From positions 1 to 64,000 of the IMG/VR virus record IMGVR_UViG_3300042868_005134: DNA of 64,000 nucleotides; one strand, given 5' to 3'. Below are positions 1 through 64,000 of this stretch, one piece after another. How positions within the stretch are numbered: position 1 is the first letter of the stretch; each line of letters opens with the position of its first letter. The notes beneath the pieces were generated by a model. The model made no database searches and was not told the origin of the DNA. It saw nothing but the letters and a program-made list of their open reading frames with translations. Position numbers and translations under genes: made by a program.

Positions 1-77
1 ATGCCGAACTTGCCGTCAGTAATGGCAGCAAATGCATTTGAGCATACTAACAATAAGGCTAATAATATCTTTTTCAT
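1..77 (-). CDS. Secreted protein, N-terminus only (runs off window); next gene of the curli operon
   Basis: Not in ORF track. ATG at 77 overlaps the FecR-gene stop (ATGA). Reads MKKILLALLLVCSNAFA-AITDGKFG, a Sec signal peptide. Confidence 0.75.
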   Translation of the reverse strand, partial: MKKILLALLLVCSNAFAAITDGKFG

Positions 78-1246
78 CTGAAATTCTGATTGATAACAAT
101 CTGCCCCACTGCTTTACCGCTGCTAAAGTTCCAGCTGTTAGTCTGCATGTCCTGTGTAACAACGACCTGCACCTGTGTATTGATAGGCATAACCACATTG
201 GCATAGTTTCTACTATTAGGGCTTAAACTTTCATACTGCCAACCAACCTGTTGTGTTTCGCTCTTGTCTTTCCACAATTTCTTAACATAGGGATTTTCAG
301 TGTCACTGACTGCGGCTACATCATTAACTAGTGCATCTTTATTTCCAGCTGTATCTAGTCCAATCTTGGTTCTATTCTCAGGATCTTCGTCACCCTCATT
401 GGCACTACGACCCTGCTTTGCCGAACGAGCACCACCGCCTTCTTTGTTGGCAGCTTGTTGTCGTTCTTCTTTAGCATCATCCTTGTCTTCTTTATCTTCT
501 TTCTTGTCTTTGTTATCTGACTTTTTAGCATCGCCTGTGGCCACTGCGGCAGCACGAGCAGCAGCAATAACATTTAGGCCGGTAGTTGTTCGTGGCGGAT
601 TAACCATTAAATTGTTGCCAATGGCCATACCGTTAAGAGCAACGACAACAGCAGGGCTAGGCATGCCATTTAGTGTTTCGACTAAAGTAGCTTGATAAGG
701 ACGATTCAACTTAACGATACCTGCTGGTGTTTCCACATCAATAGCACCACTGCCACAGGTAAGACCTTTAAGGTTTACATTTTGTTCTATTTCACAACGT
801 GGCATCAGCATGATCATGCTGGCGCCGGTTTCGCTCACAGCCATGACAAAGTCAGTGCCACGAACAGCAATGGCCGCTGTGGGTGTGTTGATTTTTACGT
901 TCTTGGGATCTTTGGCTATACTGCCTGACACATAACGAACTGTTCCTGCGGCTGCTTTAAGCCCTAACTTACCCGCGCCGCTTTTAGGATCATATACAAA
1001 ATCGTCAATAACAAGGCTACTGGACTCAGTAACAGTAACATTTGTATCGTCTTTAAAAACAATCTTAACCTTACCGTTCTTGGTTTCAATCTTGTCATTA
1101 ACTTCAATTACTGTGCCTTTGGCAATCTGGATTGTATCCTTGCCGCGCTTGATAATGGCAGTACCGGACGATTCAGTGACCGACCCAATATTTGCCCATG
1201 TAGAGCATGTTATTAATAAGCCGACAGCAAGGATGGCAATTTTCAT
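74..1246 (-). CDS. FecR-domain secreted protein
   Basis: Signal peptide, then FecR-like segment (DKIETKNGKVKIVFKDDTNVTVTESSSLVID...KINTPTAAIAVRGTDF); charged low-complexity linker. Confidence 0.8.
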   Translation of the reverse strand: MKIAILAVGLLITCSTWANIGSVTESSGTAIIKRGKDTIQIAKGTVIEVNDKIETKNGKVKIVFKDDTNVTVTESSSLVIDDFVYDPKSGAGKLGLKAAAGTVRYVSGSIAKDPKNVKINTPTAAIAVRGTDFVMAVSETGASMIMLMPRCEIEQNVNLKGLTCGSGAIDVETPAGIVKLNRPYQATLVETLNGMPSPAVVVALNGMAIGNNLMVNPPRTTTGLNVIAAARAAAVATGDAKKSDNKDKKEDKEDKDDAKEERQQAANKEGGGARSAKQGRSANEGDEDPENRTKIGLDTAGNKDALVNDVAAVSDTENPYVKKLWKDKSETQQVGWQYESLSPNSRNYANVVMPINTQVQVVVTQDMQTNSWNFSSGKAVGQIVINQNFR

Positions 1247-1255
1247 TGCCAGTCC

Positions 1256-2044
1256 TTAGTTCTTCTGTGTTATATTGAACATGCCACTGTTGGACACACT
1301 CTTGATGTTGATAACGCTGTCAATAGTACCAGTTTGACTCAAGGTAAAAGTATTGCTGTTGCCTGTTAAGTCCACCCAAATACTAGAACCAGCGGCACCT
1401 GTTGAGCGTTGGTTGATATCAAATGTATTAGTGTCACCTACCACTTTGATAGTTTGGCTATGCTTGTTACCAATAGCATCGATACGGAATATATTACTGT
1501 CGCCTGTGACATCAACTGCGCTCTTTAGATCATCGCCAGTACCACGGAATTGGAAATCGTTACTGTCGCCAGTGAACTTCCAATTGAAGTCAGCAGCCTT
1601 ACATCCCGATAATGCTGTAGTACCATCGCTGGCATTCCCGTAACCGCAGGCAGCATCAACTCTATTGTTGTCACCAATTTGCTGAATAGTGATGTTAACA
1701 CCTTGTCCAGTTCCGGTGGTGTTGTTTACCGCTTCTAAACTGATTTCATTGTTAACACCAATTTGACGAGTAACGATGGTTTGGTCAATACCACGTAGGT
1801 ATATAGGGCGGCCGCCACTGCCAGCAGCATTGCCTGTGCCGTCTTGTGTCATATTGACATTAGGGTTGTCACCGCTTTGGTCGATAAAAATTTTGTTGGT
1901 TGTAGCAATGGCCAATGCAGCTGTTGCGTTGGGACTAACTGTGACCATGTTTGGAATCACAGGCGCACTTGGTGCTGACACAGCGGTCTGGGCCATTACT
2001 GGAAATGCCGCTGCTAATAATATTGTTATAATTGTTTTTTTCAT
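1256..2044 (-). CDS. Curlin-like (CsgA/CsgB-type) amyloid repeat protein
   Basis: Signal peptide; repeated Q/T-x-G-x-x-N units (IDQSGDN, TQDGTGN, RQIGVNN, QQIGDNN, FTGDSN, VTGDSN, VVGDTN, LTGNSN); adjacent to csgG/csgF. Confidence 0.75.
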   Translation of the reverse strand: MKKTIITILLAAAFPVMAQTAVSAPSAPVIPNMVTVSPNATAALAIATTNKIFIDQSGDNPNVNMTQDGTGNAAGSGGRPIYLRGIDQTIVTRQIGVNNEISLEAVNNTTGTGQGVNITIQQIGDNNRVDAACGYGNASDGTTALSGCKAADFNWKFTGDSNDFQFRGTGDDLKSAVDVTGDSNIFRIDAIGNKHSQTIKVVGDTNTFDINQRSTGAAGSSIWVDLTGNSNTFTLSQTGTIDSVINIKSVSNSGMFNITQKN

Positions 2045-2072
2045 TATATTCTCCTAACCTTGTGGGTTATTT

Positions 2073-3026
2073 TTATTTTGTTGATGTGATTGGGTTTCCG
2101 TTGCCATCAACTGCGTTTGTTGTAACTTGGTTTGATCCCACAGTTTTTCCGCTATCGGACTGCTGTGGTGCGGGTGTAGCTTTGGTTGTGTCCTGGGCCT
2201 TGGTTTGTGTTTGAACCAACTCATTAGGTTTCTCCTTGAATTTCCACAAGCCGTTGCGTTCGCCTTTATTAATCAACTCGATAACTGCTGTTTCAATAGC
2301 TGAACGAAGAGCATAGTTACCTGGTTCGTTGAATGTTTGGCTAGAGTCAAACTCAAATGCTTGAGTAGCTTGGTTGAAAAACTTCAACGCTGTGGCGCCA
2401 TCGGCGGTGCTGAGCAAGTTCTTCTCCACTGTTACTGTGGTTAAGACTTCGCCAGTTTGAACACTGACTAGACGTAAACTGATAACAACCACGTCCTGTG
2501 TGTAGGCAGTCTGTGCTCCGATACCAAATATTCTAGCACCTGTTCCGCCTGTTAGTGTGTTGCTGTTGTAGTCAATGATGCCGCCTTCTAGTATAACGCC
2601 GGCCATCTGTAATGGAGGTAGCATTTTAGCGTTAGCACCGTCATAGATTTCACGAGTCTGTTTAATCATCTGACGCTCTTTTAACAAGTTGTCAAGGCCA
2701 ACACGTTCAACAACTGTGAACCATTGACGATTGCCAACTTCTTGTAAACTTTTCATTAGGTATGCTTCTGCACCCTGTGTAACTGCTGTAGAGAACAAGC
2801 TGAGTGTTGAACTTGGTTTACGCTGTCCTGTTAGGTCTTTAAATCCATACACTGCTACTGTTACTGCTGGGCCTGCTGGTGCGGGCACATTGGCAAAACT
2901 CTTGTTGATAGTGTTTGAAACTGTGGCTTCTTCTTTGATTTTTGTGTTACCCAATGGGCGTACTGTTGAGCAGCCTGCTAGAGCTACTACGGCTAGTGTG
3001 ATTAAGGATAGTTTGATTGCGTTCAT
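2073..3026 (-). CDS. csgG: Curli secretion channel lipoprotein CsgG
   Basis: Lipobox LAGC; VAVYGFKDLTGQRKP, STAVTQGA, WFTVVERVGLDNLLKERQMI, ILEGGIIDY, LRLVSVQTGEVL. Confidence 0.92.
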   Translation of the reverse strand: MNAIKLSLITLAVVALAGCSTVRPLGNTKIKEEATVSNTINKSFANVPAPAGPAVTVAVYGFKDLTGQRKPSSTLSLFSTAVTQGAEAYLMKSLQEVGNRQWFTVVERVGLDNLLKERQMIKQTREIYDGANAKMLPPLQMAGVILEGGIIDYNSNTLTGGTGARIFGIGAQTAYTQDVVVISLRLVSVQTGEVLTTVTVEKNLLSTADGATALKFFNQATQAFEFDSSQTFNEPGNYALRSAIETAVIELINKGERNGLWKFKEKPNELVQTQTKAQDTTKATPAPQQSDSGKTVGSNQVTTNAVDGNGNPITSTK

Positions 3027-3035
3027 ATGTTCTCC

Positions 3036-3515
3036 TTAAAAACTAAAACTGGCAATTGGAACTACTACTGTAGTCACTGTGCCTTTGGCATCCACCACTG
3101 TTAGTGTGACTTTGTCATTGGCTTTTGCCCAAGTAACTGTATTACCATCTAGGGCAAAAGTTCCAGTTGTTGGATTGACACAACCAGGAATTGCTGTGCC
3201 ATCTGCGGCACTACATTTGTTTGTGAATAGGTTGTTGCTTAACTGTGTGGCCAGTTGAGCATATATTTGACTTTGAAACAGACTCATAAATCTATTCAAA
3301 GGAGTGTTTAGCAGTTCTGCTTCTGCTTTGGCAATGGCAGCTTTTTTGTCTGCTTCGATAGCGTCTTTACGTGACTTTTCAATACTGTCAATCGTCAAGA
3401 CGTGGCTGCTGAATCCAATGCCGCTAAAGGCTGGATTTTTAAATTGTTGTACTAGCTCTGCTTGCGACACTGTCGCAATCGCACTTAGACTTAGTGATAC
3501 TAAGATTTTTTTCAT
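3036..3515 (-). CDS. csgF: Curli assembly factor CsgF
   Basis: Signal peptide followed by ELVQQFKNPAFSG (cf. CsgF FQFRNPNFGG); immediately upstream of csgG. Confidence 0.8.
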   Translation of the reverse strand: MKKILVSLSLSAIATVSQAELVQQFKNPAFSGIGFSSHVLTIDSIEKSRKDAIEADKKAAIAKAEAELLNTPLNRFMSLFQSQIYAQLATQLSNNLFTNKCSAADGTAIPGCVNPTTGTFALDGNTVTWAKANDKVTLTVVDAKGTVTTVVVPIASFSF

Positions 3516-3538
3516 CGGTTCGCTCCCGGTTACAAAAG

Positions 3539-3544
3539 TATTTA
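3539..3544 (-). promoter_or_regulatory. TAAATA late-promoter-like motif upstream of curli operon
   Basis: Core of the T4-type late promoter TATAAATA; same motif recurs in about 20 intergenic positions. Confidence 0.55.
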
Positions 3545-3575
3545 ACCGAAAGCTGCGATAGATTAAACTCTACTA

Positions 3576-3947
3576 TTAAAGGATAATTAAAATGTATGCC
3601 ATTGCCATATAGCATACTTGATGGGCTAGTTGATCTAGGCCAAACTGGTTCCAAAACAATGGTTTAGTATTGTCCTTACAACCGTATTTTACTTTTGTGT
3701 AATCGATTGTGTAATGTAGTATACCTTCTACGAACACGATAGGAATGATTAACTGAGCATTAATTGGAAATAATATTGCGAAAACCAGTAAGGCAACCAA
3801 CGAGCACCAGATATGATCCATAGTATGACTTATGCCGATCGGGTCTAACCACACGCCTTTTTTGATAGTTTGCATGTAGGTTTGAATCTTAAAATCAGCG
3901 TACCAGTGCTTGATTTGTAGCAGGGTTAAAAGTGCTAGTATTTCCAT
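3576..3947 (-). CDS. DUF3307-like membrane protein
   Basis: KHWYADFKIQT, H..IDYTK and FGLDQLAHQ motifs; hydrophobic helices. Confidence 0.7.
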   Translation of the reverse strand: MEILALLTLLQIKHWYADFKIQTYMQTIKKGVWLDPIGISHTMDHIWCSLVALLVFAILFPINAQLIIPIVFVEGILHYTIDYTKVKYGCKDNTKPLFWNQFGLDQLAHQVCYMAMAYILIIL

Positions 3948-4000
3948 GTGTTTTTATTTATTAAAACACAGAGGGAGATTTTAGTAAAAAAGGCCAGTTA

Positions 4001-5791
4001 TTAGCTCGAAATTATACTAGCGTTATAGGATGGTGTTGGAGTTTGTTGGGCATCGTTCCAGTTGAATCCACTTGTGATTACAACTGTACCGTTTTGGATT
4101 TTATCTAAGAAATCTGTAGGATCGCCACCTGATCCACGCATAATTGTATAATCTAGTGTAGTAGTGTTTAAAAACATAATATTTTCAACACCGTCTTCTA
4201 AATGGTAACTTACGAAAGAAATAGCAGTTACAGCTTTGTTCATTTCTTCAAAATTAACAGACTTACCGTTCCTAGCAATAGCTTTTCCTATCATACCTTC
4301 TGGAGAATCTATACCTAGTTCTTCCATGTGCTGTTTAACAGCGCCCCAGTTGTTTACAATAGACTTCATCGTGTTAAGAAACAAACCAACTGTTTCTGCA
4401 CGTGTGCTGTGCGGTAGTACTTCGTTGTTTAACGCATCGAAGCCTTTCTTATTCCAGTTATACTTTGACGCAGTTTTACCCGATGAAAGGTTAACCATGT
4501 TCGAACTGTACTGTTTAGACTTAACCGAAACAGGATTGCCTTTTTTATCTGTATTTTGGAATGTAGCAGTGGGAGGAGCGTTCTTTTGTATAAGTTCATC
4601 GATAACTTGACTCCAGATTTTCCAACCTGTTGTTGCTTTACCAATGCCCTTACTATTCAAACGGCCACCGTTCTTTTTACCTGCTTTAATCTCATACATC
4701 TCGCCATTGATTTCCAAGTCGCCGTGCGTTTCGGCTTTTCTAGTTGGGCTACCCATCATAGAAAGAGCCATTTCACCAGGACCTACAGCGCCGGATGTTG
4801 TACCTGGACTGTATTCAAAGATATTGTTTTCAGGTCTTGTAAACAAGTCGAACACATCAGCCCATTGGCCATTTAATGCGTCGCGGATGTTTCCGCGATC
4901 TTGTCCAACTACTGCTGTCATGTCGATAACTTTCTTATCAACACATGCTTTTAAGAAGTTTTTAATTTGATCAGGTGTTACGCTTGTTTCACGCTTGTTA
5001 GCCATTTCAATGATTAAGCCAAACAATGCTTGTCTTAGTGTACTAGTAAACTGCTGTGCGTTAACGATTTTTTTCTTTTGTGCAGCTTTTAACGAGCTAG
5101 TATCGATGCTATCGATAGTTTCACTATAGCCTTGTACACGATCACCTAATACTGTTAAGTAGCCAGCAATGTCTTTTAAGAACTTGTCGGCTTCTTCTTT
5201 TTGCTTCTTGTATAAGTCACGCTCTTCGACTGCCGCTTTAAAGCCTTTAAAAGTAGCTGTAGCACTTTCTAACTGTTGATTAGCAAACTGTAATCCGCGA
5301 TCACGTAATTGTGTTTCTTTTGGTGTTTCGGGCTCAACTGATTCTAAGTAACGAATTTCTTCTTTGATAGTTTCTAAGTTGGCTTTGGCTGCTTCTAACT
5401 GATCTGGAAAATGATATTCGCGTCTTCTGTTATATTTTACACCTTCTGTTACAGGCGCTTCTGGAGCAATCGGTGACACTGCTTGGGCAGGTTGTACTGA
5501 AGCAGGCACTGGTTGTACTGGGGCAGGAGCAGGCACTGGGGCAGGAGCAGGCGCTGGAGCAGACTGAGCCAGAGTAGACTTTGCCCTAAAGTATTCTGTA
5601 AACTTGCCAATACCATCAATAATCTTTTCTAGCGTATCGTTAAATTTAACTAGTCGCTGTCCGTCTTCTTCGGGTATTTTGTCAGTTACTGAAGTTAACA
5701 AGTTTACAGTATGTAAAGCATTGTTTGCTGTTAGTCGAGGGTCTGCGGCAGCTTCGTAAAGGTTGGTGATTTTAAATTCGCGAAATCTCAT
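4001..5791 (-). CDS. Large hypothetical protein with coiled coil and putative PD-(D/E)xK nuclease-like domain
   Basis: N-term MRFREF..LYE; Pro/Ala linker; GPGEMAL...HGDLEINGEMYEIKAG resembles E...D-x(n)-ExK. Confidence 0.5.
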   Translation of the reverse strand: MRFREFKITNLYEAAADPRLTANNALHTVNLLTSVTDKIPEEDGQRLVKFNDTLEKIIDGIGKFTEYFRAKSTLAQSAPAPAPAPVPAPAPVQPVPASVQPAQAVSPIAPEAPVTEGVKYNRRREYHFPDQLEAAKANLETIKEEIRYLESVEPETPKETQLRDRGLQFANQQLESATATFKGFKAAVEERDLYKKQKEEADKFLKDIAGYLTVLGDRVQGYSETIDSIDTSSLKAAQKKKIVNAQQFTSTLRQALFGLIIEMANKRETSVTPDQIKNFLKACVDKKVIDMTAVVGQDRGNIRDALNGQWADVFDLFTRPENNIFEYSPGTTSGAVGPGEMALSMMGSPTRKAETHGDLEINGEMYEIKAGKKNGGRLNSKGIGKATTGWKIWSQVIDELIQKNAPPTATFQNTDKKGNPVSVKSKQYSSNMVNLSSGKTASKYNWNKKGFDALNNEVLPHSTRAETVGLFLNTMKSIVNNWGAVKQHMEELGIDSPEGMIGKAIARNGKSVNFEEMNKAVTAISFVSYHLEDGVENIMFLNTTTLDYTIMRGSGGDPTDFLDKIQNGTVVITSGFNWNDAQQTPTPSYNASIISS

Positions 5792-5801
5792 AGTTTAATA
5801 T

Positions 5802-6482
5802 TTAGCGAATTTCAGGGAACAAGCAGTCCTGAATGAACACTTTTACATCTTCTTCGTTTAGCCCTAGACTAGCCATAACTTTAGGAGTATGCGGATTCTG
5901 CTTTTGATTCTGTGCGTAGAAGTTCTGTGCGTCTTTAGTGCTTTCCACAGTATTATTAGTTTCTGACACAGTGGCAAGGTAATGATTTAAATTCTTACGT
6001 GCCATGGCAAGAATCTGAGTTAGCTCTTCGCCTTCGCTTACATTGCCTGCTGCCACCATGTGTTTGGTAAAAATACGTTGTGCCCAATCGGGTAATGGGC
6101 GTGGCTTGTTCCATTCTAGCTTGCTAGATTCATGTTCGAACCAGTCAATCATAGGATGGGCTGGATCTCCGGCGGGACTGAAATCATGAAAACAACCGGT
6201 AATTTTATTCTTACCTGCTACTACATCAAAGCCAAATATTGGTGCTGGATTGTGTAAGTGCGGAAACACACAGCAATGCATCATCCAAAGACCCCGAGTG
6301 TCTCTAGCATCTACTATGTCAATGTGCGCTCTACGGTAACTGTCGCTTTCCCACACCAAGTTAACCCACCCTGGTTTGTTAAAACGATCCATATTTTTTT
6401 CATGTAATAACCAGCCGCTGTTGTGAAAGGCTATTTCGAAATATTCTTGTACATCTACAAGTGTGTTCCAAACTTGACTCAT
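5802..6482 (-). CDS. pcyX: Ferredoxin-dependent bilin reductase, PcyA/PcyX type
   Basis: RRAHIDIVD, WMMHCCVFP, PIFGFDVVAG, RPLPDWA, QKQNPHT. Asp at the PcyA Glu76 position suggests PcyX. Start revised to 6482 (ATGA overlap with heme oxygenase stop). Confidence 0.8.
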   Translation of the reverse strand: MSQVWNTLVDVQEYFEIAFHNSGWLLHEKNMDRFNKPGWVNLVWESDSYRRAHIDIVDARDTRGLWMMHCCVFPHLHNPAPIFGFDVVAGKNKITGCFHDFSPAGDPAHPMIDWFEHESSKLEWNKPRPLPDWAQRIFTKHMVAAGNVSEGEELTQILAMARKNLNHYLATVSETNNTVESTKDAQNFYAQNQKQNPHTPKVMASLGLNEEDVKVFIQDCLFPEIR

Positions 6483-7018
6483 AATTCTGTGTTCAACGCT
6501 TTCATCAGTTTGATAGCCCACTCGAAAGCCACTCGAGCTTCATCGCCCAGGTCATCTGTGAGTTCTGCTCTAATTGCTGCCTTAAGAGCTTCTGAATCTT
6601 TAAACTGATAAAATCTGCCTTGTCCTGGAACTTTTTTAGCAATTATTTGTCCGCCAAACAAATCGCCCATGTGTCTACAGTACAGGTGAGCCTTGACTAG
6701 ATGTTTACGATCACTGTAGTTGAGTGCTAGTAAATATTGATAGTAATCAATAGTTGCGGGCAACCATTTAAGTTGATGGTTGGGTCCGACTAGTTCAATA
6801 CAATCTTGATAAATTTTATGTGCTCGTTCAATGTCGGGTAAGTTTTTTAACATACCCTGGCTATTTGCAGCTACCTCAATGCCGTTATAAACAAGTGTCA
6901 TTTGCCAAAGATAATTGGCGTATTCTTCTGTTGAAATACTGCCTGTAACTAATTTTTTGGCAAACAGCGTTCGTTCTGCGTCCGTGTGTAAATCTTTTGT
7001 TATGTCTCGTAAGCTCAT
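6479..7018 (-). CDS. hemO: Heme oxygenase
   Basis: LRDITKDLHTDAE (proximal His) and AHLYCRHMGDLFGGQII signature. Confidence 0.9.
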   Translation of the reverse strand: MSLRDITKDLHTDAERTLFAKKLVTGSISTEEYANYLWQMTLVYNGIEVAANSQGMLKNLPDIERAHKIYQDCIELVGPNHQLKWLPATIDYYQYLLALNYSDRKHLVKAHLYCRHMGDLFGGQIIAKKVPGQGRFYQFKDSEALKAAIRAELTDDLGDEARVAFEWAIKLMKALNTEL

Positions 7019-7317
7019 TCTTCCTCCATCTTTATTTGAAGCGGAAAACCGTTGCTTCTTGCGAGTTGTGTTGACTCTACTGCTTTTGCTTCAGCAATTT
7101 CAAAACTGTACACACCAGCAACGCCGCTGCCTGTATTATGTACCTCTATTGTGATTCCTTTAGCAGTTTCCTGAGTGTGCTTGAAGATATCTGTAAGTAT
7201 ACCCACAACAAAATCCATGGGTGTTGTTTCGTCATTTAGTAGTAATACTTTCCAACGTTTAGGTTCATGAATTTTCTGTTTGATTTTTTCATCAATTTGA
7301 ATTTCGGTAGTTGACAT
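7015..7317 (-). CDS. clpS: ATP-dependent Clp protease adaptor ClpS
   Basis: WKVLLLNDETTPMDFVV, EVHNTGSGVAGVYSFEIAEAK, GFPLQ; start revised to MSTTE after GGAG. Confidence 0.92.
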   Translation of the reverse strand: MSTTEIQIDEKIKQKIHEPKRWKVLLLNDETTPMDFVVGILTDIFKHTQETAKGITIEVHNTGSGVAGVYSFEIAEAKAVESTQLARSNGFPLQIKMEEE

Positions 7318-7362
7318 AATATTCTCCAAAAGTGGGAGAGAACAACTCCCCCGGTTTTATAT

Positions 7363-7788
7363 TTACTTGATTTCGATTCTACGAGGCTTAAGAGCTTCTG
7401 GTACAAGACGGTGTATGTCAATTTGTAACATACCGTGTTCTACTTTGGCGCCGCGAACTTCCATATACTCAGCAAGAGTAAATGTCTGTTCAAAGTCACG
7501 AGCTGCCAATCCACGATGTAAGTACTCAACTCCAGCATCTGCGTTGGGTCGATTTTTAATACCACGAATTGTTAATTGGTCCTGATCCACTTCTACAGTA
7601 ACTTCTTCTTTATTGAAGCCTGCCACTGCAACTTCAATAGCATACGTATCGTCGCTATATTTTACAATATTGTGCGGAGGATAGTTACCATTTTGGTGAT
7701 GTGTCGCACTGAAGTAGCGATCAAATCCTACTAGTGCTCTACTTAGTTGGGCAAGGTCTGCCGCGTTGATAGTTCTTAGCTGTGTCAT
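7363..7788 (-). CDS. Small heat-shock protein (Hsp20/IbpA family)
   Basis: NYPPHNIVK, IEVAVAGF, EYLHRGLAARDF, GMLQIDI, KPRRIEIK. Confidence 0.93.
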   Translation of the reverse strand: MTQLRTINAADLAQLSRALVGFDRYFSATHHQNGNYPPHNIVKYSDDTYAIEVAVAGFNKEEVTVEVDQDQLTIRGIKNRPNADAGVEYLHRGLAARDFEQTFTLAEYMEVRGAKVEHGMLQIDIHRLVPEALKPRRIEIK

Positions 7789-7843
7789 AATAATCTCCTT
7801 TGATAAGCAAGAATGAATGAGGGCCTTGTTATAAGCGCCCTCG
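7789..7843 (-). promoter_or_regulatory. ROSE-like RNA thermometer in hsp20 5' UTR
   Basis: 5' hairpin GAGGGC...GCCCUC, then UCUUGCUU-AUCA-AAGGAGA hairpin occluding the SD with a bulged G. Confidence 0.75.
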
Positions 7844-7854
7844 TTTGGTTTTAA

Positions 7855-9750
7855 TTAAGCCTTGTCTTTGACTTCGGTAAACTCTGCGTCTACAATGTTG
7901 TCATCGTTGGGCTTGGGTTGGCTGTCAGCTTGTTCAGCTTTGGCCTTGGCTTCCATTACTGGCATGCCCGCAGTGAATAAATCGCTTGTGGCCTTTTGAA
8001 TGGCTTCAGCGTCATCACCTTGTTTAGCATCCTCTACAGCTTTAATAGCATCTTCGATAGCAGTCTTCTGCTCGTTGGTCAACGAGCTTTCAACTTCTTT
8101 CATATCAGTGCGTAGGCTGTGTACAGATGCTTCCGCTTGGTTACGTGCCTCAATGAGTCCACGTTGTTTCTTGTCAGCTTCAGCGTTAACTTCTGCTTCC
8201 TGAACCATGCGTTCGATTTCTTCCTTGGTAAGTCCACTATCACTCTTGATAGTGATTTTGTTTTCCTTGCCTGTGTTCTTGTCCTTGGCGCTGACATGCA
8301 TGATACCGTTGGCGTCGATGTCGATAGTGACTTCAATTTGCGGTTGTCCTCTACGGCTAGGAGCGATGCCTTCTAGGTTGAACTCACCTAACATTTTATT
8401 GTATTGGAACAGTTCACGTTCACCCTGTGCTACCTTGATAGTAACAGCTGGTTGATTGTCTTCTGCTGTACTGAATGTTTGACTAGCTTTGGTTGGAATA
8501 GTTGTGTTCTTGTTAATCAACTTGGTAAACACGCCACCCATTGTTTCAATACCCAAGCTCAATGGCGTAACGTCTAACAATAACACGTCAGTGCGGTCGC
8601 CTGCTAGTACACTGCCTTGAATGGCTGCGCCTGCGGCAACTGCTTCGTCTGGGTTAACATCACGACGTGGTGCTTTGCCAAACAGTTTCTCAACTGTTTC
8701 TTGTACCTTAGGCATACGTGTCATACCACCAACAAGAATAACTTCATCAATGTCAGAGGCTGTGACGCCTGCGTCACTCATAGCTATCTTACATGGCTTA
8801 ACACTACGCTCGATGAGTTCTTCAACTAGACTTTCTAGTTTAGCACGATTGATCATGATGTTCATGTGCATCGGGCCGCCGGCATTGGCAGTAATGTATG
8901 GAAGATTAACAGCCGTTTGTTGTGTGCTAGACAATTCAATCTTGGCTTTTTCAGCTGACTCTTTCAAACGCTGTAATGCCAACACATCAGTCTTAAGATC
9001 CACACCTGTATCTTTCTTGAACTCGTCAACAAGGAAGTCCATGATACGTTGGTCGAAGTCTTCACCGCCTAGGAATGTATCGCCGTTAGTGCTTAATACT
9101 TCGATCTGTTTGTCGCCATCTACTTCCGCAATCTCAATGATTGATACATCGAATGTACCGCCACCAAGGTCGTAAACAGCAATTTTCCTATCTTTTTTAT
9201 CAGACTTATCAACACCATAACTAAGAGCTGCCGCAGTAGGCTCGTTGATAATACGCAGTACTTCCAAGCCTGCGATTCGGCCAGCATCTTTAGTTGCCTG
9301 ACGTTGACTGTCGTTAAAGTACGCAGGAACTGTGATAACGGCTTGAGTAACTTCATGTCCTAAATAGTCCTCGGCTGTCTTCTTCATCTTGCGAAGAACT
9401 TCAGCACTAATTTGTGGAGGTGCAAGTTGCTCTCCATTTGCTTCGACCCAAGCATCGCCATTGGCTGCTTCTGTAATCTTATAAGGCATAAGCCCTATGT
9501 CTTTTTGTACTGCTTCTTCTTTGAACTTTCGTCCAATGAGACGCTTGGCAGCATAAATTGTGTTTTTGGGGTTTGTAACTGCTTGACGCTTTGCGCTTGC
9601 GCCTACTAGAATTTCATTGTTAGCATAAGCAACAATACTTGGTGTAGTACGTGCGCCTTCGCTATTTTCAATTACTTTTGTAACACCGTTTTCAATAACG
9701 GCTACGCATGAATTTGTGGTACCTAAATCGATACCGATGACTTTGCTCAT
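7855..9750 (-). CDS. dnaK: Chaperone DnaK (Hsp70)
   Basis: [39 protein letters not shown]-terminal DAEFTEVKD. Confidence 0.98.
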
Positions 9751-9806
9751 AATTTTCTCCTTATATTAAGCAAGAATTTGTAGACCCTCGCGGCGTTCTA
9801 CAAATT
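9751..9806 (-). promoter_or_regulatory. ROSE-like RNA thermometer in dnaK 5' UTR
   Basis: AAUUUGUAGA...UCUACAAAUU hairpin, then UUCUUGCUUA-AUA-UAAGGAGAA SD-occluding hairpin; TAAATA at 9807-9812 just upstream. Confidence 0.7.
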
Positions 9807-9814
9807 TATTTATC

Positions 9815-10099
9815 TCAGATATTCTCTAAATTAAAGATATTGGACCATTTTTTTAGCTTGTCTATTTTAGCTAATTTTGCGGATTCTAAACTGTCTAAGT
9901 CCACAATCTGCATATCCACTAAAATGTCAATCATAGCCAATAAATCGCCAAGTTCTTCTTCTAAGTGTTGGCAATTAGTTTTAGGCTTGCCTGGCTTTAA
10001 ATTATCCAGTCCAAATCTATGACACTTGCTAACTGCTTGAATTACTTCCGCACATTCTTCTGAAAGAATGTTCATTGCTTCGCGTTCACGTTCGTTCAT
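9815..10099 (-). CDS. MazG-like nucleotide pyrophosphohydrolase
   Basis: LSEECAEVIQAVSK...LEEELGDLL acidic metal-binding motifs. Confidence 0.8.
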   Translation of the reverse strand: MNEREREAMNILSEECAEVIQAVSKCHRFGLDNLKPGKPKTNCQHLEEELGDLLAMIDILVDMQIVDLDSLESAKLAKIDKLKKWSNIFNLENI

Positions 10100-10101
10100 A
10101 A

Positions 10102-10686
10102 TTACCTTTGATTTGCAAATGGTGAAATCATTTTACCGTTGTACATTGTACTGCCGCGTAATTTTTGAAATATGTGTTGTACACCAACTGCTTGATTCCA
10201 AGCATCCTCTAGTGCGTGATGTTTTAGTACTGGTGGACGTTCTGGATCAATACCCAAGTCGAACAATGTGCGAGTATCGCGTACTTCCCAGAAACTCCAA
10301 GGAATTGCCCTGCCCACTTTTCTAAAAATGTGCTCGCACATCACAACGTCAAATGCGGACCCATGACTCCAAACACGTTTTGCGCCCCAACAAAATTTAT
10401 ACAGTTGAGCCATTGCTTCCACAATGTCAATTCTATCCGCTGGGTCGAATGCTTCGTCTTGTGCTTCTTTACTTTGCTGTGCCCACCAAGCAATAGTGTC
10501 GTCGTTGGTAACTAGCCCAATCCTATCGCAACTATCAAGGTCAACTCTACAGTAAAATTTTACACATTTAGGATCTGACAATTCGTCTCCAAACGGATCA
10601 AATTTTACTGCGCCTATTGTGAGAATGGAAGCATCTGGAGTAGTTGCCAATGTCTCTAAGTCAATCATAATGTCTGTTAGTGCCAT
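10102..10686 (-). CDS. DEDDh 3'-5' exonuclease (Rv2179c/ExoVIII-like)
   Basis: IMIDLETL, WSHGSAFD, RDTRT, HHALEDA. Confidence 0.85.
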   Translation of the reverse strand: MALTDIMIDLETLATTPDASILTIGAVKFDPFGDELSDPKCVKFYCRVDLDSCDRIGLVTNDDTIAWWAQQSKEAQDEAFDPADRIDIVEAMAQLYKFCWGAKRVWSHGSAFDVVMCEHIFRKVGRAIPWSFWEVRDTRTLFDLGIDPERPPVLKHHALEDAWNQAVGVQHIFQKLRGSTMYNGKMISPFANQR

Positions 10687-10712
10687 AAGTTCTTTCTTTA
10701 AAAGTAACTTAC

Positions 10713-10742
10713 ATTATAACAGACACTGTGCTGAAATGTCAA
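10713..10742 (-). promoter_or_regulatory. Sigma70-type promoter
   Basis: TTGACA-18 nt-TATAAT with TG extension, upstream of the exonuclease gene. Confidence 0.65.
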
Positions 10743-10981
10743 TACATTTTCTTAGGTAATTCTTGTTCTCTGAGCTTCTTGGCCCAACGACTTTTGGCTG
10801 CGGCAGCTTTGCGCTTGCGAGCAGTCGTTGGCTTTTCGTAGAACTCTTTCTTTTGAAGATCTTTTAGCTTGCCGCTATCTTCAATTTTATTTTTGAACTT
10901 TCTTAAAGCACGGCCGACATCGTCGCCATCTTTAAGAAACACTGTCGAGCCATATAATTTTACCACGTTATTTTCCTTCAT
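10739..10981 (-). CDS. rpsU: Phage-encoded ribosomal protein bS21
   Basis: DDVGRALRKFKNKIEDSGKLKDLQKKEFYEKPTTARKRKAAAAKSR; start revised to MKENN after GAGG. Confidence 0.9.
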   Translation of the reverse strand: MKENNVVKLYGSTVFLKDGDDVGRALRKFKNKIEDSGKLKDLQKKEFYEKPTTARKRKAAAAKSRWAKKLREQELPKKMY

Positions 10982-11396
10982 TGTCTTCCTCTTCTGAGTC
11001 TTCCTCGTCTTCTCCATTGGATTCTAAAATTTCCAATATCCAATCTAAATTATAGATTCTATTTCTACTAATTAAATTCCAGGGTGTTATTTCATCGCTG
11101 GTCATATAATAAGAATTGGGTTGCGCCAACATAAAGCTAACGAAGCTTTTTGTTATTTCGTCGCAGTTGTCAACATCAATGATAACAAAGTCTGCGTGTT
11201 GACTAGCATTTAACATCCAAGCAATGTCCGCTTCTTCTGTATCATAAACATACACATTGATATCATCGTCTACGGCACTTAACAAAGTTTGAAATTGCAT
11301 CTTCAACTTGGTGCTGGGTTTTACCAACAAGTAACCGGGGTTCAAATTAAATAAATTATCCGGCGGTGTTATTAGATTGATTTTTCCTAAGTTCAT
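10968..11396 (-). CDS. Hypothetical protein with acidic tail
   Basis: 142-aa ORF in operon context. Confidence 0.7.
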   Translation of the reverse strand: MNLGKINLITPPDNLFNLNPGYLLVKPSTKLKMQFQTLLSAVDDDINVYVYDTEEADIAWMLNASQHADFVIIDVDNCDEITKSFVSFMLAQPNSYYMTSDEITPWNLISRNRIYNLDWILEILESNGEDEEDSEEEDNEGK

Positions 11397-11697
11397 AAAT
11401 CCTACTTACAAATTGTTCAAGTTTTTCTGATGTATAATTATTAAATTTTGGTCCTTTTATATTCGTTTCTTCAACAAATTTACTCAATTCCAAATCTATA
11501 GTTTTGTCTACTACCAATGTTTCAAATACATTGTTACCATACAGCTTATATAGTTCATCCGCAGGTCTAAATCCTGTTCTATTGATTAGTTTTGACCACA
11601 AAGTATCATGTCCTTGTTCTTCATTTTGAACATATTCGGTTAATTTTTGATCTTGACTATCTGCTGTTCCCCTTGCTTGATCATGTAGCTCTTTTTT
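11356..11697 (-). CDS. Probable -1 frameshift extension of the upstream membrane protein
   Basis: Frame open from A_AAA_AAG (11697-11691): KELHDQARGTADSQDQKLTEYVQNEEQGHDTLWSKLIN...; only a weak TTG start at 11601. Confidence 0.55.
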   Translation of the reverse strand, partial: KKELHDQARGTADSQDQKLTEYVQNEEQGHDTLWSKLINRTGFRPADELYKLYGNNVFETLVVDKTIDLELSKFVEETNIKGPKFNNYTSEKLEQFVSRIYELRKNQSNNTAG

Positions 11698-12779
11698 TTT
11701 GATTCTTCTTCTAACTCAGGTAGTATTTGGTATGTTGGTTCATCAACTTTAACTTCCGAGCTATCAACTGTAGTAGGTGTTATATCTTCATAATTTGCTA
11801 AAAATTCAAAATCGTCTTCTTTCTTTTCAACTTTTGGTTTATGAACCATAGGTTTTAGATCTTTGAAATGACTAAATGGTTCATGAAGATAGGCATGTTT
11901 GCTGATATCAAATTCAGATTTTATTTCCTCAACAGGAGGCTTACTCATTTCTTTTAACTGTTCGATTTGCTCGTCAGTTAACGGACCGTCATCGGGTTCG
12001 TAAGCGGGCGCAAGTTGTTCTTTTTGTTGCCTCAACCAACCAAATGTCATCTGTGCGGCTAGCAACATGATAACTGCCAATGGATCGAACACAATAACAA
12101 TTAAAATAATTACCCAAGTGACTGCTTTTTCTAATAATCCTTCGTTGGTCTCACCATAGATGAAGGCGGCAATGTATTTGATAGGTCCTACTTCTGCTTC
12201 GACCTTGCGTACTTCTGCGCGAATAGGTGCGGCTTCGTCATTAAGTTTAGCAATAAGCTTCTGGTTGGTTTCAATGTCTTTGGCCAACGCACTGCGATCA
12301 CGAGACTGAGCCTTGCGTATTGAAACCGCTTTGTCCGCACCTTTTTCATCTGAACTGCGGCCCATGACTTGGTCAACTGCCTCATCCATTTGTTTGAGTT
12401 GCTTGCGGTTGGTTTCAATATTTTCTCGTGCTGTTTTAATTTTTTCATCATAGATAGCAATCTTGCTTTGAACATCACCGCTTACTAAGTTTTGATCATT
12501 GTGTGCTTTAGAGAGGAATCCAAAAATGCCCATACTGGTGATTAGCATGAGAATAGCCACAGCGGATATCATGTAATACTTCATGTAAGCAGGAGCACGT
12601 TCCCAATTGGCTTTTAACCAGCTGGCGCATACTAGTTTACCTACTTCAAGTGCTGACCCCATGACAATGATAGGAATCACTGCCGCTGAAAAGATAGCGG
12701 TCAAACCTATTACCGAATAATAGATTGCGACCGCTGAAATGGTGAGACCAGTAAGTAATAATAACCAAGCAAGAATCAT
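11640..12779 (-). CDS. Multi-pass membrane protein with coiled coil
   Basis: Three N-terminal hydrophobic segments, long coiled coil, further TM (VIILIVIVFDPLAVIMLLA), acidic tail. Confidence 0.8.
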   Translation of the reverse strand: MILAWLLLLTGLTISAVAIYYSVIGLTAIFSAAVIPIIVMGSALEVGKLVCASWLKANWERAPAYMKYYMISAVAILMLITSMGIFGFLSKAHNDQNLVSGDVQSKIAIYDEKIKTARENIETNRKQLKQMDEAVDQVMGRSSDEKGADKAVSIRKAQSRDRSALAKDIETNQKLIAKLNDEAAPIRAEVRKVEAEVGPIKYIAAFIYGETNEGLLEKAVTWVIILIVIVFDPLAVIMLLAAQMTFGWLRQQKEQLAPAYEPDDGPLTDEQIEQLKEMSKPPVEEIKSEFDISKHAYLHEPFSHFKDLKPMVHKPKVEKKEDDFEFLANYEDITPTTVDSSEVKVDEPTYQILPELEEESKKKSYMIKQGEQQIVKIKN

Positions 12780-12782
12780 GTA

Positions 12783-13394
12783 TTACAATTCAGTGCCGTT
12801 GATTGCAGCAACAGATATGTCATCATAAACGTCACCATCTGTGTCTGGACGATTGATTGTTATGCTTGGTTGATAGCCATTAGTGTTGGCAAATGAATAC
12901 GTATTATGTGTACGAGTATATCCAGCTGTGCCGCCACGTTGAACACCCTGACCCACTAGATAACGTATTGCTTTTGCTGTATTATCAATAGTAACTGCAA
13001 CACCTGTGGTAGGAGCAAATGTTGTAGCAATTTTTTGAACTGCGCCTAGTACAAAATCGTCTCTATCGTATTTTACACTAAACGCAATGGCAGTAGGAAT
13101 ATTGTTGGCATCTGTGAGACCCGCACTGGTTACTTCCACATCGAGAATTTGAGCATCAGAATGTTTAGTAAGCTCTTCGAGAATGGCTTGCCAACGCATG
13201 TTGCCGCGACTTAGTCTTTGACCATTAGCATCGCTACTGGGCAATGTTGTATAGCTGTCCCAGTTGTATGGGTTCACAGCGCCGTTTGCTGGGCTGGCTG
13301 CTGTCCAAGTGGCAGTGCCGCCACTCATTGTGATTACCACACGATAAAAATCTGGTGATAGTTGGTTTATGTCTTGTTGAAATCCTGAGGCCAT
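12783..13394 (-). CDS. Hypothetical, probably virion protein
   Basis: 203 aa, Thr/Ala/Gly/Asn-rich; TAAATA at 13419-13424 and GGA SD. Confidence 0.65.
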   Translation of the reverse strand: MASGFQQDINQLSPDFYRVVITMSGGTATWTAASPANGAVNPYNWDSYTTLPSSDANGQRLSRGNMRWQAILEELTKHSDAQILDVEVTSAGLTDANNIPTAIAFSVKYDRDDFVLGAVQKIATTFAPTTGVAVTIDNTAKAIRYLVGQGVQRGGTAGYTRTHNTYSFANTNGYQPSITINRPDTDGDVYDDISVAAINGTEL

Positions 13395-13414
13395 TTTGAG
13401 CTTCCTATTTTATT

Positions 13415-13813
13415 CTAGTATTTATCAATGAAAGTCCAAGTCTGTCTATTATTGTCCAAACAGGCAGTGTCCTGAAACGATCTGTACGACGAATTTATAC
13501 GTACATAACTATAAATCCGTCTACATACACCTGCGCCGCCAGGCCAAGTGTAGGCAATTTTTACTTGACCAGCTGTATCAGCTTGATCATTGTGCCAAGA
13601 GACTAGCTCTCCATTGTCTAAGTTATTTAACGCATGATACACAGAAGTTCTATGAGTATGTATATCTGTTTTAGACAATGAGTTGCCGAACCAACGATCC
13701 GCCAATGTGGCAATCACATTGGAAGTTTCAAAAGCAGGGCTTTGTGCGTTGGCTGTGTTAAGGGCTAACAGTAGGCACAATTTCCCAAGTACCATCCCAT
13801 TTTTTACACGCAT
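13415..13813 (-). CDS. 17-kDa surface antigen-like (RT0821/Lpp0805) exported protein
   Basis: ALNNLDNGELVSWHN...VCRRIY...TACLD...WTF pattern; start uncertain. Confidence 0.65.
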   Translation of the reverse strand: MRVKNGMVLGKLCLLLALNTANAQSPAFETSNVIATLADRWFGNSLSKTDIHTHRTSVYHALNNLDNGELVSWHNDQADTAGQVKIAYTWPGGAGVCRRIYSYVRINSSYRSFQDTACLDNNRQTWTFIDKY

Positions 13814-14075
13814 AATTACGCCTTTCAACTGGTTTACCATTTAAGTTCATTACATACCTGTACTCGCCGCAATCGCTGGCAATGCCGGTACGCTTCATTA
13901 CTACACGTTCGATTGGATCATCTGAACAGCTAACTATAGTTTTACTGGCAACAGATGCCCCGTTGTCAACTTCAATAGTTTTACTAGTATGACAGAATTG
14001 ACTTACTTGTTTGGGCGGTGTGCTACCGCATCCAGATAAACCAATTGCTGCCATTAATACAATTAGATATTTCAC
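13758..14075 (-). CDS. Lipoprotein
   Basis: Lipobox LSGC; C-terminal CGEY...ACKKWDGTWEIV resembles a surface-antigen end. Confidence 0.7.
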   Translation of the reverse strand: MKYLIVLMAAIGLSGCGSTPPKQVSQFCHTSKTIEVDNGASVASKTIVSCSDDPIERVVMKRTGIASDCGEYRYVMNLNGKPVERRNYACKKWDGTWEIVPTVSP

Positions 14076-14545
14076 TGCTTTTTGACCTTGGATTCAGCAA
14101 TCAATTGATCAAAGATTGCTTTGGGCATTTCCAAACGCACAAACGTATGATGCTTCCCGTTCATGGTAAAGTGTGCGGTTTCTGTACGGAGGTGCTCGCG
14201 TATGGTAGTATCCTTTACCACATAGGAAATCTTAGTGTACGTACTCTTTCGGTCGTTGTCGAATTTAATTTCGGTAACTGAGTTTACTTCACTGTTAATT
14301 CGTTTGGCAAAGTTGTTCATGGCGATGGCATACATCTGCTCTTCAGCGGCCTGTGCGTAAGTGCTTTCGCCGCCACCGCAGGCATTGGCAAATTCTTTCT
14401 TCCACCAGAAGTAGCCTTTAACTGAACTTTGCTGACAGTCTTGATACCAATCAGGTACTGCGTAGGACTTGCGTTCTTCAACAGTTTTCATGCCTGAACA
14501 GGCAGTGAGTGCCGCAACGATAGGTACTAGGATAAGTTTTTTCAT
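14072..14545 (-). CDS. Lipoprotein (LPP20-like)
   Basis: Lipobox LTAC; VPDWY motif. Confidence 0.65.
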   Translation of the reverse strand: MKKLILVPIVAALTACSGMKTVEERKSYAVPDWYQDCQQSSVKGYFWWKKEFANACGGGESTYAQAAEEQMYAIAMNNFAKRINSEVNSVTEIKFDNDRKSTYTKISYVVKDTTIREHLRTETAHFTMNGKHHTFVRLEMPKAIFDQLIAESKVKKQ

Positions 14546-14667
14546 TTTGCCATCTCCTGACTTTGCGTTTTAATTGTGTCAACGCCTCTATCGAACATTT
14601 TAGCGATGCCGCTAAAGCCCACGGTGGCGAGCACCATTCCAAAAACAATACAAATAATGTATTTCAT
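14542..14667 (-). CDS. Small membrane protein (41 aa)
   Basis: MKYIICIVFGMVLATVGFSGIAK; SD AAGG; ATGA overlap with next gene. Confidence 0.6.
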   Translation of the reverse strand: MKYIICIVFGMVLATVGFSGIAKMFDRGVDTIKTQSQEMAK

Positions 14668-14710
14668 ACTAACCTTTCTGTGTGTGTAAAAATAAAGCCT
14701 CTGAGTACAT

Positions 14711-14739
14711 AGTATACTACAAAGGCTTGGTGTGGTCAA
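14711..14739 (-). promoter_or_regulatory. Sigma70-type promoter for lipoprotein operon
   Basis: TTGACC-17 nt-TATACT. Confidence 0.6.
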
Positions 14740-14748
14740 GTCTTTTGG

Positions 14749-15051
14749 TTATTTAAAAAATATCAAAACCATCAAGACTGATTGGATAATAAATCCAACT
14801 CCAATTGTGATAATATTCAGCATGTCTTTTTGAACTGCGGCTTTGACAAACAATAGAGTCAGTCCCGTCCATGCTAATAGAATCAAATCAGCACCTGGCA
14901 TCTTGTCTGTTAGTCCAGTCATTACAGCCAGCAAGCTGGGAATGGTTGCGGCATGAATGGCAATAACAGCCAACCATCCTAATGTTTCTGCTGACACATG
15001 AGCAAACTTTTCACGAACGAATGTGCTAACTTTTTCAATATCGAAATCCAT
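14749..15051 (-). CDS. Small three-TM membrane protein
   Basis: Three hydrophobic segments; directly downstream of cell-wall hydrolase. Confidence 0.65.
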   Translation of the reverse strand: MDFDIEKVSTFVREKFAHVSAETLGWLAVIAIHAATIPSLLAVMTGLTDKMPGADLILLAWTGLTLLFVKAAVQKDMLNIITIGVGFIIQSVLMVLIFFK

Positions 15052-15053
15052 GA

Positions 15054-15593
15054 TTATTCCTTATAAAAGATGTGACGACCAATTTTACCAACTACGGGTT
15101 TACCCCAGCCTGGATTAACGTAGTCGGCATGAAAGTACATGGCCTTCTTCATTGTGTCCAAACGGAATCCTTCTAATAGAACTTTTTTGGCAACTTCATA
15201 ACTTTCATTATACATTGCTGTGTTCTTAATAATTGCTTTGCCGCCATTTTGGCAGTACCAACTAAATTGGCACACAACCTTTTCCATGAATATATTTTTT
15301 TGGTAGACAACTCCGCAAATATCTTTTGGGAATCTACCACTTTCACTTCTGTTTATGGTTACTTGTGCCACAGCCACTTTACCCTCAAAAGGTTCGCCGC
15401 CTGCTTCGTGATACACATTTTTAGCTAGGCAATCTAGCTGGCGTTCTCTGTCTTTGGCTGTTATGATTTCTGTAGAAGCCATGGCTTCTTTATCTTCCAA
15501 ATACGAGAATTTTCGCATTGTCACGGTTTGTATCAAACTTGCTATAAGCATGAAGCTGATAACAAAGATACCGAATCGTATCATTTTTTCCAT
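15054..15593 (-). CDS. SleB/Hydrolase_2 family cell wall hydrolase with N-terminal membrane anchor
   Basis: CLAKNVYHEAGGEP..GKVAVAQVTINR, CGVVYQ, CQFSW, YFHADYVNPGW, IGRHIFY; start revised to MEKM after AAGGAG. Confidence 0.9.
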   Translation of the reverse strand: MEKMIRFGIFVISFMLIASLIQTVTMRKFSYLEDKEAMASTEIITAKDRERQLDCLAKNVYHEAGGEPFEGKVAVAQVTINRSESGRFPKDICGVVYQKNIFMEKVVCQFSWYCQNGGKAIIKNTAMYNESYEVAKKVLLEGFRLDTMKKAMYFHADYVNPGWGKPVVGKIGRHIFYKE

Positions 15594-15636
15594 ATATTTC
15601 TCCTTGAGTAAGTAGTTATCCTCGGCAGATGCCAAG

Positions 15637-16032
15637 TTATCTACGCATTTTGCTAATGTCAATAGCTTCTTCGTCACTAAACACCGGCACCGCATTGCTC
15701 TTATGCATGGTTGCGATACCTTTTACCTTAGTCCCAGTATAGACATTTGGTGTTTTTAGGGTTGCGTTACCGCCAGTATCTACACTTTTGAGATGTGCGG
15801 TAGTGTTGCGGCCTGCTGGTATGGTCAACGAGTAATTGCCACTTAGTGGTTCAGCGGCTAGTGCTCGTTTGCGTTTCTTTTCTTCTAGTTCAACGCCCCA
15901 GCGTTTTTGAAGTTCTTTCCAATCTTTATCCAATTGTTCGCTTTTCCGTTTTGCTTCTGCGCTGGCAAATTTTACTTTGCCTTTCTTCTTGCCACTGGTA
16001 CTGAGCCACGGGCCTTCTAAATGCATTGTCAT
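15637..16032 (-). CDS. Conserved basic phage hypothetical protein
   Basis: C-terminal YTGTKVKGIATMHKSNAVPVF...DISKMRR motif seen in T4-like phages. Confidence 0.7.
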   Translation of the reverse strand: MTMHLEGPWLSTSGKKKGKVKFASAEAKRKSEQLDKDWKELQKRWGVELEEKKRKRALAAEPLSGNYSLTIPAGRNTTAHLKSVDTGGNATLKTPNVYTGTKVKGIATMHKSNAVPVFSDEEAIDISKMRR

Positions 16033-16062
16033 ATTCGTTACCAAAAGTTAAACATAGTCTAT

Positions 16063-16091
16063 AGTATACTACATATAGACAACAGTGTCAA
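16063..16091 (-). promoter_or_regulatory. Sigma70-type promoter
   Basis: TTGACA-17 nt-TATACT. Confidence 0.65.
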
Positions 16092-16101
16092 CTAAATTGG
16101 T

Positions 16102-16428
16102 TTAGATTCTAAATGACTCGCCGCAACCGCAACGATCCTTTTCATTTGGATTGACAAAGTCAAATCCTTCATTGAGCCCATTACGAACCCAATCCATAGT
16201 CAAACCATTTAGATATACTATACTTTTGGCATCTACCAATACCACAAAGTCAGTTTGGGCATAGTTAGTAACACCTGCTTCGGCTGTGTATTCGTCTACA
16301 TATTCTAACACATAGGCTAGTCCACTACATCCAGTAGTCTTTACACCAATACGAATGCCCACACCCTTGCCACGCTTTTCCAGATTTTGTTTAATCCGTT
16401 TACTTGCTGTGTCGGTTACGGTAATCAT
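16102..16428 (-). CDS. iscA: Fe-S cluster A-type carrier IscA
   Basis: GVKTTGCSGLAY and NPNEKDRCGCGESF. Confidence 0.93.
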   Translation of the reverse strand: MITVTDTASKRIKQNLEKRGKGVGIRIGVKTTGCSGLAYVLEYVDEYTAEAGVTNYAQTDFVVLVDAKSIVYLNGLTMDWVRNGLNEGFDFVNPNEKDRCGCGESFRI

Positions 16429-16783
16429 TTACGGCCGCTTTGATAGCATCTTCTGCTAGGATACTACAGTGTATCTTAACTGGGGGTAAGGCTAGTTCTT
16501 CAGCAATTTCCGAATTACTAAGTTTGATAGCATCATCAAGATGCATTCCTTTAACCATCTCGGTGACAAGACTTGAGCTGGCGATTGCTGAACCACATCC
16601 ATATGTCTTGAAACGAGCATCTCTAATAATGCCATCACTGTCAACCTTTATCTGTAATTTCATTACGTCGCCGCAAGCAGGTGCACCAACCATACCAGTA
16701 CCAATATCAGGATCACTCTTGTCAAAAGATCCGACATTCCGGGGATTTTCATAGTGATCAATCACCTTTTCTGAATAAGCCAT
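16400..16783 (-). CDS. iscU: Fe-S cluster scaffold IscU
   Basis: YSEKVIDHYENPRNVG, APACGDVM, YGCGSAIAS, LPPVKIHCS. Confidence 0.96.
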   Translation of the reverse strand: MAYSEKVIDHYENPRNVGSFDKSDPDIGTGMVGAPACGDVMKLQIKVDSDGIIRDARFKTYGCGSAIASSSLVTEMVKGMHLDDAIKLSNSEIAEELALPPVKIHCSILAEDAIKAAVNDYRNRHSK

Positions 16784-16815
16784 ACTACCTCCTATTGGAT
16801 ATTGTATTTATGCTA

Positions 16816-17007
16816 TTATTTTGGTTCTTTACGTGCGTTCTTAACTGCGGTAACATCATTGCGTGTTTCTTTACACAGCTTGGCTAGCTCTTGTAAATGC
16901 TTACGAACTCTAGTACCTGCGGCACCGACTTCTTTATCGTAAAACTTTTCGAAATCGCTTTCCATTGCTTCTACGATTGCTGTGAACTCTGAATATTTGT
17001 TTGACAT
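16816..17007 (-). CDS. Histone H1-like Hc1 family protein
   Basis: DFEKFYDKEVGAAGTRVRKHLQELAKLCKETR pattern. Confidence 0.7.
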   Translation of the reverse strand: MSNKYSEFTAIVEAMESDFEKFYDKEVGAAGTRVRKHLQELAKLCKETRNDVTAVKNARKEPK

Positions 17008-17031
17008 ATTAGTCTCCTTGTTTAATAGTTA

Positions 17032-17223
17032 TTACCAGTGCTTAATTGTGTTGGCAATTATGAAACAACAGGTAACGGTGTGTATTATAACCCAAAATGT
17101 TTTTAGGAATAATGCGATGCGGGCTTCACGTAGAGTCAAAATTGGAATATCTGGACGATCCTCGTCCGTTTGACCCATTAAGTGACCCGTTGCTCTTGCC
17201 CAAATTTTTTCTAAACTGTTCAT
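17032..17223 (-). CDS. Small membrane hypothetical protein
   Basis: C-terminal TM (FWVIIHTVTCCFIIANTIKHW). Confidence 0.6.
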   Translation of the reverse strand: MNSLEKIWARATGHLMGQTDEDRPDIPILTLREARIALFLKTFWVIIHTVTCCFIIANTIKHW

Positions 17224-17798
17224 CGAGTGACCAATTCGTGGATTTCTTTCCAGTTTTTCACAATGCGATATTTTGTATTTTTATGCTCCATGTTGTGACC
17301 GTGTTCCATCAGATAACTACGTAGTCCCAAGTTGGCGCCTACAAGTGCGTTATCAACTTTGTCTTCTATCCAAATGTAGCCTGAGCCTTTGTACTCTGCC
17401 AGTGCCTCATCTTTGTCAGCACCAGTATCTAAAAACACAAAACGATCAAAGGCTGTGTTGCCAAACAACTTTCGCAAATTCATTTTGCGAAGTTCTTGTG
17501 CGTTTTCATCTTTGCTTAGGCTAGTGATACAATGGAACACATATCCATGTTCTTCATGTAGTCGTTTAACATAGTACATGGCATCTCTTAGAGCAGGCAA
17601 GAAGCCAATGGCTGCTGATTCGTTAAAGACTTTGATTAGTTTTTTGCCCTGCTCCATGTCAATACCATAGCGTTTGCCAATATTGTATTTGAGAGGTTCT
17701 TGGAGTGTGAAGCCGTGTTGCTCCATCCATACATTGAAAGCATATTCCCAATCGAGAAGTACGCCATCTGCATCAGTGAGTATGATCTTATTTTTCAT
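17220..17798 (-). CDS. HAD-superfamily phosphatase (T4 30.2-like / 5'-nucleotidase-like)
   Basis: ILTDADGVLLDW motif I; WIEDKVDN motif IV. Confidence 0.8.
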   Translation of the reverse strand: MKNKIILTDADGVLLDWEYAFNVWMEQHGFTLQEPLKYNIGKRYGIDMEQGKKLIKVFNESAAIGFLPALRDAMYYVKRLHEEHGYVFHCITSLSKDENAQELRKMNLRKLFGNTAFDRFVFLDTGADKDEALAEYKGSGYIWIEDKVDNALVGANLGLRSYLMEHGHNMEHKNTKYRIVKNWKEIHELVTR

Positions 17799-17804
17799 AC
17801 TCTA

Positions 17805-17833
17805 ACTATAACAGAATTTTGTTTGTAGGTCAA
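17805..17833 (-). promoter_or_regulatory. Sigma70-type promoter, probably giving a leaderless mRNA
   Basis: TTGACC-17 nt-TATAGT; ATG 6 nt downstream. Confidence 0.55.
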
Positions 17834-17834
17834 A

Positions 17835-18098
17835 TTAATTGGCAAACACGTTGCCTGAACCGCTAGCTGGATGGCCACATGTGGCAGGATCGCCGGCTCG
17901 ACAAACTGCTATGCCGTTGGCAAATACATTGCCGCTGCCAGCAGCCATTACAGGACTTCTATGTGGGCCGCGGCCGTGGCCTGCTACTGCATCGCCGACT
18001 CGTGCTACAGGACTACCATTGGCAAACACATTACCCGAGCCTTGAATAATGGCTCCACCGGCTGCGTCCGTGCCTGCGTTTCTTGCTATCCCAGGCAT
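17835..18098 (-). CDS. PAAR spike-tip protein
   Basis: GSGNVFANGSPVARVGD and GSGNVFANGIAVCRAGDPATCGH repeats. Confidence 0.9.
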   Translation of the reverse strand: MPGIARNAGTDAAGGAIIQGSGNVFANGSPVARVGDAVAGHGRGPHRSPVMAAGSGNVFANGIAVCRAGDPATCGHPASGSGNVFAN

Positions 18099-18099
18099 G

Positions 18100-18570
18100 T
18101 TAAAACTCCTTGGAAATATTATTTTTGATCAACTCTGAAAGACGTCTTACTTCTATCAACGCTTGAGCGACTTGTTCAGGAGTTGCTGTGGCTCCTGTAG
18201 ATTCTAGAATCTTGGCCTGTTCTATCATCATTCGATATATTGAAACTAATCCAAATACTTCGTACGGTCCAATAAAATGTATGCCGGGACCTTCGCCTAG
18301 CTCTTTCATTTTCTTTTGATAAGTTTCAATGGCTGTTAGTTTACTAGCAATGGTGGTAGTGTTAGTGGCCATTGTTGTTGAGTTAGTGGCCATTGTGCCA
18401 AGGCTAGTTGCTATCAACAATAACGTTGCCGCCGTGGCAGTAGTGTCGATGTCGATGTCAGCCAACTCTTCTCTAACTTGATTTAGATATGTTGATATGT
18501 TACCGTAAACACTGCCATAGTCGTATGTGGGCGGTGCTGCAGGTGCAGGCTCAAATAAGTAAGCAGCCAT
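18100..18570 (-). CDS. Hypothetical protein
   Basis: 156-aa ORF with MATNST/MATNTT repeat. Confidence 0.65.
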   Translation of the reverse strand: MAAYLFEPAPAAPPTYDYGSVYGNISTYLNQVREELADIDIDTTATAATLLLIATSLGTMATNSTTMATNTTTIASKLTAIETYQKKMKELGEGPGIHFIGPYEVFGLVSIYRMMIEQAKILESTGATATPEQVAQALIEVRRLSELIKNNISKEF

Positions 18571-18881
18571 TATGGTATCTCCTTTCCTTCTACACGGATA
18601 CTAAAATTACTAGGGCTATAAAGGTAAATTCCTTCACCAGTTTTCACTAAAACATCATTGAGAATAAATGTTCCTTTGGATGCCAAAGGAAAGTCGTATA
18701 GTATAGATTCCGATTCGCTAGGGCTACTATTTGAAATGCCTAATCGAAAATTTCCGCTTGAGTTACTTCTATTTGTAATATAGATATTACATTGTGTATC
18801 TGCGGCCAAGGCCGCATCCACTAGCGTAAACGTATTAGCAGTACCAGTGTTGATAGCAAGTGTTTTAGAAATAAAGGGCAT
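18570..18881 (-). CDS. Small beta-rich probable virion protein
   Basis: Similar pattern to 51005-51340 (NIYITN...LYDFPL...LVKTGE). Confidence 0.6.
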   Translation of the reverse strand: MPFISKTLAINTGTANTFTLVDAALAADTQCNIYITNRSNSSGNFRLGISNSSPSESESILYDFPLASKGTFILNDVLVKTGEGIYLYSPSNFSIRVEGKEIP

Positions 18882-18888
18882 ATAATAT

Positions 18889-19179
18889 TTATGCTAGGGC
18901 AATACCAGTGGTGCTTTCAATAAACTGCTTGGCAAACTGTTCATCAGTTCCTTCAGCTACTGTAACAGTGGATTTGGCCAATTTGATTTCTCTATCAGGA
19001 CTAACTGTAAACAGGTAGGGCATCAAACCAGGGCCTTTTGGGCCCATGCCAATAACTTGAGGGTTCTTTAACTTGTAATACATTGGGCCGTCTTCCACTA
19101 ACTTGGCCACGATTTCTTCTCCACTGGTCAGTTTAAGTGTGACTACTTCGCCTTCTGTTACGCCTTTTGAAATTAACAT
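18889..19179 (-). CDS. Sm-like fold hypothetical protein
   Basis: VVTLKLTSGEEIVAKL N-terminal motif. Confidence 0.6.
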   Translation of the reverse strand: MLISKGVTEGEVVTLKLTSGEEIVAKLVEDGPMYYKLKNPQVIGMGPKGPGLMPYLFTVSPDREIKLAKSTVTVAEGTDEQFAKQFIESTTGIALA

Positions 19180-19180
19180 A

Positions 19181-19408
19181 TTATACCTTTTCTAAATGTT
19201 GTTTGAGTTCTGTAAATCCGCCGATTAATTGTTCGTCAATAAAAATCTGCGGAACTGTTCGTGCTGAGGGCACTGCTTCTAATAATTCTTCTCGAGTAAA
19301 CCCATCTCCAATTTTCTTCTCTTCAATGATGTATCCTCGTTGTTTTAACAGTGCCTTAGCTTGATCGCAGTAAGGGCAATGATACTTACTCCATACAGTT
19401 GCTTTCAT
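19181..19408 (-). CDS. Glutaredoxin
   Basis: CPYC active site, RTVPQIFID, IGGFTEL; start revised to MKATVW. Confidence 0.92.
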   Translation of the reverse strand: MKATVWSKYHCPYCDQAKALLKQRGYIIEEKKIGDGFTREELLEAVPSARTVPQIFIDEQLIGGFTELKQHLEKV

Positions 19409-19575
19409 TATGCTCGCTCCACTTCCACAATGATACCTGCGCCTGCAAGCTCTTGAGCCACTTGTTCGATAGCTGAACAAAACTCGTCGTCAGCCAGCAT
19501 CAAATCTGCTCCGTCTTTTTCTTTAACCAGTTTACTTAATTTAAGTACAACTACTTCTTCGTGTAATTTTGCCAT
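19408..19575 (-). CDS. Small hypothetical protein (55 aa)
   Basis: Not in track. MAKLHEEVVVLKLSKLVKEKDG...AGAGIIVEVERA; SD AAGGA; TAATG overlap with glutaredoxin. Confidence 0.7.
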   Translation of the reverse strand: MAKLHEEVVVLKLSKLVKEKDGADLMLADDEFCSAIEQVAQELAGAGIIVEVERA

Positions 19576-19593
19576 TTTAATTTCCTTTTATTT

Positions 19594-20694
19594 TTATAAT
19601 GCTGGTAGCGCATCATAGTCGATGCCTTCTCCCATGACTCCAATAACATAGTTAGTGCTTTCGTTTTCTTGTAAGGCTGTTTGCTTCTTGCTAGTATCAC
19701 TATGTTTGTTGAACCAAGGAATCGGTGTGCTCTTAGGAGCAGGACTTTGATATTTGATACCAATATCTTTAAGTGCGCCAACTGCTGTGTAGTCTACAAA
19801 GTCTTTAAGAATGTTAGCGTTAAGACCAATAACTGGACCTTTGTTAAACAAATAGTCCGCCCACTGTTTTTCTTCACGTATCACATCTAGATATAACGCA
19901 TACACTTCGCGTTCACATTCTTTTGCGGCGGTGGTGAAACGAGAGTCTTCTTTGACCACTTGATTGATGATGTACGCTGTCCAGCCTTTGTGTAACAGTT
20001 CGTCTTGTAGAATCAAACTGATAATATTTCCGTTACCAATAAAGATCTTGTTCTCAACCATGGCCAAGCTGGTGGCAAATGAAACCATGAAGCGAAATGC
20101 TTCTAATGCGTAGCTGGCGTGTAGGGCCATGTAAACTGCTCTAACATGTTCTTGTTCAATGACTGCTTGGCCCAATTCTTTTTGACAGTTAATCTTGTGT
20201 AATTCATCATAGTACTTGCCCACACTACTTGCCATGTCTACAATTTCTTTAGTGTCATGAATTGTGTTAAACACATCCTTGGGTACATTGTAGATGTTGC
20301 GAATGATATGACTGTAGCTTTTGCTGTGAATGTTAGTTTCAAAAAAGCCCCAGTTGTACATCAACGCTTCAAGTTCGGGCAGTGAACACACAGGAGTAAA
20401 CACCTGTGTTGGCCCTCTACCTTGCAAACTATCAAGTGCTGTTTGACGTAGTAGGTTGCTAGTAAAAATATGTTTAACGGCATCACTTGCATCCTTAAAA
20501 TCGTTTGCGTCTTTGCTAAGACTAATCTCTTCGGGTTGCCAAAAGAATCCACGGGCAGTACTATCAAAGTCCGCAATCTTTTTATATTTTACTTCTTCGA
20601 ATCGTTGGATAGTAACAGGACCTGCTGGATCTAGAAACATTTTACGATTAAGGTAGTCTGTTTTTGTTGATAAGTTATATTGTGCTTTACTCAT
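19594..20694 (-). CDS. nrdB: Ribonucleotide reductase class Ia beta subunit
   Basis: FFWQPEEI, LDSLQGR, ETNIHSKSY (radical Tyr), LEAFRF, DELLH, QENESTNY. Confidence 0.95.
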   Translation of the reverse strand: MSKAQYNLSTKTDYLNRKMFLDPAGPVTIQRFEEVKYKKIADFDSTARGFFWQPEEISLSKDANDFKDASDAVKHIFTSNLLRQTALDSLQGRGPTQVFTPVCSLPELEALMYNWGFFETNIHSKSYSHIIRNIYNVPKDVFNTIHDTKEIVDMASSVGKYYDELHKINCQKELGQAVIEQEHVRAVYMALHASYALEAFRFMVSFATSLAMVENKIFIGNGNIISLILQDELLHKGWTAYIINQVVKEDSRFTTAAKECEREVYALYLDVIREEKQWADYLFNKGPVIGLNANILKDFVDYTAVGALKDIGIKYQSPAPKSTPIPWFNKHSDTSKKQTALQENESTNYVIGVMGEGIDYDALPAL

Positions 20695-21345
20695 TTAATA
20701 TTTTCCTGATGCAAGTACTATCTTGCAAATGTGTTCTAATCTTTCTATATGCTCGTATGCTCGCCACGGTGTTGTATCGATAGCAACAACTCCGTGTCCT
20801 TTAATACCAACTATGTCGTAGGCAATATTTCCACGGTCATCCAATTCTAACCGATAATGGCATTGATCCGCAAGCTCTTGGCTGATGGGTTTTACATCAC
20901 CTACATTTGGTGCTACTTTAGTATAACGATTGAGTTCTGGAAACGCTGAACTGACTGTGCTCAAATCAATTCCGGCATGCATGGCCGCAATACAGTAAGT
21001 GGGGTGAACGTGTACTACTACACGAACTTCACCGGTGTGCTGTCCCATTTCTTTTTGTAGGCCAAAGTGTAAGGGTAGTTCTCCACTGGGCTTTAAGTTG
21101 GCACTGATTTCAGTATAGGGTAGTTCTTTGCTCGCATGATAAGGACGAGGAGGTTGGTCATAGTATCCTGTCTCAATGCCAATCTTTTTAAACTGGTCTG
21201 GTTGTAGAGTCTGCTTACGCACACCACTGGGTGTGATGTAAAAGTGGTCACGGTCATGATGTCGTATGCTTACGTTACCATCACGACTGGTAATCCAATT
21301 ACGCTTGTAAGCGTCTACCATTATGTCACATATAGTTTCTAACAC
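20695..21345 (-). CDS. Class II aldolase/adducin family protein
   Basis: SRDGNVS, ITPSG, PSGELPLH, VVHVHP, GHGVVA. Confidence 0.85.
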   Translation of the reverse strand: MLETICDIMVDAYKRNWITSRDGNVSIRHHDRDHFYITPSGVRKQTLQPDQFKKIGIETGYYDQPPRPYHASKELPYTEISANLKPSGELPLHFGLQKEMGQHTGEVRVVVHVHPTYCIAAMHAGIDLSTVSSAFPELNRYTKVAPNVGDVKPISQELADQCHYRLELDDRGNIAYDIVGIKGHGVVAIDTTPWRAYEHIERLEHICKIVLASGKY

Positions 21346-21543
21346 TTATTCATGTCCTCTGTGAATTAATTGATTAACCATATTGAGATCAAACTCCAAC
21401 TTAGAAATTTGATCTCGTGCCTGTTGATACTCTATGCTATGAACATCACCGTCATTGGTAACAATGTTCAAATACATATTTGAGGCACGGTCGTGCGCTT
21501 CTTTGAGATCGCGTTCTAATAATACTCTTCTATCTTTTAACAT
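21346..21543 (-). CDS. Hypothetical protein
   Basis: 65-aa ORF filling the gap in the nrd operon. Confidence 0.6.
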   Translation of the reverse strand: MLKDRRVLLERDLKEAHDRASNMYLNIVTNDGDVHSIEYQQARDQISKLEFDLNMVNQLIHRGHE

Positions 21544-21552
21544 ATCGATTCC

Positions 21553-23874
21553 TTAGAGCTTGCAAGATTCACAGTCTTCTTCGTCATCAAAGTTAATAGG
21601 CTCTAACATTGTTGGCGCAATTTCAGCAGCCATCTTACTGCCTGCTTTGTTAATCAAACTATAGTAGAAAGTTTTTAAGCCCCACATGTGTGACTGCATT
21701 AAATTCTTAGCAATCAACGTAGTTGGCACTTTGCGATCCGCGAAGTGCGCTGGGTTGTAGAATGTGTTAGTGCTGATTGATTGGTCCACATAGGCTGCGA
21801 TCACCGCACTAGTCTTTAAATAGCCTTCACAATCTTTTTGTTCCCACATGAGTTGATATTTGTTCTTTAACTTATGGTACTCAGGTACAACCTGTACAAA
21901 TGATCCTGCCTTACTTTCTTTAACGCTAATCAAGCTCATGGGCATTTCTATGCCATTGGTGCTGTTAATGACAACACTTGAGCTTTCAACTGGAGCAACT
22001 GCCATTTGAGTAGCATTACGAACACCATGTTCTTTCATTTGACCACGTAGTGTTTCCCAATCTAGTTCCGGAGCAAAGTCTGTTAGTTCATTAGCACCTT
22101 TAGCACGAGTCTCCCATGGGAAGGTTCCTTTACCATATCTTGTGTGGTCGCTGCCTTCACAACGACCACGTTCCTTGGCCAGTTCAACTGACGCTTCAGT
22201 TAGATAGAACGCTTGATGTTCCATCCACGATTTAACTTCAGCTAACGAATCTTTCTCTCCATACTTCAAACTACGTTTGGCATGCCAGTAGGCTAGATTA
22301 GTAATACCAATACCCAGGGGGCGAATTTCATCATTGCTCAACTTACTTTGAATACTCAGGAAGTCCTGGTAATCAAGGATATTGTTAAGACTGCGGTGAA
22401 GTATACGGCAAGCCCTACGCATATCTTCTGGATTACGGAAAGCTCCCCAGTTAATACTACCCAACGTGCATAAAGCAATGCGACCATCAGCATCATCGAG
22501 ACGTTTAAAAGACTTAGTAGGTAATAGGATTTCACAGCAAAGGTTACTCTGGTAAATTGTATGATACTCTGGATCAAAAGGTCCTTGGTTCATGACGTTG
22601 TCAATGAACACTAGATAGATACGTCCTGTATCTGTACGTTCTTTTAAGATGCCACTCTTGAATACTTCTTCAGCACTCATTGTTTTCTTACGAAGTCCTG
22701 ATTGCTTTTCGTACTTAACATACAGCTCTTCGAATCGTTCAGTATTTTGATAGAACGCTTCGTACAAGTCTGGCACTTCGTTAGGATCAAAGAATGTTAT
22801 TTGTTCTTTGTTTTTAAATCGTCTCCAGAAGAAAGCACTAAGCACAACCCCATAATCCATATGACGGACTCGGGTTTCTTCTGTTCCTTGGTTGTTCTTA
22901 AGTACAATAAGATCATCAAACTGATGATGCCAAATAGGATAAAATACAGTAGCACTTGCATTACGAATACCTCCCTGTGAGCATGAGCGCAAATCACCGA
23001 ACCATTTTTTCAGGAATGGTATCATACCTGTGTGCATAATCTCACCGCCTCGGATGGGACTACCTAACGGACGTAGCCGCCCGATCTCCAAACCAATGCC
23101 GGCACGTTTGCTGGCATACTTGGCCATCATCTCGCCCGAAGCAAAGATACTGTCTAGATCATCATCCGAACGAATGAGTACGCAAGAGCTAAACTGTTTA
23201 GTAGGAGTACCAAGGCCAGCCAATACAGGAGTAGCAAGAGTAAAAAGTCCATCGCTTGCGGCGTTGTAATATTCTTTGATATAGCGCATACGAGCACTGT
23301 TAGGTTCTTCTGTATGGAACACAGTAGCGGCCGCCACCATATATCTAATTTGTGGAGTTTCATATGTTTGTTTTGTACTGCGGTTCTTAACCAAGTACTT
23401 CTCTATTAATTGTTCAATTGCGGCGTACCCGTACTCTTCATCTTTGTCATGCTGAAGCATGTCATCCATTCGACTCCAATCTTCTTCAGTATACCATACA
23501 AGTAATTCTGGAGTATATAAACCAATCTCAACATTTTTCTTTACAACTTCGTAAAGGTGTGGTACTTCGTAGCTGCCGTAAACATCTTTGCGAAGCATAC
23601 TGAGTCGTTGCTTGCCTGCTACGTATTGATAGTTTGTATGTCCAACGTCAGGATTATTTTCCACATCAATAAGATCCACTATGGCTCTTAGTGTGATTTC
23701 GTCAATTTCTTGTGTGGTGATACCATCATAAAAGTGCGGCTGACTTTTGATCTCAATCATGCTTTGACTAACATCTGCTATACCTTTACAAACTTTGGCA
23801 ATCTGAGTTTGCCATTTTTCAATCATTAGGTATTCTTTTTTGCCGCTTCTTTTTATTACAGTTATGTTCGTCAT
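21553..23874 (-). CDS. nrdA: Ribonucleotide reductase class Ia alpha subunit
   Basis: ATP-cone start VIKRSG, FSSCVL, SQGGIR, SNLCCEI, GLKTFYY, C-terminal CESC. Confidence 0.96.
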   Translation of the reverse strand: MTNITVIKRSGKKEYLMIEKWQTQIAKVCKGIADVSQSMIEIKSQPHFYDGITTQEIDEITLRAIVDLIDVENNPDVGHTNYQYVAGKQRLSMLRKDVYGSYEVPHLYEVVKKNVEIGLYTPELLVWYTEEDWSRMDDMLQHDKDEEYGYAAIEQLIEKYLVKNRSTKQTYETPQIRYMVAAATVFHTEEPNSARMRYIKEYYNAASDGLFTLATPVLAGLGTPTKQFSSCVLIRSDDDLDSIFASGEMMAKYASKRAGIGLEIGRLRPLGSPIRGGEIMHTGMIPFLKKWFGDLRSCSQGGIRNASATVFYPIWHHQFDDLIVLKNNQGTEETRVRHMDYGVVLSAFFWRRFKNKEQITFFDPNEVPDLYEAFYQNTERFEELYVKYEKQSGLRKKTMSAEEVFKSGILKERTDTGRIYLVFIDNVMNQGPFDPEYHTIYQSNLCCEILLPTKSFKRLDDADGRIALCTLGSINWGAFRNPEDMRRACRILHRSLNNILDYQDFLSIQSKLSNDEIRPLGIGITNLAYWHAKRSLKYGEKDSLAEVKSWMEHQAFYLTEASVELAKERGRCEGSDHTRYGKGTFPWETRAKGANELTDFAPELDWETLRGQMKEHGVRNATQMAVAPVESSSVVINSTNGIEMPMSLISVKESKAGSFVQVVPEYHKLKNKYQLMWEQKDCEGYLKTSAVIAAYVDQSISTNTFYNPAHFADRKVPTTLIAKNLMQSHMWGLKTFYYSLINKAGSKMAAEIAPTMLEPINFDDEEDCESCKL

Positions 23875-23939
23875 TGTTATTCTCAGTGTCCTCTGTTGCT
23901 AGACAATTCCAGCCAAAATGCTTTTAATAGAAAACTTAT

Positions 23940-24374
23940 TTAGTGAAGTGGCGGCATCACATAAATCTTTAAATCTGTTAGGGTTTCCGGTAGTGCGTGA
24001 GCCGATATCCAGCCCTCTGTGTCGTACCCATAGATCTTATCATCTAAGCAAAGTAAATAATACACTGTTTTAATGTTTTTGTCTAGTGATATTTTTATCA
24101 ACGGAGTACTATTTTTAAAATGACTAGTTAATTGAAGTGTATAACATATTGCCAAAACTATATTGAATGGGCAATATTCATTTTCGTCTATTAATTCCCA
24201 TGCGGTGGGCCAAGTTGATTGGTCGTATGGATCTGTGTATATTTTTACTTTTGGAACTTGTTGAAAGTAATTGTGTACATCTTCCATGGGCATAGAAGAT
24301 GTTTCCAAACGTTGCCTAAAGTCGTACCAATCAGTTAATCTATGTTTAGATTTTCTATCTACATCTTTGAACAT
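23940..24374 (-). CDS. Hypothetical protein
   Basis: 144-aa ORF, DPYDQSTWPTAWELI motif. Confidence 0.7.
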   Translation of the reverse strand: MFKDVDRKSKHRLTDWYDFRQRLETSSMPMEDVHNYFQQVPKVKIYTDPYDQSTWPTAWELIDENEYCPFNIVLAICYTLQLTSHFKNSTPLIKISLDKNIKTVYYLLCLDDKIYGYDTEGWISAHALPETLTDLKIYVMPPLH

Positions 24375-26290
24375 TAGCTAATAGCTGAGTATGAGTATGT
24401 GAATGTGTTAACATCACCAATATTGTCATTGGTGTAATATACTACTACAGTTTTCACACTGCTGGTAGTAACAACTTGAGCACTTAATGTGATGCGACTA
24501 TCTTCTGAAGGTGTTCCTACATATTCGTATTCGTCAACTAACTGTACAGTGCTGTTATTTTTATCAACTGCAATGTGTAGTTTTCCCTTGCGCATCTGTG
24601 TAAAGTTTGTGCTTTGAAATACATAATCAACTTCAAATCCACTACTGGTGTTAAGTGGCAATCTAAAGGCTTGTGCGTTAGTGGTTGCGTATAGCAAGCT
24701 AATGGTTGTTGGCATATTTTGTTGTAGTTGAGCATGACCTTCTATTTCAGGAATATATGCTTCAGCCCAATTGCCTGTGGCTAACTCGATTGCTCTATCA
24801 AAGCTGTCTTGTAAACTGCTGTTGCCTGCTGTGGTAAATTTGATTTGTCCGTATAGATTATTTGCGTTGCCGCCGCCGTTGTTACCCACATCAATATAGG
24901 TATTTGCCTGTGAACGATTGCCGTACCCCTTGTCAACTAACAATCCATATTGACTGATTGTGTCAAACAAACTGTTACTCACAGTGTTCTTGCGTGGTCC
25001 AGGATCTCCGCTGCCAGTGCCTTCCCCAAAACTTACACCTTTCTGTAATGTTTTGAATACACAGTCATCGAAATGGTTGTGTATGATGTTGGTGTTAGAA
25101 TAGGCACCATAGGTAAACCCGTCTGCTTCTATGCCTATAAACTTATTTCGTTGCGTTGTTACCACTGAACTAGTTGCTTGTAGTTCCATGGCAATACTGT
25201 TAGCGACTGCGCCGTCTGCGTGTACCCATGTGCCAGATGTTCGTAAGTTTACGAATTCACTGTCTCTCACATTAACAATATAAAAAGATCTAATACCGTC
25301 CACATTGGTGGTCACGCTAAAGTCTTTTAAAAGAACATCTCTAACTTGATTGTTGTAGGTAGTTGGGCTGGTATTTCTACTAAGCACAGTACTGGTGTTG
25401 TTTACAAACTCAAACACTGTAGTGGTATTAAACACTGGGTAATCATAAGCACCTGCTTCGTTACTGCCTAAAGTGATTGTTAAATCGTTTGCCGGTGTTG
25501 CGCCGCCAAGTGCAGTGCCCAACACTTTGATGACATCGCCAATAGCGTATCCACTACCGCTGTTTAGAACTGTTATCTGTGTATTCGAAGTTTGATATGT
25601 TGAACTACCCGCGCTAGTTCTAGTTATGGCAAGAATTGCTCCGCTGCCACTGCCGGTTACTGCGGCAGTGGCCACTGTTGGGTAACTGGCAGTGGCTCCT
25701 GATGCCACGGCAATGGCCACTCCAGGTGTTAGTGCTAGACTGGTACCAGTGTTAATGCCACCTTTTACAAAGTTAAACACAGTGTGATTTTTGCCCGATC
25801 CGATAAGTCTCACATAGCTGGGAATATACAATGTTCCTGTAATTCTATAGGTACCTGGATCAAATTCAATTGCCACTCGATTTGAAGCAGTGACTGTGAT
25901 GTATACACTGTTGATAGCATTTTGTATTAGTGCTGTTTGATCCACTGCGCTATTCAGCCCGCTGATGCCAAAACTGGCAGCATTAACTCTACCTTCGTCT
26001 AGTCGTTGTTGTACAGTGCGTTCAGTAACATTGCCATTGAGCCCTGTTAGTATTGATGTGTCGGCGGGCTTATATTTGTATTGATCTAACAGATCGAGAA
26101 TGCTATCGTGTTCTGTAAGAATTTTAGTGTTTCCCACTAGAGGTGCGCCTTCGCTGACAGCGCCGTTACCCACGTACAATTCCTGTGTATCAATGGCCCA
26201 AGCCATTTCACCACTGGCCAACTGTGGAAGACCTGAATCTAATTTCTTCCCGCGTCTTAATTGAATTTTACTTATTTGGACAACAGCCAT
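24374..26290 (-). CDS. Virion structural protein with pectate-lyase-like beta-helix
   Basis: MAVVQISKIQLRRG...LPQLASGEMAWAID N-terminus; DQTALIQNAI...FDPGTYRITGTLYIP. Confidence 0.7.
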   Translation of the reverse strand: MAVVQISKIQLRRGKKLDSGLPQLASGEMAWAIDTQELYVGNGAVSEGAPLVGNTKILTEHDSILDLLDQYKYKPADTSILTGLNGNVTERTVQQRLDEGRVNAASFGISGLNSAVDQTALIQNAINSVYITVTASNRVAIEFDPGTYRITGTLYIPSYVRLIGSGKNHTVFNFVKGGINTGTSLALTPGVAIAVASGATASYPTVATAAVTGSGSGAILAITRTSAGSSTYQTSNTQITVLNSGSGYAIGDVIKVLGTALGGATPANDLTITLGSNEAGAYDYPVFNTTTVFEFVNNTSTVLSRNTSPTTYNNQVRDVLLKDFSVTTNVDGIRSFYIVNVRDSEFVNLRTSGTWVHADGAVANSIAMELQATSSVVTTQRNKFIGIEADGFTYGAYSNTNIIHNHFDDCVFKTLQKGVSFGEGTGSGDPGPRKNTVSNSLFDTISQYGLLVDKGYGNRSQANTYIDVGNNGGGNANNLYGQIKFTTAGNSSLQDSFDRAIELATGNWAEAYIPEIEGHAQLQQNMPTTISLLYATTNAQAFRLPLNTSSGFEVDYVFQSTNFTQMRKGKLHIAVDKNNSTVQLVDEYEYVGTPSEDSRITLSAQVVTTSSVKTVVVYYTNDNIGDVNTFTYSYSAIS

Positions 26291-26313
26291 AATATATCCT
26301 CTTTATACGATAT

Positions 26314-27003
26314 TTAGCTGTTTTCCCTGTAGTATTGTTCCACACGCTTACACCATTCTTCAGTCCAGTAGTCAAAGTCTTTGGGTTCTAGCGTAAACTC
26401 TTGATATTCAAAGTCCTTGCTACACATCAGGATAACACCTTTGCGTATGTTAGTGCCGTGTACTTCATTGTGTGCCAGCGCATAGGCTGTTAACTGTAGG
26501 AAGTAGTCGCTGATGTATTCTAGTTTCTTGGGCTTGTTGGTTTGTTTAAAGTCAAGAATACTTTGGTCACCGGCATGTACTCCCACACAGTCAGTAGTTC
26601 CCGCATATAGTTCAGGAAAGTACAAGGGCACTTCACTGCCCCATACTTCAGTAACATTCTTCATGCCTTCAGCAATAACAATACTTGCCATCTTGTGGCT
26701 TTGTTGACTAAAAGGATTTGTGCCTGGATCGTTGATATTACCCTGCTTGACAAAGTCCTCTAGGAACTTGTGCATTCGTGTTCCACGATTGGCAGCTTCT
26801 GTGGTAATCTCTTGTGCCTTCTTTTCGCCCACTGCTTTCCTCCAGTTGGCTAACGCAATGCGTGATTCAGCAGGCTTGGTTTTGTCTAGGATGGTTGTAA
26901 CACTGGGAACTTTTGAACCATCAGGTGTTGCGTACAATCGCTTGCCCTGGGATTCGTCTCTGGCTAATTTGGTATATTGGTATCGTTCAATTAATAATGT
27001 CAT
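26314..27003 (-). CDS. PD-(D/E)xK exonuclease (MGME1/ExoA-like)
   Basis: PSVTTIL, RGTRMH, YAGTTD, ILDFKQT, YFLQLTAYA. Confidence 0.85.
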   Translation of the reverse strand: MTLLIERYQYTKLARDESQGKRLYATPDGSKVPSVTTILDKTKPAESRIALANWRKAVGEKKAQEITTEAANRGTRMHKFLEDFVKQGNINDPGTNPFSQQSHKMASIVIAEGMKNVTEVWGSEVPLYFPELYAGTTDCVGVHAGDQSILDFKQTNKPKKLEYISDYFLQLTAYALAHNEVHGTNIRKGVILMCSKDFEYQEFTLEPKDFDYWTEEWCKRVEQYYRENS

Positions 27004-27008
27004 AGTGT

Positions 27009-27037
27009 ATTATATAGCACTACGACATTAAAGTCAA
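27009..27037 (-). promoter_or_regulatory. Sigma70-type promoter, probably giving a leaderless mRNA
   Basis: TTGACT-17 nt-TATAAT; ATG 5 nt downstream. Confidence 0.6.
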
Positions 27038-27345
27038 CCTACCATCTTGGCGGCGGCACGTTTGGCAGCGGCATTTACACCTGCCTTGGCCTTGTCCTTG
27101 TCACTGGGTGTGCCAGGTTCTTGTTTTTTAGCTTTGGTTTTGATAGTGATGCCATTTTCGTCGAAGTTGTCAACTAGCTCTTTTAGAGCAGGGTTAGCAT
27201 CAAATTGTGCTTTGAACGCATCATAGTCAACTTCTTGACCTGTTGTGTTCTGCATCATTTTGGAAACAGCGGGCCACGAGAATTGAGCTGTAACGCCCTT
27301 GCTGTCGGCACGGCTTTGAAGATTAGAAAGGATGCGGATAATCAT
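27034..27345 (-). CDS. Hypothetical protein, possibly made as a -1 frameshift fusion to the upstream ORF
   Basis: Frame is open back to the A10 run (KKINEDAD-MIIRIL). Confidence 0.65.
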   Translation of the reverse strand: MIIRILSNLQSRADSKGVTAQFSWPAVSKMMQNTTGQEVDYDAFKAQFDANPALKELVDNFDENGITIKTKAKKQEPGTPSDKDKAKAGVNAAAKRAAAKMVG

Positions 27346-27359
27346 ATCCGCATCTTCAT

Positions 27360-28274
27360 TTATTTTTTTTTTGAGCTTAAAATTGTGCCTAGCTTGCGGC
27401 TGTATTGAATGCTTTCTCTTTTCATTCTGCCTGCGATGTCGTCGCCACCAGTTGCTGGTTCGCTTGCGCCAAACTCGTCACCACCTTCTTCAGGTGCTGA
27501 CATAGTGCTTGGCATTGATGCGCCCATATCAACGGCTGGTGCTGCGCCTGCCATGCCCATAGGAGCTTCTTCGCCTGTTAGGATACTGACTGCCTGTGCC
27601 AATGTTGTGCGATGGCCTTCTAGGTTTGTATATAAATCTTCAAGAGCAGGTTTTACTTTATCATTAAACTGTTGGCTAACATCACTGCCCATTTCGTCTC
27701 TTATAGAGTCGACTAACTCTAACATTGTTTCAGCTTTCATGCTGGATACATCTTCTAACCAACCAGTGACACGATCAACCATATCACGAGCACTCATAAT
27801 TAGAGCTGCCTTTTCTTCTTCGCCTTCTAGTAGTGTGCGCTCGCTGAGTACAGCACGTAACACTTCCATGGCTTCGCCTACGCTTTCTTTCTTTGCCATC
27901 TTAGTGGCAGTGGCATTCATGACTTCATCGCCTTTTTCACCATAACGCTTTTTAAATTCGCCTTTGGTCTTCTTCATGCCTTTGACATACTTTTCTTTCT
28001 TGCCTTTCTCGTCGTCGCTTAGTGTACGCTCTTTGATTGCTTGACGAATAACATCAAGCATGGCACGATTTTTTTGATAGTCGTTGTTTTCTAGTACGCT
28101 GTCAAAACTGTTTGTTTTTTCAAAGCTATTGATTCTTTCTGATAGTTGTAGTTGTACATTTTCTAATTGTACGTCACTGAATTTGTCAATGCTCAAGCGA
28201 TAGCCAAATTTCTTTGCTAGGCTTTCATTTAGCGATTCGCTGGTTAATTTATTCGATAATTCTCTGATTTGCAT
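27360..28274 (-). CDS. Acidic/helical probable head (scaffold/internal) protein
   Basis: MQIREL start; many L-x-E sites; ends SSKKK on an A10 run; TAAATA at 28303-28308. Confidence 0.65.
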   Translation of the reverse strand: MQIRELSNKLTSESLNESLAKKFGYRLSIDKFSDVQLENVQLQLSERINSFEKTNSFDSVLENNDYQKNRAMLDVIRQAIKERTLSDDEKGKKEKYVKGMKKTKGEFKKRYGEKGDEVMNATATKMAKKESVGEAMEVLRAVLSERTLLEGEEEKAALIMSARDMVDRVTGWLEDVSSMKAETMLELVDSIRDEMGSDVSQQFNDKVKPALEDLYTNLEGHRTTLAQAVSILTGEEAPMGMAGAAPAVDMGASMPSTMSAPEEGGDEFGASEPATGGDDIAGRMKRESIQYSRKLGTILSSKKK

Positions 28275-28308
28275 GTTAGCATCCTAAAAGACTTGTTAAT
28301 GTTATTTA

Positions 28309-28740
28309 TCAAAACATGGCCTTAAACTTGGCCTCTATTTGAGATTTAGTTCGTTTAGCCCGTTCGCTAGTTAGTTCCCAGCGCCATAGAGCTAAGTCTC
28401 GTTTGTCTAAATCTTTGTATGTTTTATAGTTGTGTTTGAAAAGTTCAGCATCTGTTGAATTTTGATGATAGTGATTGTCCAAATTCTTAACTTCGTTATA
28501 GGGTGTTAAACTATTAACGCTGTAGTACTTAGCCGCCATCAGAGCACAGGCCTTTAAATTAAATACATCTATTAAATTTCCGCCTATTCTATATAAACTA
28601 TAGCCGCCTGTTTTGTTCTGTTTAATTTTGAAGTTCTTATAGACTATGCTGCCGTTAGGCATCACGGCTATGGGCAGTGTATTTTTAAATTCTGCTTCTA
28701 AATACTGCTCTAATTTTTCTGCTTGGCGTTTAAAATTCAT
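28309..28740 (-). CDS. Hypothetical protein
   Basis: 143-aa ORF, coupled to neighbours. Confidence 0.65.
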   Translation of the reverse strand: MNFKRQAEKLEQYLEAEFKNTLPIAVMPNGSIVYKNFKIKQNKTGGYSLYRIGGNLIDVFNLKACALMAAKYYSVNSLTPYNEVKNLDNHYHQNSTDAELFKHNYKTYKDLDKRDLALWRWELTSERAKRTKSQIEAKFKAMF

Positions 28741-28930
28741 TTGCTATTACTCTAGGATTGTCTGTTCCTATCTTAATTACCAAACTTTTACGTATCATAC
28801 CCTCAATCGTGAAACGATCGTGTTCGTTAAAACTATTGAGGTATACCATACTGTTTAATCGTTCAAGCAAGGCTGCTTCTTCACGGCTAGTGAATATCTC
28901 GAAGTTGCTGATTAGCTCGTTAATTTTCAT
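28730..28930 (-). CDS. Hypothetical protein
   Basis: MKINEL start; 66 aa. Confidence 0.65.
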   Translation of the reverse strand: MKINELISNFEIFTSREEAALLERLNSMVYLNSFNEHDRFTIEGMIRKSLVIKIGTDNPRVIANEF

Positions 28931-31029
28931 CTTAATTTTGCAATAGTTAGCATCTTGTCAAGTTCTTCGTAGTACTGCCTGTCTTCCGATTTTGTTCCGC
29001 CTGCGGGTATGCCTAATTTTGCTCTACCTTGATCAATTACAGAAGGCTGTGTTGCCATTCTTTGACTAACTGACAGTTTAGTTGGGTCTACTGGTGCTGC
29101 TGGGCTTGCAGCTTGTAGTGCTGGTTGATTTACTCCGGGTCTTGGAGCAGCTTTCATCTGAGCGGCAGTTGGGCCGCCTTGCCCTCCACGGCCGCCACCG
29201 GCATTACTATTCATGTTTACACCAGTTCTGATCTGTGTGTTAGCAGTTTGATTTGGTTGATCTAATCTACGTGGATCAGGAGCAGTCCCGCGCCCTGCTC
29301 CTGCTGTACTGGGAGCAACGCCTTGAGGCAACGGAACATTGCCACTGACTGCTTTTGGAAATTGTTGCATTGCTGTTCGTGTAGCTGGTCCCATGACACC
29401 GTCTGCTTTAATTTTTGCGCCAGCAGCAATTAACTTATCTTGTAATGCTTTTATGTTAGGGTCGCTTTTAGCTAGTGTTTTAGCTGGTGCTGCAGGACTT
29501 GCGGCTTGGCCACCTGCTGGTGCTGCAGCGGTAGTTGTCTTCTCACCTGTTTCAGGATTTGTTCCATCTGGCATTGTAACATTCTGACCTGCTGCGTTCA
29601 CACCATTGGCCGCTTGAGTAGCTGCTTGGGCATTGGCTGTCATTGCCGCTCCCATGTCAGCATCATCTTGATCAGCTGCTGTCATTGCTGGAACCGCTGG
29701 GCTTGCTGCTTGTTGTGGTTGGGCAGCGGCAGCATTAGCTGTCATAGCTGCACCTAGTTCAGCATCGTCTCTGTCTGCTTGATTAGGGTCAACTTTTTGT
29801 GCTGTTGGTGTACCAGCTAATTGTTTTATTCTAGCTAATTCTGCTGCTGCTTCTTCTCCGGGATTTCCTGCTCCTGTGGCTGCGCTGGTTGAGTTACCAC
29901 CGGCTGCATTTGCTCGCATAGCTGCTCCCTGCTCAGCATCGTCTCTGTCTGCTTGATTAGGGTCAACTTTTTGTACTGCCGCTGGTGCTGGTGCTGGTGC
30001 TGCCGCTGGTGCTGGTGCTGCCGCTTGTGCAGCCTGTACCACAGCCTGGCCACCGCCGGAAACTAGATCTGAGCCATCTCCTGTTTTGATCGGTTTTCCG
30101 TCGCCACCAACTACTTTTCCAGCGTTTGGATTGGCTGTTTGGAATGCTGCAATATCTTGTTGTGTAGCAGGCTTGTATCCCATTCTTTGTCGAATAACTG
30201 GATCAATAGGAGTTCCCGGAGGAGCATCTTTTAGTTCAGTAGGTTTCATACCAAACAATCCTTTGACTGAATTAAGGTTCTTTTGACCTTGAGCCATTTG
30301 CTTGGCATAGTCGGCGTCAGACATTGGCTCATCGCCAGCCCGCTCAACTAGTTGTTCCGTTAACCTGTCAGCGGCGTTGTGTAGGCCCGCAAGTCTTAAC
30401 ATTCTGATAGTTTCATTCATTTTTTCAATTCCTTCTGTAGTTGCTGGCTGAAACACAGTTTCGCCTGGTTTGGGTTCGTCTGGTTTTTCTCCGCCAGCCG
30501 CGGGAGTTTTGGACAGTACAAAACCTTTACCAGTTGGGTCGCGTGTCAAGCTGGCCTTGGGCGCAATGGTTTGTGTTCCGTCTTTGTTGTCAATAGTTAC
30601 CTTATCACCGGTGGCTGCTAGTATTTGTCCAGGTGCTCCGTCCATCTCAGCAATACTGGATTCTGGTGTAGGATTGTCTTGTTTATCACTGGCAGTTGTT
30701 GTCAGTGTAAACTTTTTATCTCGGTTAAATGGTTTAGACATCATGGTAACTGCCGCTTTGTTAGCCGCTTCTTTACCTCTAAACTGATAAGGCTGACCTT
30801 CTTTATTTTTTAAAAGTTTGCCGTTGATTCGAATGTAGTATGTGCTGGACTGTTCTTTGCGTTGTTGTTCATCTTCATGCCCCAACTCATGTTCCATCTC
30901 ACGACGTTTGAATTCTCGTTTGCCGTAATCCATTTGATCCTGTTGATATCTGTCATAGTTGCCAGGGCTCATGGTATCTGGATTGCTACTACCGTAGCGG
31001 CCGCCTTCATTTACTTGTCTAACTTTCAT
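28927..31029 (-). CDS. Low-complexity modular protein with peptidoglycan-binding-like domain (probable internal head protein)
   Basis: SDPNIKALQDKLIAAG..IKADGVMGPATRTAM resembles PG_binding_1; Ala/Pro/Gln-rich; internal repeats. Confidence 0.6.
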   Translation of the reverse strand: MKVRQVNEGGRYGSSNPDTMSPGNYDRYQQDQMDYGKREFKRREMEHELGHEDEQQRKEQSSTYYIRINGKLLKNKEGQPYQFRGKEAANKAAVTMMSKPFNRDKKFTLTTTASDKQDNPTPESSIAEMDGAPGQILAATGDKVTIDNKDGTQTIAPKASLTRDPTGKGFVLSKTPAAGGEKPDEPKPGETVFQPATTEGIEKMNETIRMLRLAGLHNAADRLTEQLVERAGDEPMSDADYAKQMAQGQKNLNSVKGLFGMKPTELKDAPPGTPIDPVIRQRMGYKPATQQDIAAFQTANPNAGKVVGGDGKPIKTGDGSDLVSGGGQAVVQAAQAAAPAPAAAPAPAPAAVQKVDPNQADRDDAEQGAAMRANAAGGNSTSAATGAGNPGEEAAAELARIKQLAGTPTAQKVDPNQADRDDAELGAAMTANAAAAQPQQAASPAVPAMTAADQDDADMGAAMTANAQAATQAANGVNAAGQNVTMPDGTNPETGEKTTTAAAPAGGQAASPAAPAKTLAKSDPNIKALQDKLIAAGAKIKADGVMGPATRTAMQQFPKAVSGNVPLPQGVAPSTAGAGRGTAPDPRRLDQPNQTANTQIRTGVNMNSNAGGGRGGQGGPTAAQMKAAPRPGVNQPALQAASPAAPVDPTKLSVSQRMATQPSVIDQGRAKLGIPAGGTKSEDRQYYEELDKMLTIAKLR
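29759..29974. repeat. Exact 42-bp direct repeat (29759-29800 and 29933-29974)
   Basis: Encodes QKVDPNQADRDDAE twice. Confidence 0.85.
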
Positions 31030-31742
31030 TTGTGTTCTCCGAGGCTAAGGGCCTTGTCTTGTAATTTGTCAATGTGTTGCTGTAACTGCTGAATAAAACC
31101 CTTGGCTCTTAGCACTTTGAACGCCACGTTCTCCACACTAAATTCGCCACCTTGTTCCAAGCCTGACTGACGTAGTTTTCTAATTTCCTGGTACATCTCT
31201 TTTGCTTCGTCAATGTCATCGGTAGTTAAAGCCTGCATAATCTTATTTAAGTAATTTTCAACTTTAGCCTCAACATCTCCGTCATCTATCTTGATGGTGG
31301 CCATTGTGGGTTCACTGACCCACTTGTTATCTAACACGCTGTATATGCCCAAACTGTGATGCTTTTGATCTTCTGGCTGTACATAAACTTCCACGTCAAT
31401 GCCTTTGATTTTGATGTCGTGTACGTAATTATACTGATTTTTCTTGGCGTCGTAAAGTGGCTTCAGTAACAGTTCGCGCTCTCGAGGCACTGTCACTATG
31501 AGATGTAAATCTATGTCACTTTGAGCTGTGTAACTGTAGGCAGCATTGCTACCTGAAATAGTAACGTCCTTGAGCAGAAGTTCTGGGATGTCGATAAAAT
31601 CTATAAAATGTTTGGCTATTTGTAACAACTTGTATCTAACTTGAGATTTAAGTACAGATCCGCGCCATAGTAGTGGGTTGAGTTCCTTGTGAAACTGAAC
31701 AGCTGAGTCTACTATGCCTTCTGTAAATTCTCTTAGATACAT
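31026..31742 (-). CDS. Pol-beta superfamily nucleotidyltransferase
   Basis: ISGSNAAYSYTAQSDIDLHL (GS...DxD) and third carboxylate VEVYVQ. Confidence 0.75.
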   Translation of the reverse strand: MYLREFTEGIVDSAVQFHKELNPLLWRGSVLKSQVRYKLLQIAKHFIDFIDIPELLLKDVTISGSNAAYSYTAQSDIDLHLIVTVPRERELLLKPLYDAKKNQYNYVHDIKIKGIDVEVYVQPEDQKHHSLGIYSVLDNKWVSEPTMATIKIDDGDVEAKVENYLNKIMQALTTDDIDEAKEMYQEIRKLRQSGLEQGGEFSVENVAFKVLRAKGFIQQLQQHIDKLQDKALSLGEHK

Positions 31743-31745
31743 ACA

Positions 31746-32051
31746 TTACTTTAGAAATTTAAGCACAGTGTCTGCGTGAGCTGATGCCCAACTTACTACC
31801 ACCGCGCCACCGGCAATCATGTAAAGCCACTTTTGTTTCCATTTTTCTAAATCGGAAATTTTAGTTGCCAGTTCTTCATGTTGATTACAAGATGCTGAAT
31901 ACATTTCGTCTAGTTTACCTAACAAACTATCTCTAGTCTGATCCAAGCAATCGTGCATTTCTTTGACATCCCCTTTGAGGTCGTCCATCTTTTCGTTCAA
32001 ATTCTCTACCTTGGTTTCTACTATACCAAGGCGTTCCACTGTAGTTGCCAT
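31746..32051 (-). CDS. Coiled-coil protein with C-terminal TM (XhlA/holin-like)
   Basis: ERLGIVETKVENL coiled coil; LEKWKQKWLYMIAGGAVVV. Confidence 0.55.
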   Translation of the reverse strand: MATTVERLGIVETKVENLNEKMDDLKGDVKEMHDCLDQTRDSLLGKLDEMYSASCNQHEELATKISDLEKWKQKWLYMIAGGAVVVSWASAHADTVLKFLK

Positions 32052-32139
32052 CAAGGGCGTCTCCTATTGCTTAGTTTGGCTGAATGCCGCTATTGTAAGT
32101 TTGTATCAACGCCTTGTGTGCCTAATTGTTATAGTATAT

Positions 32140-32541
32140 TTATTCGCGCAAGTGGAAAACAATATTCTTCCCTGGATCCTGGGTGTTGAATACTCTATGC
32201 GTTTGGGTCATGCTTTCCCCCAAATTGCCAATATAAGGCACTAGATGAAAGTCTTGTTTCAAGAAACCCAATGGATCGTTGTCCATGGTATAGTAGTCTG
32301 CTTCCGTGGTCCAATCAAAACGCCATACTCGCAGTATGTCGTCTGTACCGAATCCCACCAAGGATCCCTTGACTTCTAGCGGCTGTGAGCCACCACTATA
32401 AAATATGTTTGATCGTAGTCCCAGTGTGTGTATCACTGTGTTGAAGTTTTGTTCCTGCTGCCACAGTCGTTCTTTGCCCTGCTCGTGACGATATTGTCCC
32501 GTGTGTGTTATGTCCACTAGTGTGTATAGCTTGTAATTCAT
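32140..32541 (-). CDS. Hypothetical protein
   Basis: YTLVDITHTG...QEQNFNTVIHTLGLRSN; start revised to MNYK. Confidence 0.65.
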   Translation of the reverse strand: MNYKLYTLVDITHTGQYRHEQGKERLWQQEQNFNTVIHTLGLRSNIFYSGGSQPLEVKGSLVGFGTDDILRVWRFDWTTEADYYTMDNDPLGFLKQDFHLVPYIGNLGESMTQTHRVFNTQDPGKNIVFHLRE

Positions 32542-32559
32542 GATGTATTTAACAGTCAT

Positions 32560-32585
32560 AAAAAAGCCCTAGTCGAAACTAGGGC
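32560..32585 (-). terminator. Rho-independent terminator
   Basis: GCCCUAGU-UUCG-ACUAGGGC followed by a U run. Confidence 0.85.
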
Positions 32586-32612
32586 CATCTTCCCATCCCG
32601 AGAAAGATTAGA

Positions 32613-33077
32613 TTAAGACCATGTAACGCCAGTACAAGTGCTGGTAGTTACTGCCACTGTGGCGCCGCCTAGGGCACCACTGATTGCTGCTTCAAGAATA
32701 CTGAAAGTTTCAGTGCCTGTTACAGGATCACCAGTTGTTGCGCCTGGGTTTGTGTTGAAGTCTGGAGCCATGTAAACAATAGTGCTGTCGCCACCGCCTG
32801 ATACTGAAGGTGCAAATACTGCAAATAGTTCACTGGTCACTTGTAGAGCACGTACTACTTTGCTGTAATCGCTGTTAGCTGCTTCAGGTGTCGCTGTGAT
32901 GTCTACACCAGTGATAACCACTTTGTAGCCACGCAGGTTTGGTGTGCTGAATGTCAACAATGGTGATGTTGCTGTACCGTTTAGGCCGTCATAGGCTGCG
33001 CCTGGACTTTGTACTGCTTTTAGATAGTTTGCGGCAATGCTTACACCACCGCTGGTTGTTCCGATTAAACTTGGCAT
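32613..33077 (-). CDS. Probable abundant virion protein (monocistronic)
   Basis: TAAATA (33133-33138), 5' hairpin GCCACA-GAG-UGUGGC, strong GAGGAG SD, own terminator; small-residue-rich. Confidence 0.65.
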   Translation of the reverse strand: MPSLIGTTSGGVSIAANYLKAVQSPGAAYDGLNGTATSPLLTFSTPNLRGYKVVITGVDITATPEAANSDYSKVVRALQVTSELFAVFAPSVSGGGDSTIVYMAPDFNTNPGATTGDPVTGTETFSILEAAISGALGGATVAVTTSTCTGVTWS

Positions 33078-33168
33078 AATAATATCTCCTCTGATTTATG
33101 CTTTAAGCCACACTCTGTGGCCTTTGTAATATTATTTAGTTCAAATGGAAAAAACTAGCCCAAAAGGG

Positions 33169-33834
33169 TTATTTTTCGCGATTGTAACTTTGTGGGTTTT
33201 GAAGGTGTTGAACCAGTATGGGCAGCAGATCAAAGTTAGGCAGTTTGTTTCTAAAGCTGTTTAATATGCGATAGGCCAGTTGCTGTATGTCGCTGTCCAA
33301 AGGATCGTGATAGCTCAACATACGGCGTATTTCTTTATACTCATAGTTTTCTATAGTTAATGCTTGTTCCAACTGCATGTAAAAATAGTTGCCGCGTCCT
33401 GAGTTGCCGGGCAAGCTGTGTAACCAGCCGTTTAGGGCAGTTACAGGCAAGAATGTGCGTTCCCTAGACAGTTTTGCTTGACTGCTATTGAATATAGTTT
33501 CAACACGACTGGCAGGTGCTGTAACAAAGAATATAAAGTTGTGTAGATCCGTTGCGCTGGATCTAAATTCAGTATAACCGCTGTACTGTGAGGTTTGTCT
33601 AGCATAGTTAACGGCAGCATCCTGGCCTTTCTTTAACCTACTTAAGAACTCCAATGCCAATACACAAAGGTACACTGATTCGCAAGCTTCTTTAAAGGTT
33701 ATCTTTACATCAGCTTCATTTTGAATGATACGGGCTTCATGTAGTTCTTTGATAAAACTCATCATGCCTTTTGCTCTTGGTTCCAAGCTGTGTCCGCCTG
33801 CCATTACAGCACGATCCATGTCAGTAAACATCAT
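33169..33834 (-). CDS. Hypothetical protein
   Basis: ATGA overlap with upstream gene; internal MSFIKELHEAR. Confidence 0.65.
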   Translation of the reverse strand: MMFTDMDRAVMAGGHSLEPRAKGMMSFIKELHEARIIQNEADVKITFKEACESVYLCVLALEFLSRLKKGQDAAVNYARQTSQYSGYTEFRSSATDLHNFIFFVTAPASRVETIFNSSQAKLSRERTFLPVTALNGWLHSLPGNSGRGNYFYMQLEQALTIENYEYKEIRRMLSYHDPLDSDIQQLAYRILNSFRNKLPNFDLLPILVQHLQNPQSYNREK

Positions 33835-34982
33835 GTAGGTGTCCAACGCTTTCTAGGCACTAGTTTTACTTTACCAAACTGCTTAGATGCGTCAGGATAA
33901 CGAACTCGGCCTTCGCCATTTGTGTCCCATATTTCGGCCTGCTGGCCTGCTTCCACTTGATCAATGATGCTGTCTTTTAGGTTCATTATCTGTATGACTA
34001 GACTAAAAATAGCAGCCAACGAATTTTTATTCATTTGTGCCAATTCTTTGATCTTGGTCTGCTTGTTGGTACTGACCTTGCTGGTAGCTAGCCAATTGTA
34101 AAAATGATCTGGATTCATGGCACCAAGTTGTTTGGCCTTGGCTGTTTGATTCACGTAGGTGTACAATATATTTTTAAGGTCGCCTAGTCCAGCAGTGCCT
34201 TGTAGAAAGCTATCAATCTGTGCGGCATGTTGATTTAGGTATACTTCAACATCGGTAATGGCATCTGCGTCCACGCTGGGTGTAGTAGAGTTATATATAG
34301 GGCCTTGTACAATTAGGTCAGCTGTTTGATCAAACATGCTAAAGTCGTCCATGGGTTCTTGTTCATCATCGCCCATGCCAAACTCAGGAAAGAAAGCATG
34401 TCCAACCACCATGGCTTGTGCTTGACTAATACGCTTGCCTAGTTCACCTGTGCCTCTTACATGATAGCAAGTTTTACTCTTGGGATTAGGGCAGAATGTG
34501 TACACACCTTGCTGATCTATTTCTGGACGTTTTAAAAACAAGCCGTCAGCATACACAAATCCCACAAAGTCTCTTGGTGTTGCTCTATCAAACAACGGAT
34601 ACAACTCTGCGAACTGTTGAGCAAATTGTTTGCGGCCAGCCAGTTCTTCTGGAGTCTTCGCGCTGCCGCTTTTGTTCACTATAAAATCAGTTAGTTCTGC
34701 CGGGCTAGTGGTCATTGCTCCGCGGCTCCAGCCATTGTGTCCTGCTAGTACTAAGGGTCCACCTTTCTTTGCACGTCCCCAATAGATTTGAGGATTACCG
34801 TCCCACTTCATACGCAGGCTACTAGCACCTTCTGTAGTGGCTAGATCTTTAACGTGACTCAGGGCTTCCAGTGTGCCTTTGCTGCCATGGAAGAATACTA
34901 GATCTTCCAGGTGATTAAATGCTCTGCCTAACTTTTTAGTTACGGCAGCTTCTGCTTCTTTTAGGAACTCTGTTGCTCTCAT
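33831..34982 (-). CDS. KxDG-motif (ligase/ATP-dependent nucleotidyltransferase-like) protein
   Basis: RAFNHLEDL, MKWDGNPQIYWG, YADGLF, GEGRV, VKLVPR resemble ligase motifs I, III, IV and V. Confidence 0.5.
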   Translation of the reverse strand: MRATEFLKEAEAAVTKKLGRAFNHLEDLVFFHGSKGTLEALSHVKDLATTEGASSLRMKWDGNPQIYWGRAKKGGPLVLAGHNGWSRGAMTTSPAELTDFIVNKSGSAKTPEELAGRKQFAQQFAELYPLFDRATPRDFVGFVYADGLFLKRPEIDQQGVYTFCPNPKSKTCYHVRGTGELGKRISQAQAMVVGHAFFPEFGMGDDEQEPMDDFSMFDQTADLIVQGPIYNSTTPSVDADAITDVEVYLNQHAAQIDSFLQGTAGLGDLKNILYTYVNQTAKAKQLGAMNPDHFYNWLATSKVSTNKQTKIKELAQMNKNSLAAIFSLVIQIMNLKDSIIDQVEAGQQAEIWDTNGEGRVRYPDASKQFGKVKLVPRKRWTPT

Positions 34983-35773
34983 ATCTTGCTCAATATATTA
35001 CGGAACCATTCGTTAACTGGCGGTGCGCTTGGCACTTGCGGTACTGGTGTTCGCTGAACCCAATTCTTGTCTTGTTGCGCTTGTGCCAACAAGGCTTGTC
35101 CTTGTTGGGCTGGAAGACTTGACACAATAGCTTCCACACTGTCTATGGCAGTACCGTTAGGCACACCAACTAGTGCCTGTGCTATCTCGTCCCAGTCATC
35201 TGTTACTAGCTCGCCCTTTTTGTTATCAGGTGTACGATTATACAATCCTTCCCAGGCACTGTAAACATAACCTTTTTGTTTGGCTAGCATTGCTAGCATC
35301 AATTGCTTGCTAACACCTTTGTAAGGGCTACCTTTTGGTATCTTGTGTTGATGGTAGCGGGCAATTTTCTTTACTTTGTAAATTGTTTCCAAGTCCACTT
35401 GGTAAGCATTTTCGCCAAATGGCACACGCACAAACACGTTGACACCCGCTTGTGCTGTTTTAAATCCACGCTCATCAAAATAGCTGGCCAGGGCCTTACG
35501 TGCTAGTTTTGCTTGTTCTTTAGGGTCTTGCGAAATCTTTGCTGTTTCAAAGTGCTTGATAACATCTGCTAGTTCAACTTGTAGGTCTAGATCACCACTC
35601 CATTCTTCGGGACTCTTATCAGGGTCTGGTTCATAGGTACTGCCCACAGCTTCAGATGACAAGTCGATGGCGGCCAATTGTTTGTCCACTATGGCTCTTA
35701 CTTCGTCGACAAACTTGGGATTAATTTTCCTGGTGTCTGGGAATATAGCGTTTTTGCTCTCACGGAGTATCAT
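34979..35773 (-). CDS. Pol-beta superfamily nucleotidyltransferase
   Basis: AVGST...SGDLDLQV and YQVDL third acidic residue. Confidence 0.65.
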   Translation of the reverse strand: MILRESKNAIFPDTRKINPKFVDEVRAIVDKQLAAIDLSSEAVGSTYEPDPDKSPEEWSGDLDLQVELADVIKHFETAKISQDPKEQAKLARKALASYFDERGFKTAQAGVNVFVRVPFGENAYQVDLETIYKVKKIARYHQHKIPKGSPYKGVSKQLMLAMLAKQKGYVYSAWEGLYNRTPDNKKGELVTDDWDEIAQALVGVPNGTAIDSVEAIVSSLPAQQGQALLAQAQQDKNWVQRTPVPQVPSAPPVNEWFRNILSKI

Positions 35774-36020
35774 CTTTGTTTTCCTGTATTCGTTTGATGC
35801 CGCGTTTGAATTTAGCTGGTTCAGCAGTTCTAATAGCGTTTAGAAAGCGGCGCTCTAATTCGGCTGCTGTTTCTAAATCGTAGTTTTCACGTATCAACGT
35901 AAGTAGATTAATAGCACTTTCAATCAAGTTAGTGCCACGACTTTCAATAACCAAATCTTTATTACGGTTAACGCCTAAGTCGCTAAGTTCTTGTAGTATT
36001 GACCTTGTGCTTTTTCTCAT
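35760..36020 (-). CDS. Hypothetical protein
   Basis: MRKSTRSILQEL...ELERRFLNAIR; TAAATA at 36044-36049. Confidence 0.7.
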   Translation of the reverse strand: MRKSTRSILQELSDLGVNRNKDLVIESRGTNLIESAINLLTLIRENYDLETAAELERRFLNAIRTAEPAKFKRGIKRIQENKDDTP

Positions 36021-36157
36021 TGTGTTACAGCATCCCTTTGCTATATTTACCGTTTTTCTCTTGCTAAAAGTTTTTTGTGCGATGCCACATTAGTTTGTAT
36101 AAATACTCAGTAGAAACCATGATATGGTTCTATACACACTTACACAAGGATTATAAC

Positions 36158-36334
36158 ATGAAAATGCTATCAAAGCAAATGATTAGGCTAATGGAACGTC
36201 TATCTGAAATGTTCCCAGGCTCATCATATCAAAGCCGATTAGACAGTTATCTAAGTACCAAAGGCATTACCGATGCCGCTCAGCTTGAAAACTACATCAA
36301 GCAATTCAATTCTCAAAAGGAAAGTTATCTATGA
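36158..36334 (+). CDS. Small protein, DUF3563-like
   Basis: YQSRLDSYLSTKGITDAAQLENYIKQF; SD AAGGA; TATAAATA at 36098-36105. Confidence 0.55.
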   Translation: MKMLSKQMIRLMERLSEMFPGSSYQSRLDSYLSTKGITDAAQLENYIKQFNSQKESYL

Positions 36335-36450
36335 AAACAATCTTAAACTCAATCTGGTCATTTTTAGAAGCATTTGGGCAAGCCCGTGTGGCCGCAAGTC
36401 TTGCTCGTCAGGGCCGTATAGAAGAAGCCAAAGCCGTATACAGAGCCTGA
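36331..36450 (+). CDS. Small protein (39 aa)
   Basis: Not in track. MKTILNSIWSFLEAFGQARVAASLARQGRIEEAKAVYRA; ATGA overlap. Confidence 0.6.
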   Translation: MKTILNSIWSFLEAFGQARVAASLARQGRIEEAKAVYRA

Positions 36451-36461
36451 TAAATATTGGC

Positions 36462-37037
36462 ATGAACTTGGTGTATATTCACGGGGCTAATGCCACTAGC
36501 GAGAGCTTTAACTATATTAAGAGTAAACTAGGCCAAGGTCTAGACATTAACTATGACAGTCGAAATGGGTTTGAAAATAACCTAAAAGACATGCAATCAA
36601 CATTGAGCAACTACACTGACATGGTGTTCGTTGCCCATAGCTTGGGCGGCATATACAGTTTACATTTGGCCAACGCAATGCCCAGTGCCGTTAAAGGTGC
36701 TGTGACATTAAGCACACCTTATGGTGGTGCCGAAGTAGCGGACTATGCTCGCTACTTCTTGCCGTTTAGCAGACTGATGCGCGACATTGGTCCTAGCAGT
36801 TGGGTTATGAAACAGGCAAGGAACATTAAGATACAGCATCCTTGGACCAACATAGTAACAGTCAAGGGTCAAAGTGCCTTTATGCACGAGCCCAATGACG
36901 GTGTAGTTACTATTGCCAGTCAAAAACATCACGAAGACATGGAATTAGTAGAAGTGGATTATAACCACTACGAAGTTGTGCTCAGCGACGAAGTGATTAA
37001 ACTTATTAAAGAACGAATAAAAAAGTTTAAAAAATAA
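36462..37037 (+). CDS. Alpha/beta hydrolase (lipase/esterase-like)
   Basis: YIHGA oxyanion motif, AHSLGG nucleophile, NDGVV Asp, NHYEV His; start revised to 36462. Confidence 0.85.
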   Translation: MNLVYIHGANATSESFNYIKSKLGQGLDINYDSRNGFENNLKDMQSTLSNYTDMVFVAHSLGGIYSLHLANAMPSAVKGAVTLSTPYGGAEVADYARYFLPFSRLMRDIGPSSWVMKQARNIKIQHPWTNIVTVKGQSAFMHEPNDGVVTIASQKHHEDMELVEVDYNHYEVVLSDEVIKLIKERIKKFKK

Positions 37038-37047
37038 CTCATATCAC

Positions 37048-37081
37048 TTTACATATAGTATTTGTGATAGTATAATAAATA
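37048..37081 (+). promoter_or_regulatory. Overlapping sigma70-type and late-type promoter
   Basis: TTTACA-17 nt-TATAAT overlapping TAAATA, followed by hairpin GACAGCA-AAA-TGCTGTC. Confidence 0.55.
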
Positions 37082-37132
37082 CATGGACAGCAAAATGCTG
37101 TCACATACAGACATTACACACAGGAGATTATT

Positions 37133-37420
37133 ATGTCAGATTACACACCAAAGCTACCAGAAGTTAAATTTAACAAGAACGGATACGAGATCCGTACAGA
37201 TATCCTTGCCATGGCAAAAGATATGATTCAATCAGAACACAGTACCAAGTTTCATGGTTGGGAAATGTCAGCTACACGTGATGAGAAGACTGGTCAGATC
37301 GTTACCACAGTTGGTATGCCAGAGTTCCCAGGATTAGACAAAGTATTAGAAACAGCTGAAAAGATGTACAGCTTTGTCAATCAAGGCGTTAGTCAAGTAA
37401 GTAAAGCTACTAAAAAATAA
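37133..37420 (+). CDS. Hypothetical protein
   Basis: NKNGYEIRTDILAMAKD...VLETAEKMYSFV; AGGAG SD. Confidence 0.75.
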   Translation: MSDYTPKLPEVKFNKNGYEIRTDILAMAKDMIQSEHSTKFHGWEMSATRDEKTGQIVTTVGMPEFPGLDKVLETAEKMYSFVNQGVSQVSKATKK

Positions 37421-37461
37421 TTGTATTACGCTCCTAGAGCAAACTATATTATATCATAAAC

Positions 37462-37488
37462 AAAAAGGACCTTCGGGTCCTTTTTTTT
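37462..37488. terminator. Bidirectional rho-independent terminator
   Basis: AAAAA-GGACC-TTCG-GGTCC-TTTTTTTT between convergent genes. Confidence 0.9.
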
Positions 37489-37490
37489 GA

Positions 37491-38198
37491 TTAGATTTTT
37501 GTAGAATCTTTGCCTTTATACACTGTCCAGTTCAAACTTTCCACAGGAATACTAAGCCCTGGCTTATTAGCTACACCGGTAGCTGATCCAAGTCTACTCA
37601 CAAACTTAGTCTTGTCGATATATGGTACCATCTCAGGCCAGTGTTTATCAAACCAGTCGGCATCAAAGCCTGAGAGTACTTTTAACTTATGCTTTCTTAC
37701 AAAGTTTTGCATCATCTTGTGCTCGATATGCATTTGTCTCCATAGCCGATGATCTTCACCATACCATTTATAACTAGGGTATTCAATATCAAATCCTCCC
37801 GAGTCATGCCACATGTTAAAACTCATTTCAACATTACGTAGGGACATGATGACGTCAACTTCTGGTAAGTTTTCAGCAATCCAATCTAGTTGATAAGAAA
37901 ACCAGTGGCACTGTACAAATCTAATCTGATGTTGATCGTTGGTGTCGTAGGCTCTATCAATTTCTCCAAAGATTGCTTCTTTGTTAGGATACGTACTAAG
38001 TGCATCAAACTGTTCACCAATTTCATTATACGGGCCAGCAAACACTAGTCCTGTATGATGAGCTAGACTTCCTTTTGCGTTATTAACACGCCAAGGCTTT
38101 GCTCCTGACGGGTCAACGAGATTAGTAGCTGCAGACAAGTAGTATGCGGGCCACCCCCAACAGCTACCTGCAACTCCTGATATAAAAACATATTTCAT
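37491..38198 (-). CDS. Hypothetical protein, P-loop/sulfotransferase-like fold possible
   Basis: N-terminal VFISGVAGSCW loop; WHDSGGFDIEYPSYKWY. Confidence 0.5.
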   Translation of the reverse strand: MKYVFISGVAGSCWGWPAYYLSAATNLVDPSGAKPWRVNNAKGSLAHHTGLVFAGPYNEIGEQFDALSTYPNKEAIFGEIDRAYDTNDQHQIRFVQCHWFSYQLDWIAENLPEVDVIMSLRNVEMSFNMWHDSGGFDIEYPSYKWYGEDHRLWRQMHIEHKMMQNFVRKHKLKVLSGFDADWFDKHWPEMVPYIDKTKFVSRLGSATGVANKPGLSIPVESLNWTVYKGKDSTKI

Positions 38199-39157
38199 TT
38201 GGCAATAGTATCAATCAACGGTTTCCAGTCCTGTGTTTGCTTCTTCATATAAGCGCCGATTACAGCAGGAGTGTTCAAGTTAGAGTTAATTTCAAATTGT
38301 TGTTTTTTAAACAATTCTTTCAGTGCTGGGTTAGCATATGCTTTAGTGAATTCTATATGATACCATTGTAACACATCAGGACTTACATCCTTTTGTAATG
38401 CCAGGGCCCATTCTGAATTAATATCAAATCCGGGTAACACTGAATTCAGTGTGTTAATTTCTGGAAATGCTACAGATTTTTTCTTGCCGGCAATGGCAAT
38501 AATTTTAAGTTTTTTGTCCTTGTATAATTCTGAGACTATACTGATAGGAACAACAGCAAATCGTATATGCCCACCAATTACATCTGTTATTGCGAGAGTA
38601 GGGCCTCTATGATCTATACGTTGTACACCATCGACACCTTGTTTAAATTTAATTCGATTGGCTAACTCTTCATAGATTAGTCTTGCTCCGCCACTGGCAG
38701 CAAACGAAATTTTTTCATTTTTCAACACTTCCACTAATTGTGGCGGTGTTGATACAGGATCAGTTGGTAAGGTTACCACTGCAAATGCCGACTCCGCAAG
38801 ATGTATTGGATATACAAAACTTTCTGTCTTGTATGTTCTGTTTTGTTCTGATGGCACAGCAACACGGTCCATTGCGACGATTCCGTTTATGCTGGCTGCT
38901 AATACACTATGTCCATCAGCTGGTAGTTTGCTAAAATATTCGTTGCCAATGACACCACCAGCGCCTGGCTTATGTATAATATTGAATACCACTCCAGTAT
39001 TCTTGGTAACTTCTTCTGAAGTAATTCTAACCAATACTTCGTTGGCACTGCCCGGCGCAAACGGAACCACTACTTCAACTGGTTTGGTTGGTTGCCACGC
39101 AAAGGCTAAAGCTGGAACCATGACTAATACTACTAGCAATCTCTTAATTGAAACCAT
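38195..39157 (-). CDS. Bug/TctC tripartite tricarboxylate transporter substrate-binding protein
   Basis: WQPTKPVEVVVPFAPGS, HKPGAGGVIG, PADGH, DVIGGHI, KLKIIAI. Confidence 0.88.
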   Translation of the reverse strand: MVSIKRLLVVLVMVPALAFAWQPTKPVEVVVPFAPGSANEVLVRITSEEVTKNTGVVFNIIHKPGAGGVIGNEYFSKLPADGHSVLAASINGIVAMDRVAVPSEQNRTYKTESFVYPIHLAESAFAVVTLPTDPVSTPPQLVEVLKNEKISFAASGGARLIYEELANRIKFKQGVDGVQRIDHRGPTLAITDVIGGHIRFAVVPISIVSELYKDKKLKIIAIAGKKKSVAFPEINTLNSVLPGFDINSEWALALQKDVSPDVLQWYHIEFTKAYANPALKELFKKQQFEINSNLNTPAVIGAYMKKQTQDWKPLIDTIAK

Positions 39158-39222
39158 GTTTGTTAAACTCCTATAAAAACTTTATATTATATAGCATCAA
39201 GTGCTACTTTATCAAAAATAAA

Positions 39223-39825
39223 TTATATACTAATCCAAAATCCCAATCTATCTCCGCCTGGGCTTGGATACCATGTGGTATTTTCAGGTTGCGGTTGTGT
39301 ATCTTCTTTCCATACTGGATATATTACGTCACTGCTGTGATTACTAAAATCATCATTCCAACGTAGATGTACTTCAATGATTTTACCATCTACATACTCT
39401 ACATTGATCCAGGGTGTTAGTCTCCACAGTTCGCCCAGTACCTTAGGAAAACTGTATTGTTCGTTGATACGTTCCCAACGACTAAATCTATCTAATCTAT
39501 CGCTGTTGCGAAACCCTTCAACTACCAACTTAGGTATACCATAGTGAAAATCCACACTGGTATGGCGACCAGTAAACCATTCTGTCCAAAAGTATCCATC
39601 TGGTACGAGGTCAGTGTCAGCAGGTGTTAGCCATTGTTTTGTGGCACCACGACTCATCATGCGTATGTTGGTTATAGGGCGAACAATATAGTGTGCTGGC
39701 TTAGGCACTGCTACGCCAGCTGGTCCTGCTGAGTATCCTAACTTGCGAGCCAGTATCAGTTTATCATAGATCCAAAGGTAATCTGTAGGGCAGGTAGACC
39801 ATACATCTTTATCATCTATGAACAT
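39223..39825 (-). CDS. Hypothetical protein, ATP-grasp-like
   Basis: YIVRPITN, EWFTGRHTSVDF, INVEYVDGKIIEVHLR. Confidence 0.5.
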   Translation of the reverse strand: MFIDDKDVWSTCPTDYLWIYDKLILARKLGYSAGPAGVAVPKPAHYIVRPITNIRMMSRGATKQWLTPADTDLVPDGYFWTEWFTGRHTSVDFHYGIPKLVVEGFRNSDRLDRFSRWERINEQYSFPKVLGELWRLTPWINVEYVDGKIIEVHLRWNDDFSNHSSDVIYPVWKEDTQPQPENTTWYPSPGGDRLGFWISI

Positions 39826-39870
39826 TAGAATCCGTTAGTGGCTGTGTACTTCCAGTATCTTGTGCTCTTA

Positions 39871-40842
39871 TCAATACAGTTTAGATGCTGACCAAGTTTC
39901 AGCTAGTGTTATTTCAGCTTGTGTTGACGTAGCTCCACGAATTACTGCTCCATAGAAGTTGCCTGTAAAGAAGAAAGTTGTGCCGTTTCTGGCTCCAATG
40001 TACAATGGCAAGTTGCCAAACATACTGGCAGTACTACCAGTATCGGTACCTACGTAGGCCAAAGCCGGAGCATTATAACCATTCAACCTTGGGATCAAAC
40101 CCAATGTTCTATCAGACTGTGACAAATCATATAAACCTGTTATCACATCGTGTTGAGGATCGTTGTTGGAAAACACTGCGTAAAGTGATGCTGTTCCTCG
40201 AGCTCCTATGGAATGATCTCGCATGTTGTTTTTGGCAGTGATATAAAATGAACCGTTGACGTTGCCAGCACCAAGTTCTATCATTATTCTTGATGTGCCT
40301 GTGCCTGGTGGAATCAGGTGGAATCCTGTAGTGGCCGTGACTTTGTTTGTTCCAGTAAAGTCTAATGAACCGGTGACCATGAAGTCATCAACTCCATCAA
40401 AATGTAGGGCACTGTACGCAGTTCCTGGATAGTTATAATAAGTTGGGCGTTTGGTTGGGTCACTTTGTGTAGCGTGGGCATTATTACCTGACTTGTCGTT
40501 GATTCGAGCCACTGATTGTCCGCTGGCTGTGACCGGAACAGTTCCCGAAACATCTTGGAACAGTGTTGTGATATCGCTTGGATCATACCAAGCACCTTTT
40601 TCACCTGCGGCAAATAGTGATGCAATTCCAGCGGGCTGTGTACTCCATGGACGGCCTTGAACTAGTCCACCTACGTTAGGATTATCTATAACGCTATTGC
40701 CGCTATACTGTGTAGGTAGTTTTGTGATATCGTAATGGTGTCTTTCATTACCATGCCCTGCACGATCTAAACTGGCGTGATCTAGTTTAGCTTTTTGACG
40801 TAGCTCTTTAGTTGCCAATGTTGAAATTCCGTTAGCTGCCAT
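39871..40842 (-). CDS. Probable virion protein with lectin/LamG-like C-terminal domain
   Basis: WYDPSDITTLFQD, DKSGNNAHATQ, FDGVDD, LYIGAR. Confidence 0.6.
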   Translation of the reverse strand: MAANGISTLATKELRQKAKLDHASLDRAGHGNERHHYDITKLPTQYSGNSVIDNPNVGGLVQGRPWSTQPAGIASLFAAGEKGAWYDPSDITTLFQDVSGTVPVTASGQSVARINDKSGNNAHATQSDPTKRPTYYNYPGTAYSALHFDGVDDFMVTGSLDFTGTNKVTATTGFHLIPPGTGTSRIMIELGAGNVNGSFYITAKNNMRDHSIGARGTASLYAVFSNNDPQHDVITGLYDLSQSDRTLGLIPRLNGYNAPALAYVGTDTGSTASMFGNLPLYIGARNGTTFFFTGNFYGAVIRGATSTQAEITLAETWSASKLY

Positions 40843-40866
40843 ATTAATATATTCCTTAATTAATAT

Positions 40867-43800
40867 TTATCGTTTGACAAAGTGATAATCACCGTCAGGC
40901 CCGTTATTGCTAAACAAACCCTTACAATCAAATCCTATTGTGTCCATATAGGCTATAACAGTGTCTTTTAACGGAGCACCTTTGTTATATTCTACCGATT
41001 GTAGCTCTAGTATAACATGTTTTACAGTTTGCAACACTTGGCTTGCACCTTTTATTACATCCAACTCAGCACCTTGCACATCCATCTTGATTAACTCAGG
41101 CAAGGGAAACTGTTTTAATCTAACCACCGCATCCAGTGTTGCAGTTTTTAAAACTCGTTTGTGCTTTTCATTAAAGTACTGGGGTGCTTCTGGATTGACT
41201 TCGGCATTTTCTTTGTAATAGCTGTTGCCACCAGGATGCCAGTCATTTTGATAAAATTCAACTTCTTTGCCAGTAACATCGCTCAATGCTCCCATAAAGT
41301 ACTTTAAGCCCTGTTCCTTGTATAGGAATTCGCTAGAGTCCATAGCTTCAAACGCTACTGTTTCTGCATTGGGCCATATTCTTCGTGATTCATTAGTCCA
41401 ATGTAACACACATGCTCCTATGTCATAGATCACTCGAGGTTCAAATCCTTGTGCTTTTAATGCAGCCAAATAGTCAACGTGATCTTTTGGTATCAATCTT
41501 TGACTACCTAATTCCCTGAGTCTTGCTTTGATGTCCACTTGTTGGGACTCTGCTGGTGCCACGGCAGGGATGTTGTTGTCCACTGCAAAAGTAAAACTGC
41601 CAGTATGCTGACATTGTATAGTAGTGTCAGCATAAATTTTAAATCCTTTGCCCAGGGCTTTACGACAAAAATCTACATCTTCTGAAACAGTGTGATTGTG
41701 ATCCAATGCACTGTGATATTTAAACTGAGGATACCCAACATCCTTTAACACTTGACTCTTGACTAACACACAGCCAAACCCGCAGCTGGCAATTTCTATT
41801 AATCCATGTCCTTTTATTTTACCATAAGGAATATTGCTGACTCCACCGCGATCATTGTGTTCATACAGCTCTAGTATGTGTTGTCCAGGCTTACGTTGTA
41901 TATACAATCCTGACACCACAGGCTTGTCATGTGCCAATAACTTGACCAATGTGTCGGGAGCAAAGCTGATGTCGCTGTCCACACTGAACAAATAGTCATA
42001 ACCTTTTACTGTCCAGTCAGCGATCAAGTTTCTTACTTGATCAATGTTATAGCCGTAGAAGTATTGAAATGTGGTTTGGTAACCCTCGGGCACTATTAGG
42101 TCGTAGATGCTCTTGTATGTCTCGGGCTCTATGTTCTTGGCTGTGGGTATTGCTATCAATATTCTTTTTTTTTCGGTTGACATTTTTACTATTTCTCTTG
42201 CGTTTTTGTTTTGTTCTTGACCGTTGACTTTGTAGTCATTAAGTGGGTTGACGTCATTGTAGTTGTAAACCACGTCCTGCAGACATTTAACTTTGTCAGC
42301 ATCAGCTACTTCTATCAGTGAATAAAATACTGATCCGTCACCACCTGCTCGGTACCATTGTCCTGCGTCATCTTTAAATTGTATATCTTCGCAACTGTTC
42401 AATAGATGCTTTTTAAATGTTCTTAAATGCGTATACGGCAAGATCCAGTTGAAGTGATGTTGTCTGTATGTCTTGTTCTGTCGAACTGTTTGAGGATAAG
42501 GCTGACTGATCAAAGGAATACTGTCCGCCATACTCCAACAGCTTCCGTAGGTAAACTCTGTTGAGCCATCGTATATACTGTTGTAGTAACTGAACACAGT
42601 GTTGTCATTGACCAATGTGTCATCACCATCTAACAACATTACAATAGCATCGTCATCTAATGGTCTAATGTTTTCTATTTGATTACGAACAGCGCCGCGA
42701 TTTTCCTTGTTGTTTATTAATAAAAATTTGCCTTTAAGTTCTTGTGGCAAATTGCTTAATGCTGTTTTGACCACATCGGCAGAATCGTCAGTGCTGGCAT
42801 CGTTGATCAAATAATGCAGATAGTTGTCGTAATCTTGTGCAGCCACGCTGGCAATACATTTTTCAATATACTTGCTGCAATTATAAAACGGACTGATTAC
42901 TACAATCTGTTGTTCTCTGCCTGCTTTGTAGTTCTCCAACTCAACTGTGTTGTGAAACTTGCGATTGTATATCTTGTGTAGTCTATGATTGATTTTACTC
43001 ACAGCACGATAGTCTTGTTTGCTGAGATAGTGTTCTGACTTTTTATAGAAGTGCTGCTTCCATTGTAGTGCTACACTGTCCCATCCCGCAATATCTTTGA
43101 CAATGTTGCAGTAGTATTGTTTTTGTTGATGTAGGTATGGATTGCGATACGCTTCTATAGTGGTCTTGACAAACTGTTCAACTTGTTGCGGAACGTTTAT
43201 GTCAGGAAACAAACTATTGGGTTCTACAGCATAGTCAATTAGATAGCAGGCACCTGCTAGAGCAATTTCTTCCAGTGCTCCGAAGCGACAAGTTATGATA
43301 GGAGTGTTGTAGCATAGACTCTCCATTGAGGAGATGCCATATGTTTCAGGAAAGGCAGCTGGATACAACATGAAGTTAGCCTGTGCCAGTATATCAGCAA
43401 TTTCCCGTTGGCTAATAACGCCTGTAAACTCTATATCCAACTTGGCCAGTTCTGGATCAGCAGCCATCACTCGCCAATCTTTTTCCTGTTGATCAGGTTC
43501 TGCATTGGTACTGAATCTATAATAGCCGCCTATGACTTTTAATCGAGCTTCGGGTATGTGTCGCTTGACATGCGGCCATATCATCTTGACTAATGGTATC
43601 ATGCCTTTGGTAACACTTGCATTGTAGACAAACAAGTTTTTGTTTTTGGCTGCGATGTCAACTTCGTCGTGATACAGTCTAACACCGTTACGTGTTATAA
43701 ACAGCTTGTTCTTCAATACTTCAAAGTTTCGTCTACGCCCGTGATTGCAGTTGGCAATGTAAGTGGTGTGCCAGTCGCTCAGCGTAAAAATGTCTGTGAT

Positions 43801-44235
43801 GCGATTGTTCACAGTCAGGTCTTCAATCAAGTTGTCACCAAGACAAAATGTATCGTGCATCCAAAGTACTCGCATCTTGGCCTTGCTGAGAATCCTATCA
43901 TAAAGATTCATAGCGGCAAAACGATTGCTTCTATTGTCGTTTAGTTTAGCATAGTCTTTTGGATCAGTAAATGGGATCACAGTTCTTGAACTGATCACTA
44001 TGTCAAATTCATAGTCTTGTGCCAAGGCAGACAGTGGGCAGTAGGTCACTGTGTCGTAAATGCCTGGTTTAGCATGATCCATGTCACAGTTGTTAAAAAC
44101 TGTAACTTCGAATCCAATTTGTGATAGTTCTTTGGCCATCAGGGTGACAGCACTTTCGCTACCGCCTAGGCCTTGTTTGAATACTGTGGTACCATCGTAT
44201 GGGATACCTATAATGTCTATAATAGCAATCTTCAT
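40867..44235 (-). CDS. Multidomain glycosyltransferase (GT4 + GT2 + GT-A) fused to FkbM-type methyltransferase
   Basis: GLGGSE...FPETYGISSMES; SPFYN...INDASTD...LDGDD; FSVDSDI...SEDVDFC; IYDIGA...IKMDVQGAELDVIKGA. Confidence 0.88.
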   Translation of the reverse strand: MKIAIIDIIGIPYDGTTVFKQGLGGSESAVTLMAKELSQIGFEVTVFNNCDMDHAKPGIYDTVTYCPLSALAQDYEFDIVISSRTVIPFTDPKDYAKLNDNRSNRFAAMNLYDRILSKAKMRVLWMHDTFCLGDNLIEDLTVNNRITDIFTLSDWHTTYIANCNHGRRRNFEVLKNKLFITRNGVRLYHDEVDIAAKNKNLFVYNASVTKGMIPLVKMIWPHVKRHIPEARLKVIGGYYRFSTNAEPDQQEKDWRVMAADPELAKLDIEFTGVISQREIADILAQANFMLYPAAFPETYGISSMESLCYNTPIITCRFGALEEIALAGACYLIDYAVEPNSLFPDINVPQQVEQFVKTTIEAYRNPYLHQQKQYYCNIVKDIAGWDSVALQWKQHFYKKSEHYLSKQDYRAVSKINHRLHKIYNRKFHNTVELENYKAGREQQIVVISPFYNCSKYIEKCIASVAAQDYDNYLHYLINDASTDDSADVVKTALSNLPQELKGKFLLINNKENRGAVRNQIENIRPLDDDAIVMLLDGDDTLVNDNTVFSYYNSIYDGSTEFTYGSCWSMADSIPLISQPYPQTVRQNKTYRQHHFNWILPYTHLRTFKKHLLNSCEDIQFKDDAGQWYRAGGDGSVFYSLIEVADADKVKCLQDVVYNYNDVNPLNDYKVNGQEQNKNAREIVKMSTEKKRILIAIPTAKNIEPETYKSIYDLIVPEGYQTTFQYFYGYNIDQVRNLIADWTVKGYDYLFSVDSDISFAPDTLVKLLAHDKPVVSGLYIQRKPGQHILELYEHNDRGGVSNIPYGKIKGHGLIEIASCGFGCVLVKSQVLKDVGYPQFKYHSALDHNHTVSEDVDFCRKALGKGFKIYADTTIQCQHTGSFTFAVDNNIPAVAPAESQQVDIKARLRELGSQRLIPKDHVDYLAALKAQGFEPRVIYDIGACVLHWTNESRRIWPNAETVAFEAMDSSEFLYKEQGLKYFMGALSDVTGKEVEFYQNDWHPGGNSYYKENAEVNPEAPQYFNEKHKRVLKTATLDAVVRLKQFPLPELIKMDVQGAELDVIKGASQVLQTVKHVILELQSVEYNKGAPLKDTVIAYMDTIGFDCKGLFSNNGPDGDYHFVKR

Positions 44236-44242
44236 ACTATTA

Positions 44243-44270
44243 ATTATACATAGATAATCAAAGATGTCAA
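44243..44270 (-). promoter_or_regulatory. Sigma70-type promoter, probably giving a leaderless mRNA
   Basis: TTGACA-16 nt-TATAAT; ATG 7 nt downstream. Confidence 0.6.
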
Positions 44271-44280
44271 CTGATTTGAT

Positions 44281-47200
44281 TTAATTCCAGTACTCTACTT
44301 GAGCTGACACAAGTAGGCCGCCTTCTCCTATTACCAATGCTCCAGCAGTTCCATAAGGAGCCAAAGTGAACGATCTTGATAATCCTGAATTTACCCCTTG
44401 CGACGCCGTTAATGTAGTACGTATCTGACTTGCAACTATAGAGTCTGTTATTACTGTTTTTGTTATAGGTTCTAACGGAAAAGACTCTAACAGGGATTGA
44501 CCAAATATTGTTGCTGTAGTTGCTAGGTTAGAAAAACTTGATACATGTCTAGATAAAACATTAGGTTTATTTGCTGTTGTTATTGAAAAGGCATTGCTCA
44601 ATGAAGGTCTCACATAACTATTAGGAATTTTATTAGCATTAACAGTCACCACTACTGAGTTAGGTGTGTAACCGTTGTTAACAGAGTTGGTAATAATCCA
44701 TTTAGGTTTGTTACTGCCGTTTATAACTGTATCTCGTATATAGACTAACACCGGTTCCGTAGCTTCATTACCAATATTGTCATTTGTTTGGCGTGCAAAA
44801 CGGTTACTGTAGATTGTTTGAACTGCTGAGTTAGGAGAGCCTACTGGATTGTAGACAAGTGCCGGAATTATTGTTTCTAATGCTAATGAATTATTAATCG
44901 TTACAGACTTAGAGATAGTCGATAAAGGTACAGCAGTTTGATTAAAGTCAGTAACACCGAGAATACTAACTTGTGTTACTGAATGTCCTTGTCTTCCTAA
45001 AGTTGTACTGCTGAAGGGATTGAGTTCGGAATTTTTAACTTCGCCAAATTTTGTTATAGTGAATGAATTGGATGATTGATCTACTATTGGCGCTGGTTTG
45101 CAAGTCAACAAACTGGTACCAGCTATGGCAGTTAATGGGCTGGTGGGCGGTGTGAAAGCTGAGGTATATACTGCGGTGCCCTTTACTACTCGTAGATTAG
45201 AAATATTCCCGTTTAAGAACGCACCTTGCCCCGTTTCGCATCCGATAAATGTATTTGCTCCTGTACCAACTGATCCGCTAAATGCTGCTGATCCTTTTGC
45301 CACCCCGTTAACATAGAAATAAAAGGTATTTCCGTTTCGAACATAAGCAAGATGATACCAAGTGTTTACAGCCATGCCGTGTGCAGTGCCGGCATACTGC
45401 GTGTCGTTATTTTGAATCAATAATTTAGTCTGTCCAATAATAAACCCAATACCGTCACCTGCGTTAAAAGTACCAACAGTGGCAAGCATCATGTGTAATG
45501 AATAACTTGTTGGCCAAGCATCGCTTGTTGGCAGTGCATTTAAGTAAACCCATGCTTCAACAGTAAAATCAGTACTTCCGAAATCCATAACAACATTTCC
45601 ATTGATTTGCAGATAATCTCCACTGCCGTCAAAATATGTACTAAATGAATTTTGGTAAGGCCCAACTAGAGAAAAGTCCCCTGTATTAGGAAATCGGGCA
45701 ACAGTTGCACGGGCTGTGGAACTGTTGTTAGTCACTGTATCGCTGTAGTTGACACCGTTATTAGTTCCTAATATAGGAATTCTACTGCTAATTCCTGTTG
45801 TGGTCGTACGAGCACCGTTCGACACGACTATTGTATTGTTTACAGTTGTTATAGAGTTAAAAATTCTAGCAGGCAAGTTTGGTTCAATGGTTGAGTCAGT
45901 TATTACTGTCTTGATGCTCGAAATGGCGTTTTGTCTAAAAAGCTGTTTACTTACTATAGGAGTTGTTAATAATGAAGGTACTGATACTATTGTACTATCA
46001 TACCATACGACAACAGCTTCTTGAGATTGAGAACCTGTACTAGACACATTTGTTGTTGGAAATGCTTTGCCGGGTCCCCATACAATTCTAACTGCGCCTC
46101 CGCCTCCGAAACCACCACCATAGCTGGTACCAGAGCCGCCTCCACCACCACCAAATGCGCCACCATTGATTATTCGATAACCGCTTTGTCCGGAACCTTC
46201 TCCACCTGTACCATTAGCGCCGCCGGAACCACCACCGCCGCCTAAAAATTGACCGCGAGCTGCGCCGTCTGCGCCTCGGCCATATATACCAACACCGCCG
46301 CCGGCTGGCACACCATATGTACTTGAGTAATAGCCAGCAGCAGCACCGGCACCAGAACCGGTTGGAGCGGCAGTTCCTGAAGAAGTGCCTGAGTCGGCAC
46401 CGTTGCCAGAATATCCGCCGGCGCCTCCGCCTCCTCTGTACCACCCTCCGTCATAGCCACCGTTGCCGCCACGACCACCACCATCACCAGTATAGCCGCC
46501 ACCATAGCCATTTGAAGCAGCAGTTGCTCCAGTGCCGCCACGGCCGCCGCCATAGCCCGCCACAGTGGCTAAACTGATAAAATAACTGTTGCCGCCTTCT
46601 GATCCAGCACTAGTAGCATTAGTATTACTAGTGCCACCCACACCAACTACAACGGTGTATGTTTGACCTGGAGTAACTGTAATATTATTTTTCCATCCGA
46701 GGCCACCGCCTCCGCCACCGCCAGAGCTCCATTGGTAGCCGCCACCGCCACCACCACCCACTGCTACTACACTTACTAATCCAACACCAGTTGGAGCAGT
46801 CCAAGTGTACGTGCCGGGTGTAGTAAATTCATTTTCTCCGTTTGGTGTAAACGGAATATTTGTACCTGTCTTTGAAAGACTGGAAATTTTACCTACTGTA
46901 GGAGAAGCTGACCCGTTTATAGCTGTGCATGTAATTTGATTAGTGTTAGGCAGACTGATTACGTACACTGTGTTTCCAGTGCCTAAATTACCAAGATTTC
47001 CCGATCCTGTAACTACAGATATTGCATCTCCAATTAAAAATACACTACTATCAAAAATACCAGAAATAGTCAGTCTCCATTCGGTCGCTGAAATCGCAGT
47101 AACCGACGATATACCAAGTTCAAATAATCTTCCAGAGTCTTGTACAGTTCTAACAATACCTTGAACTGGTGCAGTAGGGCCGCTGGCAATACAAGATATC

Positions 47201-47724
47201 GTTGTGCTGTTAATTACAGAATCAACAACAACTGTGGAACTAAATCTGCCGGTTCCTGGTGCAGATGTTATAATTTTACCATTCGATAATGATCTAGTAG
47301 TAGATAAATCTGAAAGATTGAAAGTCCATACATTTGCACCGTAGCTGGTAACCGACGTAGTTACAGCGCCGATAGTTCCGTTACCATATCCAGAGCTTGC
47401 TAGTACAGGCTGAACAACAGTACCAGTTGTGAAAAGTTTAGTCGGATTACTGTTAGCAACACTGACTGGTGTATTAAACTTGTTAGTATTAAATATGTTG
47501 TCAGTGCGAAATATCGTCGATGGCATAGCAAGACGAGTTGCTTGCTGAATGACAGTGACGGGTATTACTGGCCTGGGATATACGAATCCCAGTGCAGGTC
47601 TGTTTCCAAACTCTTTAGTCCAAGGCGGATAATACTGCCTTAGTTCTAAAGGACGTACTGTACTTTGAACTACAACAGATATCGACGGAACGTCAACATA
47701 ATTAAAGTTGCGTACAGATGGCAT
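44281..47724 (-). CDS. Virion fibre/adhesin with Gly-rich and LamG (concanavalin-like) domains
   Basis: FTTPGTYTWTAP..VVAVGGGGGG Gly-rich domain; FDGSGDYL..DFTVEAWVY..WYHLAYVR..NISNLRVVKG. Confidence 0.75.
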   Translation of the reverse strand: MPSVRNFNYVDVPSISVVVQSTVRPLELRQYYPPWTKEFGNRPALGFVYPRPVIPVTVIQQATRLAMPSTIFRTDNIFNTNKFNTPVSVANSNPTKLFTTGTVVQPVLASSGYGNGTIGAVTTSVTSYGANVWTFNLSDLSTTRSLSNGKIITSAPGTGRFSSTVVVDSVINSTTISCIASGPTAPVQGIVRTVQDSGRLFELGISSVTAISATEWRLTISGIFDSSVFLIGDAISVVTGSGNLGNLGTGNTVYVISLPNTNQITCTAINGSASPTVGKISSLSKTGTNIPFTPNGENEFTTPGTYTWTAPTGVGLVSVVAVGGGGGGGYQWSSGGGGGGGLGWKNNITVTPGQTYTVVVGVGGTSNTNATSAGSEGGNSYFISLATVAGYGGGRGGTGATAASNGYGGGYTGDGGGRGGNGGYDGGWYRGGGGAGGYSGNGADSGTSSGTAAPTGSGAGAAAGYYSSTYGVPAGGGVGIYGRGADGAARGQFLGGGGGSGGANGTGGEGSGQSGYRIINGGAFGGGGGGSGTSYGGGFGGGGAVRIVWGPGKAFPTTNVSSTGSQSQEAVVVWYDSTIVSVPSLLTTPIVSKQLFRQNAISSIKTVITDSTIEPNLPARIFNSITTVNNTIVVSNGARTTTTGISSRIPILGTNNGVNYSDTVTNNSSTARATVARFPNTGDFSLVGPYQNSFSTYFDGSGDYLQINGNVVMDFGSTDFTVEAWVYLNALPTSDAWPTSYSLHMMLATVGTFNAGDGIGFIIGQTKLLIQNNDTQYAGTAHGMAVNTWYHLAYVRNGNTFYFYVNGVAKGSAAFSGSVGTGANTFIGCETGQGAFLNGNISNLRVVKGTAVYTSAFTPPTSPLTAIAGTSLLTCKPAPIVDQSSNSFTITKFGEVKNSELNPFSSTTLGRQGHSVTQVSILGVTDFNQTAVPLSTISKSVTINNSLALETIIPALVYNPVGSPNSAVQTIYSNRFARQTNDNIGNEATEPVLVYIRDTVINGSNKPKWIITNSVNNGYTPNSVVVTVNANKIPNSYVRPSLSNAFSITTANKPNVLSRHVSSFSNLATTATIFGQSLLESFPLEPITKTVITDSIVASQIRTTLTASQGVNSGLSRSFTLAPYGTAGALVIGEGGLLVSAQVEYWN

Positions 47725-47736
47725 TTATCCGCCTGT

Positions 47737-49470
47737 TTAAATGTCAATGCTAGCAATAATATTGTTAATACCGCCGCCTGTTATTGTTAAGTTTACAGTA
47801 GTAGTTGCGCTAGCACTGGTAGTAACCACTATGTTTTTAGTGCCGGTGCTGGCAAAAATCATACTTCCGCCGTCAATAGCAAGATTGATAGGTGCTGCCA
47901 ATCTTAGTCCATCGGCTCCGTAAGCATCTACTGTACAACTGGTTGAAATATTTGAACCAGTAAATGTATAACTTTGACTTGCCATAACCACGCTGATAGT
48001 AATAGGTAACGTAGGAGTTATCATGTGTAAAGTATTATTTCCCTTTTCTTTACTAATACCCCAAATTCTATTAGTTTGATCTAATCCTATTGTTCTAAAC
48101 TCATACGGATATGTACCAGTGGGCGACCACCCTGTGCTAGTGTTGAAACTAAAGAATCGCATTTGCAGTGTAACTGGTACTGCTACCTGTGTTCCTTCAG
48201 CATTAATAGGCAAGAAATCCCTAGGAATATCATTGACTGTGGGGAAAGTATAAGAACTGTGATATGTCAATGTATCATCTCCTGTTCCTGTTCCTATAGT
48301 GTAAGTCATCATGGTGCGTTTTAGTGCAGTGCTCCAACGAGTTAATCCGTTATTTACATGAGCATATTTGTCAGTTATCCAGAAAGTTATATAATTTGTT
48401 CCGCTTACTGTGAACTGGTGGCCTTTGCTATGCCAGCTGTAAAAAGAATAAGTGCTGTTATCTTCTGTGGTATATCTTGCAGAATACGTAGAATACGTAT
48501 TTGCGCCAGGATATACCATTGTACAGTTAGTGGCTACGACTGCTCCGTCAGCTGGATTCCATACGTAACGAATCGGCGTTAGATTGTTGCTTGAATCGTA
48601 ATGTCCGCTGTATAAAACTCGTCTAGTGGTAGTGGCCCTTCGAATGTTACTGGGCCAATGTCGAGGACCAGTTGTGCCACTGGCATTTCTCACACTTTGA
48701 TTTATTATTGTCGTCACAGCATGTGTAACAGGGTTTACTTTCCAAAAAGTATATTGACTATAATAGCTTATGCCATCTTGAACGCCGACAAAATGTAGGA
48801 ATCCACCGTCATCCACCCCCAAGAAGAAACCTTGCATTCTAGTGTTGTTTGGTGGAGTAACTTGGGCTACTTTACTCGGAGCAGTTTCATAGTTATTATG
48901 AGCACTAACATAGTGCCCCTCGCCACCACCGCTTTCAAAACACCACATCTTGTTATTACTAACATCTTCGTATATAAAAGCAGTGCCAAAGATATTAGCT
49001 ATGTAATAGCTGGCGCCAGCACCGGAAGTAATATCAGTTGTAGGATACACATAACCGTAAGTAGTACTTACTCCAGTAGTAGATGTGCCAGGAGGTGCCA
49101 TCGGTACAGCATATAAAATTTTATTGTTCACTGTTTTCCAGTGCTTTTTAACCGGATAAAATGCAGGATCCAATGATTGATGATACGGGGCTTGCCAAAA
49201 GTTGTCGTAAAATGTGTCAGGGCTTGGAGCCCAGCATTGTACCACAGCTTTTTCTAAATACATTATTCCCATGTCATTTGTTATACCGGCATCGTACGCT
49301 CTGTCCATAGTATCACTACGGTTAAAGTGAAAGTTTTTTTGAAATAATGGAGCTAAGGTTGTAGTATCATGCCCCACAGTACTTAAAAACAATCGATTGT
49401 TGGATAATACTGGATCTTCGAATAATGTAACAAGGTCATTTCCGATTTTTTTAACGTGTATTTCAGCCAT
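47737..49470 (-). CDS. Probable virion protein (beta-rich)
   Basis: 577 aa, Thr/Tyr/Asn-rich, within the fibre cluster. Confidence 0.6.
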   Translation of the reverse strand: MAEIHVKKIGNDLVTLFEDPVLSNNRLFLSTVGHDTTTLAPLFQKNFHFNRSDTMDRAYDAGITNDMGIMYLEKAVVQCWAPSPDTFYDNFWQAPYHQSLDPAFYPVKKHWKTVNNKILYAVPMAPPGTSTTGVSTTYGYVYPTTDITSGAGASYYIANIFGTAFIYEDVSNNKMWCFESGGGEGHYVSAHNNYETAPSKVAQVTPPNNTRMQGFFLGVDDGGFLHFVGVQDGISYYSQYTFWKVNPVTHAVTTIINQSVRNASGTTGPRHWPSNIRRATTTRRVLYSGHYDSSNNLTPIRYVWNPADGAVVATNCTMVYPGANTYSTYSARYTTEDNSTYSFYSWHSKGHQFTVSGTNYITFWITDKYAHVNNGLTRWSTALKRTMMTYTIGTGTGDDTLTYHSSYTFPTVNDIPRDFLPINAEGTQVAVPVTLQMRFFSFNTSTGWSPTGTYPYEFRTIGLDQTNRIWGISKEKGNNTLHMITPTLPITISVVMASQSYTFTGSNISTSCTVDAYGADGLRLAAPINLAIDGGSMIFASTGTKNIVVTTSASATTTVNLTITGGGINNIIASIDI

Positions 49471-49472
49471 TT

Positions 49473-49676
49473 TTATTCTTCTCCAGTAGATTCAGTAATG
49501 TTAAATTGTTGTTCATAGGGCGCCTTTGCGCTGTCCCACCATGCCAATGCAGCAGCTTCGTTAGGAAATAGTTCCTGTGAACCGTCGCTAGAAGGTTGGA
49601 AAGGTTGATGTATAACATGTTTTTCTTCAAAATAAACATCTAATCTTCCGTTGTCATATAATATTCTAAAACTCAT
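49473..49676 (-). CDS. Small hypothetical protein (fibre chaperone-like position)
   Basis: 67 aa; HQPFQP...ALAWW. Confidence 0.55.
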   Translation of the reverse strand: MSFRILYDNGRLDVYFEEKHVIHQPFQPSSDGSQELFPNEAAALAWWDSAKAPYEQQFNITESTGEE

Positions 49677-49677
49677 T

Positions 49678-51012
49678 TTAAATCCTCGTATAAGTGAACG
49701 TAACTGTTAGATCTGCTCCAGCTATATTGGTTCCTACGCTCAGTATATCTACAGTGACAAATTTATTAATTAAAACTGTCAAGGGCGTAGAAAATACATT
49801 TGAAGCTTTGTCTAAGTTATTTATGTTTAAAGTAGCTACAGCAGTTTTATTCCCAACAGTATCGGTTACATTAACACCTATTTGAATTCCATTAGAAGTG
49901 CCAGTTGGTGCAGTTTCTACCCTAGCAATTATTCCAATTATAGTACTGTCCAGCGGTATATACCATTTTTCACTGCCTACAGAAACTGTAAGAGTTCCTG
50001 TTTTTCTATAATGTCTTTCTAATACCGTAGTGCCACCACTGCCAGAGCCGGAAGATCCAGTAAATCCTTGTATACCTTGATCACCTTTGCTGCCAGTAAA
50101 TCCTGCGGCGCCGTCTGTGCCATCGGAACCCGCTGCACCGCTGCCAGTAAATCCTATATCACCTCGACTGCCAGTAAATCCTGCGCTGCCACGGCTTCCA
50201 GTAAATCCTAGGTCACCCTGTGATCCAGCAAATCCCGCACCTTGACTGCCAGTAAATCCAACTGATCCATTATAACCAGCACTGCCCACAAATCCAGTGT
50301 CTCCTCGATCACCTGTTCTAGCAAATGTAACAACAACAGTCATCCCATCTGTAAACGTTGCTGTACCTGATAGATATGAAACAGGTATATGAAAGTGGTT
50401 AGCTGACGGGATACCTTCTTCAGTGTGTGATCCTGTTATAGCAAATAGGGCAAAATTACTAGGATCTGCTTTTTCTGCTATTGAAAAGTGACCTTTAATC
50501 TGCGAGGTAGAATCATCTATGGTTTGCAGATACGCATAAATTGATTCTCCTAGCTTATCATTAAAATTGATGTAGGCTACTGTGGTGCTTCCAGAAAAAG
50601 TTAACGTATTAAATTCTATTTCTCCGCTGAGAGGATCCGTGCCTGTTATATCAGTGCTATATAAGAACTCAAAGGCTGCTCCGCCGAAACTACCCTGCTC
50701 ACCTTTTGATCCAGTGTAGCCAACATCTCCTTGACTGCCTACAAATCCTGCTAAGCCATCTGAACCAGAAGAACCATCTGACCCAGACGTGCCAGCTGAA
50801 CCAGTAAATCCTTTGAATTCTTCTGCATAATCTGCAATATCAATCCATGTACGACTGCCGTCTAAGTCTCCTTTCAGTATACTGTTGTCAACTGTAGGCA
50901 AACCTAAATCAGGTTCGGCATTACTGATATCTAAATAGTCGTAACGCTCTGCACTAAGATCGGCACCGGTTAGTTTTTTCTTTTTGCCGCTGAGTAGCCG
51001 ATTTTTACTCAT
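49678..51012 (-). CDS. Collagen-like (G-F/Y-T-G-S) fibre protein
   Basis: GFTGS/GFVGS repeats flanking a globular domain. Confidence 0.75.
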   Translation of the reverse strand: MSKNRLLSGKKKKLTGADLSAERYDYLDISNAEPDLGLPTVDNSILKGDLDGSRTWIDIADYAEEFKGFTGSAGTSGSDGSSGSDGLAGFVGSQGDVGYTGSKGEQGSFGGAAFEFLYSTDITGTDPLSGEIEFNTLTFSGSTTVAYINFNDKLGESIYAYLQTIDDSTSQIKGHFSIAEKADPSNFALFAITGSHTEEGIPSANHFHIPVSYLSGTATFTDGMTVVVTFARTGDRGDTGFVGSAGYNGSVGFTGSQGAGFAGSQGDLGFTGSRGSAGFTGSRGDIGFTGSGAAGSDGTDGAAGFTGSKGDQGIQGFTGSSGSGSGGTTVLERHYRKTGTLTVSVGSEKWYIPLDSTIIGIIARVETAPTGTSNGIQIGVNVTDTVGNKTAVATLNINNLDKASNVFSTPLTVLINKFVTVDILSVGTNIAGADLTVTFTYTRI

Positions 51013-51340
51013 TTGAGGTTTCCAATATGCTCAATACTAAGTTTAGTATGGAATTTGCACTGGCCACTGCGCTGACACTGGCGCCCTCTTCTATAACTAG
51101 TTTTCCTGTTGTCATTTCGGCTGCGTCATTTGGAGGTATTTCAAATGCATTGAGCATGACAAAATCTACGTTATTTTTTCTAAGCGTAAATGTAACAGTG
51201 GCAGGCACTGAACCTATGTTACTTGCTTGTGCTCCTAAAACGATGGTGGTAAGTCCTGTAGGAGTTGTATATATAGTTTGATTTGTAGTGGTCAACTCGA
51301 ATGTTTTAGTTTTAAACGTATTTAAAGGCAATGTTGCCAT
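51005..51340 (-). CDS. Small virion protein
   Basis: LPLNTFKT..IYTTPTG..IVLGAQASN..GKLVIEEG..LSILETSNE. Confidence 0.65.
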   Translation of the reverse strand: MATLPLNTFKTKTFELTTTNQTIYTTPTGLTTIVLGAQASNIGSVPATVTFTLRKNNVDFVMLNAFEIPPNDAAEMTTGKLVIEEGASVSAVASANSILNLVLSILETSNE

Positions 51341-51343
51341 ATT

Positions 51344-53593
51344 TTATTCTCCAATCGCTAATATGTAAGGAGTCATAACAGCAAACAAACTTTTTGTAAA
51401 TGTTCTACCTGTAATCGTTCCAGTATTTCTGTTGATCACTAAGTCATCTCCAATTCGGAAGTCGCCTCTTTGATCAGTTCCTGTATAATATATTTTACCT
51501 TGATTGGCAGAAACCACTTGATTTTCAGTTATTGGCACACCACCGAGATACGGTAAAGCAGTATTTACGTTTGTTCCGGCACCTACCCATTCAAAAGTTT
51601 GTCCTGCGGCAGTAATCAAACTGAACTGATGAAAGGTAACAACAGTGTTATCTGCAAGTTGATTTATTACTATTTCTTCTATTGTTATAGTGCTTGAATA
51701 AGCATTGGTTATTAAGTTTGTCACAATGTCAAACAGTTGATTAGTTACTGCTATTTCTTCTGTGCCAGCTGCCGGATTAGCTATGTTTTGCGTTACTGTA
51801 GTATTCAATCTAGTTATTTGCGTATTATTTAAACATGCGGCAGCAACTGTTTTTAAATAGTCAAATGTATCAGATGTGGCTTGTTTTTCTCCGCTGGGCA
51901 ATTGTAACGTTCCTGCACTGTAATATTCATCGGCTGCGTCTACTGTTTGGCTGTTGCCACCATATAACATGTCATATGTGACAGAATCTATAATAAATCC
52001 AATGTCTCTGCGGCATTTTGTACTGTCATAAGTTAAAGAAGGATAGTTTACAGAAACAAATGCGATGCCTTCTTCTATGAAAAAGTTACGGTTTTCTTGT
52101 AATATTGTTTTGGCGTTAACTGCGTTGTTTGTAACACCTGTGGGAGAATTAAACTGATAACTAGGAGTATTATTGACATCATTAATAATACTAACAATCG
52201 TGTTAAAATTAGTCTGTACTCTTGAATATTCTGTACTGCCTTGAGATAATATCGCTAAAACAGCATCTTTAGCAAAATTTATTCCTGCAACAGTTTGTGT
52301 TCTTTGTACAGTAATTACAGTTGAAGCTGTTCCTCTATAATAGCTTATGCCAGCCTGAATGCTTTTATAATTTGTGTTAAGTATCATATCATCAACAACT
52401 GAATCGATGATTAACCCTACATCTCTACTACATTTAAATTGATTAAACTCGAAATTTGGAAACGTTTCATTTAGATAGTCGATTACATCTATTTGAATTT
52501 TACTTTTTGCATCAAGAATAGTTTGCCTAGAATTTCTGATAGTGGCTGATTCAAGATTATATCGAGGATATGTAACAGCAGTATTTCCACTGGTGAACTG
52601 GGTGCTAGTGGCCAATGTATAAAAGGTATTGTCTCCTTCAAATTTAACAGCATCACCTACATTTGGTCTTGTTGTTAAATTATCTATAACAAAAGTTCTT
52701 CCTAACGTTGCACCATTTATTCTTCCGGAATATAAAGTTGAACTCACGCCGTCTGCTTTTAAACCAAAGTTACCAAAACTGCTATTACTGTTGGTTAAAG
52801 AACAGAATCCTCCGCTTTCGCATAGCACAGCCACATCACAACATATAGTAAACACAGAGACTAACTGTGAATTTCCTCTATTAAGGTGATGTATACCAAT
52901 CCCACCTTGGTTAAACTGAGTATAAGCGTCAACAACCATACTTCTTAGGCCACCAACGTGTGCTCCGTCTACCCGCATGCCTGTTCCAGTGGTTGTCATG
53001 CTTGTGCAGTTTTGTACATAAGGGCTTGTGTATATAACACCTGCACTTCCGTCTGGATTGAAAGCAACCGCAGACGACGGAGATTCATGATCCTTAAATG
53101 TCATGTGTGCCAAATATGAACCGTTATTAACATAAAACATATCTTGCGTTTTATTCAATGGTCTTACGGTTACAGTTCTTAAACTGTCTCCAACAACAGC
53201 AACGTTGTCGGGCACAGTCATAGGATTGTTTTCTGTGTAATCTCCACTTTTGACAAATATAGTGGTGCCAGGTGTGGCTGCTTCTAAAGCAGACTTGATA
53301 GTCAACTTGCTGGTATTTAATGAAGATCCGTCGTCAATATCATCACCGCTTTTGCTAACATAAAGCACATTGTCAACTGCGATATTTCCTATACTACCAG
53401 TAAATCCAGTGACACCACTACCAGTATATCCGCGAATACCCCCATACGGAAGTTCATTCCACGTGCCGACTCCATTACCAATCTTGAAAAGATTGGTATC
53501 GATTTCTAAACACATTTCTGCAAGTGCAAGCACAGGATTAACTGTGCTCCACTCTTCAGCTGTGCCTCTTCTTAGTTGAACATTAATAGCCAT
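51344..53593 (-). CDS. Virion structural protein with Mtd-N-like N-terminus
   Basis: QLRRGTAEEWSTVNPVLA..FKIGNG..WNELPY; YVSKSGDD; SPYVQNCTS; KCSRDVG/KCRRDIG repeats. Confidence 0.7.
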   Translation of the reverse strand: MAINVQLRRGTAEEWSTVNPVLALAEMCLEIDTNLFKIGNGVGTWNELPYGGIRGYTGSGVTGFTGSIGNIAVDNVLYVSKSGDDIDDGSSLNTSKLTIKSALEAATPGTTIFVKSGDYTENNPMTVPDNVAVVGDSLRTVTVRPLNKTQDMFYVNNGSYLAHMTFKDHESPSSAVAFNPDGSAGVIYTSPYVQNCTSMTTTGTGMRVDGAHVGGLRSMVVDAYTQFNQGGIGIHHLNRGNSQLVSVFTICCDVAVLCESGGFCSLTNSNSSFGNFGLKADGVSSTLYSGRINGATLGRTFVIDNLTTRPNVGDAVKFEGDNTFYTLATSTQFTSGNTAVTYPRYNLESATIRNSRQTILDAKSKIQIDVIDYLNETFPNFEFNQFKCSRDVGLIIDSVVDDMILNTNYKSIQAGISYYRGTASTVITVQRTQTVAGINFAKDAVLAILSQGSTEYSRVQTNFNTIVSIINDVNNTPSYQFNSPTGVTNNAVNAKTILQENRNFFIEEGIAFVSVNYPSLTYDSTKCRRDIGFIIDSVTYDMLYGGNSQTVDAADEYYSAGTLQLPSGEKQATSDTFDYLKTVAAACLNNTQITRLNTTVTQNIANPAAGTEEIAVTNQLFDIVTNLITNAYSSTITIEEIVINQLADNTVVTFHQFSLITAAGQTFEWVGAGTNVNTALPYLGGVPITENQVVSANQGKIYYTGTDQRGDFRIGDDLVINRNTGTITGRTFTKSLFAVMTPYILAIGE

Positions 53594-53625
53594 ATTTTAT
53601 CAATTCACGTTGTATGCTATATTTA

Positions 53626-61314
<7,689 letters not shown>

Positions 61315-61337
61315 AGTATTGTATTTACCCTATGTTA

Positions 61338-63179
61338 TTATGCTCTTACGGTCAAGTCTAATATGTCAAAATATCCTAACCCGGTATCATAACAAATATA
61401 TATGGCAGCATTGACATCGTCGTAGTAATAATCTCCAGGTTTAAGATCGCTCAGGCTCAGCCCATTGGCTGCATCTGCATTGGTATACATTCTAGGTGCT
61501 GCTGATAGTTGTCCCGACCCGTCTGGGAATATTAGAGTATAACCTGATTGTATAGTGATAGAACTAACGCCATCCGACACTAATCCTTCTACGGCACTAC
61601 CAGTGTAACCTATCGATCCTTCGCTGCCTGTATAGCCATCTCGTCCTATTACACCGTCAGCACCTGCACTACCAGTGTAACCTATCGATCCTTCTGATCC
61701 AGTAAATCCAGTATCACCTTGTGATCCAGCAAAGCCAGCGCCTTGACTACCAGTATAGCCCAAGTCTCCTTGTGATCCAGCAAAGCCAACATCTCCTTGA
61801 CTTCCTGTATATCCATCAAGACCCGCACTACCAGTATAGCCAGTATCACCAAATGATCCAGTGTACCCCACATCTCCTTGTGATCCAGTAAAGCCAGTAT
61901 CACCACGACTACCAGTGTAGCCGGTGTCGCCAAATGATCCAGTATAGCCAACATCTCCTTGACTGCCTGTATAGCCAGTATCACCAAATGATCCAGTAAA
62001 GCCAACATCTCCTTGTGATCCAGTATACCCTACATCTCCTTGACTTCCTGTATAGCCAGTATCACCAAATGATCCAGTATACCCTACATCTCCTTGACTT
62101 CCTGTATAGCCAGTATCACCAAATGATCCAGTATACCCTACATCTCCTTGACTTCCTGTATATCCTTTTGGTCCTACAATATTACCTACATCTGACCAAA
62201 AATTTCCGACCCATACGTTTAAATGTCCGTTATCCAAAGTGATATACCCGTCGCCTGTATCTCCTGTGTAAGATGCCGGGAGGTCTGTATATGTAGCAGT
62301 ACTTCCTACAATTTTTACAGAAGTGCCGTCTACGCCCGCACTACCAGTATAGCCAGTATCACCAAATGATCCAGTGTACCCAACATCTCCTTGTGATCCA
62401 GTATAGCCAGTATCACCTTTTGATCCAGTGTAACCGATATCTCCTTGGTCACCCTGACTACCAGAATACCCCTGACTACCTAGGAATCCTCTAGATCCTG
62501 TATAACCAATTACACCCTGTGGACCTTGCTGCCCCTGACTACCAGTAAAACCTCTAAAACCTTGTTCACCTGAAATACCAGTATCACCTTTTGATCCAGT
62601 GTAACCCAAACTACCTGAATAACCATTACTGCCGGTAAATCCATCTCCTCCCTTACTTCCAACGAAACCAGTACTGCCGGTAAATCCTTCACTGCCTGTA
62701 TAGCCTATGTTGCCTTGGCTACCCGTAAATCCAGTGATACCTCGACTACCAGTAAATCCACTAATAGGTGTCTGAGCTGCACCAATATCAAGCCATTGAG
62801 ATCCGGTCCAAATGTATAGATGTGTATCGTCTATACTGACAAGTGCATCGCCAAGATCACCAACGTAGTTTTGCGGTAAATCGGCTTCGGTATTGACACT
62901 GCCTACTAGTTTAAAAGAACTACCCGATGAAGCATCAACAAATTCTAAAGAATCTTCTGTGGCATTTACTGCTAGAAATTTTCCAGCGGCGCCCAAATAC
63001 GAACTTGGTGTATCTGGAAGTTGAAGAAGAGTAAAAATGGGCAGGCCGCCCGAGGTGACACCGTTACCTAGTCTAAACTCTCCGGTTTCGACATTAAAAA
63101 CTATTTGGCCTTCTTCGGCTACATAATCTTCAAAGTCACTCTTTACTAAACCTGCTTTTATCTTTCGAAAGAATGCCAT
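61338..63179 (-). CDS. Collagen-like fibre protein
   Basis: [18 protein letters not shown] repeats with two small globular modules (GDGYITLDNGHLNVW) shared with the 2562-aa protein. Confidence 0.8.
   Translation of the reverse strand: MAFFRKIKAGLVKSDFEDYVAEEGQIVFNVETGEFRLGNGVTSGGLPIFTLLQLPDTPSSYLGAAGKFLAVNATEDSLEFVDASSGSSFKLVGSVNTEADLPQNYVGDLGDALVSIDDTHLYIWTGSQWLDIGAAQTPISGFTGSRGITGFTGSQGNIGYTGSEGFTGSTGFVGSKGGDGFTGSNGYSGSLGYTGSKGDTGISGEQGFRGFTGSQGQQGPQGVIGYTGSRGFLGSQGYSGSQGDQGDIGYTGSKGDTGYTGSQGDVGYTGSFGDTGYTGSAGVDGTSVKIVGSTATYTDLPASYTGDTGDGYITLDNGHLNVWVGNFWSDVGNIVGPKGYTGSQGDVGYTGSFGDTGYTGSQGDVGYTGSFGDTGYTGSQGDVGYTGSQGDVGFTGSFGDTGYTGSQGDVGYTGSFGDTGYTGSRGDTGFTGSQGDVGYTGSFGDTGYTGSAGLDGYTGSQGDVGFAGSQGDLGYTGSQGAGFAGSQGDTGFTGSEGSIGYTGSAGADGVIGRDGYTGSEGSIGYTGSAVEGLVSDGVSSITIQSGYTLIFPDGSGQLSAAPRMYTNADAANGLSLSDLKPGDYYYDDVNAAIYICYDTGLGYFDILDLTVRA
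62016..62162. repeat. Perfect 54-bp tandem repeat (about 2.7 copies)
   Basis: tgatccagtataccctacatctccttgacttcctgtatagccagtatcaccaaa at 62016, 62070 and 62124 (partial). Confidence 0.85.
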
Positions 63180-63197
63180 TTTCGCTCCTGGCCGTTC

Positions 63198-63467
63198 TTA
63201 TCTAGTAAACGGGCTTCTTAATGGACTTAGTGGAGGTGATGGTTCTGTTTCGTTCTGTGTCAGGTCTTGGATGACCGGACTTAGTTTGCCTACCTGCGCT
63301 TTCTTTAATTCCAACTCCTGTTGTAGTGGACTAACCATTACGGGATTGTCGTCTAATTCTGCTGGATCTGTCGCCTGGTCGGTTCCGGACATGTCTATCT
63401 CAGGATCGCCGTCGCCGTTGATCTTGATAGTGATTGGTACATTAATGGTAAATTCTCTTGCTCTCAT
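63198..63467 (-). CDS. Hypothetical protein
   Basis: MRAREF start; MVSPLQQELELKK motif; TAAATA at 63487-63492. Confidence 0.7.
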   Translation of the reverse strand: MRAREFTINVPITIKINGDGDPEIDMSGTDQATDPAELDDNPVMVSPLQQELELKKAQVGKLSPVIQDLTQNETEPSPPLSPLRSPFTR

Positions 63468-63500
63468 ATGTTTTTCCAGTATTAGATATTTATCGTATAG

Positions 63501-63529
63501 TTGACATGCTCAGTGAAAGACTGTATAAT
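63501..63529 (+). promoter_or_regulatory. Consensus sigma70 promoter, probably giving a leaderless mRNA
   Basis: TTGACA-17 nt-TATAAT; ATG at 63535. Confidence 0.75.
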
Positions 63530-63534
63530 AACTT

Positions 63535-63849
63535 ATGCGAATAAAACCTAACGAAAGTATTGCTGATTGGGCCAAAAGAGTCCAACAATACGAGTACGGC
63601 TACGCACTACAGCAAGTGGCCAAAGGTCAAGATGTAAATTTGGTTATGGAAGCAATGTCTGCTAGGATTGTTCAAAAAATGATACATCCCATGGTAAAAG
63701 CCTTACAAACTGGTACAGAAATTAGTCCTGAAGAGTTTGAAAAACATAAAACTCAGTATAACGAAGCTTATGCCAAACGCAGTCCCGTTGCTGACCACGT
63801 GGTTGATGACTCAGACGAGACTGATCAACTGGGTAACACCAAAGACTAA
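63535..63849 (+). CDS. Stand-alone glutamyl-tRNA reductase (HemA) dimerisation-domain-like protein
   Basis: EYGYALQQVAKGQDVNLVMEAMSARIVQKMIHPMVKALQ resembles the HemA C-terminal A...L..G.D...V......L..K..H.P..AL. Confidence 0.6.
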   Translation: MRIKPNESIADWAKRVQQYEYGYALQQVAKGQDVNLVMEAMSARIVQKMIHPMVKALQTGTEISPEEFEKHKTQYNEAYAKRSPVADHVVDDSDETDQLGNTKD

Positions 63850-64000
63850 CATCTGCTTAGATTCCAAGCTATCTGCTTCTGCTTCCAAAGCGTCAGTTCT
63901 AACCAAGTCTTCCAGTATGGCTCGATATTCATCTGTGCTCACTTGTCCTGCTTGGTGTGCCGCTACTAATTGTAACGCATACTGAGCACGTTGGGCAGCA
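63811..64000 (-). CDS. C-terminal part of a hypothetical protein (truncated by window)
   Basis: AAQRAQYALQLVAAHQAGQVSTDEYRAILEDLVRTD...LISLV*; not in track. Confidence 0.6.
   Translation of the reverse strand, partial: AAQRAQYALQLVAAHQAGQVSTDEYRAILEDLVRTDALEAEADSLESKQMLVFGVTQLISLV

What the first reader, a model, noticed from the sequence alone, without database searches (positions are those of the whole stretch)
1..3544. Phage-encoded curli (type VIII secretion) operon with curlin subunit and FecR-like partner
Seen: csgF, csgG, a curlin-repeat protein, a FecR-domain protein and another signal-peptide protein form one tightly spaced run behind a TAAATA late-type motif. Known: CsgG/CsgF build the outer-membrane pore that exports amyloid curlin, and curli genes have been noted in aquatic myophages without a demonstrated function. 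Inference: the infected cell may secrete a phage amyloid (aggregation, grazing protection, superinfection block), or use the pore for uptake or lysis. No CsgE, CsgC or CsgD is visible, and FecR is not part of the enterobacterial system.
Basis: partly seen in the sequence, partly recalled or inferred. Interest (0 to 1): 0.72.

Follow-up and report, generated by a model that had tools for sequence, protein, structure and literature searches.

The report
Curli secretion module in jumbo phage
A roughly 381-kb lake-water phage carries a full set of genes for exporting curli-type amyloid fibres, joined to a membrane sensor that makes cyclic AMP; this gene set is already known from marine phages, so this is a new carrier and not a new system.

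Summary
Window 3515..74 (minus strand) encodes CsgF, the lipoprotein CsgG, a 262-aa curlin-repeat protein (CurA) and a secreted FecR-domain protein. All have signal peptides, the genes are 9-28 nt apart, and a TAAATA motif lies upstream.

The "fifth protein" is the first 25 codons of a 611-aa second curlin. The window starts at a contig end. Other assemblies show that the genome closes there into one eight-gene module:
- CsgF, CsgG, CurA and FecR;
- Cur2, a lectin-like domain joined to curlin repeats;
- a CHASE2 class III cyclase;
- two small membrane paralogs.

The contig's last 2.77 kb is an 82%-identical alternative allele, not a second copy.

The same module is published for marine pelagiphages (HTVC008M, Melnitz, HTVC023P-type), including FecR and the cyclase. 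Three things are new:
- The carrier is a freshwater jumbo myophage lineage (53 related IMG/VR contigs).
- FecR is the usual bacterial neighbour of CHASE2 sensors (16 of 19 CHASE2 genes in five alphaproteobacterial genomes). It is not an iron regulator.
- The segment from CsgG's 3' half to FecR circulates as deeply diverged alleles under purifying selection.

The function remains inferred.

The parts
3955..3960 (-). TAAATA promoter-like motif (AATAAATA) 13 nt before the DUF3307 start
   Evidence: the motif is 10-fold enriched upstream of ORFs genome-wide and also precedes tail-fibre genes
3576..3947 (-). DUF3307 membrane protein (123 aa), a conserved upstream neighbour of csgF in the lake lineage
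   Evidence: Pfam DUF3307 E 4e-9 and phrog_2470. It lies directly before csgF in about 50 related IMG/VR loci. It is not seen in that position in Melnitz or HTVC008M.
3539..3544 (-). TAAATA motif (TTAAATA) 29 nt before csgF
3036..3515 (-). csgF (159 aa; signal peptide; mature N-terminus ELVQQFKNPAFSG)
   Evidence: Pfam CsgF 46 bits over its full length. A family profile's only PDB hits are E. coli CsgF, aligning QFRNPNFGGN with QQFKNPAFSG, though weakly (E 0.63).
2073..3026 (-). csgG (317 aa; lipobox LAGC; variable, low-complexity C-terminal tail from about residue 267)
   Evidence: Pfam CsgG 173 bits. E 8e-46 to E. coli CsgG; the constriction loop reads KPSSTLSLF where E. coli has KPYPASNF. 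The lipobox is kept in all 46 relatives.
1256..2044 (-). curA: secreted curlin-repeat beta-solenoid protein (262 aa)
   Evidence: x-G-x-x-N/Q repeats; profile hit to CsgA 8c50 at 1.4e-7; AF2 pLDDT 80; VIA Z 19.2 to 8c50 and 15.1 to E. coli CsgA
74..1246 (-). FecR-domain secreted protein (390 aa): signal peptide, FecR fold at residues 20-205, disordered charged linker at 241-312, conserved beta-rich C-terminal domain at 320-390
   Evidence: Pfam FecR 40 bits. AF2 model and VIA Z 14.3 to PupR 6ovm. The signal peptide is the only hydrophobic segment.
1..77 (-). First 25 codons of cur2 (611 aa in all). The gene continues at G000 380638..378880, followed by the CHASE2 cyclase (G000 378871..376808) and two small phrog_18771 membrane paralogs (G000 375889-376263 and 376439-376807, plus strand).
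   Evidence: Window 1-118 is identical to G000 380639-380756. L084 and other assemblies run straight from window 1 into G000 380638. Cur2 has an F5/8 type C domain, and residues 341-608 are homologous to CurA (hhalign 98.7%). The cyclase has CHASE2 (E 4e-35) and Guanylate_cyc (E 8e-15). The small paralogs lie next to the module in all 27 loci that reach far enough.

Best explanation
This is a self-contained, phage-borne type VIII secretion (curli) module of the alphaproteobacterial gene order csgF-csgG-curlin, joined to a FecR-domain/CHASE2 adenylate cyclase sensor pair.

Proposed mechanism:
- The genes are transcribed from TAAATA (T4-late-like) promoters.
- All six products enter the periplasm or membrane by Sec.
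- The lipoprotein CsgG forms the outer-membrane channel.
- CsgF plugs its conserved N-terminus (FKNPAFSG) into that channel and presents its C-terminal part at the cell surface.
- The two curlin paralogs leave unfolded through the pore and stack into beta-solenoid fibres on the infected cell. These are CurA (262 aa) and Cur2 (611 aa, an N-terminal F5/8 type C lectin-like part plus a curlin solenoid).
- The secreted FecR-domain protein takes the periplasmic accessory place that CsgE holds in E. coli. It couples the envelope or secretion state to the inner-membrane CHASE2 cyclase.
- The cyclase's cAMP acts on host receptors.

Shown here: gene content, order, homology, folds, signal peptides, conservation under purifying selection, and the bacterial FecR-CHASE2 pairing.

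Inferred: export, fibre formation, FecR-CHASE2 contact, the nucleotide made, and the benefit to the phage. The likeliest benefit is surface remodelling that sticks cells together or shields the infected cell.
For: - Domains and folds.
- Single contiguous operon: gaps of 9-28 nt, with overlaps. It was proven across the contig end by independent assemblies.
- Conservation across phages: the same eight genes, six of them in the same order, occur in Melnitz, HTVC008M, three MAG-binned phage contigs and 53 IMG/VR relatives.
- Purifying selection: dN/dS is 0.05-0.07 between the two alleles, with dS about 1.
- Co-variation across loci: CsgF and CurA divergence track each other (rho 0.83). FecR tracks CsgG best (rho 0.92). 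The cyclase is partly uncoupled (rho 0.41-0.43).
- Bacterial comparison:
  - Five alphaproteobacterial T8SS loci share the csgF-csgG-curlin order.
  - In five alphaproteobacterial genomes, 16 of 19 CHASE2 genes have a Pfam FecR hit within 7 kb, and 17 of 25 FecR hits lie by a CHASE2 gene.
  - Campylobacterota CHASE2 cyclases cluster with FecR-domain and TPR proteins (PMC9239204).
  - S. meliloti CHASE2 cyclases turn an extracellular protein cue into cAMP through an outer-membrane protein (PMC13001267).
- Cyclase residues: the metal-binding Asp residues, Lys470/Asp547 (the adenylate type) and Arg558 are kept.
- Transcription: freshwater metatranscriptome contigs 90-99% alike cover fecR, curA, csgG, csgF and DUF3307.
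Against: - No experiment shows secretion, amyloid or cAMP for any phage module. Buchholz et al. saw no clumping of Melnitz-infected cells.
- CsgE and CsgC are absent.
- The constriction loop differs from E. coli.
- Cur2's 340-residue lectin-like part would have to pass a pore about 1 nm wide unfolded.
- The transition-state Asn of the cyclase is Ser in this sub-lineage.
- The phage encodes no cNMP-binding protein.
- Four related loci have FecR but no cyclase within about 6 kb. Published podophage modules often lack the cyclase too. FecR may therefore serve the secretion system alone.
- The RNA runs may contain DNA, and they had no valid silent control.
Confidence: 0.5

Rival explanations
1. 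Pore only. CsgG-CsgF is re-purposed as a gated outer-membrane channel for lysis timing (pinholin- or secretin-like) or for uptake of nutrients and cofactors. The curlin-like proteins are accessory and do not form fibres.
For: This was proposed for Melnitz and the pelagimyophages. CsgE, the E. coli gate, is missing. The constriction residues have changed. Two small single-pass membrane proteins always accompany the module, and their nearest named look-alikes are the holin-like families YvrJ and Holin_BhlA, though only at scores of 0.83-0.85, below the level to trust.
Against: An outer-membrane pore cannot depolarise the inner membrane. Two curlin paralogs are kept in every lineage under dN/dS of about 0.07, and CurA co-varies with CsgF, the fibre-anchoring partner in E. 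coli. CurA's best sequence and structure matches are true CsgA fibres.
Confidence: 0.2
2. Signalling module first. The FecR/CHASE2 cyclase is the core, and the secreted curlin and lectin proteins are its ligands or an antenna. The module senses neighbours, lysis products or superinfection, and reprograms the host through cAMP.
For: FecR-CHASE2 is a widespread bacterial sensing pair. In S. meliloti such cyclases respond to an extracellular protein through an outer-membrane protein. The cyclase has its own TAAATA motif.
Against: The cyclase is the least tightly linked part. It is missing near some modules and is separated by inserted genes in many loci. The phage has no cNMP receptor. The catalytic Asn is replaced by Ser here.
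Confidence: 0.15
3. The phage carries two tandem copies of the module, as the raw contig suggests: window 1-2813 and G000 380639-383411.
For: The two stretches are 82% identical, both are intact and under purifying selection. Two assemblies of about 383 kb end the same way.
Against: A 235,945-nt NCBI contig and three JGI contigs carry the exact window sequence running on into Cur2-cyclase-TctA with a single module. All 53 relatives have one copy. In the source-like runs, the module region breaks into short contigs with summed depth up to 64, against 9.6 for the flank. That pattern is typical of co-existing alleles.
Confidence: 0.03
4. Inert cargo: a horizontally acquired bacterial operon with no role in infection.
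For: No phenotype is known. The deep CsgG tree does not resolve the origin.
Against: The module is kept in at least three phage lineages and in thousands of metagenomic homologues, with dN/dS of about 0.05. It has phage-type promoter motifs and transcript-like contigs.
Confidence: 0.02

Closest known systems
Pelagiphage T8SS/curli modules (Pelagibacter phage HTVC008M, Methylophilales phage Melnitz, HTVC023P-type podophages; PMC7029224, PMC9004378, PMC9599517)
   Same: The six genes are in the same order: CsgF-CsgG-curlin-FecR-second curlin-CHASE2 cyclase. The same pair of small phrog_18771 membrane proteins lies alongside. CsgE and CsgC are lacking in both.
   Different: The proteins are only 25-48% identical. 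The carrier is a roughly 381-kb freshwater jumbo myophage whose capsid protein is nearest the Rak2/PA5oct/Phosso group, not a 140-kb marine Kyanoviridae phage or a podophage. The small paralogs sit beyond the cyclase on the other strand. A DUF3307 gene precedes csgF. No histidine kinase was seen. Cur2 carries an F5/8 type C domain. The published freshwater fonsimyophages lack the operon.
Alphaproteobacterial curli operons (csgF-csgG-curlin repeat genes)
   Same: The order csgF, csgG, then curlin-repeat genes is shared. The CsgG proteins score 223-278 bits against the phage profile.
   Different: None of five bacterial T8SS loci has FecR or CHASE2 within 8 kb. None of 40 CHASE2 loci has T8SS genes. 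The fusion of the two systems was seen only on phage contigs in this sampling.
E. coli/Salmonella csgBAC-csgDEFG curli system
   Same: It has the CsgG nonamer-type lipoprotein, CsgF with the N-terminal FxNPxFxG motif, and Q/N/G-rich curlin repeats forming a beta-solenoid.
   Different: CsgE and CsgC are absent, and CsgD was not looked for. CsgG scores 174 bits against an equivalog cut-off of 505. The curlins are longer, with about 8-9 rungs, a Cys-bearing insert and, in Cur2, a lectin-like domain. The constriction loop is altered.
FecR-domain protein with CHASE2 receptor pairs (Campylobacterota cAMP clusters; Burkholderia LysM-FecR/CHASE2 kinase operon; S. meliloti CyaD1/D2/K pathway)
   Same: An extracytoplasmic FecR-domain protein is encoded beside a CHASE2 membrane sensor with a cytoplasmic output domain.
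   Different: Here one curlin gene separates the pair, and the pair is embedded in a secretion operon on a virus. No TPR protein, phosphodiesterase or cNMP receptor was found.

Membership tests
Type VIII secretion (curli) system | CsgG-family outer-membrane lipoprotein channel | tested here: met
   Pfam CsgG 173 bits against a cut-off of 20.8. E 8e-46 to solved E. coli CsgG. Lipobox L-A/V-G-C in all relatives.
Type VIII secretion (curli) system | Orthology to enterobacterial CsgG (NCBIfam equivalog PRK15184) | tested here: not met
   173.6 bits against a cut-off of 505. It is a member of the family but not the E. coli orthologue.
Type VIII secretion (curli) system | CsgF with an N-terminal CsgG-binding segment | tested here: met
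   Pfam CsgF 46 bits against 25.8, over the full length. The F-K-N/D-P-x-F-S/N-G motif is invariant or nearly so in 23 sequences and aligns with E. coli QFRNPNFGGN (weak E 0.63).
Type VIII secretion (curli) system | Secreted curlin-repeat subunit with a beta-solenoid fold | tested here: met
   Curlin_rpt 21.6 bits against 20.7, which is marginal. Profile to CsgA 8c50 at E 1.4e-7. AF2 pLDDT 80. VIA Z 19.2 to 8c50 and 15.1 to 8enq. Foldseek alone found nothing significant.
Type VIII secretion (curli) system | A distinct nucleator (CsgB) beside the major subunit (CsgA) | tested here: inconclusive
   Two curlin paralogs exist: CurA, and Cur2 residues 341-608 (hhalign 98.7%). Which of them nucleates, if either, cannot be told from sequence.
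Type VIII secretion (curli) system | CsgE periplasmic gate and CsgC chaperone | tested here: not met
   No Pfam CsgE or Tafi-CsgC match anywhere in the 383-kb record. The E. coli control was positive.
Type VIII secretion (curli) system | Export through CsgG and amyloid polymerisation | not testable with these tools
   Needs expression, Congo red/ThT assays and electron microscopy.
FecR-type anti-sigma factor (FecIRA cell-surface signalling) | Periplasmic FecR-domain fold | tested here: met
   Pfam FecR 40.3 bits against 24. VIA Z 14.3 to PupR 6ovm and 12.9 to 4m0h; the next hit is at 7.1.
FecR-type anti-sigma factor (FecIRA cell-surface signalling) | N-terminal cytoplasmic anti-sigma domain and a transmembrane helix | tested here: not met
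   The FecR domain starts right after a cleavable signal peptide (residues 1-19). There is no other hydrophobic segment.
FecR-type anti-sigma factor (FecIRA cell-surface signalling) | A cognate ECF sigma factor | tested here: not met
   No Sigma70_r2 match in the phage record. 10 of 14 control genomes were positive.
FecR-domain / CHASE2 receptor pair | A CHASE2 membrane sensor with an output domain encoded beside a FecR-domain protein | tested here: met
   CHASE2 E 4e-35 plus Guanylate_cyc E 8e-15, with transmembrane segments flanking CHASE2. The gene lies one gene from fecR in the closed locus. In five alphaproteobacterial genomes, 16 of 19 CHASE2 genes have a FecR hit within 7 kb.
FecR-domain / CHASE2 receptor pair | Physical contact between the FecR-domain protein and the CHASE2 domain | not testable with these tools
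   No usable result from computation; needs a two-hybrid or pull-down experiment.
Class III adenylate cyclase | Catalytic residues: two metal-binding Asp, the substrate Lys/Asp pair, and the transition-state Asn and Arg | tested here: inconclusive
   D428, D474, K470, D547 and R558 are kept. The Asn is Ser554 in this sub-lineage, but Asn in sister phage lineages and in a bacterial homologue.

The most novel reading that the evidence does not exclude
The phage module is a 'sense-and-build' surface organelle that exists only as a viral fusion. The FecR-domain protein replaces CsgE as the periplasmic adaptor of the CsgG pore, and it also reports secretion or extracellular protein cues to the CHASE2 cyclase. 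In this way cAMP ties the infected cell's physiology (and possibly lysis timing, through the two linked small membrane proteins) to the assembly of lectin-tipped amyloid fibres that capture neighbouring cells or block other phages. The deeply diverged alleles of the segment from CsgG's 3' half to FecR, which swap on identical backbones, would then reflect matching between pore, adaptor and fibre.
Probability: 0.12. Interest if true: 0.75.

Novelty: new member of a known kind. Interest (0 to 1): 0.4.

Why it matters
Phage-encoded curli systems are widespread in the sea but have no demonstrated function. This locus adds four things.
- The same eight-gene module is also common in lakes, on jumbo phages from a different lineage. 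Selection for it is therefore not tied to SAR11/OM43 hosts or to small genomes.
- Recognising FecR plus the CHASE2 cyclase as a standard bacterial sensing pair replaces the 'iron regulator' reading. It gives concrete, testable partners: FecR with CHASE2, and FecR with CsgG.
- The module has complete, short genes with signal peptides, so it is a convenient set for heterologous expression.
- A practical caution: the record's two ends are alternative alleles of one locus, and the real genome is about 2.8 kb shorter than the contig.

Tried and rejected
- **DNA search against isolated phages.** blastn of window 1-6600 against 50,697 phage records found no match. Only protein-level hits to Melnitz and HTVC008M were found.
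- **Foldseek on the CurA model.** Nothing in PDB was significant (best E 0.03, generic beta-helices). The CsgA match came only from VIA-align.
- **FecR C-terminal domain as a curlin repeat.** This was suggested by its ending VVVTQD...IVINQ. hhalign against the CurA family gave probability 0.6%, so the idea was dropped. Its fold found only weak Ig-like matches (Z about 3.3).
- **Complex prediction of CHASE2 (residues 30-310) with mature FecR.** No answer (score 0.00, controls not run). This is not evidence either way.
- **Tandem duplication of the module.** Rejected by independent assemblies.
- **Bacterial counterpart of the whole fused module.**
  - A genome-contig scan with the FecR alignment gave three full modules, all on phage-like contigs binned into MAGs.
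  - The true bacterial FecR relatives had CHASE2 cyclases, Slam/TPR or TolC-like neighbours, but never CsgG.
  - My viral FecR HMM under-detects bacterial FecR genes. It found them at 15 of 40 CHASE2 loci, whereas Pfam's model found them at 16 of 19.
- **CsgG tree.** The lake lineage forms one clade (93/99), but its relation to the marine phage clades and to alphaproteobacteria is unresolved.
- **PADLOC.** The only hit is generic cyclase likeness to PycC, 43 bits.
- **Sigma-70 promoter and terminator scans.** Not above chance.
- **ESM Atlas for the small membrane protein.** It returned viral-only unnamed clusters. The named look-alikes (YvrJ 0.85, Holin_BhlA 0.83) are below the level to trust.
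- **FecR homologue search.** It was saturated by more than 3,000 close metagenomic relatives and gave no bacterial context.

Full report
**What is there**

On the minus strand of window 1-3947 lies a tight run of genes:
- DUF3307, 3947..3576
- csgF, 3515..3036
- csgG, 3026..2073
- a 262-aa curlin-like gene, here called curA, 2044..1256
- a 390-aa FecR-domain gene, 1246..74
- from position 77, the start of a further gene that runs off the window

The Pfam, PHROG and NCBIfam scans support the names:
- CsgF: E 7.5e-12.
- CsgG: E 6e-51.
- FecR: E 4e-10.
- Curlin_rpt: only just above its cut-off (21.6 bits against 20.7).
- NCBIfam CsgB: E 1.5e-5.

Every product begins with a signal peptide, and CsgG has a lipobox (LAGC).

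**Is the 262-aa protein a curlin?**

I aligned 26-28 homologues from related viral contigs. The alignment shows a repeated x-G-x-x-N/Q motif with a period of about 22 residues. Searched against all PDB sequences, the profile has two curli subunits as its top hits: Pontibacter korlensis CsgA 8c50 (E 1.4e-7) and E. coli CsgA 8enq (E 0.035).

AlphaFold2 gives a stack of 17 beta strands over residues 50-262 (pLDDT 80, pTM 0.76). Foldseek found nothing significant. An exhaustive VIA-align search of 48,161 chains put 8c50 first (Z 19.2, 205 residues, 22% identity) and E. coli CsgA fifth (Z 15.1, covering 109 of its 111 residues); the other hits were generic beta-helices. I therefore accept it as a curlin-type beta-solenoid.

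**CsgG and CsgF details**

CsgG aligns with solved E. coli CsgG at E 8e-46. Its constriction loop reads KPSSTLSLF where E. coli has KPYPASNF, so the Phe is kept while the Tyr and Asn are changed. A variable, low-complexity tail follows residue 267 or so.

The mature CsgF N-terminus, ELVQQFKNPAFSG, is nearly invariant in 23 phage sequences. The family profile's only PDB hits are E. coli CsgF. They align this segment to QFRNPNFGGN, the part that sits inside the CsgG barrel in the solved complex, but the match is weak (E 0.63).

**The window begins at a contig end, and the module goes on**

The window is bases 1-64000 of a 383,411-bp IMG/VR record. The record's last 2,773 bases (380639-383411) match window 1-2813 at 82% identity, and the first 118 bases are identical.

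Upstream of that copy lie three features:
- a 611-aa signal-peptide protein (378880-380715);
- a 687-aa CHASE2 plus class III cyclase protein (376808-378871);
- on the other strand, two small ORFs.

Exact-protein look-ups settle the structure. A 235,945-nt NCBI contig and several JGI contigs carry the window's own FecR in one uninterrupted array. The array runs DnaK, HSP20, ClpS, heme oxygenase, bilin reductase, p596, DUF3307, CsgF, CsgG, CurA, FecR, the 611-aa protein, the CHASE2 cyclase, the small ORFs, and then TctA. That contig is 100% identical to window 11246..1 and then runs on into G000 380638 and downward.

Three conclusions follow:
- The genome map closes at about 380.6 kb.
- The module is single-copy.
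- The contig's terminal 2.77 kb is an alternative allele of the stretch from fecR through curA into the 3' part of csgG.

A second assembly of 383,229 bp ends the same way. The two alleles differ mostly at synonymous sites (dS about 1, dN/dS 0.05-0.07), so both are functional and old.

In two lake-water runs, the region 1-3450 is broken into contigs of 130-1,200 nt. Their summed depth reaches 64, against 9.6-11.4 for the long contig that starts at about 3,450-3,500. That is the signature of several co-existing variants.

**The rest of the module**

The 611-aa protein, here called Cur2, has an F5/8 type C (discoidin-like) match at residues 191-265. Its residues 341-608 are homologous to CurA (hhalign probability 98.7%, E 2e-16). 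It is thus a second curlin with a lectin-like head.

The cyclase has an N-terminal membrane helix, a periplasmic CHASE2 domain, further membrane helices and a Guanylate_cyc domain. The two metal-binding Asp residues, Lys470/Asp547 (the adenylate-type pair) and Arg558 are conserved. The transition-state Asn is Ser in this sub-lineage, though it is Asn in sister phage lineages and in a bacterial homologue.

The two small ORFs are paralogs (both phrog_18771). At least the first carries one hydrophobic helix. They lie beside the module in all 27 loci that extend far enough. In Melnitz and HTVC008M they sit before csgF; in the lake lineage they sit beyond the cyclase on the other strand.

**Relatives**

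tblastn of CsgG against 50,697 isolated-phage records finds only Melnitz (four records), HTVC008M (two records) and one fragment. Their annotated loci show the same order: CsgF-CsgG-curlin-FecR-curlin-cyclase.

In IMG/VR, 53 contigs of up to 326 kb carry CsgG proteins 65-93% identical, always with one contiguous module. Divergence within the module is uneven. Some loci keep a cyclase about 80% identical alongside a CsgF about 41% and a CurA about 35% identical. CsgF and CurA co-vary (rho 0.83) and FecR tracks CsgG (rho 0.92). This is descriptive only, because the loci are related to one another.

More than 3,000 FecR homologues turned up in metagenomes, and the best 120 were at least 90% identical.

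The phage itself has a T4-type capsid protein. It is 69-72% identical to those of Phosso, PA5oct, Rak2-like and other jumbo myophages. The runs that hold the sequence are labelled lake water.

**What FecR is doing here**

The protein is not a FecIRA anti-sigma factor:
- Its FecR domain follows a cleaved signal peptide directly, with no membrane helix.
- The phage has no ECF sigma factor.

Its model has three parts:
- a confident FecR fold (residues 20-205; Z 14.3 to the PupR periplasmic signalling domain);
- a disordered charged linker;
- a conserved beta-rich C-terminal domain of unknown kin.

In bacteria, FecR-domain genes are the habitual neighbours of CHASE2 sensors:
- In a sample of 121 alphaproteobacterial genomes, 52 have CHASE2.
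- Of the 40 best CHASE2 loci, 39 are CHASE2-cyclase fusions.
- In five of those genomes, 16 of 19 CHASE2 genes have a Pfam FecR hit within 7 kb, and 17 of 25 FecR hits lie beside a CHASE2 gene.

The literature agrees:
- Campylobacterota CHASE2 cyclases cluster with a FecR-domain outer-membrane protein, a TPR protein and a phosphodiesterase (PMC9239204).
- Burkholderia has a LysM-FecR/CHASE2 kinase operon (PMC5192318).
- S. meliloti CHASE2 cyclases answer an extracellular protein through an outer-membrane protein (PMC13001267).

Conversely, none of the 40 CHASE2 loci has T8SS genes. None of five genuine alphaproteobacterial csgF-csgG-curlin loci has FecR or CHASE2 within 8 kb. In this sampling, the fusion of the two systems was seen only on phage contigs. 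That includes three contigs binned into MAGs whose flanks are phage-like.

FecR is more tightly tied to the secretion genes than the cyclase is. It is present in every module that reaches that far, whereas four loci lack a cyclase within about 6 kb. It may therefore also serve the pore, perhaps in the place of the missing CsgE.

**Expression signals**

TAAATA is the most over-represented hexamer in the 60 nt before ORF starts. It occurs 80 times against 8 expected, mostly 10-40 nt upstream, and usually as (A/G)ATAAATA(T/C). It precedes two tail-fibre genes, DUF3307, csgF (a weaker TTAAATA form), p596 and the cyclase. This fits a T4-late-like promoter, but the timing is not shown.

Contigs from two freshwater metatranscriptomes, 90-99% alike, cover fecR, curA, csgG, csgF and DUF3307. 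The tool warns that DNA may be present in such runs. The only uncovered stretch, p596, is strain-specific, so it is not a valid control.

**Comparison with what is known, and novelty**

The phage curli module, including FecR, the second curlin and the cyclase, is published:
- HTVC008M annotation.
- Zaragoza-Solas 2020, PMC7029224.
- Buchholz 2022, PMC9004378.
- Wittmers 2022, PMC9599517.
- A T4-like Bacteroidetes virus, PMC7198788.

None of the three main papers mentions CHASE2, and Wittmers et al. read FecR as an iron regulator. I found no paper that links curli genes to jumbo or freshwater phages. The published freshwater fonsimyophages lack the operon.

The finding is therefore a new member of a known kind: a new phage lineage and a new habitat, with a sharper reading of two of its parts. 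It is not a new system.

**Verdict**

The best-supported mechanism is a complete minimal curli secretion and fibre system wired to a FecR/CHASE2 cyclase sensor. Export, amyloid formation, the FecR contacts and the benefit to the phage all remain to be tested.

Noticed in passing
window 1-2813 and G000 380639-383411 (L004, L005): The record's two ends are 82%-identical versions of the same locus, with the first 118 nt identical. Independent assemblies show a single copy, so the true genome map is about 380.6 kb and the contig walked into an alternative allele. dS is about 1 and dN/dS 0.05-0.07 between the alleles.
   Followed up: yes
G000 375889-376263 and 376439-376807 (L005 9890-10264, 10440-10808, plus strand): Two paralogous small proteins (phrog_18771, no Pfam family) lie next to the curli module in every locus that reaches far enough, including Melnitz and HTVC008M, although their position and strand differ. 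The first has one hydrophobic helix; no such segment was detected in the second. The nearest named look-alikes (YvrJ, Holin_BhlA) score below the level to trust.
   Followed up: partly
window 3576-3947 (-): A DUF3307 membrane protein with its own AATAAATA motif sits directly before csgF in about 50 related lake contigs, but not in the marine phages.
   Followed up: partly
whole genome; examples at window 3539-3544, 3955-3960 and 5799-5804: TAAATA, usually (A/G)ATAAATA(T/C), is 10-fold enriched in the 60 nt before ORF starts (78 of 395 ORFs) and precedes tail-fibre genes. It is probably this phage's late-type promoter. The full T4 octamer TATAAATA is not enriched.
   Followed up: partly
window 5802-7018 (-): A heme oxygenase and a ferredoxin-dependent bilin reductase are adjacent. 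This pigment-pathway pair is known from marine phages and is here in a lake jumbo phage.
   Followed up: no
window 7015-10981 (-): A run of host-like proteostasis and translation genes: ClpS, HSP20, DnaK (631 aa, about 66% identical to bacterial DnaK), MazG-like, an Rv2179c-like exonuclease and ribosomal protein S21.
   Followed up: no
window 4001-5791 (-): A 596-aa protein with a Pro/Ala-rich stretch and no family match. It is found only in the closest strains, and no metatranscriptome contigs lay on it.
   Followed up: no
G000 376808-378871 (L005 10809-12872, minus strand): The cyclase of this sub-lineage has Ser in place of the transition-state Asn (GDSVSLTAR against GDAVNLASR in sister lineages and a bacterial homologue). 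All other catalytic residues are kept.
   Followed up: partly
window 2073-2230 (-), csgG 3' end: The C-terminal tail of CsgG (after about residue 267) is low-complexity. It varies in length (268-371 aa total) and in sequence among relatives, and it is the most diverged stretch between the two alleles (about 55% identity, with indels).
   Followed up: partly
window 53626-61314 (-): A 2,562-aa ORF beside the tail-fibre genes coincides with a strong negative GC skew (-0.36 at 54-56 kb).
   Followed up: no
G000 371407-373945 (L005 5408-7946, minus strand): A TctA tricarboxylate-transporter membrane subunit (E 7e-91) lies beside a weak TctC-like receptor (E 0.005, below the Pfam cut-off), a few kb from the curli module.
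   Followed up: no

What the first reader, a model, noticed from the sequence alone, without database searches (positions are those of the whole stretch)
5802..7317. clpS-hemO-pcyX translationally coupled operon in a phage with no photosynthesis genes in view
Seen: three genes joined by ATGA overlaps. Known: heme oxygenase converts heme to biliverdin, Fe and CO; PcyX-type enzymes make phycoerythrobilin; HemO-PcyX pairs occur in phages of non-cyanobacterial hosts with unknown purpose. Inference: the main aim may be iron release, with the reductase removing inhibitory biliverdin, or bilin supply to re-tune host bilin sensors. Coupling to the N-degron adaptor ClpS hints at targeted degradation of host hemoproteins.
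Basis: partly seen in the sequence, partly recalled or inferred. Interest (0 to 1): 0.62.

Follow-up and report, generated by a model that had tools for sequence, protein, structure and literature searches.

The report
Phage heme-to-bilin genes beside ClpS
A 383-kb lake-water jumbo phage really does carry clpS, a heme oxygenase and a PcyX-type bilin reductase joined by ATGA overlaps, but comparison with relatives suggests ClpS belongs to the phage's own Clp protease and chaperone set, and that the already published heme-to-bilin gene pair simply landed next to it.

Summary
On the minus strand lie clpS (7317..7015), hemO (7018..6479) and an FDBR gene (6482..5802), and both junctions are ATGA.

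- **FDBR type:** it is PcyX-type. It scores 3e-66 against PDB 5OWG and 2e-12 against PcyA, and Asp55, His69, Cys71 and Asp86 are all present.
- **No photosynthesis genes:** the whole 383-kb phage genome has no reaction-centre, phycobiliprotein, Fer2 ferredoxin, ALAS, pmoC or GAF genes.
- **Own Clp machinery:** the genome encodes a ClpA-like ATPase, ClpP, DnaK, DnaJ, Hsp20 and peptide deformylase.
- **Linkage within the clade:** 72 of the 80 closest IMG/VR loci keep the order Hsp20-ClpS-HO-PcyX, usually preceded by DnaK.
- **Linkage is dispensable:**
  - Extra genes are inserted at either junction in 16 loci.
  - Three PcyX lineages nested inside the clade hold HO-PcyX away from ClpS. In three contigs the pair lies 6-41 kb from an intact Hsp20-ClpS pair.
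  - ClpS identity tracks Hsp20 (rho 0.51) and not HO (0.10).
  - Distant jumbo phages (PA5oct, Atu_ph07, Phosso) have Hsp20-ClpS with no HO.
- **ATGA overlaps are common:** they make up 17% of same-strand junctions in this genome.

HemO-PcyX cassettes in freshwater jumbo phages are already published. ClpS-directed hemoprotein degradation remains an untested speculation. Interest is modest.

The parts
7015..7317 (-). clpS: N-degron adaptor of ClpAP, 100 aa
   Evidence: Pfam ClpS 5.7e-28. NCBIfam ClpS models score 96 bits, below their cut-offs. PDB best hits are Agrobacterium ClpS2 4YJM at 1.5e-18, then Caulobacter and E. coli ClpS. The pocket motif reads LNDETTPM, and N28, D29, T32, P33 and H60 are invariant in 72 relatives. 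Predicted to bind the phage ClpA N-domain: score 0.90, best control 0.00.
6479..7018 (-). hemO: canonical heme oxygenase, 179 aa. Its start overlaps the clpS stop (ATGA), and it has its own GGAGG Shine-Dalgarno inside the clpS 3' end.
   Evidence: PF01126 4.7e-19. PDB best hit is HmuO 1IW0 at 1e-9, with the proximal His (His11) and the GDLFGGQ distal-helix motif aligned. His11, G118, D119, L120, G122 and G123 are invariant in 78 relatives. The sequence was read.
5802..6482 (-). PcyX-type ferredoxin-dependent bilin reductase, 226 aa. Its start overlaps the hemO stop (ATGA), and no Shine-Dalgarno is visible upstream.
   Evidence: PF05996 8.1e-16. PcyX 5OWG scores 3.2e-66 and 226 bits, against PcyA at 2.4e-12 and 50 bits. 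Identity to pelagiphage Mosig is 49.8%. D55, H69, C71 and D86 are invariant in 79 relatives.
7363..7788 (-). Hsp20 small heat-shock protein: the gene that ClpS travels with
   Evidence: PF00011 2.6e-17. Hsp20-ClpS adjacency is seen in 72 of 80 relatives, in the unlinked contigs G001-G003, and in PA5oct, Atu_ph07 and Phosso. Identity matrices correlate at rho 0.51.
7855..9750 (-). DnaK (Hsp70), 631 aa
   Evidence: PF00012 1.4e-256. The nearest bacterial homologues are Limnohabitans, Rubrivivax, Rhodoferax and Polynucleobacter at 69-71%.
9815..10099 (-). MazG-like nucleotide pyrophosphohydrolase, upstream member of the conserved block
   Evidence: PF03819 7.5e-7. Conserved upstream of DnaK in many relatives.
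10713..10742 (-). Candidate promoter of the block: TTGACA, 18-nt spacer, TATAAT, with a TG extension
   Evidence: 12 of 12 consensus match. This is a pattern match only.
7323..7350 (-). Short GC hairpin in the 45-nt Hsp20-clpS spacer; at most a weak attenuator
   Evidence: Terminator-like hits. The fold is -15.2 kcal/mol with z = -1.0, not better than shuffles.
4001..5791 (-). 596-aa ORF of unknown function, 10 nt downstream of the FDBR. It sits in a variable slot and is not part of the conserved module.
   Evidence: No Pfam or NCBIfam hit. It is present at this position in only a few relatives, at 23-39% identity apart from the identical L003.

Best explanation
The window is the start of a complete 383-kb jumbo phage from lake water. 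Gene content suggests it infects a Gram-negative heterotroph, probably a freshwater member of the Burkholderiales.

Two units with separate functions and separate histories lie head to tail inside one long transcription unit.

**Unit 1: proteostasis genes (DnaK-Hsp20-ClpS).** ClpS is the N-degron adaptor for a ClpA-like unfoldase and a ClpP peptidase that the phage encodes elsewhere in its genome, together with DnaJ and peptide deformylase. ClpS docks on the ClpA N-domain and delivers proteins with bulky hydrophobic N-termini for degradation.

**Unit 2: the known viral two-gene cassette hemO-pcyX.** The oxygenase opens host heme to biliverdin IXalpha, Fe2+ and CO. The PcyX-type reductase uses host ferredoxin (the phage has none of the Fer2 type) to reduce biliverdin by four electrons, most likely to phycoerythrobilin.

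In a host without phycobilisomes, the likeliest payoff is heme breakdown for iron. The phage encodes iron enzymes such as NrdB and peptide deformylase. The reductase would keep the oxygenase turning over by removing its product.

The cassette entered the slot directly downstream of ClpS in an ancestor of this phage clade. That slot also accepts other auxiliary genes. The ATGA overlaps are ordinary phage gene packing, with PcyX translation probably depending on hemO translation.

**Shown:** gene identities, conserved catalytic residues, synteny and its breaks, and the co-variation pattern.

**Inferred:** the product (PEB), the iron purpose, the host, and the claim that adjacency to ClpS is historical rather than mechanistic.
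For: **Gene identities and residues**

**Phage-owned Clp system**
- ClpP scores 253 bits and passes the NCBIfam PRK00277 cut-off.
- The 754-aa ATPase carries Clp_N, two AAA modules and a D2-small domain. Its best NCBIfam match is ClpA TIGR02639, full length, 878 bits.
- DnaJ and peptide deformylase lie next to it.
- ClpA and ClpP are present in all five large relatives of 215-400 kb.
- The ClpS to ClpA N-domain model scores 0.90, with a best control of 0.00. That mark was reached by 51 of 78 solved complexes and 2 of 108 mismatches. The runs agree on at least 95% of contacts, and partner pLDDT is at least 86.

**ClpS goes with Hsp20**
- The two are adjacent in 72 of 80 relatives.
- They stay adjacent in contigs where HO-PcyX lies 6, 37 and 41 kb away.
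- They are also paired in PA5oct, Atu_ph07 and Phosso, which have no HO.
- Spearman rho of pairwise identities is 0.51 for Hsp20-ClpS and 0.10 for ClpS-HO.

**The cassette is independent**
- Mosig and cyanophages have HO and an FDBR without ClpS. Among 50,697 GenBank phage records, the ClpS-hit and FDBR-hit sets do not overlap.
- Unlinked loci nest at three places inside the ClpS-linked PcyX tree.

**The slot accepts other genes**
- An 86-aa ORF, a class II aldolase and a Trp halogenase are inserted at the junctions in relatives.

**Other points**
- ATGA overlaps make up 17% of junctions.
- Iron sinks: NrdA and NrdB and peptide deformylase.
- Published context: hemO-pcyX in freshwater jumbo phages (bioRxiv 10.1101/2020.02.13.942896; PMC11480375), and the iron-supply idea (PMC11480375).
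- Contigs from RNA libraries of relatives cover HO plus ClpS, and bridge the HO|PcyX junction.
Against: - The ClpS|HO junction is tight in 56 of 72 loci: a 4-nt overlap in 48, and -1 to +3 nt in 8. This holds across ClpS identities down to 44% and across very different HO alleles. That is more persistence than a neutral neighbour might show, and it fits selection for co-expression.
- ClpS and an FDBR co-occur only in this clade, so a clade-specific functional tie cannot be excluded.
- Where the linkage is broken, ClpS is still in the genome, so it could act in trans.
- Low correlations involving PcyX may partly reflect its narrow identity range.
- Only the best 80 of 335 IMG/VR relatives were seen.
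- Product, electron donor and host are all untested.
- The freshwater phage CB_2 has a 'PcyX-like' enzyme that turned out to be a PcyA (PMC11480375).
Confidence: 0.6

Rival explanations
1. Functional coupling. The phage ClpS-ClpA-ClpP machine degrades host hemoproteins, or the heme-synthesis enzyme GluTR. The co-translated oxygenase and reductase then dispose of the released heme, detoxifying it and recovering iron. On this view clpS-hemO-pcyX is a true functional operon.
For: - The junction is tight in 56 of 72 loci, despite divergent HO alleles.
- The hemO Shine-Dalgarno is built into the last clpS codons.
- ClpS and an FDBR co-occur only in this clade.
- There is a precedent for ClpS acting on tetrapyrrole synthesis. 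Plastid ClpS1/ClpF deliver GluTR to Clp, and bacterial GluTR is turned over by Clp and Lon (PMC6597238).
Against: - Linkage was broken at least three times, and in three of those contigs both units are kept.
- Other genes are inserted at the junctions in 16 loci.
- ClpS history follows Hsp20, not HO.
- Hsp20-ClpS occurs without HO in distant jumbo phages, and HO-PcyX without ClpS in Mosig.
- ATGA overlaps are common.
- ClpS recognises N-terminal residues, not heme, and nothing here points to hemoprotein substrates.
Confidence: 0.15
2. The bilin, not the iron, is the point. The phage makes phycoerythrobilin (or phycocyanobilin), or drains biliverdin, to alter a host bilin-binding sensor or regulator such as a bacteriophytochrome or a bilin-binding globin.
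For: - All four PcyX catalytic residues are invariant in 79 sequences, and PcyX is the most conserved gene of the block (65-99% pairwise). This argues for selection on the reductase itself.
- The CB_2 phage FDBR can load a phytochrome, and the authors raise bilin-binding globins as one possibility (PMC11480375).
- The DnaK affinities point to Burkholderiales. By my own knowledge, that order includes bacteriophytochrome-bearing photoheterotrophs.
Against: - The phage encodes no GAF or phycobiliprotein-like protein.
- The host is not identified.
- No sensor gene is linked to the cassette.
Confidence: 0.15
3. The reductase is a PcyA in function, making phycocyanobilin like the freshwater phage CB_2 enzyme, rather than a phycoerythrobilin synthase. 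This concerns the product only and is compatible with any of the readings above.
For: This is a freshwater origin, and the one freshwater 'PcyX-like' enzyme tested proved to be a true PcyA (PMC11480375). Identity to the characterised PcyX is only about 50%.
Against: - The CB_2 enzyme lacks Asp55. Here Asp55 is present and invariant.
- The score against PcyX is 226 bits, against 50 bits for PcyA.
- It falls below the NCBIfam PcyA equivalog cut-off.
Confidence: 0.2

Closest known systems
Viral hemO-pcyX cassette: PcyX_EBK42635 (PDB 5OWG), pelagiphage Mosig, and freshwater jumbo phages TP6_1, BML_S_1 and CB_1
   Same: A heme oxygenase is immediately followed by an overlapping PcyX-clade FDBR in a phage of a non-cyanobacterial host. 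Identity to 5OWG and Mosig is about 50%, and Asp55, His69, Cys71 and Asp86 are kept. Adjacent ho1 and pcyX-like genes have been reported in large freshwater phages (bioRxiv 10.1101/2020.02.13.942896), and the cassette has been analysed in PMC11480375.
   Different: Here the cassette directly follows clpS within a chaperone block. No 5-ALA synthase gene is present, unlike the three-gene cassettes of PMC11480375. Mosig instead has 2OG-Fe(II) oxygenases and a ferrochelatase upstream. Neither paper mentions ClpS in its main text, and the supplements of PMC11480375 hold no Clp, DnaK or chaperone term.
ClpS genes of jumbo phages (PA5oct, Atu_ph07, Phosso, SCTP-2), noted by Iyer et al. 2021, PMC7824862
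   Same: A ClpS of about 100 aa lies next to or near a small heat-shock protein. It is interpreted as an adaptor that feeds targets to ClpAP.
   Different: Those phages have no HO or FDBR beside ClpS. PA5oct has an Fe/Mn superoxide dismutase there. Iyer et al. picture ClpS using the host ClpAP, whereas this phage and its relatives also encode a ClpA-like ATPase and ClpP themselves.
Cyanophage ho1 with pebS or pcyA (with petF)
   Same: A phage-borne oxygenase plus a four-electron FDBR that makes a bilin from host heme.
   Different: The cyanophage FDBRs are only 23-27% identical. Those phages serve phycobilisome-bearing hosts, and by my own knowledge many carry photosystem and ferredoxin genes. 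This genome has none.
Bacterial clpS-clpA operon and the ClpAPS N-degron pathway
   Same: The ClpS fold and pocket residues are kept, as is the ClpA domain order. The predicted ClpS to ClpA N-domain interface uses ClpS residues 70-77 and 80.
   Different: In this phage clpS is about 270 kb from the clpA-like gene and about 327 kb from clpP on the linear record. All three score below NCBIfam equivalog cut-offs, although ClpP passes a subfamily model.

Membership tests
PcyX (phage phycoerythrobilin synthase clade of FDBRs) | FDBR domain, with sequence closer to PcyX than to PcyA, PebS, PebA or PebB | tested here: met
   PF05996 8.1e-16. 5OWG scores 3.2e-66 against 2.4e-12 for the best PcyA, and no PebS, PebA or PebB chain appears at E <= 0.01.
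PcyX (phage phycoerythrobilin synthase clade of FDBRs) | The PcyX-specific catalytic Asp55 (PMC11480375), plus His69, Cys71 and Asp86. The latter three rest on my own recollection of the PcyX structure paper. | tested here: met
   All four align to 5OWG, whose chain numbering is offset by +8. All four are invariant in 79 relatives.
PcyX (phage phycoerythrobilin synthase clade of FDBRs) | Converts biliverdin IXalpha to phycoerythrobilin via 15,16-dihydrobiliverdin | not testable with these tools
   Needs an enzyme assay. The CB_2 precedent shows that sequence placement alone can mislead (PMC11480375).
PcyX (phage phycoerythrobilin synthase clade of FDBRs) | Encoded next to a heme oxygenase in a phage genome | tested here: met
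PcyA (phycocyanobilin:ferredoxin oxidoreductase, NCBIfam NF002760) | Score above the equivalog cut-off | tested here: not met
   82 bits against a cut-off of 206.
Canonical heme oxygenase (PF01126) | HO fold, with a proximal His and a glycine-rich distal helix (GDLxGGQ) | tested here: met
   The protein is short (179 aa), and the Pfam match covers profile positions 6-159 of 204. Activity was not tested.
ClpS N-degron adaptor (PF02617) | ClpS domain with N-degron pocket residues. By my own knowledge these correspond to E. coli N34, D35, T38, M40 and H66. | tested here: met
   Pfam scores 97 bits. N28, D29, T32 and H60 are invariant, and M34 is Met in 59 of 72 and Ile or Val in the rest. The residues matching E. 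coli D36 and Y37 are Glu and Thr here.
ClpS N-degron adaptor (PF02617) | Binds the N-domain of a ClpA- or ClpC-type unfoldase | tested here: inconclusive
   The model with the phage ClpA N-domain passes: 0.90 against a best control of 0.00. That mark was reached by 51 of 78 solved complexes and 2 of 108 mismatches. Similar complexes have been solved, so the pass may come from the model's memory. It is a prediction, not a measurement.
   Linked in 72 of 80 close loci. Unlinked in three nested lineages. Absent from Mosig, the cyanophages, PA5oct, Atu_ph07, Phosso and SCTP-2.
   There is no convincing terminator or promoter between them. An RNA-library contig of a relative spans HO plus ClpS (6628-7404, 94% identity), and others bridge the HO|PcyX junction. 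These are assembled contigs of relatives, and DNA carry-over is not excluded.

The most novel reading that the evidence does not exclude
In this clade of lake jumbo phages, the phage-encoded ClpS-ClpA-ClpP N-degron protease and the heme oxygenase-PcyX pair act as one programme. ClpS selects host hemoproteins or heme-synthesis enzymes, ClpAP unfolds and degrades them, and the co-translated oxygenase and reductase strip the freed heme for iron while making a bilin. This would be the first case of a virus pairing a targeted protease adaptor with cofactor salvage.
Probability: 0.1. Interest if true: 0.75.

Novelty: new member of a known kind. Interest (0 to 1): 0.3.

Why it matters
Why phages of non-photosynthetic bacteria carry heme-to-bilin genes is an open question (PMC11480375). 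This locus does not answer it, but it narrows the field in four ways.

- The cassette is common in a large clade of 345-400-kb lake phages: 335 IMG/VR relatives were found.
- The reductase is under strong constraint.
- The oxygenase alleles are swapped freely.
- The phage supplies no Fer2 ferredoxin, no ALA synthase and no bilin-binding protein.

The locus also shows that the tempting link to ClpS is most simply explained by position.

A by-product may be of more interest than the original finding. These phages carry a full ClpS, ClpA-like and ClpP set together with DnaK, DnaJ, Hsp20 and peptide deformylase. That amounts to a largely self-contained protein quality-control and degradation system in a virus.

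Tried and rejected
- **Nucleotide search of GenBank phages:** a megablast of 5 kb around the locus found nothing.
- **tRNAs:** a scan of the window found none.
- **Genes that would tie the cassette to a pathway:** whole-genome searches were all negative. They covered Photo_RC, Fer2, AmoC/pmoC, Aminotran_1_2 (ALAS), phycobiliprotein (only a 13-bit sub-threshold hit inside a tail-fibre ORF) and GAF.
- **HO downstream of ClpS in other phages:** I checked whether the genes following ClpS in Phosso and PA5oct were unannotated heme oxygenases. They are not. The Phosso gene has no Pfam hit, and the PA5oct gene is an Fe/Mn superoxide dismutase.
- **A conserved partner of the cassette:** the 181-aa gene that follows the cassette in the unlinked loci (G000 81115-81660) has no Pfam family. 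The 596-aa ORF downstream of the FDBR has no Pfam or NCBIfam family and is not conserved in place.
- **Terminator between Hsp20 and clpS:** the hairpin is no more stable than shuffled sequence.
- **Literature:** ClpS is not mentioned in the main text of the two key papers on phage hemO-pcyX, and the supplements of PMC11480375 hold no Clp, DnaK or chaperone term. A search for papers linking ClpS and heme oxygenase gave only plant plastid proteomics. The paper I checked for the PcyX residue numbers did not contain them.
- **Not attempted:**
  - an FDBR tree with PebS, PebA, PebB and pre-PcyA references, because no referenced sequences were in hand
  - the remaining 255 IMG/VR relatives
  - a ClpS-HO binding prediction, because the single job went to ClpS-ClpA
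Full report
**1. What is in the sequence**

Three ORFs lie on the minus strand.
- 7317..7015 encodes a 100-aa ClpS (Pfam 5.7e-28).
- 7018..6479 encodes a 179-aa heme oxygenase (PF01126, 4.7e-19).
- 6482..5802 encodes a 226-aa ferredoxin-dependent bilin reductase (PF05996, 8.1e-16).

Read on the coding strand, both junctions are ATGA, at 7018-7015 and 6482-6479.

The last clpS codons spell GGAGGAAGA just before the hemO ATG, so hemO has its own ribosome-binding site. No such site precedes the reductase ATG, so its translation probably depends on termination of hemO. This is read directly, and the dependence is an inference.

**2. How special is the overlap?**

Not very.
- With a simple ORF model of the whole genome, 58 of 348 adjacent same-strand junctions (17%) can be read as ATGA overlaps, and 86 overlap by 4 or 1 nt.
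- The trio sits in a run of about 25 co-directional genes.
- The next ORF begins 10 nt after the reductase stop.
- The only strong promoter-like site nearby is a perfect TTGACA-18-TATAAT at 10742-10713, upstream of an exoribonuclease, MazG, DnaK and Hsp20.
- The hairpin between Hsp20 and clpS is no more stable than shuffled sequence.

**3. The genome**

The window is the first 64 kb of an IMG/VR virus record of 383,411 bp, rated 100% complete, with 40.7% GC.
- Collagen-like tail fibres up to 2,562 aa and class I ribonucleotide reductase confirm a tailed jumbo phage.
- Near-identical DNA occurs in lake-water metagenomes of many studies.
- The genome has no reaction-centre protein, no Fer2 ferredoxin, no phycobiliprotein above threshold, no ALA synthase-type aminotransferase, no pmoC and no GAF domain.

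Host clues are indirect.
- The window holds CsgG, CsgF and a curlin-repeat protein, which implies an outer membrane.
- It also holds a TctC/Bug-type receptor.
- The nearest bacterial relatives of its DnaK are Limnohabitans, Rubrivivax, Rhodoferax and Polynucleobacter at 69-71%.
- I infer a freshwater Burkholderiales host with low to moderate confidence.

**4. The enzymes**

The reductase belongs to the PcyX clade.
- Its best solved relative is PcyX_EBK42635 (5OWG) at 3.2e-66 and 226 bits. The best PcyA scores 2.4e-12 and 50 bits.
- It fails NCBIfam's PcyA equivalog cut-off, at 82 against 206 bits.
- Its best hit among isolated phages is pelagiphage Mosig at 49.8%.
- Its numbering coincides with native PcyX numbering. 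Asp55, His69, Cys71 and Asp86 are present and are invariant in 79 related sequences.
- PMC11480375 singles out Asp55 as the residue missing from the CB_2 phage enzyme, which makes PCB.
- I therefore predict PEB as the product, with about 70% confidence.

The oxygenase aligns with HmuO and HO-1. It keeps the proximal His (His11) and the GDLxGGQ distal helix, and these are invariant in 78 relatives.

ClpS aligns with Agrobacterium ClpS2, Caulobacter ClpS and E. coli ClpS, and keeps the pocket Asn, Asp, Thr, Met and His.

**5. ClpS has its own partners in this phage**

- The genome encodes a true ClpP at 334593-335183 (253 bits, above the NCBIfam PRK00277 cut-off).
- It also encodes a 754-aa ATPase at 276936-279200. 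This has a Clp_N domain, two AAA modules and a D2-small domain. Its best and full-length NCBIfam match is ClpA, at 878 bits, below the equivalog cut-off of 993.
- Peptide deformylase and DnaJ flank the ATPase.
- All five large relatives examined (215-400 kb) also have both genes.
- A complex model of phage ClpS with residues 1-150 of the phage ATPase scored 0.90, with a best control of 0.00. That mark was reached by 51 of 78 solved complexes and 2 of 108 mismatches. The runs agree on at least 95% of contacts, and partner pLDDT is at least 86.
- Similar complexes are solved, so this shows likeness rather than proof of binding.

**6. Is the clpS link to hemO-pcyX conserved?**

A scan of IMG/VR found 335 relatives of the reductase, of which the best 80 (65-100% identity) were fetched.

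Within the clade the link mostly holds.
- 72 loci have Hsp20-ClpS-HO-PcyX in this order. DnaK lies upstream in nearly all of them, MazG is often upstream of that, and CsgF-CsgG are often downstream.
- The ClpS|HO junction is a 4-nt overlap in 48 loci and -1 to +3 nt in 8.
- It is 51-76 nt in 5 loci. In 11 loci it holds an extra 86-aa ORF.
- The HO|PcyX junction is interrupted by a class II aldolase in four loci and by a tryptophan halogenase in one.

Eight loci lack the link.
- In two contig types (G001, G003), PcyX precedes a different HO allele. The pair lies 37-41 kb from an intact Hsp20-ClpS pair.
- In a third (G002), HO-PcyX lies about 6 kb upstream of Hsp20-ClpS.
- On a PcyX tree rooted on Mosig, these unlinked loci fall at three separate places inside the linked diversity (quick search, SH-aLRT support only).

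Co-variation points the same way.
- Across 57 distinct loci, pairwise identities of Hsp20 and ClpS correlate at rho 0.51.
- ClpS-HO gives 0.10 and HO-PcyX gives 0.07.
- HO alleles range from 35 to 100% identity (median 46%), while PcyX stays at 65-99%.
- The block is therefore mosaic, with recombination breakpoints on both sides of HO.

Outside the clade the link is absent.
- The isolated jumbo phages PA5oct, Atu_ph07 and Phosso have a small heat-shock gene next to or one gene from ClpS, and no HO. SCTP-2 has ClpX near ClpS.
- Mosig and the cyanophages have HO and an FDBR but no ClpS hit.
- In 50,697 GenBank phage records, the two hit lists do not overlap.

**7. Interpretation**

The simplest account has three parts.
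- Hsp20-ClpS is an old proteostasis pair of jumbo phages.
- hemO-pcyX is a mobile two-gene cassette.
- In the ancestor of this lake clade, the cassette settled in the slot downstream of ClpS, which also takes up other auxiliary genes.

The persistence of the tight junction is the main point in favour of something more, and I give the functional-coupling reading about 15%.

For the cassette itself I favour heme breakdown for iron, with the reductase removing biliverdin.
- The phage encodes di-iron NrdB and peptide deformylase.
- The idea is already in the literature (PMC11480375).
- The strong constraint on PcyX, compared with the loosely kept HO alleles, keeps a bilin-centred role alive.
- None of this is shown.

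**8. Expression**

Assembled contigs from four freshwater RNA libraries lie on the region.
- One 839-nt contig covers 6628-7404 (HO plus ClpS) at 94% identity.
- Others bridge the HO|PcyX junction.
- Near-identical pieces cover Hsp20 and DnaK.

This suggests that this phage or its relatives are transcribed in lakes. Contigs cannot prove a single transcript or exclude DNA carry-over.

**9. Novelty**

- Adjacent ho1 and pcyX-like genes in large freshwater phages were reported in 2020 (bioRxiv 10.1101/2020.02.13.942896).
- The cassette was analysed biochemically in 2024 (PMC11480375).
- Phage ClpS was noted in 2021 (PMC7824862).
- Neither of the two papers on phage hemO-pcyX mentions ClpS in its main text. 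The ClpS adjacency and the clade-wide ClpS, ClpA-like and ClpP set therefore look unreported within the library I could search.
- The finding is a new member of a known kind with a new but probably incidental neighbour.

Noticed in passing
window 74-3515 (-): Curli (type VIII secretion) genes in a phage: CsgG (2073-3026, 6e-51), CsgF (3036-3515), a curlin-repeat/CsgB-like protein (1256-2044) and a FecR-domain protein (74-1246). CsgF-CsgG recur downstream of the PcyX block in most relatives at 33-92% identity.
   Followed up: partly
G000 276936-280513 and 334593-336073 (outside the window; loci L087, L088): The phage encodes a ClpA-like ATPase (754 aa) flanked by peptide deformylase and DnaJ. 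It also has a true ClpP next to an SPFH/Band 7 protein. With ClpS, DnaK and Hsp20 this is a nearly complete protein quality-control set. ClpA and ClpP are present in all five large relatives checked.
   Followed up: partly
L003-L082, HO gene: Heme oxygenase alleles are far more diverse (35-100% pairwise, median 46%) than the flanking PcyX (65-99%, median 72%). They are uncorrelated with either neighbour, which suggests repeated allele replacement at a fixed position.
   Followed up: partly
L032 5180-5440; L008 5372-6004; L043 4506-6053: Relatives carry extra genes inside the module. An 86-aa ORF with no family lies between ClpS and HO (11 loci). A class II aldolase lies between HO and PcyX (4 loci). 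A tryptophan halogenase (7e-84) lies there in one locus. A paralogous class II aldolase sits at window 20695-21345.
   Followed up: partly
window 38195-39157 (-): A TctC/Bug-family periplasmic solute receptor (2e-22) is encoded by the phage. By my own knowledge this family is greatly expanded in Burkholderiales, which fits the DnaK affinities (Limnohabitans and others at 69-71%).
   Followed up: no
window 10713-10742 (-): A perfect extended sigma-70 consensus (TTGACA, 18 nt, TG-TATAAT) lies ahead of the exoribonuclease-MazG-DnaK-Hsp20-ClpS-HO-PcyX run. This hints that the block is read by host RNA polymerase.
   Followed up: no
window 19594-23874 (-): Class I ribonucleotide reductase NrdA (21553-23874) and di-iron NrdB (19594-20694). 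These are possible consumers of iron freed by the oxygenase.
   Followed up: no
L091 4330-4878 (Pseudomonas phage PA5oct): In PA5oct the gene right after ClpS, annotated as hypothetical, is an Fe/Mn superoxide dismutase (Sod_Fe_C 1.2e-21). A metalloenzyme gene again follows Hsp20-ClpS.
   Followed up: no
window 53626-61314 (-): A 2,562-aa collagen-like tail-fibre protein, with further collagen-like fibre genes at 49678-51012 and 61338-63179.
   Followed up: no
G000 1-100 and 380638: The first 100 bases or so of the record recur about 2.8 kb before its end. A second CsgG-like ORF lies at 382719-383402. This may be a terminal or assembly-related repeat.
   Followed up: no
L021, L034, L042, L044, L074 (DnaK): DnaK matches are split into two or three frames in several relatives. 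These are frameshifts, sequencing errors or decaying copies.
   Followed up: no

What the first reader, a model, noticed from the sequence alone, without database searches (positions are those of the whole stretch)
7789..9812. Twin ROSE-type RNA thermometers on phage dnaK and hsp20
Seen: both 5' UTRs have a stable upstream hairpin and then the same SD-sequestering hairpin: UCUUGCUU-AUCA-AAGGAGA (7812-7794) and UUCUUGCUUA-AUA-UAAGGAGAA (9776-9755), each with a bulged G opposite the SD. Known: U(U/C)GCU paired with the SD is the ROSE signature, described mainly for bacterial small heat-shock genes. Inference: the phage transcribes its chaperones from a late-type promoter (TAAATA 9807-9812) and gates their translation by temperature. 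That would be a virus-encoded thermosensing circuit, and a ROSE on dnaK is atypical.
Basis: partly seen in the sequence, partly recalled or inferred. Interest (0 to 1): 0.78.

Follow-up and report, generated by a model that had tools for sequence, protein, structure and literature searches.

The report
ROSE-type leaders on phage chaperone genes
A giant lake-water phage puts the same short RNA leader, a close look-alike of the bacterial ROSE heat-sensing RNA switch, in front of its dnaK and hsp20 chaperone genes. The leader is shared by hundreds of aquatic phages, including cultured cyanophages, so phages may tune chaperone synthesis to temperature, though that is not yet shown.

Summary

A covariance model built only from relatives' hsp20 leaders finds the window's dnaK leader at 55.6 bits. 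In 678 kb of related phage DNA it hits only the starts of dnaK and hsp20, plus groES in one relative.

Hairpin I covaries strongly. The SD helix is 98% paired in 95 leaders, with only U or C opposite the G and only G or A at the bulge.

The leader is a sub-threshold relative of Rfam ROSE_3, the validated two-hairpin Pseudomonas ibpA thermometer. The best relatives score 33-34 bits against a gathering score of 43, and the recognition is reciprocal. It also precedes hsp20 in cultured cyanophages, pelagiphages and others.

A late-type ATAAATA promoter is well supported for dnaK but not for the window's hsp20.

Temperature gating is inferred, not shown. Nearest-neighbour folding gives weak hairpins and no extra occlusion of the ribosome-binding site compared with other phage genes. 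For dnaK it prefers a competing fold with codons 2-3.

Verdict: a new, virus-borne member of the ROSE-like class on unusual genes, and directly testable.

The parts
9807..9813 (-). ATAAATA, a T4-type late-promoter-like motif. It lies just after the stop codon of the mazG-like gene and 1 nt before dnaK hairpin I.
   Evidence: Sequence. The motif is conserved 40-95 nt upstream of the start in 89 of 94 dnaK relatives. In the window, 9 of 11 minus-strand ATAAATA sites lie 11-63 nt upstream of a gene start, although 96% of the window is coding.
9776..9805 (-). dnaK leader hairpin I: AUUUGUAGA-A-C-[G]-CC GCGA GG-G-UCUACAAAU. It is stable and has a bulged G in a YGCC/GGG top.
   Evidence: Fold at 37 C, centroid -10.1 kcal/mol. 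It aligns to helix 1 of model R1. All 9 pairs of the homologous helix show compensatory changes in 95 leaders.
9755..9776 (-). dnaK leader hairpin II. Anti-SD UUGCU is at 9773-9769 with the bulged G at 9771. The loop AUA is at 9766-9764. The SD AGGAG is at 9761-9757.
   Evidence: Sequence. The isolated hairpin is -3.1 kcal/mol at 37 C and -7.1 at 15 C. R1 scores it at 55.6 bits, E about 1e-11, with a model built from hsp20 leaders only.
9743..9753 (-). UUAU-G-AGCAA (last four leader nt, start codon and codons 2-3 of dnaK). This stretch is complementary to AUAA and UUGCUU of hairpin II and is a predicted competitor helix.
   Evidence: It forms part of the ViennaRNA minimum-energy fold at 5-45 C when coding sequence is included. 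The fold is predicted in 59% of dnaK relatives. Codon 2 is AGC in 81%. No equivalent is conserved in hsp20.
7855..9750 (-). dnaK (Hsp70), 631 aa
   Evidence: Pfam HSP70, 852.9 bits, full length.
7819..7842 (-). hsp20 leader hairpin I: GAGGGC-[G]-CUU AUAAC AAG-GCCCUC. It lies in the dnaK-hsp20 spacer.
   Evidence: Fold. Covariation in 90 hsp20 leaders: 7 of 9 pairs have compensatory changes, and 0 of 500 shuffles reach the observed score.
7794..7812 (-). hsp20 leader hairpin II. Anti-SD UUGCU is at 7810-7806 with the bulged G at 7808. The loop AUCA is at 7804-7801. The SD AGGAG is at 7799-7795.
   Evidence: Sequence. R1 scores 64.1 bits. Rfam ROSE_2 aligns to 7841-7787 at 16.7 bits. The isolated hairpin is -2.1 kcal/mol at 37 C and -5.2 at 15 C.
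7363..7788 (-). hsp20, an IbpA-type small heat-shock protein of 141 aa
   Evidence: Pfam HSP20. About 40% identity to enterobacterial IbpA/IbpB.
7015..7317 (-). clpS (Clp protease adaptor), the next gene in the conserved dnaK-hsp20-clpS block. It is not convincingly part of the element.
   Evidence: Pfam ClpS. Its leader gives only a weak R1 match of 14.6 bits, E 0.43.

Best explanation
The dnaK and hsp20 genes of this roughly 383-kb lake phage each carry a short two-hairpin leader of the ROSE-like RNA-thermometer class. It is closest to the Pseudomonas ibpA type (Rfam ROSE_3).

Shown:
- There is a GC-rich, covarying 5' hairpin I.
- It is followed by a weak AU-flanked hairpin II, in which CU(U/C)-[G/A bulge]-CU pairs with the strong SD AAGGAG through a U.G or C-G pair.
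- The element is specific to chaperone genes: dnaK, hsp20, and groES-groEL in relatives.
- It is conserved across several hundred aquatic phages, cultured T4-like cyanophages included.
- dnaK is preceded by a conserved ATAAATA late-type promoter motif.

Inferred:
- Transcription from ATAAATA starts a few nucleotides before hairpin I. This places a protective hairpin at the 5' end of the mRNA.
- hsp20 in this phage is probably read through from dnaK.
- At low temperature hairpin II hides the SD from the 30S subunit. As temperature rises it melts like a zipper and translation increases.
- By nearest-neighbour energies, the phage hairpins reach the stabilities that the validated P. aeruginosa hairpin has at 25 C (repressing) and 42 C (permissive) at about 17 and 31 C for dnaK, and about 7 and 23 C for hsp20. 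That would be a thermometer tuned to lake temperatures.
For: Motif and position:
- Searches show the motif at the stated coordinates, far above chance, and specific to these genes.

One RNA family, restricted to chaperone genes:
- Model R1, built from 90 hsp20 leaders, finds the window's dnaK leader at 55.6 bits and its hsp20 leader at 64.1 bits.
- All 129 hits in 678 kb of relatives lie at dnaK or hsp20 starts, apart from a third copy before groES-groEL in L049.
- A second phage groES also has the leader.

Structure:
- Hairpin I has compensatory changes in 9 of 9 pairs.
- The SD helix is 98% paired.
- The wobble position is U.G in 81 leaders and C-G in 12.
- The bulge is G in 146 and A in 33 of 179 leaders, never a pyrimidine that could pair.
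- The spacing between anti-SD and SD varies from 3 to 8 nt, with one case of 11. That fits an RNA hairpin rather than a fixed protein operator.

Link to validated thermometers:
- Rfam ROSE_3 aligns to relatives' leaders at 24.9-34.1 bits, with E as low as 5e-4 against all 4227 families, always at the right place.
- The P. aeruginosa ibpA leader scores 69.2 bits with ROSE_3 and 27.8 bits (E 3e-6) with the phage model.
- The phage model's 30 weak hits in 61 enterobacterial loci all lie directly upstream of ibpA or ibpB. Rfam confirms ROSE_2 at the ibpA sites.
- Krajewski et al. 2013 (PMC3669281) showed that two-hairpin ROSE-like leaders work. They found that hairpin II alone suffices and that deleting the bulged G locks the switch off.

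Tuning and promoter:
- Energy comparison.
- Promoter evidence.

Expression in nature:
- Lake metatranscriptome assemblies hold near-identical dnaK, hsp20 and clpS pieces. One of them crosses the dnaK-hsp20 junction.
Against: - No temperature experiment exists.
- No Rfam ROSE model reaches its gathering score. In the window the only hit is ROSE_2 at 16.7 bits against a gathering score of 65. The best relative scores 34.1 bits with ROSE_3 against 43.
- The SD helix cannot covary because the SD is fixed, so its support is conservation only. RNAalifold did not predict it.
- Nearest-neighbour models give weak hairpins of -3.1 and -2.1 kcal/mol at 37 C.
- SD opening energies are lower than in 11 confirmed enterobacterial ROSE_2 leaders.
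- Ribosome-binding-site opening energies are no higher than for 59 other phage genes. dnaK is equal and hsp20 is lower, p about 1e-10.
- With coding sequence included, the window's dnaK anti-SD is predicted to pair with codons 2-3. That leaves the SD in an 8-nt loop at every temperature.
- The G-C clamps flanking the ROSE motif in Pseudomonas are replaced here by A-U pairs.
- The metatranscriptome data are assembled contigs. They give no transcript 5' ends, and DNA carry-over cannot be excluded.
Confidence: 0.62

Rival explanations
1. The leader is a ROSE-derived relic or a temperature-independent element. Hairpin I protects the mRNA 5' end, and hairpin II merely damps translation from a very strong SD or sets mRNA stability. 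No physiologically relevant temperature switching takes place in the phage's habitat.
For: - Predicted SD and ribosome-binding-site occlusion is no greater than for other phage genes.
- Hairpin II is weak and lacks the G-C clamps that Krajewski et al. found important.
- The leader could have arrived with an ibpA-type gene captured from a bacterium (about 40% identity to IbpA).
Against: - A relic would not keep the anti-SD, the purine-only bulge and the U/C wobble in 179 of 180 leaders whose hairpin I sequences have turned over completely.
- A relic would not be copied onto dnaK and groES.
- Any marginally stable SD hairpin is temperature-sensitive in principle. The predicted energy changes by about 0.15-0.18 kcal/mol per degree.
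Confidence: 0.2
2. The conserved UUCUUGCUUAAU-AAGGAGA segment is an operator for a trans-acting factor that co-regulates the chaperone genes. The factor could be a phage or host RNA-binding protein or a small RNA. The hairpin would be secondary to that binding.
For: - The sequence is conserved beyond what pairing needs, for example the U-rich flanks and AU loops.
- It marks a regulon-like set of three chaperone operons.
- In the alternative dnaK fold, GGA sits in a small hairpin loop.
Against: - No candidate factor was identified.
- The same motif works without any factor in bacteria, both in E. coli reporters and in vitro (PMC3669281).
- The variable loop length of 3-8 nt is unlike a fixed binding site.
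- The variation seen is exactly what pairing with the SD allows.
Confidence: 0.08
3. For dnaK only, the working structure is a longer helix, not the ROSE hairpin. UUGCUU pairs with G of AUG plus codons 2-3 (GAGCAA), and AUAA pairs with UUAU. This occludes the start codon and leaves the SD in a loop. It could be a competitor in a three-way switch or a different kind of translational block.
For: - It is the ViennaRNA minimum-energy fold at 5-45 C, about -6.4 against -3.4 kcal/mol at 37 C.
- It is predicted in 59% of 90 dnaK relatives.
- Codon 2 is AGC in 81%, against 3-59% at other conserved Ser codons and 23% genome-wide.
- The CUUACU clade instead has UCU/UCA-AAG, which in 6 sequences restores an A-U pair in the same register.
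Against: - The association between codon and bulge rests on one or two clades.
- Four UCA sequences break the pair, and C at the wobble position weakens it.
- hsp20 and groES leaders share the anti-SD but have no such complement (1 of 90).
- MSK is simply the usual DnaK N-terminus.
Confidence: 0.1

Closest known systems
Short ROSE-like RNA thermometers of Pseudomonas ibpA (Rfam ROSE_3, RF02523; Krajewski et al. 2013, PMC3669281)
   Same: - A two-hairpin leader of about 60 nt.
- Hairpin I has the same GGAUGCC...GGGUCC core with a bulged G.
- Hairpin II has U(U/C)GCU opposite the SD with a bulged G and a U.G wobble.
- The AUG lies outside the hairpin.
- The downstream gene is an IbpA-type small heat-shock protein.
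- Model recognition is reciprocal.
   Different: - Phage leaders score 25-34 bits, below the gathering score of 43.
- The window's own leaders are not reported by ROSE_3 at all.
- The G-C clamps around the motif are replaced by A-U pairs, so hairpin II is predicted to be about 1.6-2.6 kcal/mol weaker at 25 C.
- The leader is driven by phage late-type or sigma-70-like promoters, not a sigma-32 promoter.
- It also sits on dnaK and groES.
- It is encoded by viruses.
Enterobacterial ibpA and ibpB ROSE-like thermometers (Rfam ROSE_2, RF01832)
   Same: - The core AUUCU(C/U)GCU...AGGAG...AUUAUG is nearly identical to the window's hsp20 leader (alignment).
- Two consecutive heat-shock genes each have their own thermometer, as with ibpA-ibpB. 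The phage model hits both spacers.
   Different: - The window scores 16.7 bits against a gathering score of 65.
- The enterobacterial ibpA leaders aligned here have additional 5' sequence before the stable hairpin and are longer overall.
- Their SD hairpin is more stable, at -4.7 against -3.0 kcal/mol at 37 C.
Classical rhizobial ROSE1 elements (Rfam ROSE, RF00435)
   Same: The same U(U/C)GCU and bulged-G principle of SD occlusion upstream of class A small heat-shock genes.
   Different: - They have three or four hairpins (PMC3669281) and are about 100 nt long (my own knowledge).
- From my own knowledge, the final hairpin also encloses the AUG.
- No Rfam hit was found here.
Known phage-borne RNA thermometers: lambda cIII (my own knowledge) and the fourU element of SPbeta blyA (PMC10586365, listed)
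   Same: Virus-encoded leaders proposed or shown to change translation with temperature.
   Different: - They belong to different structural classes: alternative folds in cIII, and four U's opposite the SD in blyA.
- They sit on lysis or lysogeny genes of temperate phages, not on chaperone genes.
- Neither is a widely conserved family.
CIRCE/HrcA operator of bacterial dnaK and groE operons
   Same: An inverted repeat between the promoter and the start of chaperone operons, shared by dnaK and groESL.
   Different: - CIRCE is a perfect 9-bp inverted repeat with a fixed 9-nt spacer, bound by a repressor (my own knowledge).
- Here one arm is the SD itself, the repeat is imperfect with a bulge, and the spacing varies from 3 to 8 nt.

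Membership tests
ROSE-like RNA thermometers (as defined in PMC3669281 and PMC12857270) | A U(U/C)GCU motif imperfectly paired with the SD in the 3'-proximal hairpin | tested here: met
   UUGCU is at 9773-9769 and 7810-7806, opposite AGGAG. CU(U/C)(G/A)CU is present in 179 of 180 unique dnaK and hsp20 leaders. The helix is 98% paired in 95 leaders.
ROSE-like RNA thermometers | A bulged G opposite the SD plus a U.G wobble that destabilise the helix | tested here: met
   G9771 and G7808 are bulged in the folds. Across relatives the bulge is G in 146 leaders and A in 33, never C or U. The wobble position is U.G in 81 and C-G in 12.
ROSE-like RNA thermometers | One or more stable 5' hairpins preceding the thermosensing hairpin | tested here: met
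   Hairpin I is about -10 kcal/mol. It has compensatory changes in 7 of 9 pairs and in 9 of 9. Many dnaK relatives have a second GGGC...GCCC hairpin.
ROSE-like RNA thermometers | Location in the 5' UTR of a heat-shock gene, classically a small heat-shock protein gene | tested here: met
   hsp20 is IbpA-type. dnaK and groES are new gene associations. No paper linking ROSE-like elements to dnaK was found.
ROSE-like RNA thermometers | Temperature-dependent melting of the SD hairpin and heat-induced translation | not testable with these tools
   Only nearest-neighbour predictions were possible. They are equivocal.
Rfam ROSE_3 (RF02523) | Covariance-model score at or above the gathering score of 43 bits | tested here: not met
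   The window gave no ROSE_3 hit at E up to 10. The best relatives score 34.1 (Melnitz) and 32.9 (L116) bits. None reached the gathering score in 16 loci. The positive control, P. aeruginosa ibpA, scores 69.2 bits.
Rfam ROSE_2 (RF01832) | Covariance-model score at or above the gathering score of 65 bits | tested here: not met
   The hsp20 leader scores 16.7 bits, E 5.3 over all families, and the dnaK leader is not reported. Positive controls score 67.8-91.9 bits in 11 enterobacterial loci.
T4-type late promoter | A TATAAATA-like element a few nucleotides upstream of the transcript start, recurring before late genes | tested here: inconclusive
   ATAAATA is at 9813-9807 and is conserved in 89 of 94 dnaK relatives. 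It is positionally enriched before gene starts in the window. TATAAATA or TAAATA precedes hsp20 in S-SKS1, HTVC008M and Syn9. No transcript 5' ends were available and no gp55-like factor was looked for. The window's hsp20 has no such motif.
CIRCE/HrcA-type DNA operator | A perfect inverted repeat with fixed spacing | tested here: not met
   The repeat is imperfect with a bulge, and the spacing varies from 3 to 8 nt, with one case of 11.

The most novel reading that the evidence does not exclude
Aquatic phages carry their own heat-shock regulon.
- One ROSE-type thermometer leader has been spread onto dnaK, groES-groEL and hsp20 in jumbo lake phages.
- The same leader sits on hsp20, a core gene of marine T4-like cyanophages, and on hsp20 of pelagiphages and other aquatic phages.
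- It is tuned some 10-20 C colder than its bacterial counterparts.

If so, the virus rather than the host senses water temperature and sets chaperone supply late in infection. dnaK may add a second layer through a competitor helix with its own codons 2-3.
Probability: 0.45. Interest if true: 0.78.

Novelty: new member of a known kind. Interest (0 to 1): 0.66.

Why it matters
ROSE-like thermometers are described for bacterial small heat-shock genes and, recently, for ABC transporter genes (PMC11342760, PMC12857270). Eight full-text searches found no report of one in a virus or on dnaK or groES. A 2024 review still treats temperature-responsive phage RNA structures as speculation (PMC10884466).

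If the leaders work as thermometers, several things follow:
- A core gene of marine cyanophages and the chaperone genes of large lake phages would be under virus-encoded temperature control.
- That bears on how infection outcome responds to seasonal and long-term warming.
- It would give a natural series of low-temperature-tuned minimal thermometers for RNA biophysics and synthetic biology.
- It would offer a clue to why phages carry hsp20 at all.

The idea can be tested at once with reporter fusions, and in cultured systems such as Syn9, S-SM2, P-SSM7, HTVC008M and Melnitz.

Tried and rejected
1. Hairpin I as an intrinsic terminator with UUCUUGCUU as its U-tract. The terminator scan did not call it. 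In relatives a sigma-70-like or ATAAATA promoter lies between the upstream stop codon and hairpin I.

2. A sigma-32-type promoter reading of CTTG. Rejected by inspection: a promoter there would give a transcript without the conserved SD.

3. A general feature of strong-SD genes. Rejected: R1 and the regex hit only chaperone genes.

4. Thermodynamic proof of SD occlusion. I tried SD opening energy, whole-RBS opening energy, register-specific pair probabilities and open-chain melting temperatures. None separates the chaperone leaders from other genes. The open-chain melting temperature of 64-79 C is not informative. An indexing slip made 'AUG' there mean the three bases before the AUG. It does not affect the conclusions.

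5. A conserved anti-SD:coding helix in hsp20. Not conserved, 1 of 90.

6. The first protein alignment (A1) was too diverse for the genome-contig scan. The narrower A2 found only Enterobacteriaceae, because of the exact peptide patterns used. These loci serve as ROSE_2 controls, not as evidence of the gene's origin or the phage's host.

7. Near relatives among deposited phage genomes. There are none at the DNA level. The host remains unknown.

8. Metatranscriptome contigs gave presence but no transcript ends.

9. The clpS leader as a third copy. The match is only 14.6 bits, E 0.43, so it is not counted.
Full report
**Setting**

All genes around the finding lie on the minus strand. In order they are:
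- a MazG-like gene (10099-9815)
- dnaK (9750-7855)
- an IbpA-type hsp20 (7788-7363)
- clpS (7317-7015)
- a heme oxygenase (7018-6479)
- a ferredoxin-dependent bilin reductase (6521-5802)

The window is the first 64 kb of a 383-kb IMG/VR contig (L002/L082). It also carries ribonucleotide reductase, tail-fibre genes and a 2562-aa collagen/Ig-repeat protein. It is therefore a jumbo tailed phage, and sequencing runs place it in lake water. No close relative exists among deposited phage genomes.

**The observation**

- dnaK: UUCUUGCUUA (9776-9767), AUA, UAAGGAGAA (9763-9755), AUG at 9750.
- hsp20: UCUUGCUU (7812-7805), AUCA, AAGGAGA (7800-7794), AUG at 7788.

In both, CU-U pairs with G-A-G of the SD side through a U.G wobble. 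A G is left bulged (9771 and 7808), and CU(U) pairs with (A)AG. Each of these hairpins is preceded by a stable hairpin, at 9805-9776 and 7842-7819, worth about -10 kcal/mol.

The pattern TTGCTT-N2-8-AAGGAG occurs only at these two places in 64 kb. The expectation is 0.09, and none of 100 shuffles reached two.

**Relatives**

IMG/VR holds more than 590 DnaK relatives and 93 Hsp20 relatives of this phage. Most have the same dnaK-hsp20-clpS order. I extracted every upstream region.

Of 180 unique dnaK and hsp20 leaders defined only by an AGGAG, an ATG and the tblastn gene position, 179 have CU(U/C)(G/A)CU lying 3-8 nt upstream of AGGAG (one case of 11 nt). Conversely, 168 of 189 unique matches to that motif in about 1.2 Mb lie at these two genes. 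Most of the rest are the same genes with mis-extrapolated starts.

**Structure**

In 90 unique hsp20 leaders (alignment A3), hairpin I shows compensatory changes in 7 of 9 pairs. No shuffle out of 500 and no slid register comes near the observed score. Hairpin I has a conserved top, 5'-GG(Y)[G]CC ... GG(G)CC-3', with its own bulged G.

The SD helix cannot covary, because one strand is the SD. What it shows is:
- near-invariant pairing
- U (most) or C (few) opposite the first SD G
- only G or A at the bulge

A pyrimidine at the bulge could pair and lock the helix, and none is seen. RNAalifold did not predict this weak helix.

In a structure-aware alignment of 95 leaders of dnaK, hsp20 and groES, from metagenomes and cultured phages, the SD helix is 98% paired. 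All nine hairpin I pairs covary.

**One family, restricted to chaperone genes**

I built covariance model R1 from hsp20 leaders only.
- It finds the window's hsp20 leader at 64.1 bits and the independent dnaK leader at 55.6 bits, E about 1e-11. Nothing else in the window is convincing, and clpS scores 14.6 bits with E 0.43.
- In 678 kb from 70 related loci, all 129 hits lie at dnaK or hsp20 starts, with one exception. L049 has a third copy in front of groES-groEL, confirmed by Pfam.
- A second phage groES also has the leader.
About four more are truncated copies. Most of the others lie inside coding sequence.

**Relation to known thermometers**

In the window, Rfam reports only a weak ROSE_2 alignment on the hsp20 leader, at 16.7 bits against a gathering score of 65. 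The architecture and the core AUUCU(C/U)GCU...AGGAG...AUUAUG line up.

Relatives whose hairpin I reads GGAUGCC...GGGUCC align to ROSE_3. Melnitz scores 34.1 bits (E 5e-4 against all 4227 families). S-SKS1 scores 27.9, C48C1 26.8, S-SM2 24.9 and L116 32.9. All are below the gathering score of 43.

Positive controls behave as expected:
- Eleven enterobacterial ibpA leaders pass ROSE_2.
- The P. aeruginosa ibpA leader passes ROSE_3 at 69.2 bits.

The recognition is reciprocal:
- R1 scores the P. aeruginosa leader at 27.8 bits, E 3e-6.
- Its 30 weak hits in 61 enterobacterial loci all lie directly upstream of ibpA or ibpB.

Krajewski et al. 2013 (PMC3669281) describe this architecture in Pseudomonas. 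It has two hairpins, U(U/C)GCU opposite the SD and the AUG unpaired. Hairpin II alone suffices, deleting the bulged G represses, and hairpin I is stable and conserved.

The phage leaders therefore meet every sequence and structure criterion of the ROSE-like class. They fail Rfam's curated thresholds. I file them as a divergent, virus-borne branch next to ROSE_3.

**Cultured phages**

The same leader precedes hsp20 in all nine cultured phages I tested:

| Phage | R1 score (bits) |
|---|---|
| Methylophilales phage Melnitz | 49.8 |
| Sinorhizobium jumbo phage Phosso | 37.2 |
| S-SM2 | 36.7 |
| C48C1 | 33.9 |
| Syn9 | 31.9 |
| P-SSM7 | 30.5 |
| S-SKS1 | 30.3 |
| HTVC008M | 17.9 |
| HTVC115P | 17.5 |

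A blastn search with the S-SKS1 leader finds 313 cultured cyanophage records. hsp20 is one of the 25 cyanophage core genes (PMC3037559).

**Promoters**

ATAAATA (9813-9807) lies between the MazG stop codon and dnaK hairpin I.
- It is kept in 89 of 94 dnaK relatives.
- In the window, 9 of 11 minus-strand ATAAATA sites lie 11-63 nt upstream of a gene start, although 96% of the window is coding.
- The T4 late promoter is TATAAAT(A) (PMC3037559). S-SKS1, HTVC008M and Syn9 have it before hsp20.

The late-type promoter is thus well supported for dnaK. For hsp20, relatives often have TTGAC-N17-19-TAnnnT (45 of 96), but the window has neither motif. In this phage hsp20 is probably read through from dnaK. 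A metatranscriptome contig spans 7642-7969, which is consistent with that, but it is not proof.

**Does it sense temperature?**

This step is inferred. The thermodynamic results are mixed.

*Isolated hairpins.* They are weak. The dnaK hairpin is -3.1 kcal/mol at 37 C and -7.1 at 15 C. The hsp20 hairpin is -2.1 and -5.2. Family medians are -3.0 at 37 C and -6.0 at 15 C. Enterobacterial ROSE_2 hairpins are -4.7 and -7.9.

*Comparison with the validated hairpin.* The P. aeruginosa hairpin II has an ensemble energy of -7.0 at 25 C, where it represses, and -4.7 at 42 C, where it permits translation. The window's dnaK hairpin reaches those values at about 17 and 31 C. The hsp20 hairpin reaches them at about 7 and 23 C. 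That would suit a lake.

*Results that do not help the thermometer reading.*
- In the full context, SD opening energies are lower than in confirmed ROSE_2 leaders.
- SD and whole-RBS opening energies are not higher than in 59 other SD-bearing genes of the same phages. dnaK is equal and hsp20 is lower, p about 1e-10.
- For dnaK, once 12-18 nt of coding sequence are included, the model prefers UUGCUU:GAGCAA plus AUAA:UUAU. This leaves the SD in an 8-nt loop and pairs the AUG.

*The competing dnaK fold.* It has some support. Codon 2 is AGC in 81% of relatives, and the CUUACU clade has UCU/UCA-AAG. That support is phylogenetically confounded, and the fold is absent from hsp20.

ROSE hairpins are known to rely on non-canonical pairs (PMC3669281, PMC12857270), which nearest-neighbour models do not capture. 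I therefore treat these results as no support rather than as refutation.

**Expression in nature**

Several lake metatranscriptome assemblies contain pieces of dnaK, hsp20 and clpS with 0-3 mismatches. These are assembled contigs without direction or 5' ends, and DNA carry-over cannot be excluded.

**Alternatives considered**

I weighed a terminator, a sigma-32 promoter, a CIRCE-like DNA operator and a general property of strong-SD genes. All were rejected, for the reasons given under Tried and rejected. Three rivals remain:
- a temperature-insensitive attenuator or stabiliser
- an operator for a trans-acting factor
- a dnaK-specific alternative helix

**Literature**

Eight full-text searches found ROSE-like elements only in bacteria, on small heat-shock genes and ABC transporter genes, plus the related ROSE-G. 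None was in a phage or on dnaK or groES. A 2024 review lists temperature-responsive phage RNA structure as speculation. The library is incomplete, so prior description elsewhere cannot be excluded.

**Verdict**

The leaders are ROSE-type by anatomy and by reciprocal model recognition, though below Rfam's thresholds. They define a chaperone-specific cis element that is widespread in aquatic phages. Temperature gating is the most likely function, with confidence of about 0.6, and it remains to be shown.

Noticed in passing
L350:251-319 (Syn9); L341-L348 (P-SSM7, S-SM2, HTVC008M, Melnitz, Phosso, C48C1, S-SKS1, HTVC115P): The same ROSE-type leader sits directly upstream of hsp20 in every cultured phage tested. 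In several of them a TATAAATA-like motif lies just upstream of it. A blastn search with the S-SKS1 leader finds 313 cultured cyanophage records. hsp20 is a cyanophage core gene, so this may be a general feature of the Kyanoviridae.
   Followed up: partly
L049:5888-5955 (before groES 5950-6237 and groEL 6248-7873); L289:10716-10782: In some relatives a third copy of the leader precedes a phage groES-groEL operon inserted between dnaK and hsp20. One cis element therefore marks three chaperone operons.
   Followed up: yes
window 9743-9753 with 9763-9773: The dnaK anti-SD is also complementary to the G of AUG plus codons 2-3 (GAGCAA). ViennaRNA prefers this fold. Codon 2 is AGC in 81% of relatives.
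   Followed up: partly
window 5802-7317 (-): clpS, a heme oxygenase and a ferredoxin-dependent bilin reductase follow the chaperone genes. The last two overlap by 43 nt. This is a pigment-pathway gene pair of the kind known from cyanophages. clpS and heme oxygenase also follow hsp20 in relative L049.
   Followed up: no
window 7318-7363 (-): In the clpS leader, UUCUCUCC can pair either with GGGGGAG upstream or with the SD GGAGAA. The phage model matches it only weakly (14.6 bits, E 0.43).
   Followed up: partly
window minus strand: 63493, 53626, 40870, 28309, 18892, 16811, 13425, 3961: ATAAATA lies 11-35 nt upstream of eight further gene starts. These are a likely set of T4-type late promoters with short leaders. 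Only the dnaK leader is long and structured.
   Followed up: partly
L001-L159, upstream of hsp20: In 45 of 96 relatives hsp20 has a near-consensus TTGAC-N17-19-TAnnnT promoter overlapping the end of dnaK. Eleven have ATAAATA, and 43 (including the window) have neither. Promoter type has therefore changed while the leader stayed.
   Followed up: partly
L269:4207-4401: A 65-aa ORF of unknown function (MQANYINGLV...) carries the complete set of ATAAATA, hairpin I and SD hairpin. It may be a further member of the regulon.
   Followed up: no
window 53626-61314 (-); 40867-44235 (-); 38195-39157 (-): Three further genes stood out. One is a 2562-aa protein with collagen repeats and 11 He_PIG Ig domains, in a region of strong negative GC skew. 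One is a 1122-aa fusion of glycosyltransferase and methyltransferase domains. One is a TctC-like solute-binding protein.
   Followed up: no
L349 (OQ572409.1, 'UNVERIFIED: Pseudomonas phage Y7'): This deposited 'phage' record holds an ibpA gene with a full-scoring ROSE_3 leader (69.2 bits). It looks like P. aeruginosa chromosomal DNA and was used here only as a positive control.
   Followed up: no

What the first reader, a model, noticed from the sequence alone, without database searches (positions are those of the whole stretch)
27034..27380. Second candidate -1 recoding site: A10 run directly before a stop codon
Seen: UCA AAA AAA AAA UAA ends the 304-aa protein. The -1 frame continues KKINEDAD-MIIRIL into the 103-aa ORF, which lacks a convincing SD. 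The context (UCA followed by an A run) matches the 11.7-kb site, and the junction creates an I-N-E motif like a head-protease site. Inference: a fixed-ratio long/short pair of a head scaffold or internal protein.
Basis: partly seen in the sequence, partly recalled or inferred. Interest (0 to 1): 0.62.

Follow-up and report, generated by a model that had tools for sequence, protein, structure and literature searches.

The report
Conserved -1 frameshift fusing two virion genes
A run of ten A's followed by a stop codon and an RNA hairpin lets a giant freshwater phage make both a 304-residue virion protein and a 413-residue version carrying an extra domain, a known type of recoding signal found here in a gene pair where it had not been described.

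Summary
On the minus strand the 304-aa gene (27360-28274) ends TCA AAA AAA AAA TAA, and the -1 frame runs on for 109 more codons into the annotated 103-aa ORF.

It is not chance. In 45 distinct IMG/VR relatives (44-100% protein identity):
- the gene ends in an A8-A11 run;
- TAA follows directly in 43, and one codon later in 2;
- the -1 frame stays open for 105-118 codons;
- 28 have no start codon for the downstream ORF;
- the extension peptide is conserved from the first residue after the run.

A 10-bp hairpin 8 nt downstream (27331-27354) shows compensatory changes at 8 of 10 pairs.

In a distant sister clade, and in the cultured jumbo phage PA5oct (gp247/gp246, both detected in virions by mass spectrometry), the two parts are separate genes. 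The fusion by frameshift is therefore probably derived, with a single origin.

The genome is a 383-kb jumbo phage with T4-type head genes. Its canonical scaffold gene lies elsewhere, so "scaffold" is not supported. "Protease-processed internal protein" remains an untested possibility.

Most likely mechanism: dnaX/IS-type -1 ribosomal frameshifting. Transcriptional slippage on the A run cannot be excluded. This is a new member of a known kind.

The parts
27360..28274 (-). Gene A, 304 aa including stop. All-helical protein with a Gly/Ala/Met/Pro-rich linker and a conserved C-terminal ...LSSKKK. This is the short (0-frame) product.
   Evidence: 5942 database relatives, the 120 listed mostly about 300 aa. 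Weak PHROG 14154 'virion structural protein' hit. Remote homology to PA5oct gp247 (E 3.9e-6) with shared synteny.
27363..27372 (-). A10 slippery run. It holds two overlapping X_XXY_YYZ heptamers: A_AAA_AAA at 27366-27372 and A_AAA_AAA at 27363-27369. The second is A_AAA_AAG or A_AAA_AAC in most relatives.
   Evidence: Columns 6-12 of alignment A4 are invariant A in all 37 sequences, and columns 13-14 nearly so. The wobble A of the preceding TCA/CCA codon is also invariant in every row with that codon, although TCA/CCA make up only 39% of those codon families.
27360..27362 (-). 0-frame TAA stop directly after the slippery run.
   Evidence: TAA follows the run directly in 43 of 45 distinct loci and one codon later in 2 (L020, L064).
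27331..27354 (-). 10-bp stem with a 4-nt loop, starting 8 nt after the slippery run. Proposed frameshift-stimulating hairpin. The ATG of the annotated 103-aa ORF (27343-27345) sits at the stem/loop junction.
   Evidence: MFE -16.3 kcal/mol, z -5.2, 0 of 200 shuffles fold as well; 86% of cells paired against 29-48% in slid controls, 8 of 10 pairs changed on both sides, covariation score 0.393 against 0.244 shuffled (0/500).
27034..27362 (-). -1 frame extension, 109 codons plus stop, encoding domain B. The fold is winged-helix-like with a basic Ala/Lys-rich tail. The database ORF 27034-27345 (103 aa) is its ATG-started subset.
   Evidence: alignment A2 is conserved from the first residue after KKK; hhalign against stand-alone downstream genes gives 99% probability, E 2e-18. 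AF2 pLDDT 73.5, weak winged-helix matches with Z 5-6.5.
26314..27003 (-). Downstream PD-(D/E)XK exonuclease gene. It is a synteny marker, not part of the recoding unit.
   Evidence: The same order (A, B, exonuclease, structural protein, small ORF, ribonucleotide reductase) is seen in PA5oct gp247-gp241.

Best explanation
Gene A and the downstream ORF B form one recoding unit. Most ribosomes translate A and stop at the TAA right after the A10 run, giving the 304-aa protein. A fixed minority slip back one base on the lysine codons and continue in the -1 frame. They read K-K-K-I-N-E-D-A-D... and produce a 413-aa A-B fusion.

Slippage can occur at A_AAA_AAA or A_AAA_AAG, either as tandem slippage of two tRNA-Lys or as P-site slippage while the stop codon waits in the A site. 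The hairpin 8 nt downstream is the stimulator, as in E. coli dnaX and IS3-family elements.

By homology and synteny with PA5oct gp247/gp246, A and B are virion proteins. In the ancestor they were separately translated genes. In this clade B lost its own start and travels as a C-terminal extension of a fraction of A molecules, which fixes the A to A-B ratio.

Shown here: the sequence anatomy, its conservation, hairpin covariation, homology of the extension to a stand-alone gene, and a single split between the two arrangements on the tree. Inferred: that the shift is ribosomal, its efficiency, the virion location, and any cleavage at the [VIL]-x-E junction by the phage's T4-type prohead protease.

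My confidence that programmed -1 recoding occurs here is about 0.9. That it is mainly ribosomal rather than transcriptional, about 0.65-0.7.
For: - **Conserved arrangement.** In 45 of 45 distinct related loci, down to 44% identity, there is an A8-A11 run at the gene end, the -1 frame is open for 105-118 codons, and the +1 frame closes after 1-11 codons.
- **No independent start in most.** 28 of 45 have no ATG/GTG/TTG in the -1 frame from the upstream stop to 25 codons past the site. The window's own ATG corresponds to a variable residue in the hairpin loop.
- **Extension is coding from the slip site.** The peptide is conserved from the first post-slip residue.
- **Hairpin.** It is at canonical spacing, with compensatory changes that alter amino acids but keep the pairing.
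- **Homology to a separate gene.** The extension is homologous to a stand-alone gene in a sister clade, which has TAA-t-ATG and an own start. The PA5oct pair gp247/gp246 is syntenic and annotated as detected in virions by MS.
- **Single split.** The frameshift and separate-gene arrangements separate on one branch with 100/100 support.
- **A count.** It is confirmed in another DNA contig, and RNA-library contigs carry the unedited length.
- **Second site.** The same TCA AAA AAA AAG motif with a 114-codon -1 ORF is conserved in about 50 loci at 11.7 kb.
Against: - There is no direct evidence of the fusion protein: no proteomics and no ribosome profiling.
- The A run is conserved beyond a single heptamer. 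The wobble A of the preceding codon is invariant. That fits two overlapping heptamers, but equally fits RNA polymerase slippage or ribosome sliding on poly(A).
- The related 11.7-kb site has no hairpin, so the A9 run alone may suffice in this phage group.
- 6 of 45 loci have a TAATG stop/start overlap and 5 of 45, including the window, have an ATG six codons in. Some independent B synthesis is therefore possible in those.
- L020, L064 and L068 show no clear hairpin.
- Homology to PA5oct gp247/gp246 is remote (E 4e-6 and 4e-5) and leans on synteny.
Confidence: 0.68

Rival explanations
1. Programmed transcriptional slippage. RNA polymerase stutters on the A9-A11 template run and adds one A to a fraction of transcripts. 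Standard translation of those transcripts then yields the same A-B fusion, as in Thermus thermophilus dnaX and many IS elements.
For: The run is at least A9 in nearly all loci. The wobble A of the preceding Ser/Pro codon is invariant although TCA/CCA are only 39% of those codons. The second site at 11.7 kb keeps A9G in about 50 loci with no downstream hairpin. From established knowledge, runs of 9 or more A/T are slippage-prone for bacterial RNA polymerase.
Against: A covarying hairpin 8 nt downstream has no known role in transcriptional slippage, where known stimulatory hairpins lie upstream. It is the classical ribosomal stimulator. The last base of the run varies freely between G, A and C, as expected for the Z position of a heptamer. 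A8 variants exist (L020, and L157/L173 at the other site). Contigs from three RNA libraries show the genomic length, but contigs cannot reveal minority species.
Confidence: 0.2
2. There are two ordinary genes. B is translated on its own from the ATG at 27345, possibly by reinitiation after the TAA through the 5-codon mini-ORF ATG AAG ATG CGG ATA TGA, whose stop overlaps that ATG. On this view the frame relation and the A run are incidental.
For: The window and 4 other distinct loci (close relatives plus the more distant L025) have this ATG. 6 other loci have a TAATG overlap. Distant relatives and PA5oct do express B as a separate gene.
Against: 28 of 45 loci have no possible start. The ATG position is a variable residue (M/T/V/N/D/E/P) lying in the hairpin. 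There is no SD-like core upstream. Residues between the run and the ATG (I/V-N/T-E-D/G-A-D) are conserved as protein. The run, the stop and the frame relation are invariant.
Confidence: 0.07
3. Homopolymer sequencing or assembly error. The true gene is one continuous 413-aa ORF with a different A count.
For: Homopolymers are error-prone. The window comes from a metagenome assembly.
Against: 45 independent assemblies from many samples show the same frame relation. Most carry A9G or A9C rather than a pure run, and TAA follows at once or one codon later in all 45. 120 protein cluster representatives end at the same place. A contig from another run agrees on A10.
Confidence: 0.02

Closest known systems
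E. coli dnaX tau/gamma -1 frameshift signal (A_AAA_AAG plus 3' stem-loop)
   Same: The slippery heptamer is identical in most relatives (A_AAA_AAG). A downstream stem-loop lies at similar spacing. It relies on the single tRNA-Lys. It produces two products in a set ratio.
   Different: In dnaX the shift leads to early termination, so the short product is the shifted one. Here the 0-frame stop is immediate and the shifted product is the long one. No upstream Shine-Dalgarno-like stimulator is seen. The run is extended to A9-A11, giving two overlapping heptamers.
IS3/IS1-family transposase OrfA-OrfAB frameshifts (A_AAA_AAG in IS911/IS3, A_AAA_AAC in IS1)
   Same: A -1 shift on an A-rich heptamer near the end of an upstream ORF fuses it to a downstream ORF that lacks efficient initiation of its own. 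There is a 3' structure and a nearby 0-frame stop. Both the G-ending and C-ending heptamers occur among the relatives here.
   Different: These are virion protein genes of a lytic jumbo phage, not transposases. There is no sequence relation.
Phage T7 gene 10A/10B, and the tail-chaperone G/GT frameshift of lambda-like phages
   Same: A structural-module protein made in short and C-terminally extended forms at a fixed ratio by a -1 shift near the 3' end of the gene.
   Different: The gene families, slippery sequences (G_GUU_UUC, G_GGA_AAG) and genome positions differ. The pair here is not between the tail tube and tape-measure genes, and it is not the major capsid gene.
Thermus thermophilus dnaX and IS-element transcriptional slippage on A9 runs
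   Same: A homopolymeric A run of 9 or more at the recoding point, giving an equivalent protein outcome.
   Different: Those sites need no downstream hairpin, whereas this site has a covarying one. Which process dominates here is untested.
Pseudomonas jumbo phage PA5oct gp247/gp246 (Arenbergviridae)
   Same: Remote sequence homology of both parts. The gene order up to the exonuclease and ribonucleotide reductase is the same. Both are annotated as virion proteins found by ESI-MS/MS.
   Different: In PA5oct the two are separate genes. A TAA is followed in frame by a GTG start with AGGAAA upstream. There is no A run, no hairpin and no frameshift.

Membership tests
Programmed -1 ribosomal frameshift signal (bacterial heptamer plus 3' structure type) | Slippery heptamer X_XXY_YYZ in the 0-frame register | tested here: met
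   A_AAA_AAA occurs twice within TCA AAA AAA AAA. It is A_AAA_AAG, A_AAA_AAA or A_AAA_AAC in 45 of 45 loci.
Programmed -1 ribosomal frameshift signal (bacterial heptamer plus 3' structure type) | Stimulatory RNA structure about 5-9 nt downstream | tested here: met
   A 10-bp hairpin starts 8 nt after the run, with z -5.2. 8 of 10 pairs show double changes and 86% of cells are paired against 29-48% in slid controls. It is unclear in 3 divergent loci (L020, L064, L068).
Programmed -1 ribosomal frameshift signal (bacterial heptamer plus 3' structure type) | -1 ORF is coding from the slip site and lacks conserved independent initiation | tested here: met
   The extension is conserved from the first residue. 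28 of 45 loci have no start codon.
Programmed -1 ribosomal frameshift signal (bacterial heptamer plus 3' structure type) | Trans-frame protein actually produced by ribosome slippage | not testable with these tools
   No proteomic or ribosome-profiling data are available. Only assembled contigs of public runs could be read.
Transcriptional slippage site | Homopolymer of about 9 or more A/T | tested here: met
   A10 here, and A9-A11 in 44 of 45 loci.
Transcriptional slippage site | Length heterogeneity of the run in RNA but not in DNA | tested here: inconclusive
   Contigs from RNA libraries X19-X21 show no insertion or deletion at 27363-27372. Contigs drop minority variants, and no raw reads were on offer.
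Substrate of the T4-type (gp21, Peptidase_S77) prohead protease / head internal protein | Genome encodes the protease | tested here: met
   PF03420 match, 91.8 bits, at 167173-167634. It lies in a 208-aa ORF beside scaffold-like and gp23-like genes.
Substrate of the T4-type (gp21, Peptidase_S77) prohead protease / head internal protein | (L/I)-x-E cleavage motif at the relevant position | tested here: inconclusive
   K-K-K-[VIL]-x-E occurs in 45 of 45 loci. M-K-L-L-E begins the stand-alone B genes. L-N-E-S at residues 15-18 of A is invariant. However, V/I/L is forced by the overlap of NTA with the TAA stop, and the motif is short.
Substrate of the T4-type (gp21, Peptidase_S77) prohead protease / head internal protein | Located in the head and cleaved during maturation | not testable with these tools
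   The only evidence is the annotation of the PA5oct homologues as MS-detected virion proteins. Head or tail is not stated.
T4 gp22-type prohead scaffold | Gene sits between the prohead protease and the major capsid gene | tested here: not met
   That position is taken by a 364-aa ORF at 165936-167030 with 20 [LIV]xE motifs. Gene A lies about 139 kb away.
Tail assembly chaperone G/GT-type frameshift | Gene pair lies between the major tail/tube gene and the tape-measure gene | tested here: not met
   The neighbours are an exonuclease, an Mtd_N/pectate-lyase-like fibre protein, ribonucleotide reductase and a PG-binding protein.
PA5oct gp247/gp246 virion protein pair | Sequence homology of both parts plus conserved gene order | tested here: met
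   hhalign gives E 3.9e-6 for A against gp247 and 3.6e-5 for the B clade against gp246. tblastn of a sister-clade A hits gp247 at E 1e-4. Synteny runs through the exonuclease and RNR. The homology is remote.

The most novel reading that the evidence does not exclude
The frameshift is a capsid-delivery device. A is a prohead-core or internal protein, and the -1 shift attaches the small winged-helix-like, basic-tailed domain B to a set fraction of A molecules so that B is carried into the prohead. The junction created by the slip itself (K-K-K-[VIL]-x-E, partly encoded by the overlapped stop codon) is then cut by the phage's T4-type prohead protease, which frees B next to the packaged DNA. The same phage lineage would use this A9G device at two separate loci (27.4 kb and 11.7 kb), possibly by a hairpin-independent mechanism at the second.
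Probability: 0.2. Interest if true: 0.75.

Novelty: new member of a known kind. Interest (0 to 1): 0.55.

Why it matters
This would add a well-supported recoding event to jumbo phages with T4-type head genes, a group where I found no reported programmed frameshift (three literature searches). The family is very abundant in lake metagenomes, with thousands of database proteins.

Annotation pipelines call A and a truncated or missing B. The 413-aa product, and in most relatives the whole B domain, are therefore absent from protein catalogues.

The comparison with relatives that keep two separate genes gives a natural case of two virion genes becoming coupled by a frameshift. That makes the question of why stoichiometry is fixed this way experimentally approachable.

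The compact signal (A run, stop and a 24-nt hairpin) and its hairpin-less twin at 11.7 kb also offer a paired test of ribosomal against transcriptional slippage in one genome.

Tried and rejected
- **tblastn of gene A against 50,697 cultured phage genomes:** no match. DNA search of the region gave only a 130-nt patch in cyanophages. A sister-clade protein was needed to reach PA5oct.
- **Pfam:** nothing for A or B. PHROGs gave only weak partial hits for A and none for B.
- **PDB sequence profiles:** nothing for A. Only noise-level EF-hand/calpain hits for B; rejected.
- **ESM Atlas features:** only unnamed viral clusters and DUF3008 at 0.87; not informative.
- **AF2 model of A:** low confidence (pLDDT 60.5, all helical). 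It was not used for fold search.
- **Fold searches with B:** weak winged-helix-type matches only (Foldseek E > 0.1, VIA Z <= 6.5). I treat this as a lead, not an assignment.
- **Rfam:** no family near threshold at the site.
- **PA5oct paper:** it does not discuss gp246/gp247, a frameshift or processing.
- **dnaX-like upstream SD stimulator:** looked for by eye in alignment A4 and the flanks; none seen.
- **Scaffold and tail-chaperone labels:** rejected on gene position.
Full report
**1. Observation**

All genes in this part of the window lie on the minus strand.
- The 304-aa ORF (27360-28274) ends ...AGC TCA AAA AAA AAA TAA.
- The A10 run is 27363-27372 and the stop is 27360-27362.
- Read one base back, the sequence gives K K K I N E D A D M I I R I L... 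and stays open to the stop at 27034-27036.
- The annotated 103-aa ORF is the part of that frame starting at the ATG at 27345.
- A -1 shift on the lysine codons would give a product of 304 + 109 = 413 aa.
- The +1 frame closes after one codon.

**2. More than chance?**

A run of nine A's is not rare in itself: 4 matches in the window against 3.1 expected. What is not chance is the arrangement and its conservation.

In the whole 383,411-bp genome there are ten runs of A8 or longer. Only two have a long ORF ending at or near the run followed by more than 100 open codons in the -1 frame: this site and the 11.7-kb site.

Gene A belongs to a very large uncultured family, with 5942 database proteins at E <= 0.001. 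The 120 listed are mostly about 300 aa, and 97 of them end SSKKK.

I fetched 80 related loci from IMG/VR. In the 45 distinct loci that share 44-100% identity with gene A:
- The gene always ends in an A8-A11 run, usually [TC]CA AAA AAA AA[G/A/C].
- TAA follows at once in 43 loci and one codon later in 2.
- The -1 frame is open for 105-118 further codons, while the +1 frame closes after 1-11 codons.
- The peptide in the -1 frame is conserved from the first residue after the lysines: K-K-K-[VIL]-[NTMI]-E-[DGS]-A-D-x-L-I-R-I-L....
- 28 of the 45 have no ATG, GTG or TTG anywhere in that frame between the upstream stop and 25 codons past the site.
- The window's ATG is shared by only four other distinct loci. 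It corresponds to a variable residue (M, T, V, N, D, E or P).
- Six loci instead have a TAATG overlap.

Frameshifting is therefore the only route to domain B that all members share.

**3. The hairpin**

Eight nucleotides after the run lies a perfect 10-bp stem with a 4-nt loop (27331-27354).
- Its MFE is -16.3 kcal/mol with z -5.2, and none of 200 shuffles fold as well.
- On an alignment of 37 loci (A4) the named structure is paired in 86% of cells, against 29-48% when the partner is slid by 1-3 columns.
- 8 of 10 pairs show changes on both sides, and the covariation score is 0.393 against 0.244 in shuffles (0 of 500 reach it).
- Several of these changes alter the encoded amino acids (A-D...I-R becomes S-D...V-R, V-D...V-D or T-D...I-R) while keeping the base pairs. 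The RNA structure itself is therefore under selection.
- Three divergent loci (L020, L064, L068) show no clear hairpin.
- No Rfam family matches.

**4. Origin of the extension**

A more distant clade of 11 loci (33-37% identity in gene A) has a different layout. Gene A ends ...G-R-G-x-R-A TAA, and one base later an ATG opens a 111-121-aa gene in the +1 frame.

A profile comparison of those stand-alone proteins with the -1 extensions gives 99% probability and E 2e-18.

On a maximum-likelihood tree of gene A, the 45 frameshift loci and the 11 separate-gene loci are divided by one branch with 100/100 support (midpoint root only).

The cultured Pseudomonas jumbo phage PA5oct has a syntenic pair:
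- gp247 is 395 aa and gp246 is 104 aa. Both are annotated as virion structural proteins found by ESI-MS/MS.
- They are followed by another small structural protein, an exonuclease, a structural protein, a small ORF and ribonucleotide reductase.
- The window has the same order: A, B, exonuclease 26314-27003, a 638-aa fibre-like protein, a 144-aa ORF and ribonucleotide reductase 21553-23874.
- Profile matches to gp247 and gp246 are remote but significant (E 3.9e-6 and 3.6e-5).
- In PA5oct the two genes are separate: TAA is followed in frame by GTG, with an AGGAAA upstream.

Separate genes are therefore the likely ancestral state. The frameshift fusion is a derived state with a single origin that has been kept through deep divergence.

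**5. What kind of phage, and what the proteins are**

The window is the first 64 kb of a 383-kb virus record from lake-water metagenomes. The genome carries a T4-type head module at 164.7-170.7 kb:
- a portal-sized ORF;
- a Peptidase_S77 (gp21-like) prohead protease at 167044-167670;
- a 364-aa acidic scaffold-like ORF at 165936-167030 with 20 [LIV]xE motifs;
- a gp23-like major capsid gene at 164740-165924.

Gene A is therefore not the canonical scaffold.

The AF2 model of A is all helical but of low confidence, with a disordered Gly/Ala/Met/Pro-rich linker and a C-terminal helix.

Domain B folds with moderate confidence (pLDDT about 85 over residues 10-80). Its best structural matches are all winged-helix-type domains, but they are weak (Foldseek E > 0.1, VIA Z 5-6.5). 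It ends in a basic Ala/Lys-rich tail.

I take "virion protein pair" as the supported function. "Winged-helix-like, possibly nucleic-acid-binding" is only a lead.

**6. The protease-site idea**

The junction always reads [VIL]-x-E (45/45). The stand-alone B genes begin M-K-L-L-E. PA5oct gp246 has L-V-E-S near its start. A carries six conserved [LIV]xE motifs, including an invariant L-N-E-S at residues 15-18. PA5oct gp247 has I-T-E-S at 8-11.

Together with the gp21-type protease, this fits processing at (L/I)-x-E as known for T4 head proteins (established knowledge).

There are caveats:
- The V/I/L is dictated by the overlap of the last slippery base with the TA of the stop codon.
- The motif is short.
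- Nothing here shows cleavage or head location.
- The invariant Glu codon (GAA/GAG, wobble varying) is the only part that points to protein-level selection.

**7. Mechanism**

The anatomy matches the bacterial -1 frameshift signals of dnaX and IS3/IS1 elements. It has A_AAA_AAG (or A_AAA_AAA, A_AAA_AAC), a 3' stem-loop at 5-9 nt, and a neighbouring 0-frame stop that can add "shifty stop" P-site slippage (established knowledge). I consider this the main mechanism.

One feature is not explained by a single heptamer. The wobble A of the preceding Ser/Pro codon is invariant although TCA/CCA are only 39% of their codon families, so the run is nearly always A9 or longer. Three readings are possible:
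- two overlapping heptamers;
- ribosome sliding on poly(A);
- RNA polymerase slippage.

The second site at 11.7 kb keeps A9G (A8G in two) in about 50 distinct loci. There the 0 frame continues about 20 codons and the -1 frame, in most loci, about 105-118, yet there is no hairpin. The run alone may therefore work in this lineage.

Contigs from three metatranscriptome libraries bridge 27363-27372 with no insertion or deletion, and single contigs cover both ORFs. Contigs hide minority species, RNA libraries can contain DNA, and no raw reads were available. Transcriptional slippage therefore stays a live rival (about 0.2).

**8. Rivals rejected or down-weighted**
- **Independent initiation or reinitiation of B** is possible in the window's subclade, through the ATG at 27345 and the mini-ORF whose stop overlaps it. 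It cannot be the conserved route.
- **A homopolymer assembly error** is excluded by 45 independent assemblies, most with the run ended by G or C. TAA follows at once or one codon later in all 45 loci, and an agreeing DNA contig comes from another run.
- **Tail-chaperone and scaffold memberships** fail on gene position.

**9. Comparison and novelty**

The mechanism is of a known kind. New here are the gene pair, the phage group (abundant uncultured freshwater jumbo phages related to PA5oct), the documented switch from two genes to a frameshift fusion, and the twin site in the same genome. Three literature searches found no report of this, and the PA5oct paper does not mention these genes.

I rate it a new member of a known kind, of moderate interest.

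Noticed in passing
window 11691-11702 (minus strand), with the -1 ORF running to about 11358: A second conserved recoding candidate. The 379-aa ORF (11640-12779) contains TCA AAA AAA AAG 19 codons before its stop, and the -1 frame is open for 114 codons. The A9G motif (A8G in two) is kept in about 50 distinct IMG/VR relatives, most with a -1 frame of about 105-118 codons and some with about 41-46. No downstream hairpin is present (z +1.3). There are no PHROG hits for either part.
   Followed up: partly
genome G000 164740-170650 (outside the window): A T4-type head module: a portal-sized ORF, a gp21-like Peptidase_S77 protease, a 364-aa scaffold-like ORF rich in [LIV]xE, and a gp23-like major capsid gene. 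The record is a 383-kb jumbo phage with T4-type head genes whose gene order around the finding matches Pseudomonas phage PA5oct.
   Followed up: partly
window 27342-27359 (minus strand): A five-codon mini-ORF (ATG AAG ATG CGG ATA TGA) starts right after the TAA of gene A. Its TGA overlaps the ATG of the annotated 103-aa ORF (ATGA). This arrangement is found only in the window's own subclade (5 distinct loci) and could allow some reinitiation.
   Followed up: partly
window 42165-42173 (minus strand): A third A9 run lies inside the 1122-aa glycosyltransferase/methyltransferase-like ORF. The other two frames close within 5 and 41 codons, so it looks like an ordinary Lys run and not a recoding site.
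   Followed up: no
genome G000 348466-348473 (minus strand, outside the window): An A8 run where one frame is open for 51 codons upstream and 4 downstream, while the +1 frame is open for 193 codons downstream. It could be an ordinary gene start or another shift site.
   Followed up: no
window 49678-63179 (minus strand): A cluster of very large collagen-like/tail-fibre proteins (2562, 749, 613 and 444 aa) with many repeated PHROG tail-fibre matches. Two further ORFs of 1147 and 1122 aa at 40867-47724 carry virion-structural and glycosyltransferase/methyltransferase-like matches.
   Followed up: no
loci L084-L087 (IMG/VR): Short proteins of 135-143 aa match only residues 37-137 of gene A and are followed by a separate ORF of about 100 aa with its own ATG. 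The same central segment of A matches hypothetical proteins of T4-like cyanophages (S-B43, DSL-LC02). The module occurs in other architectures.
   Followed up: no
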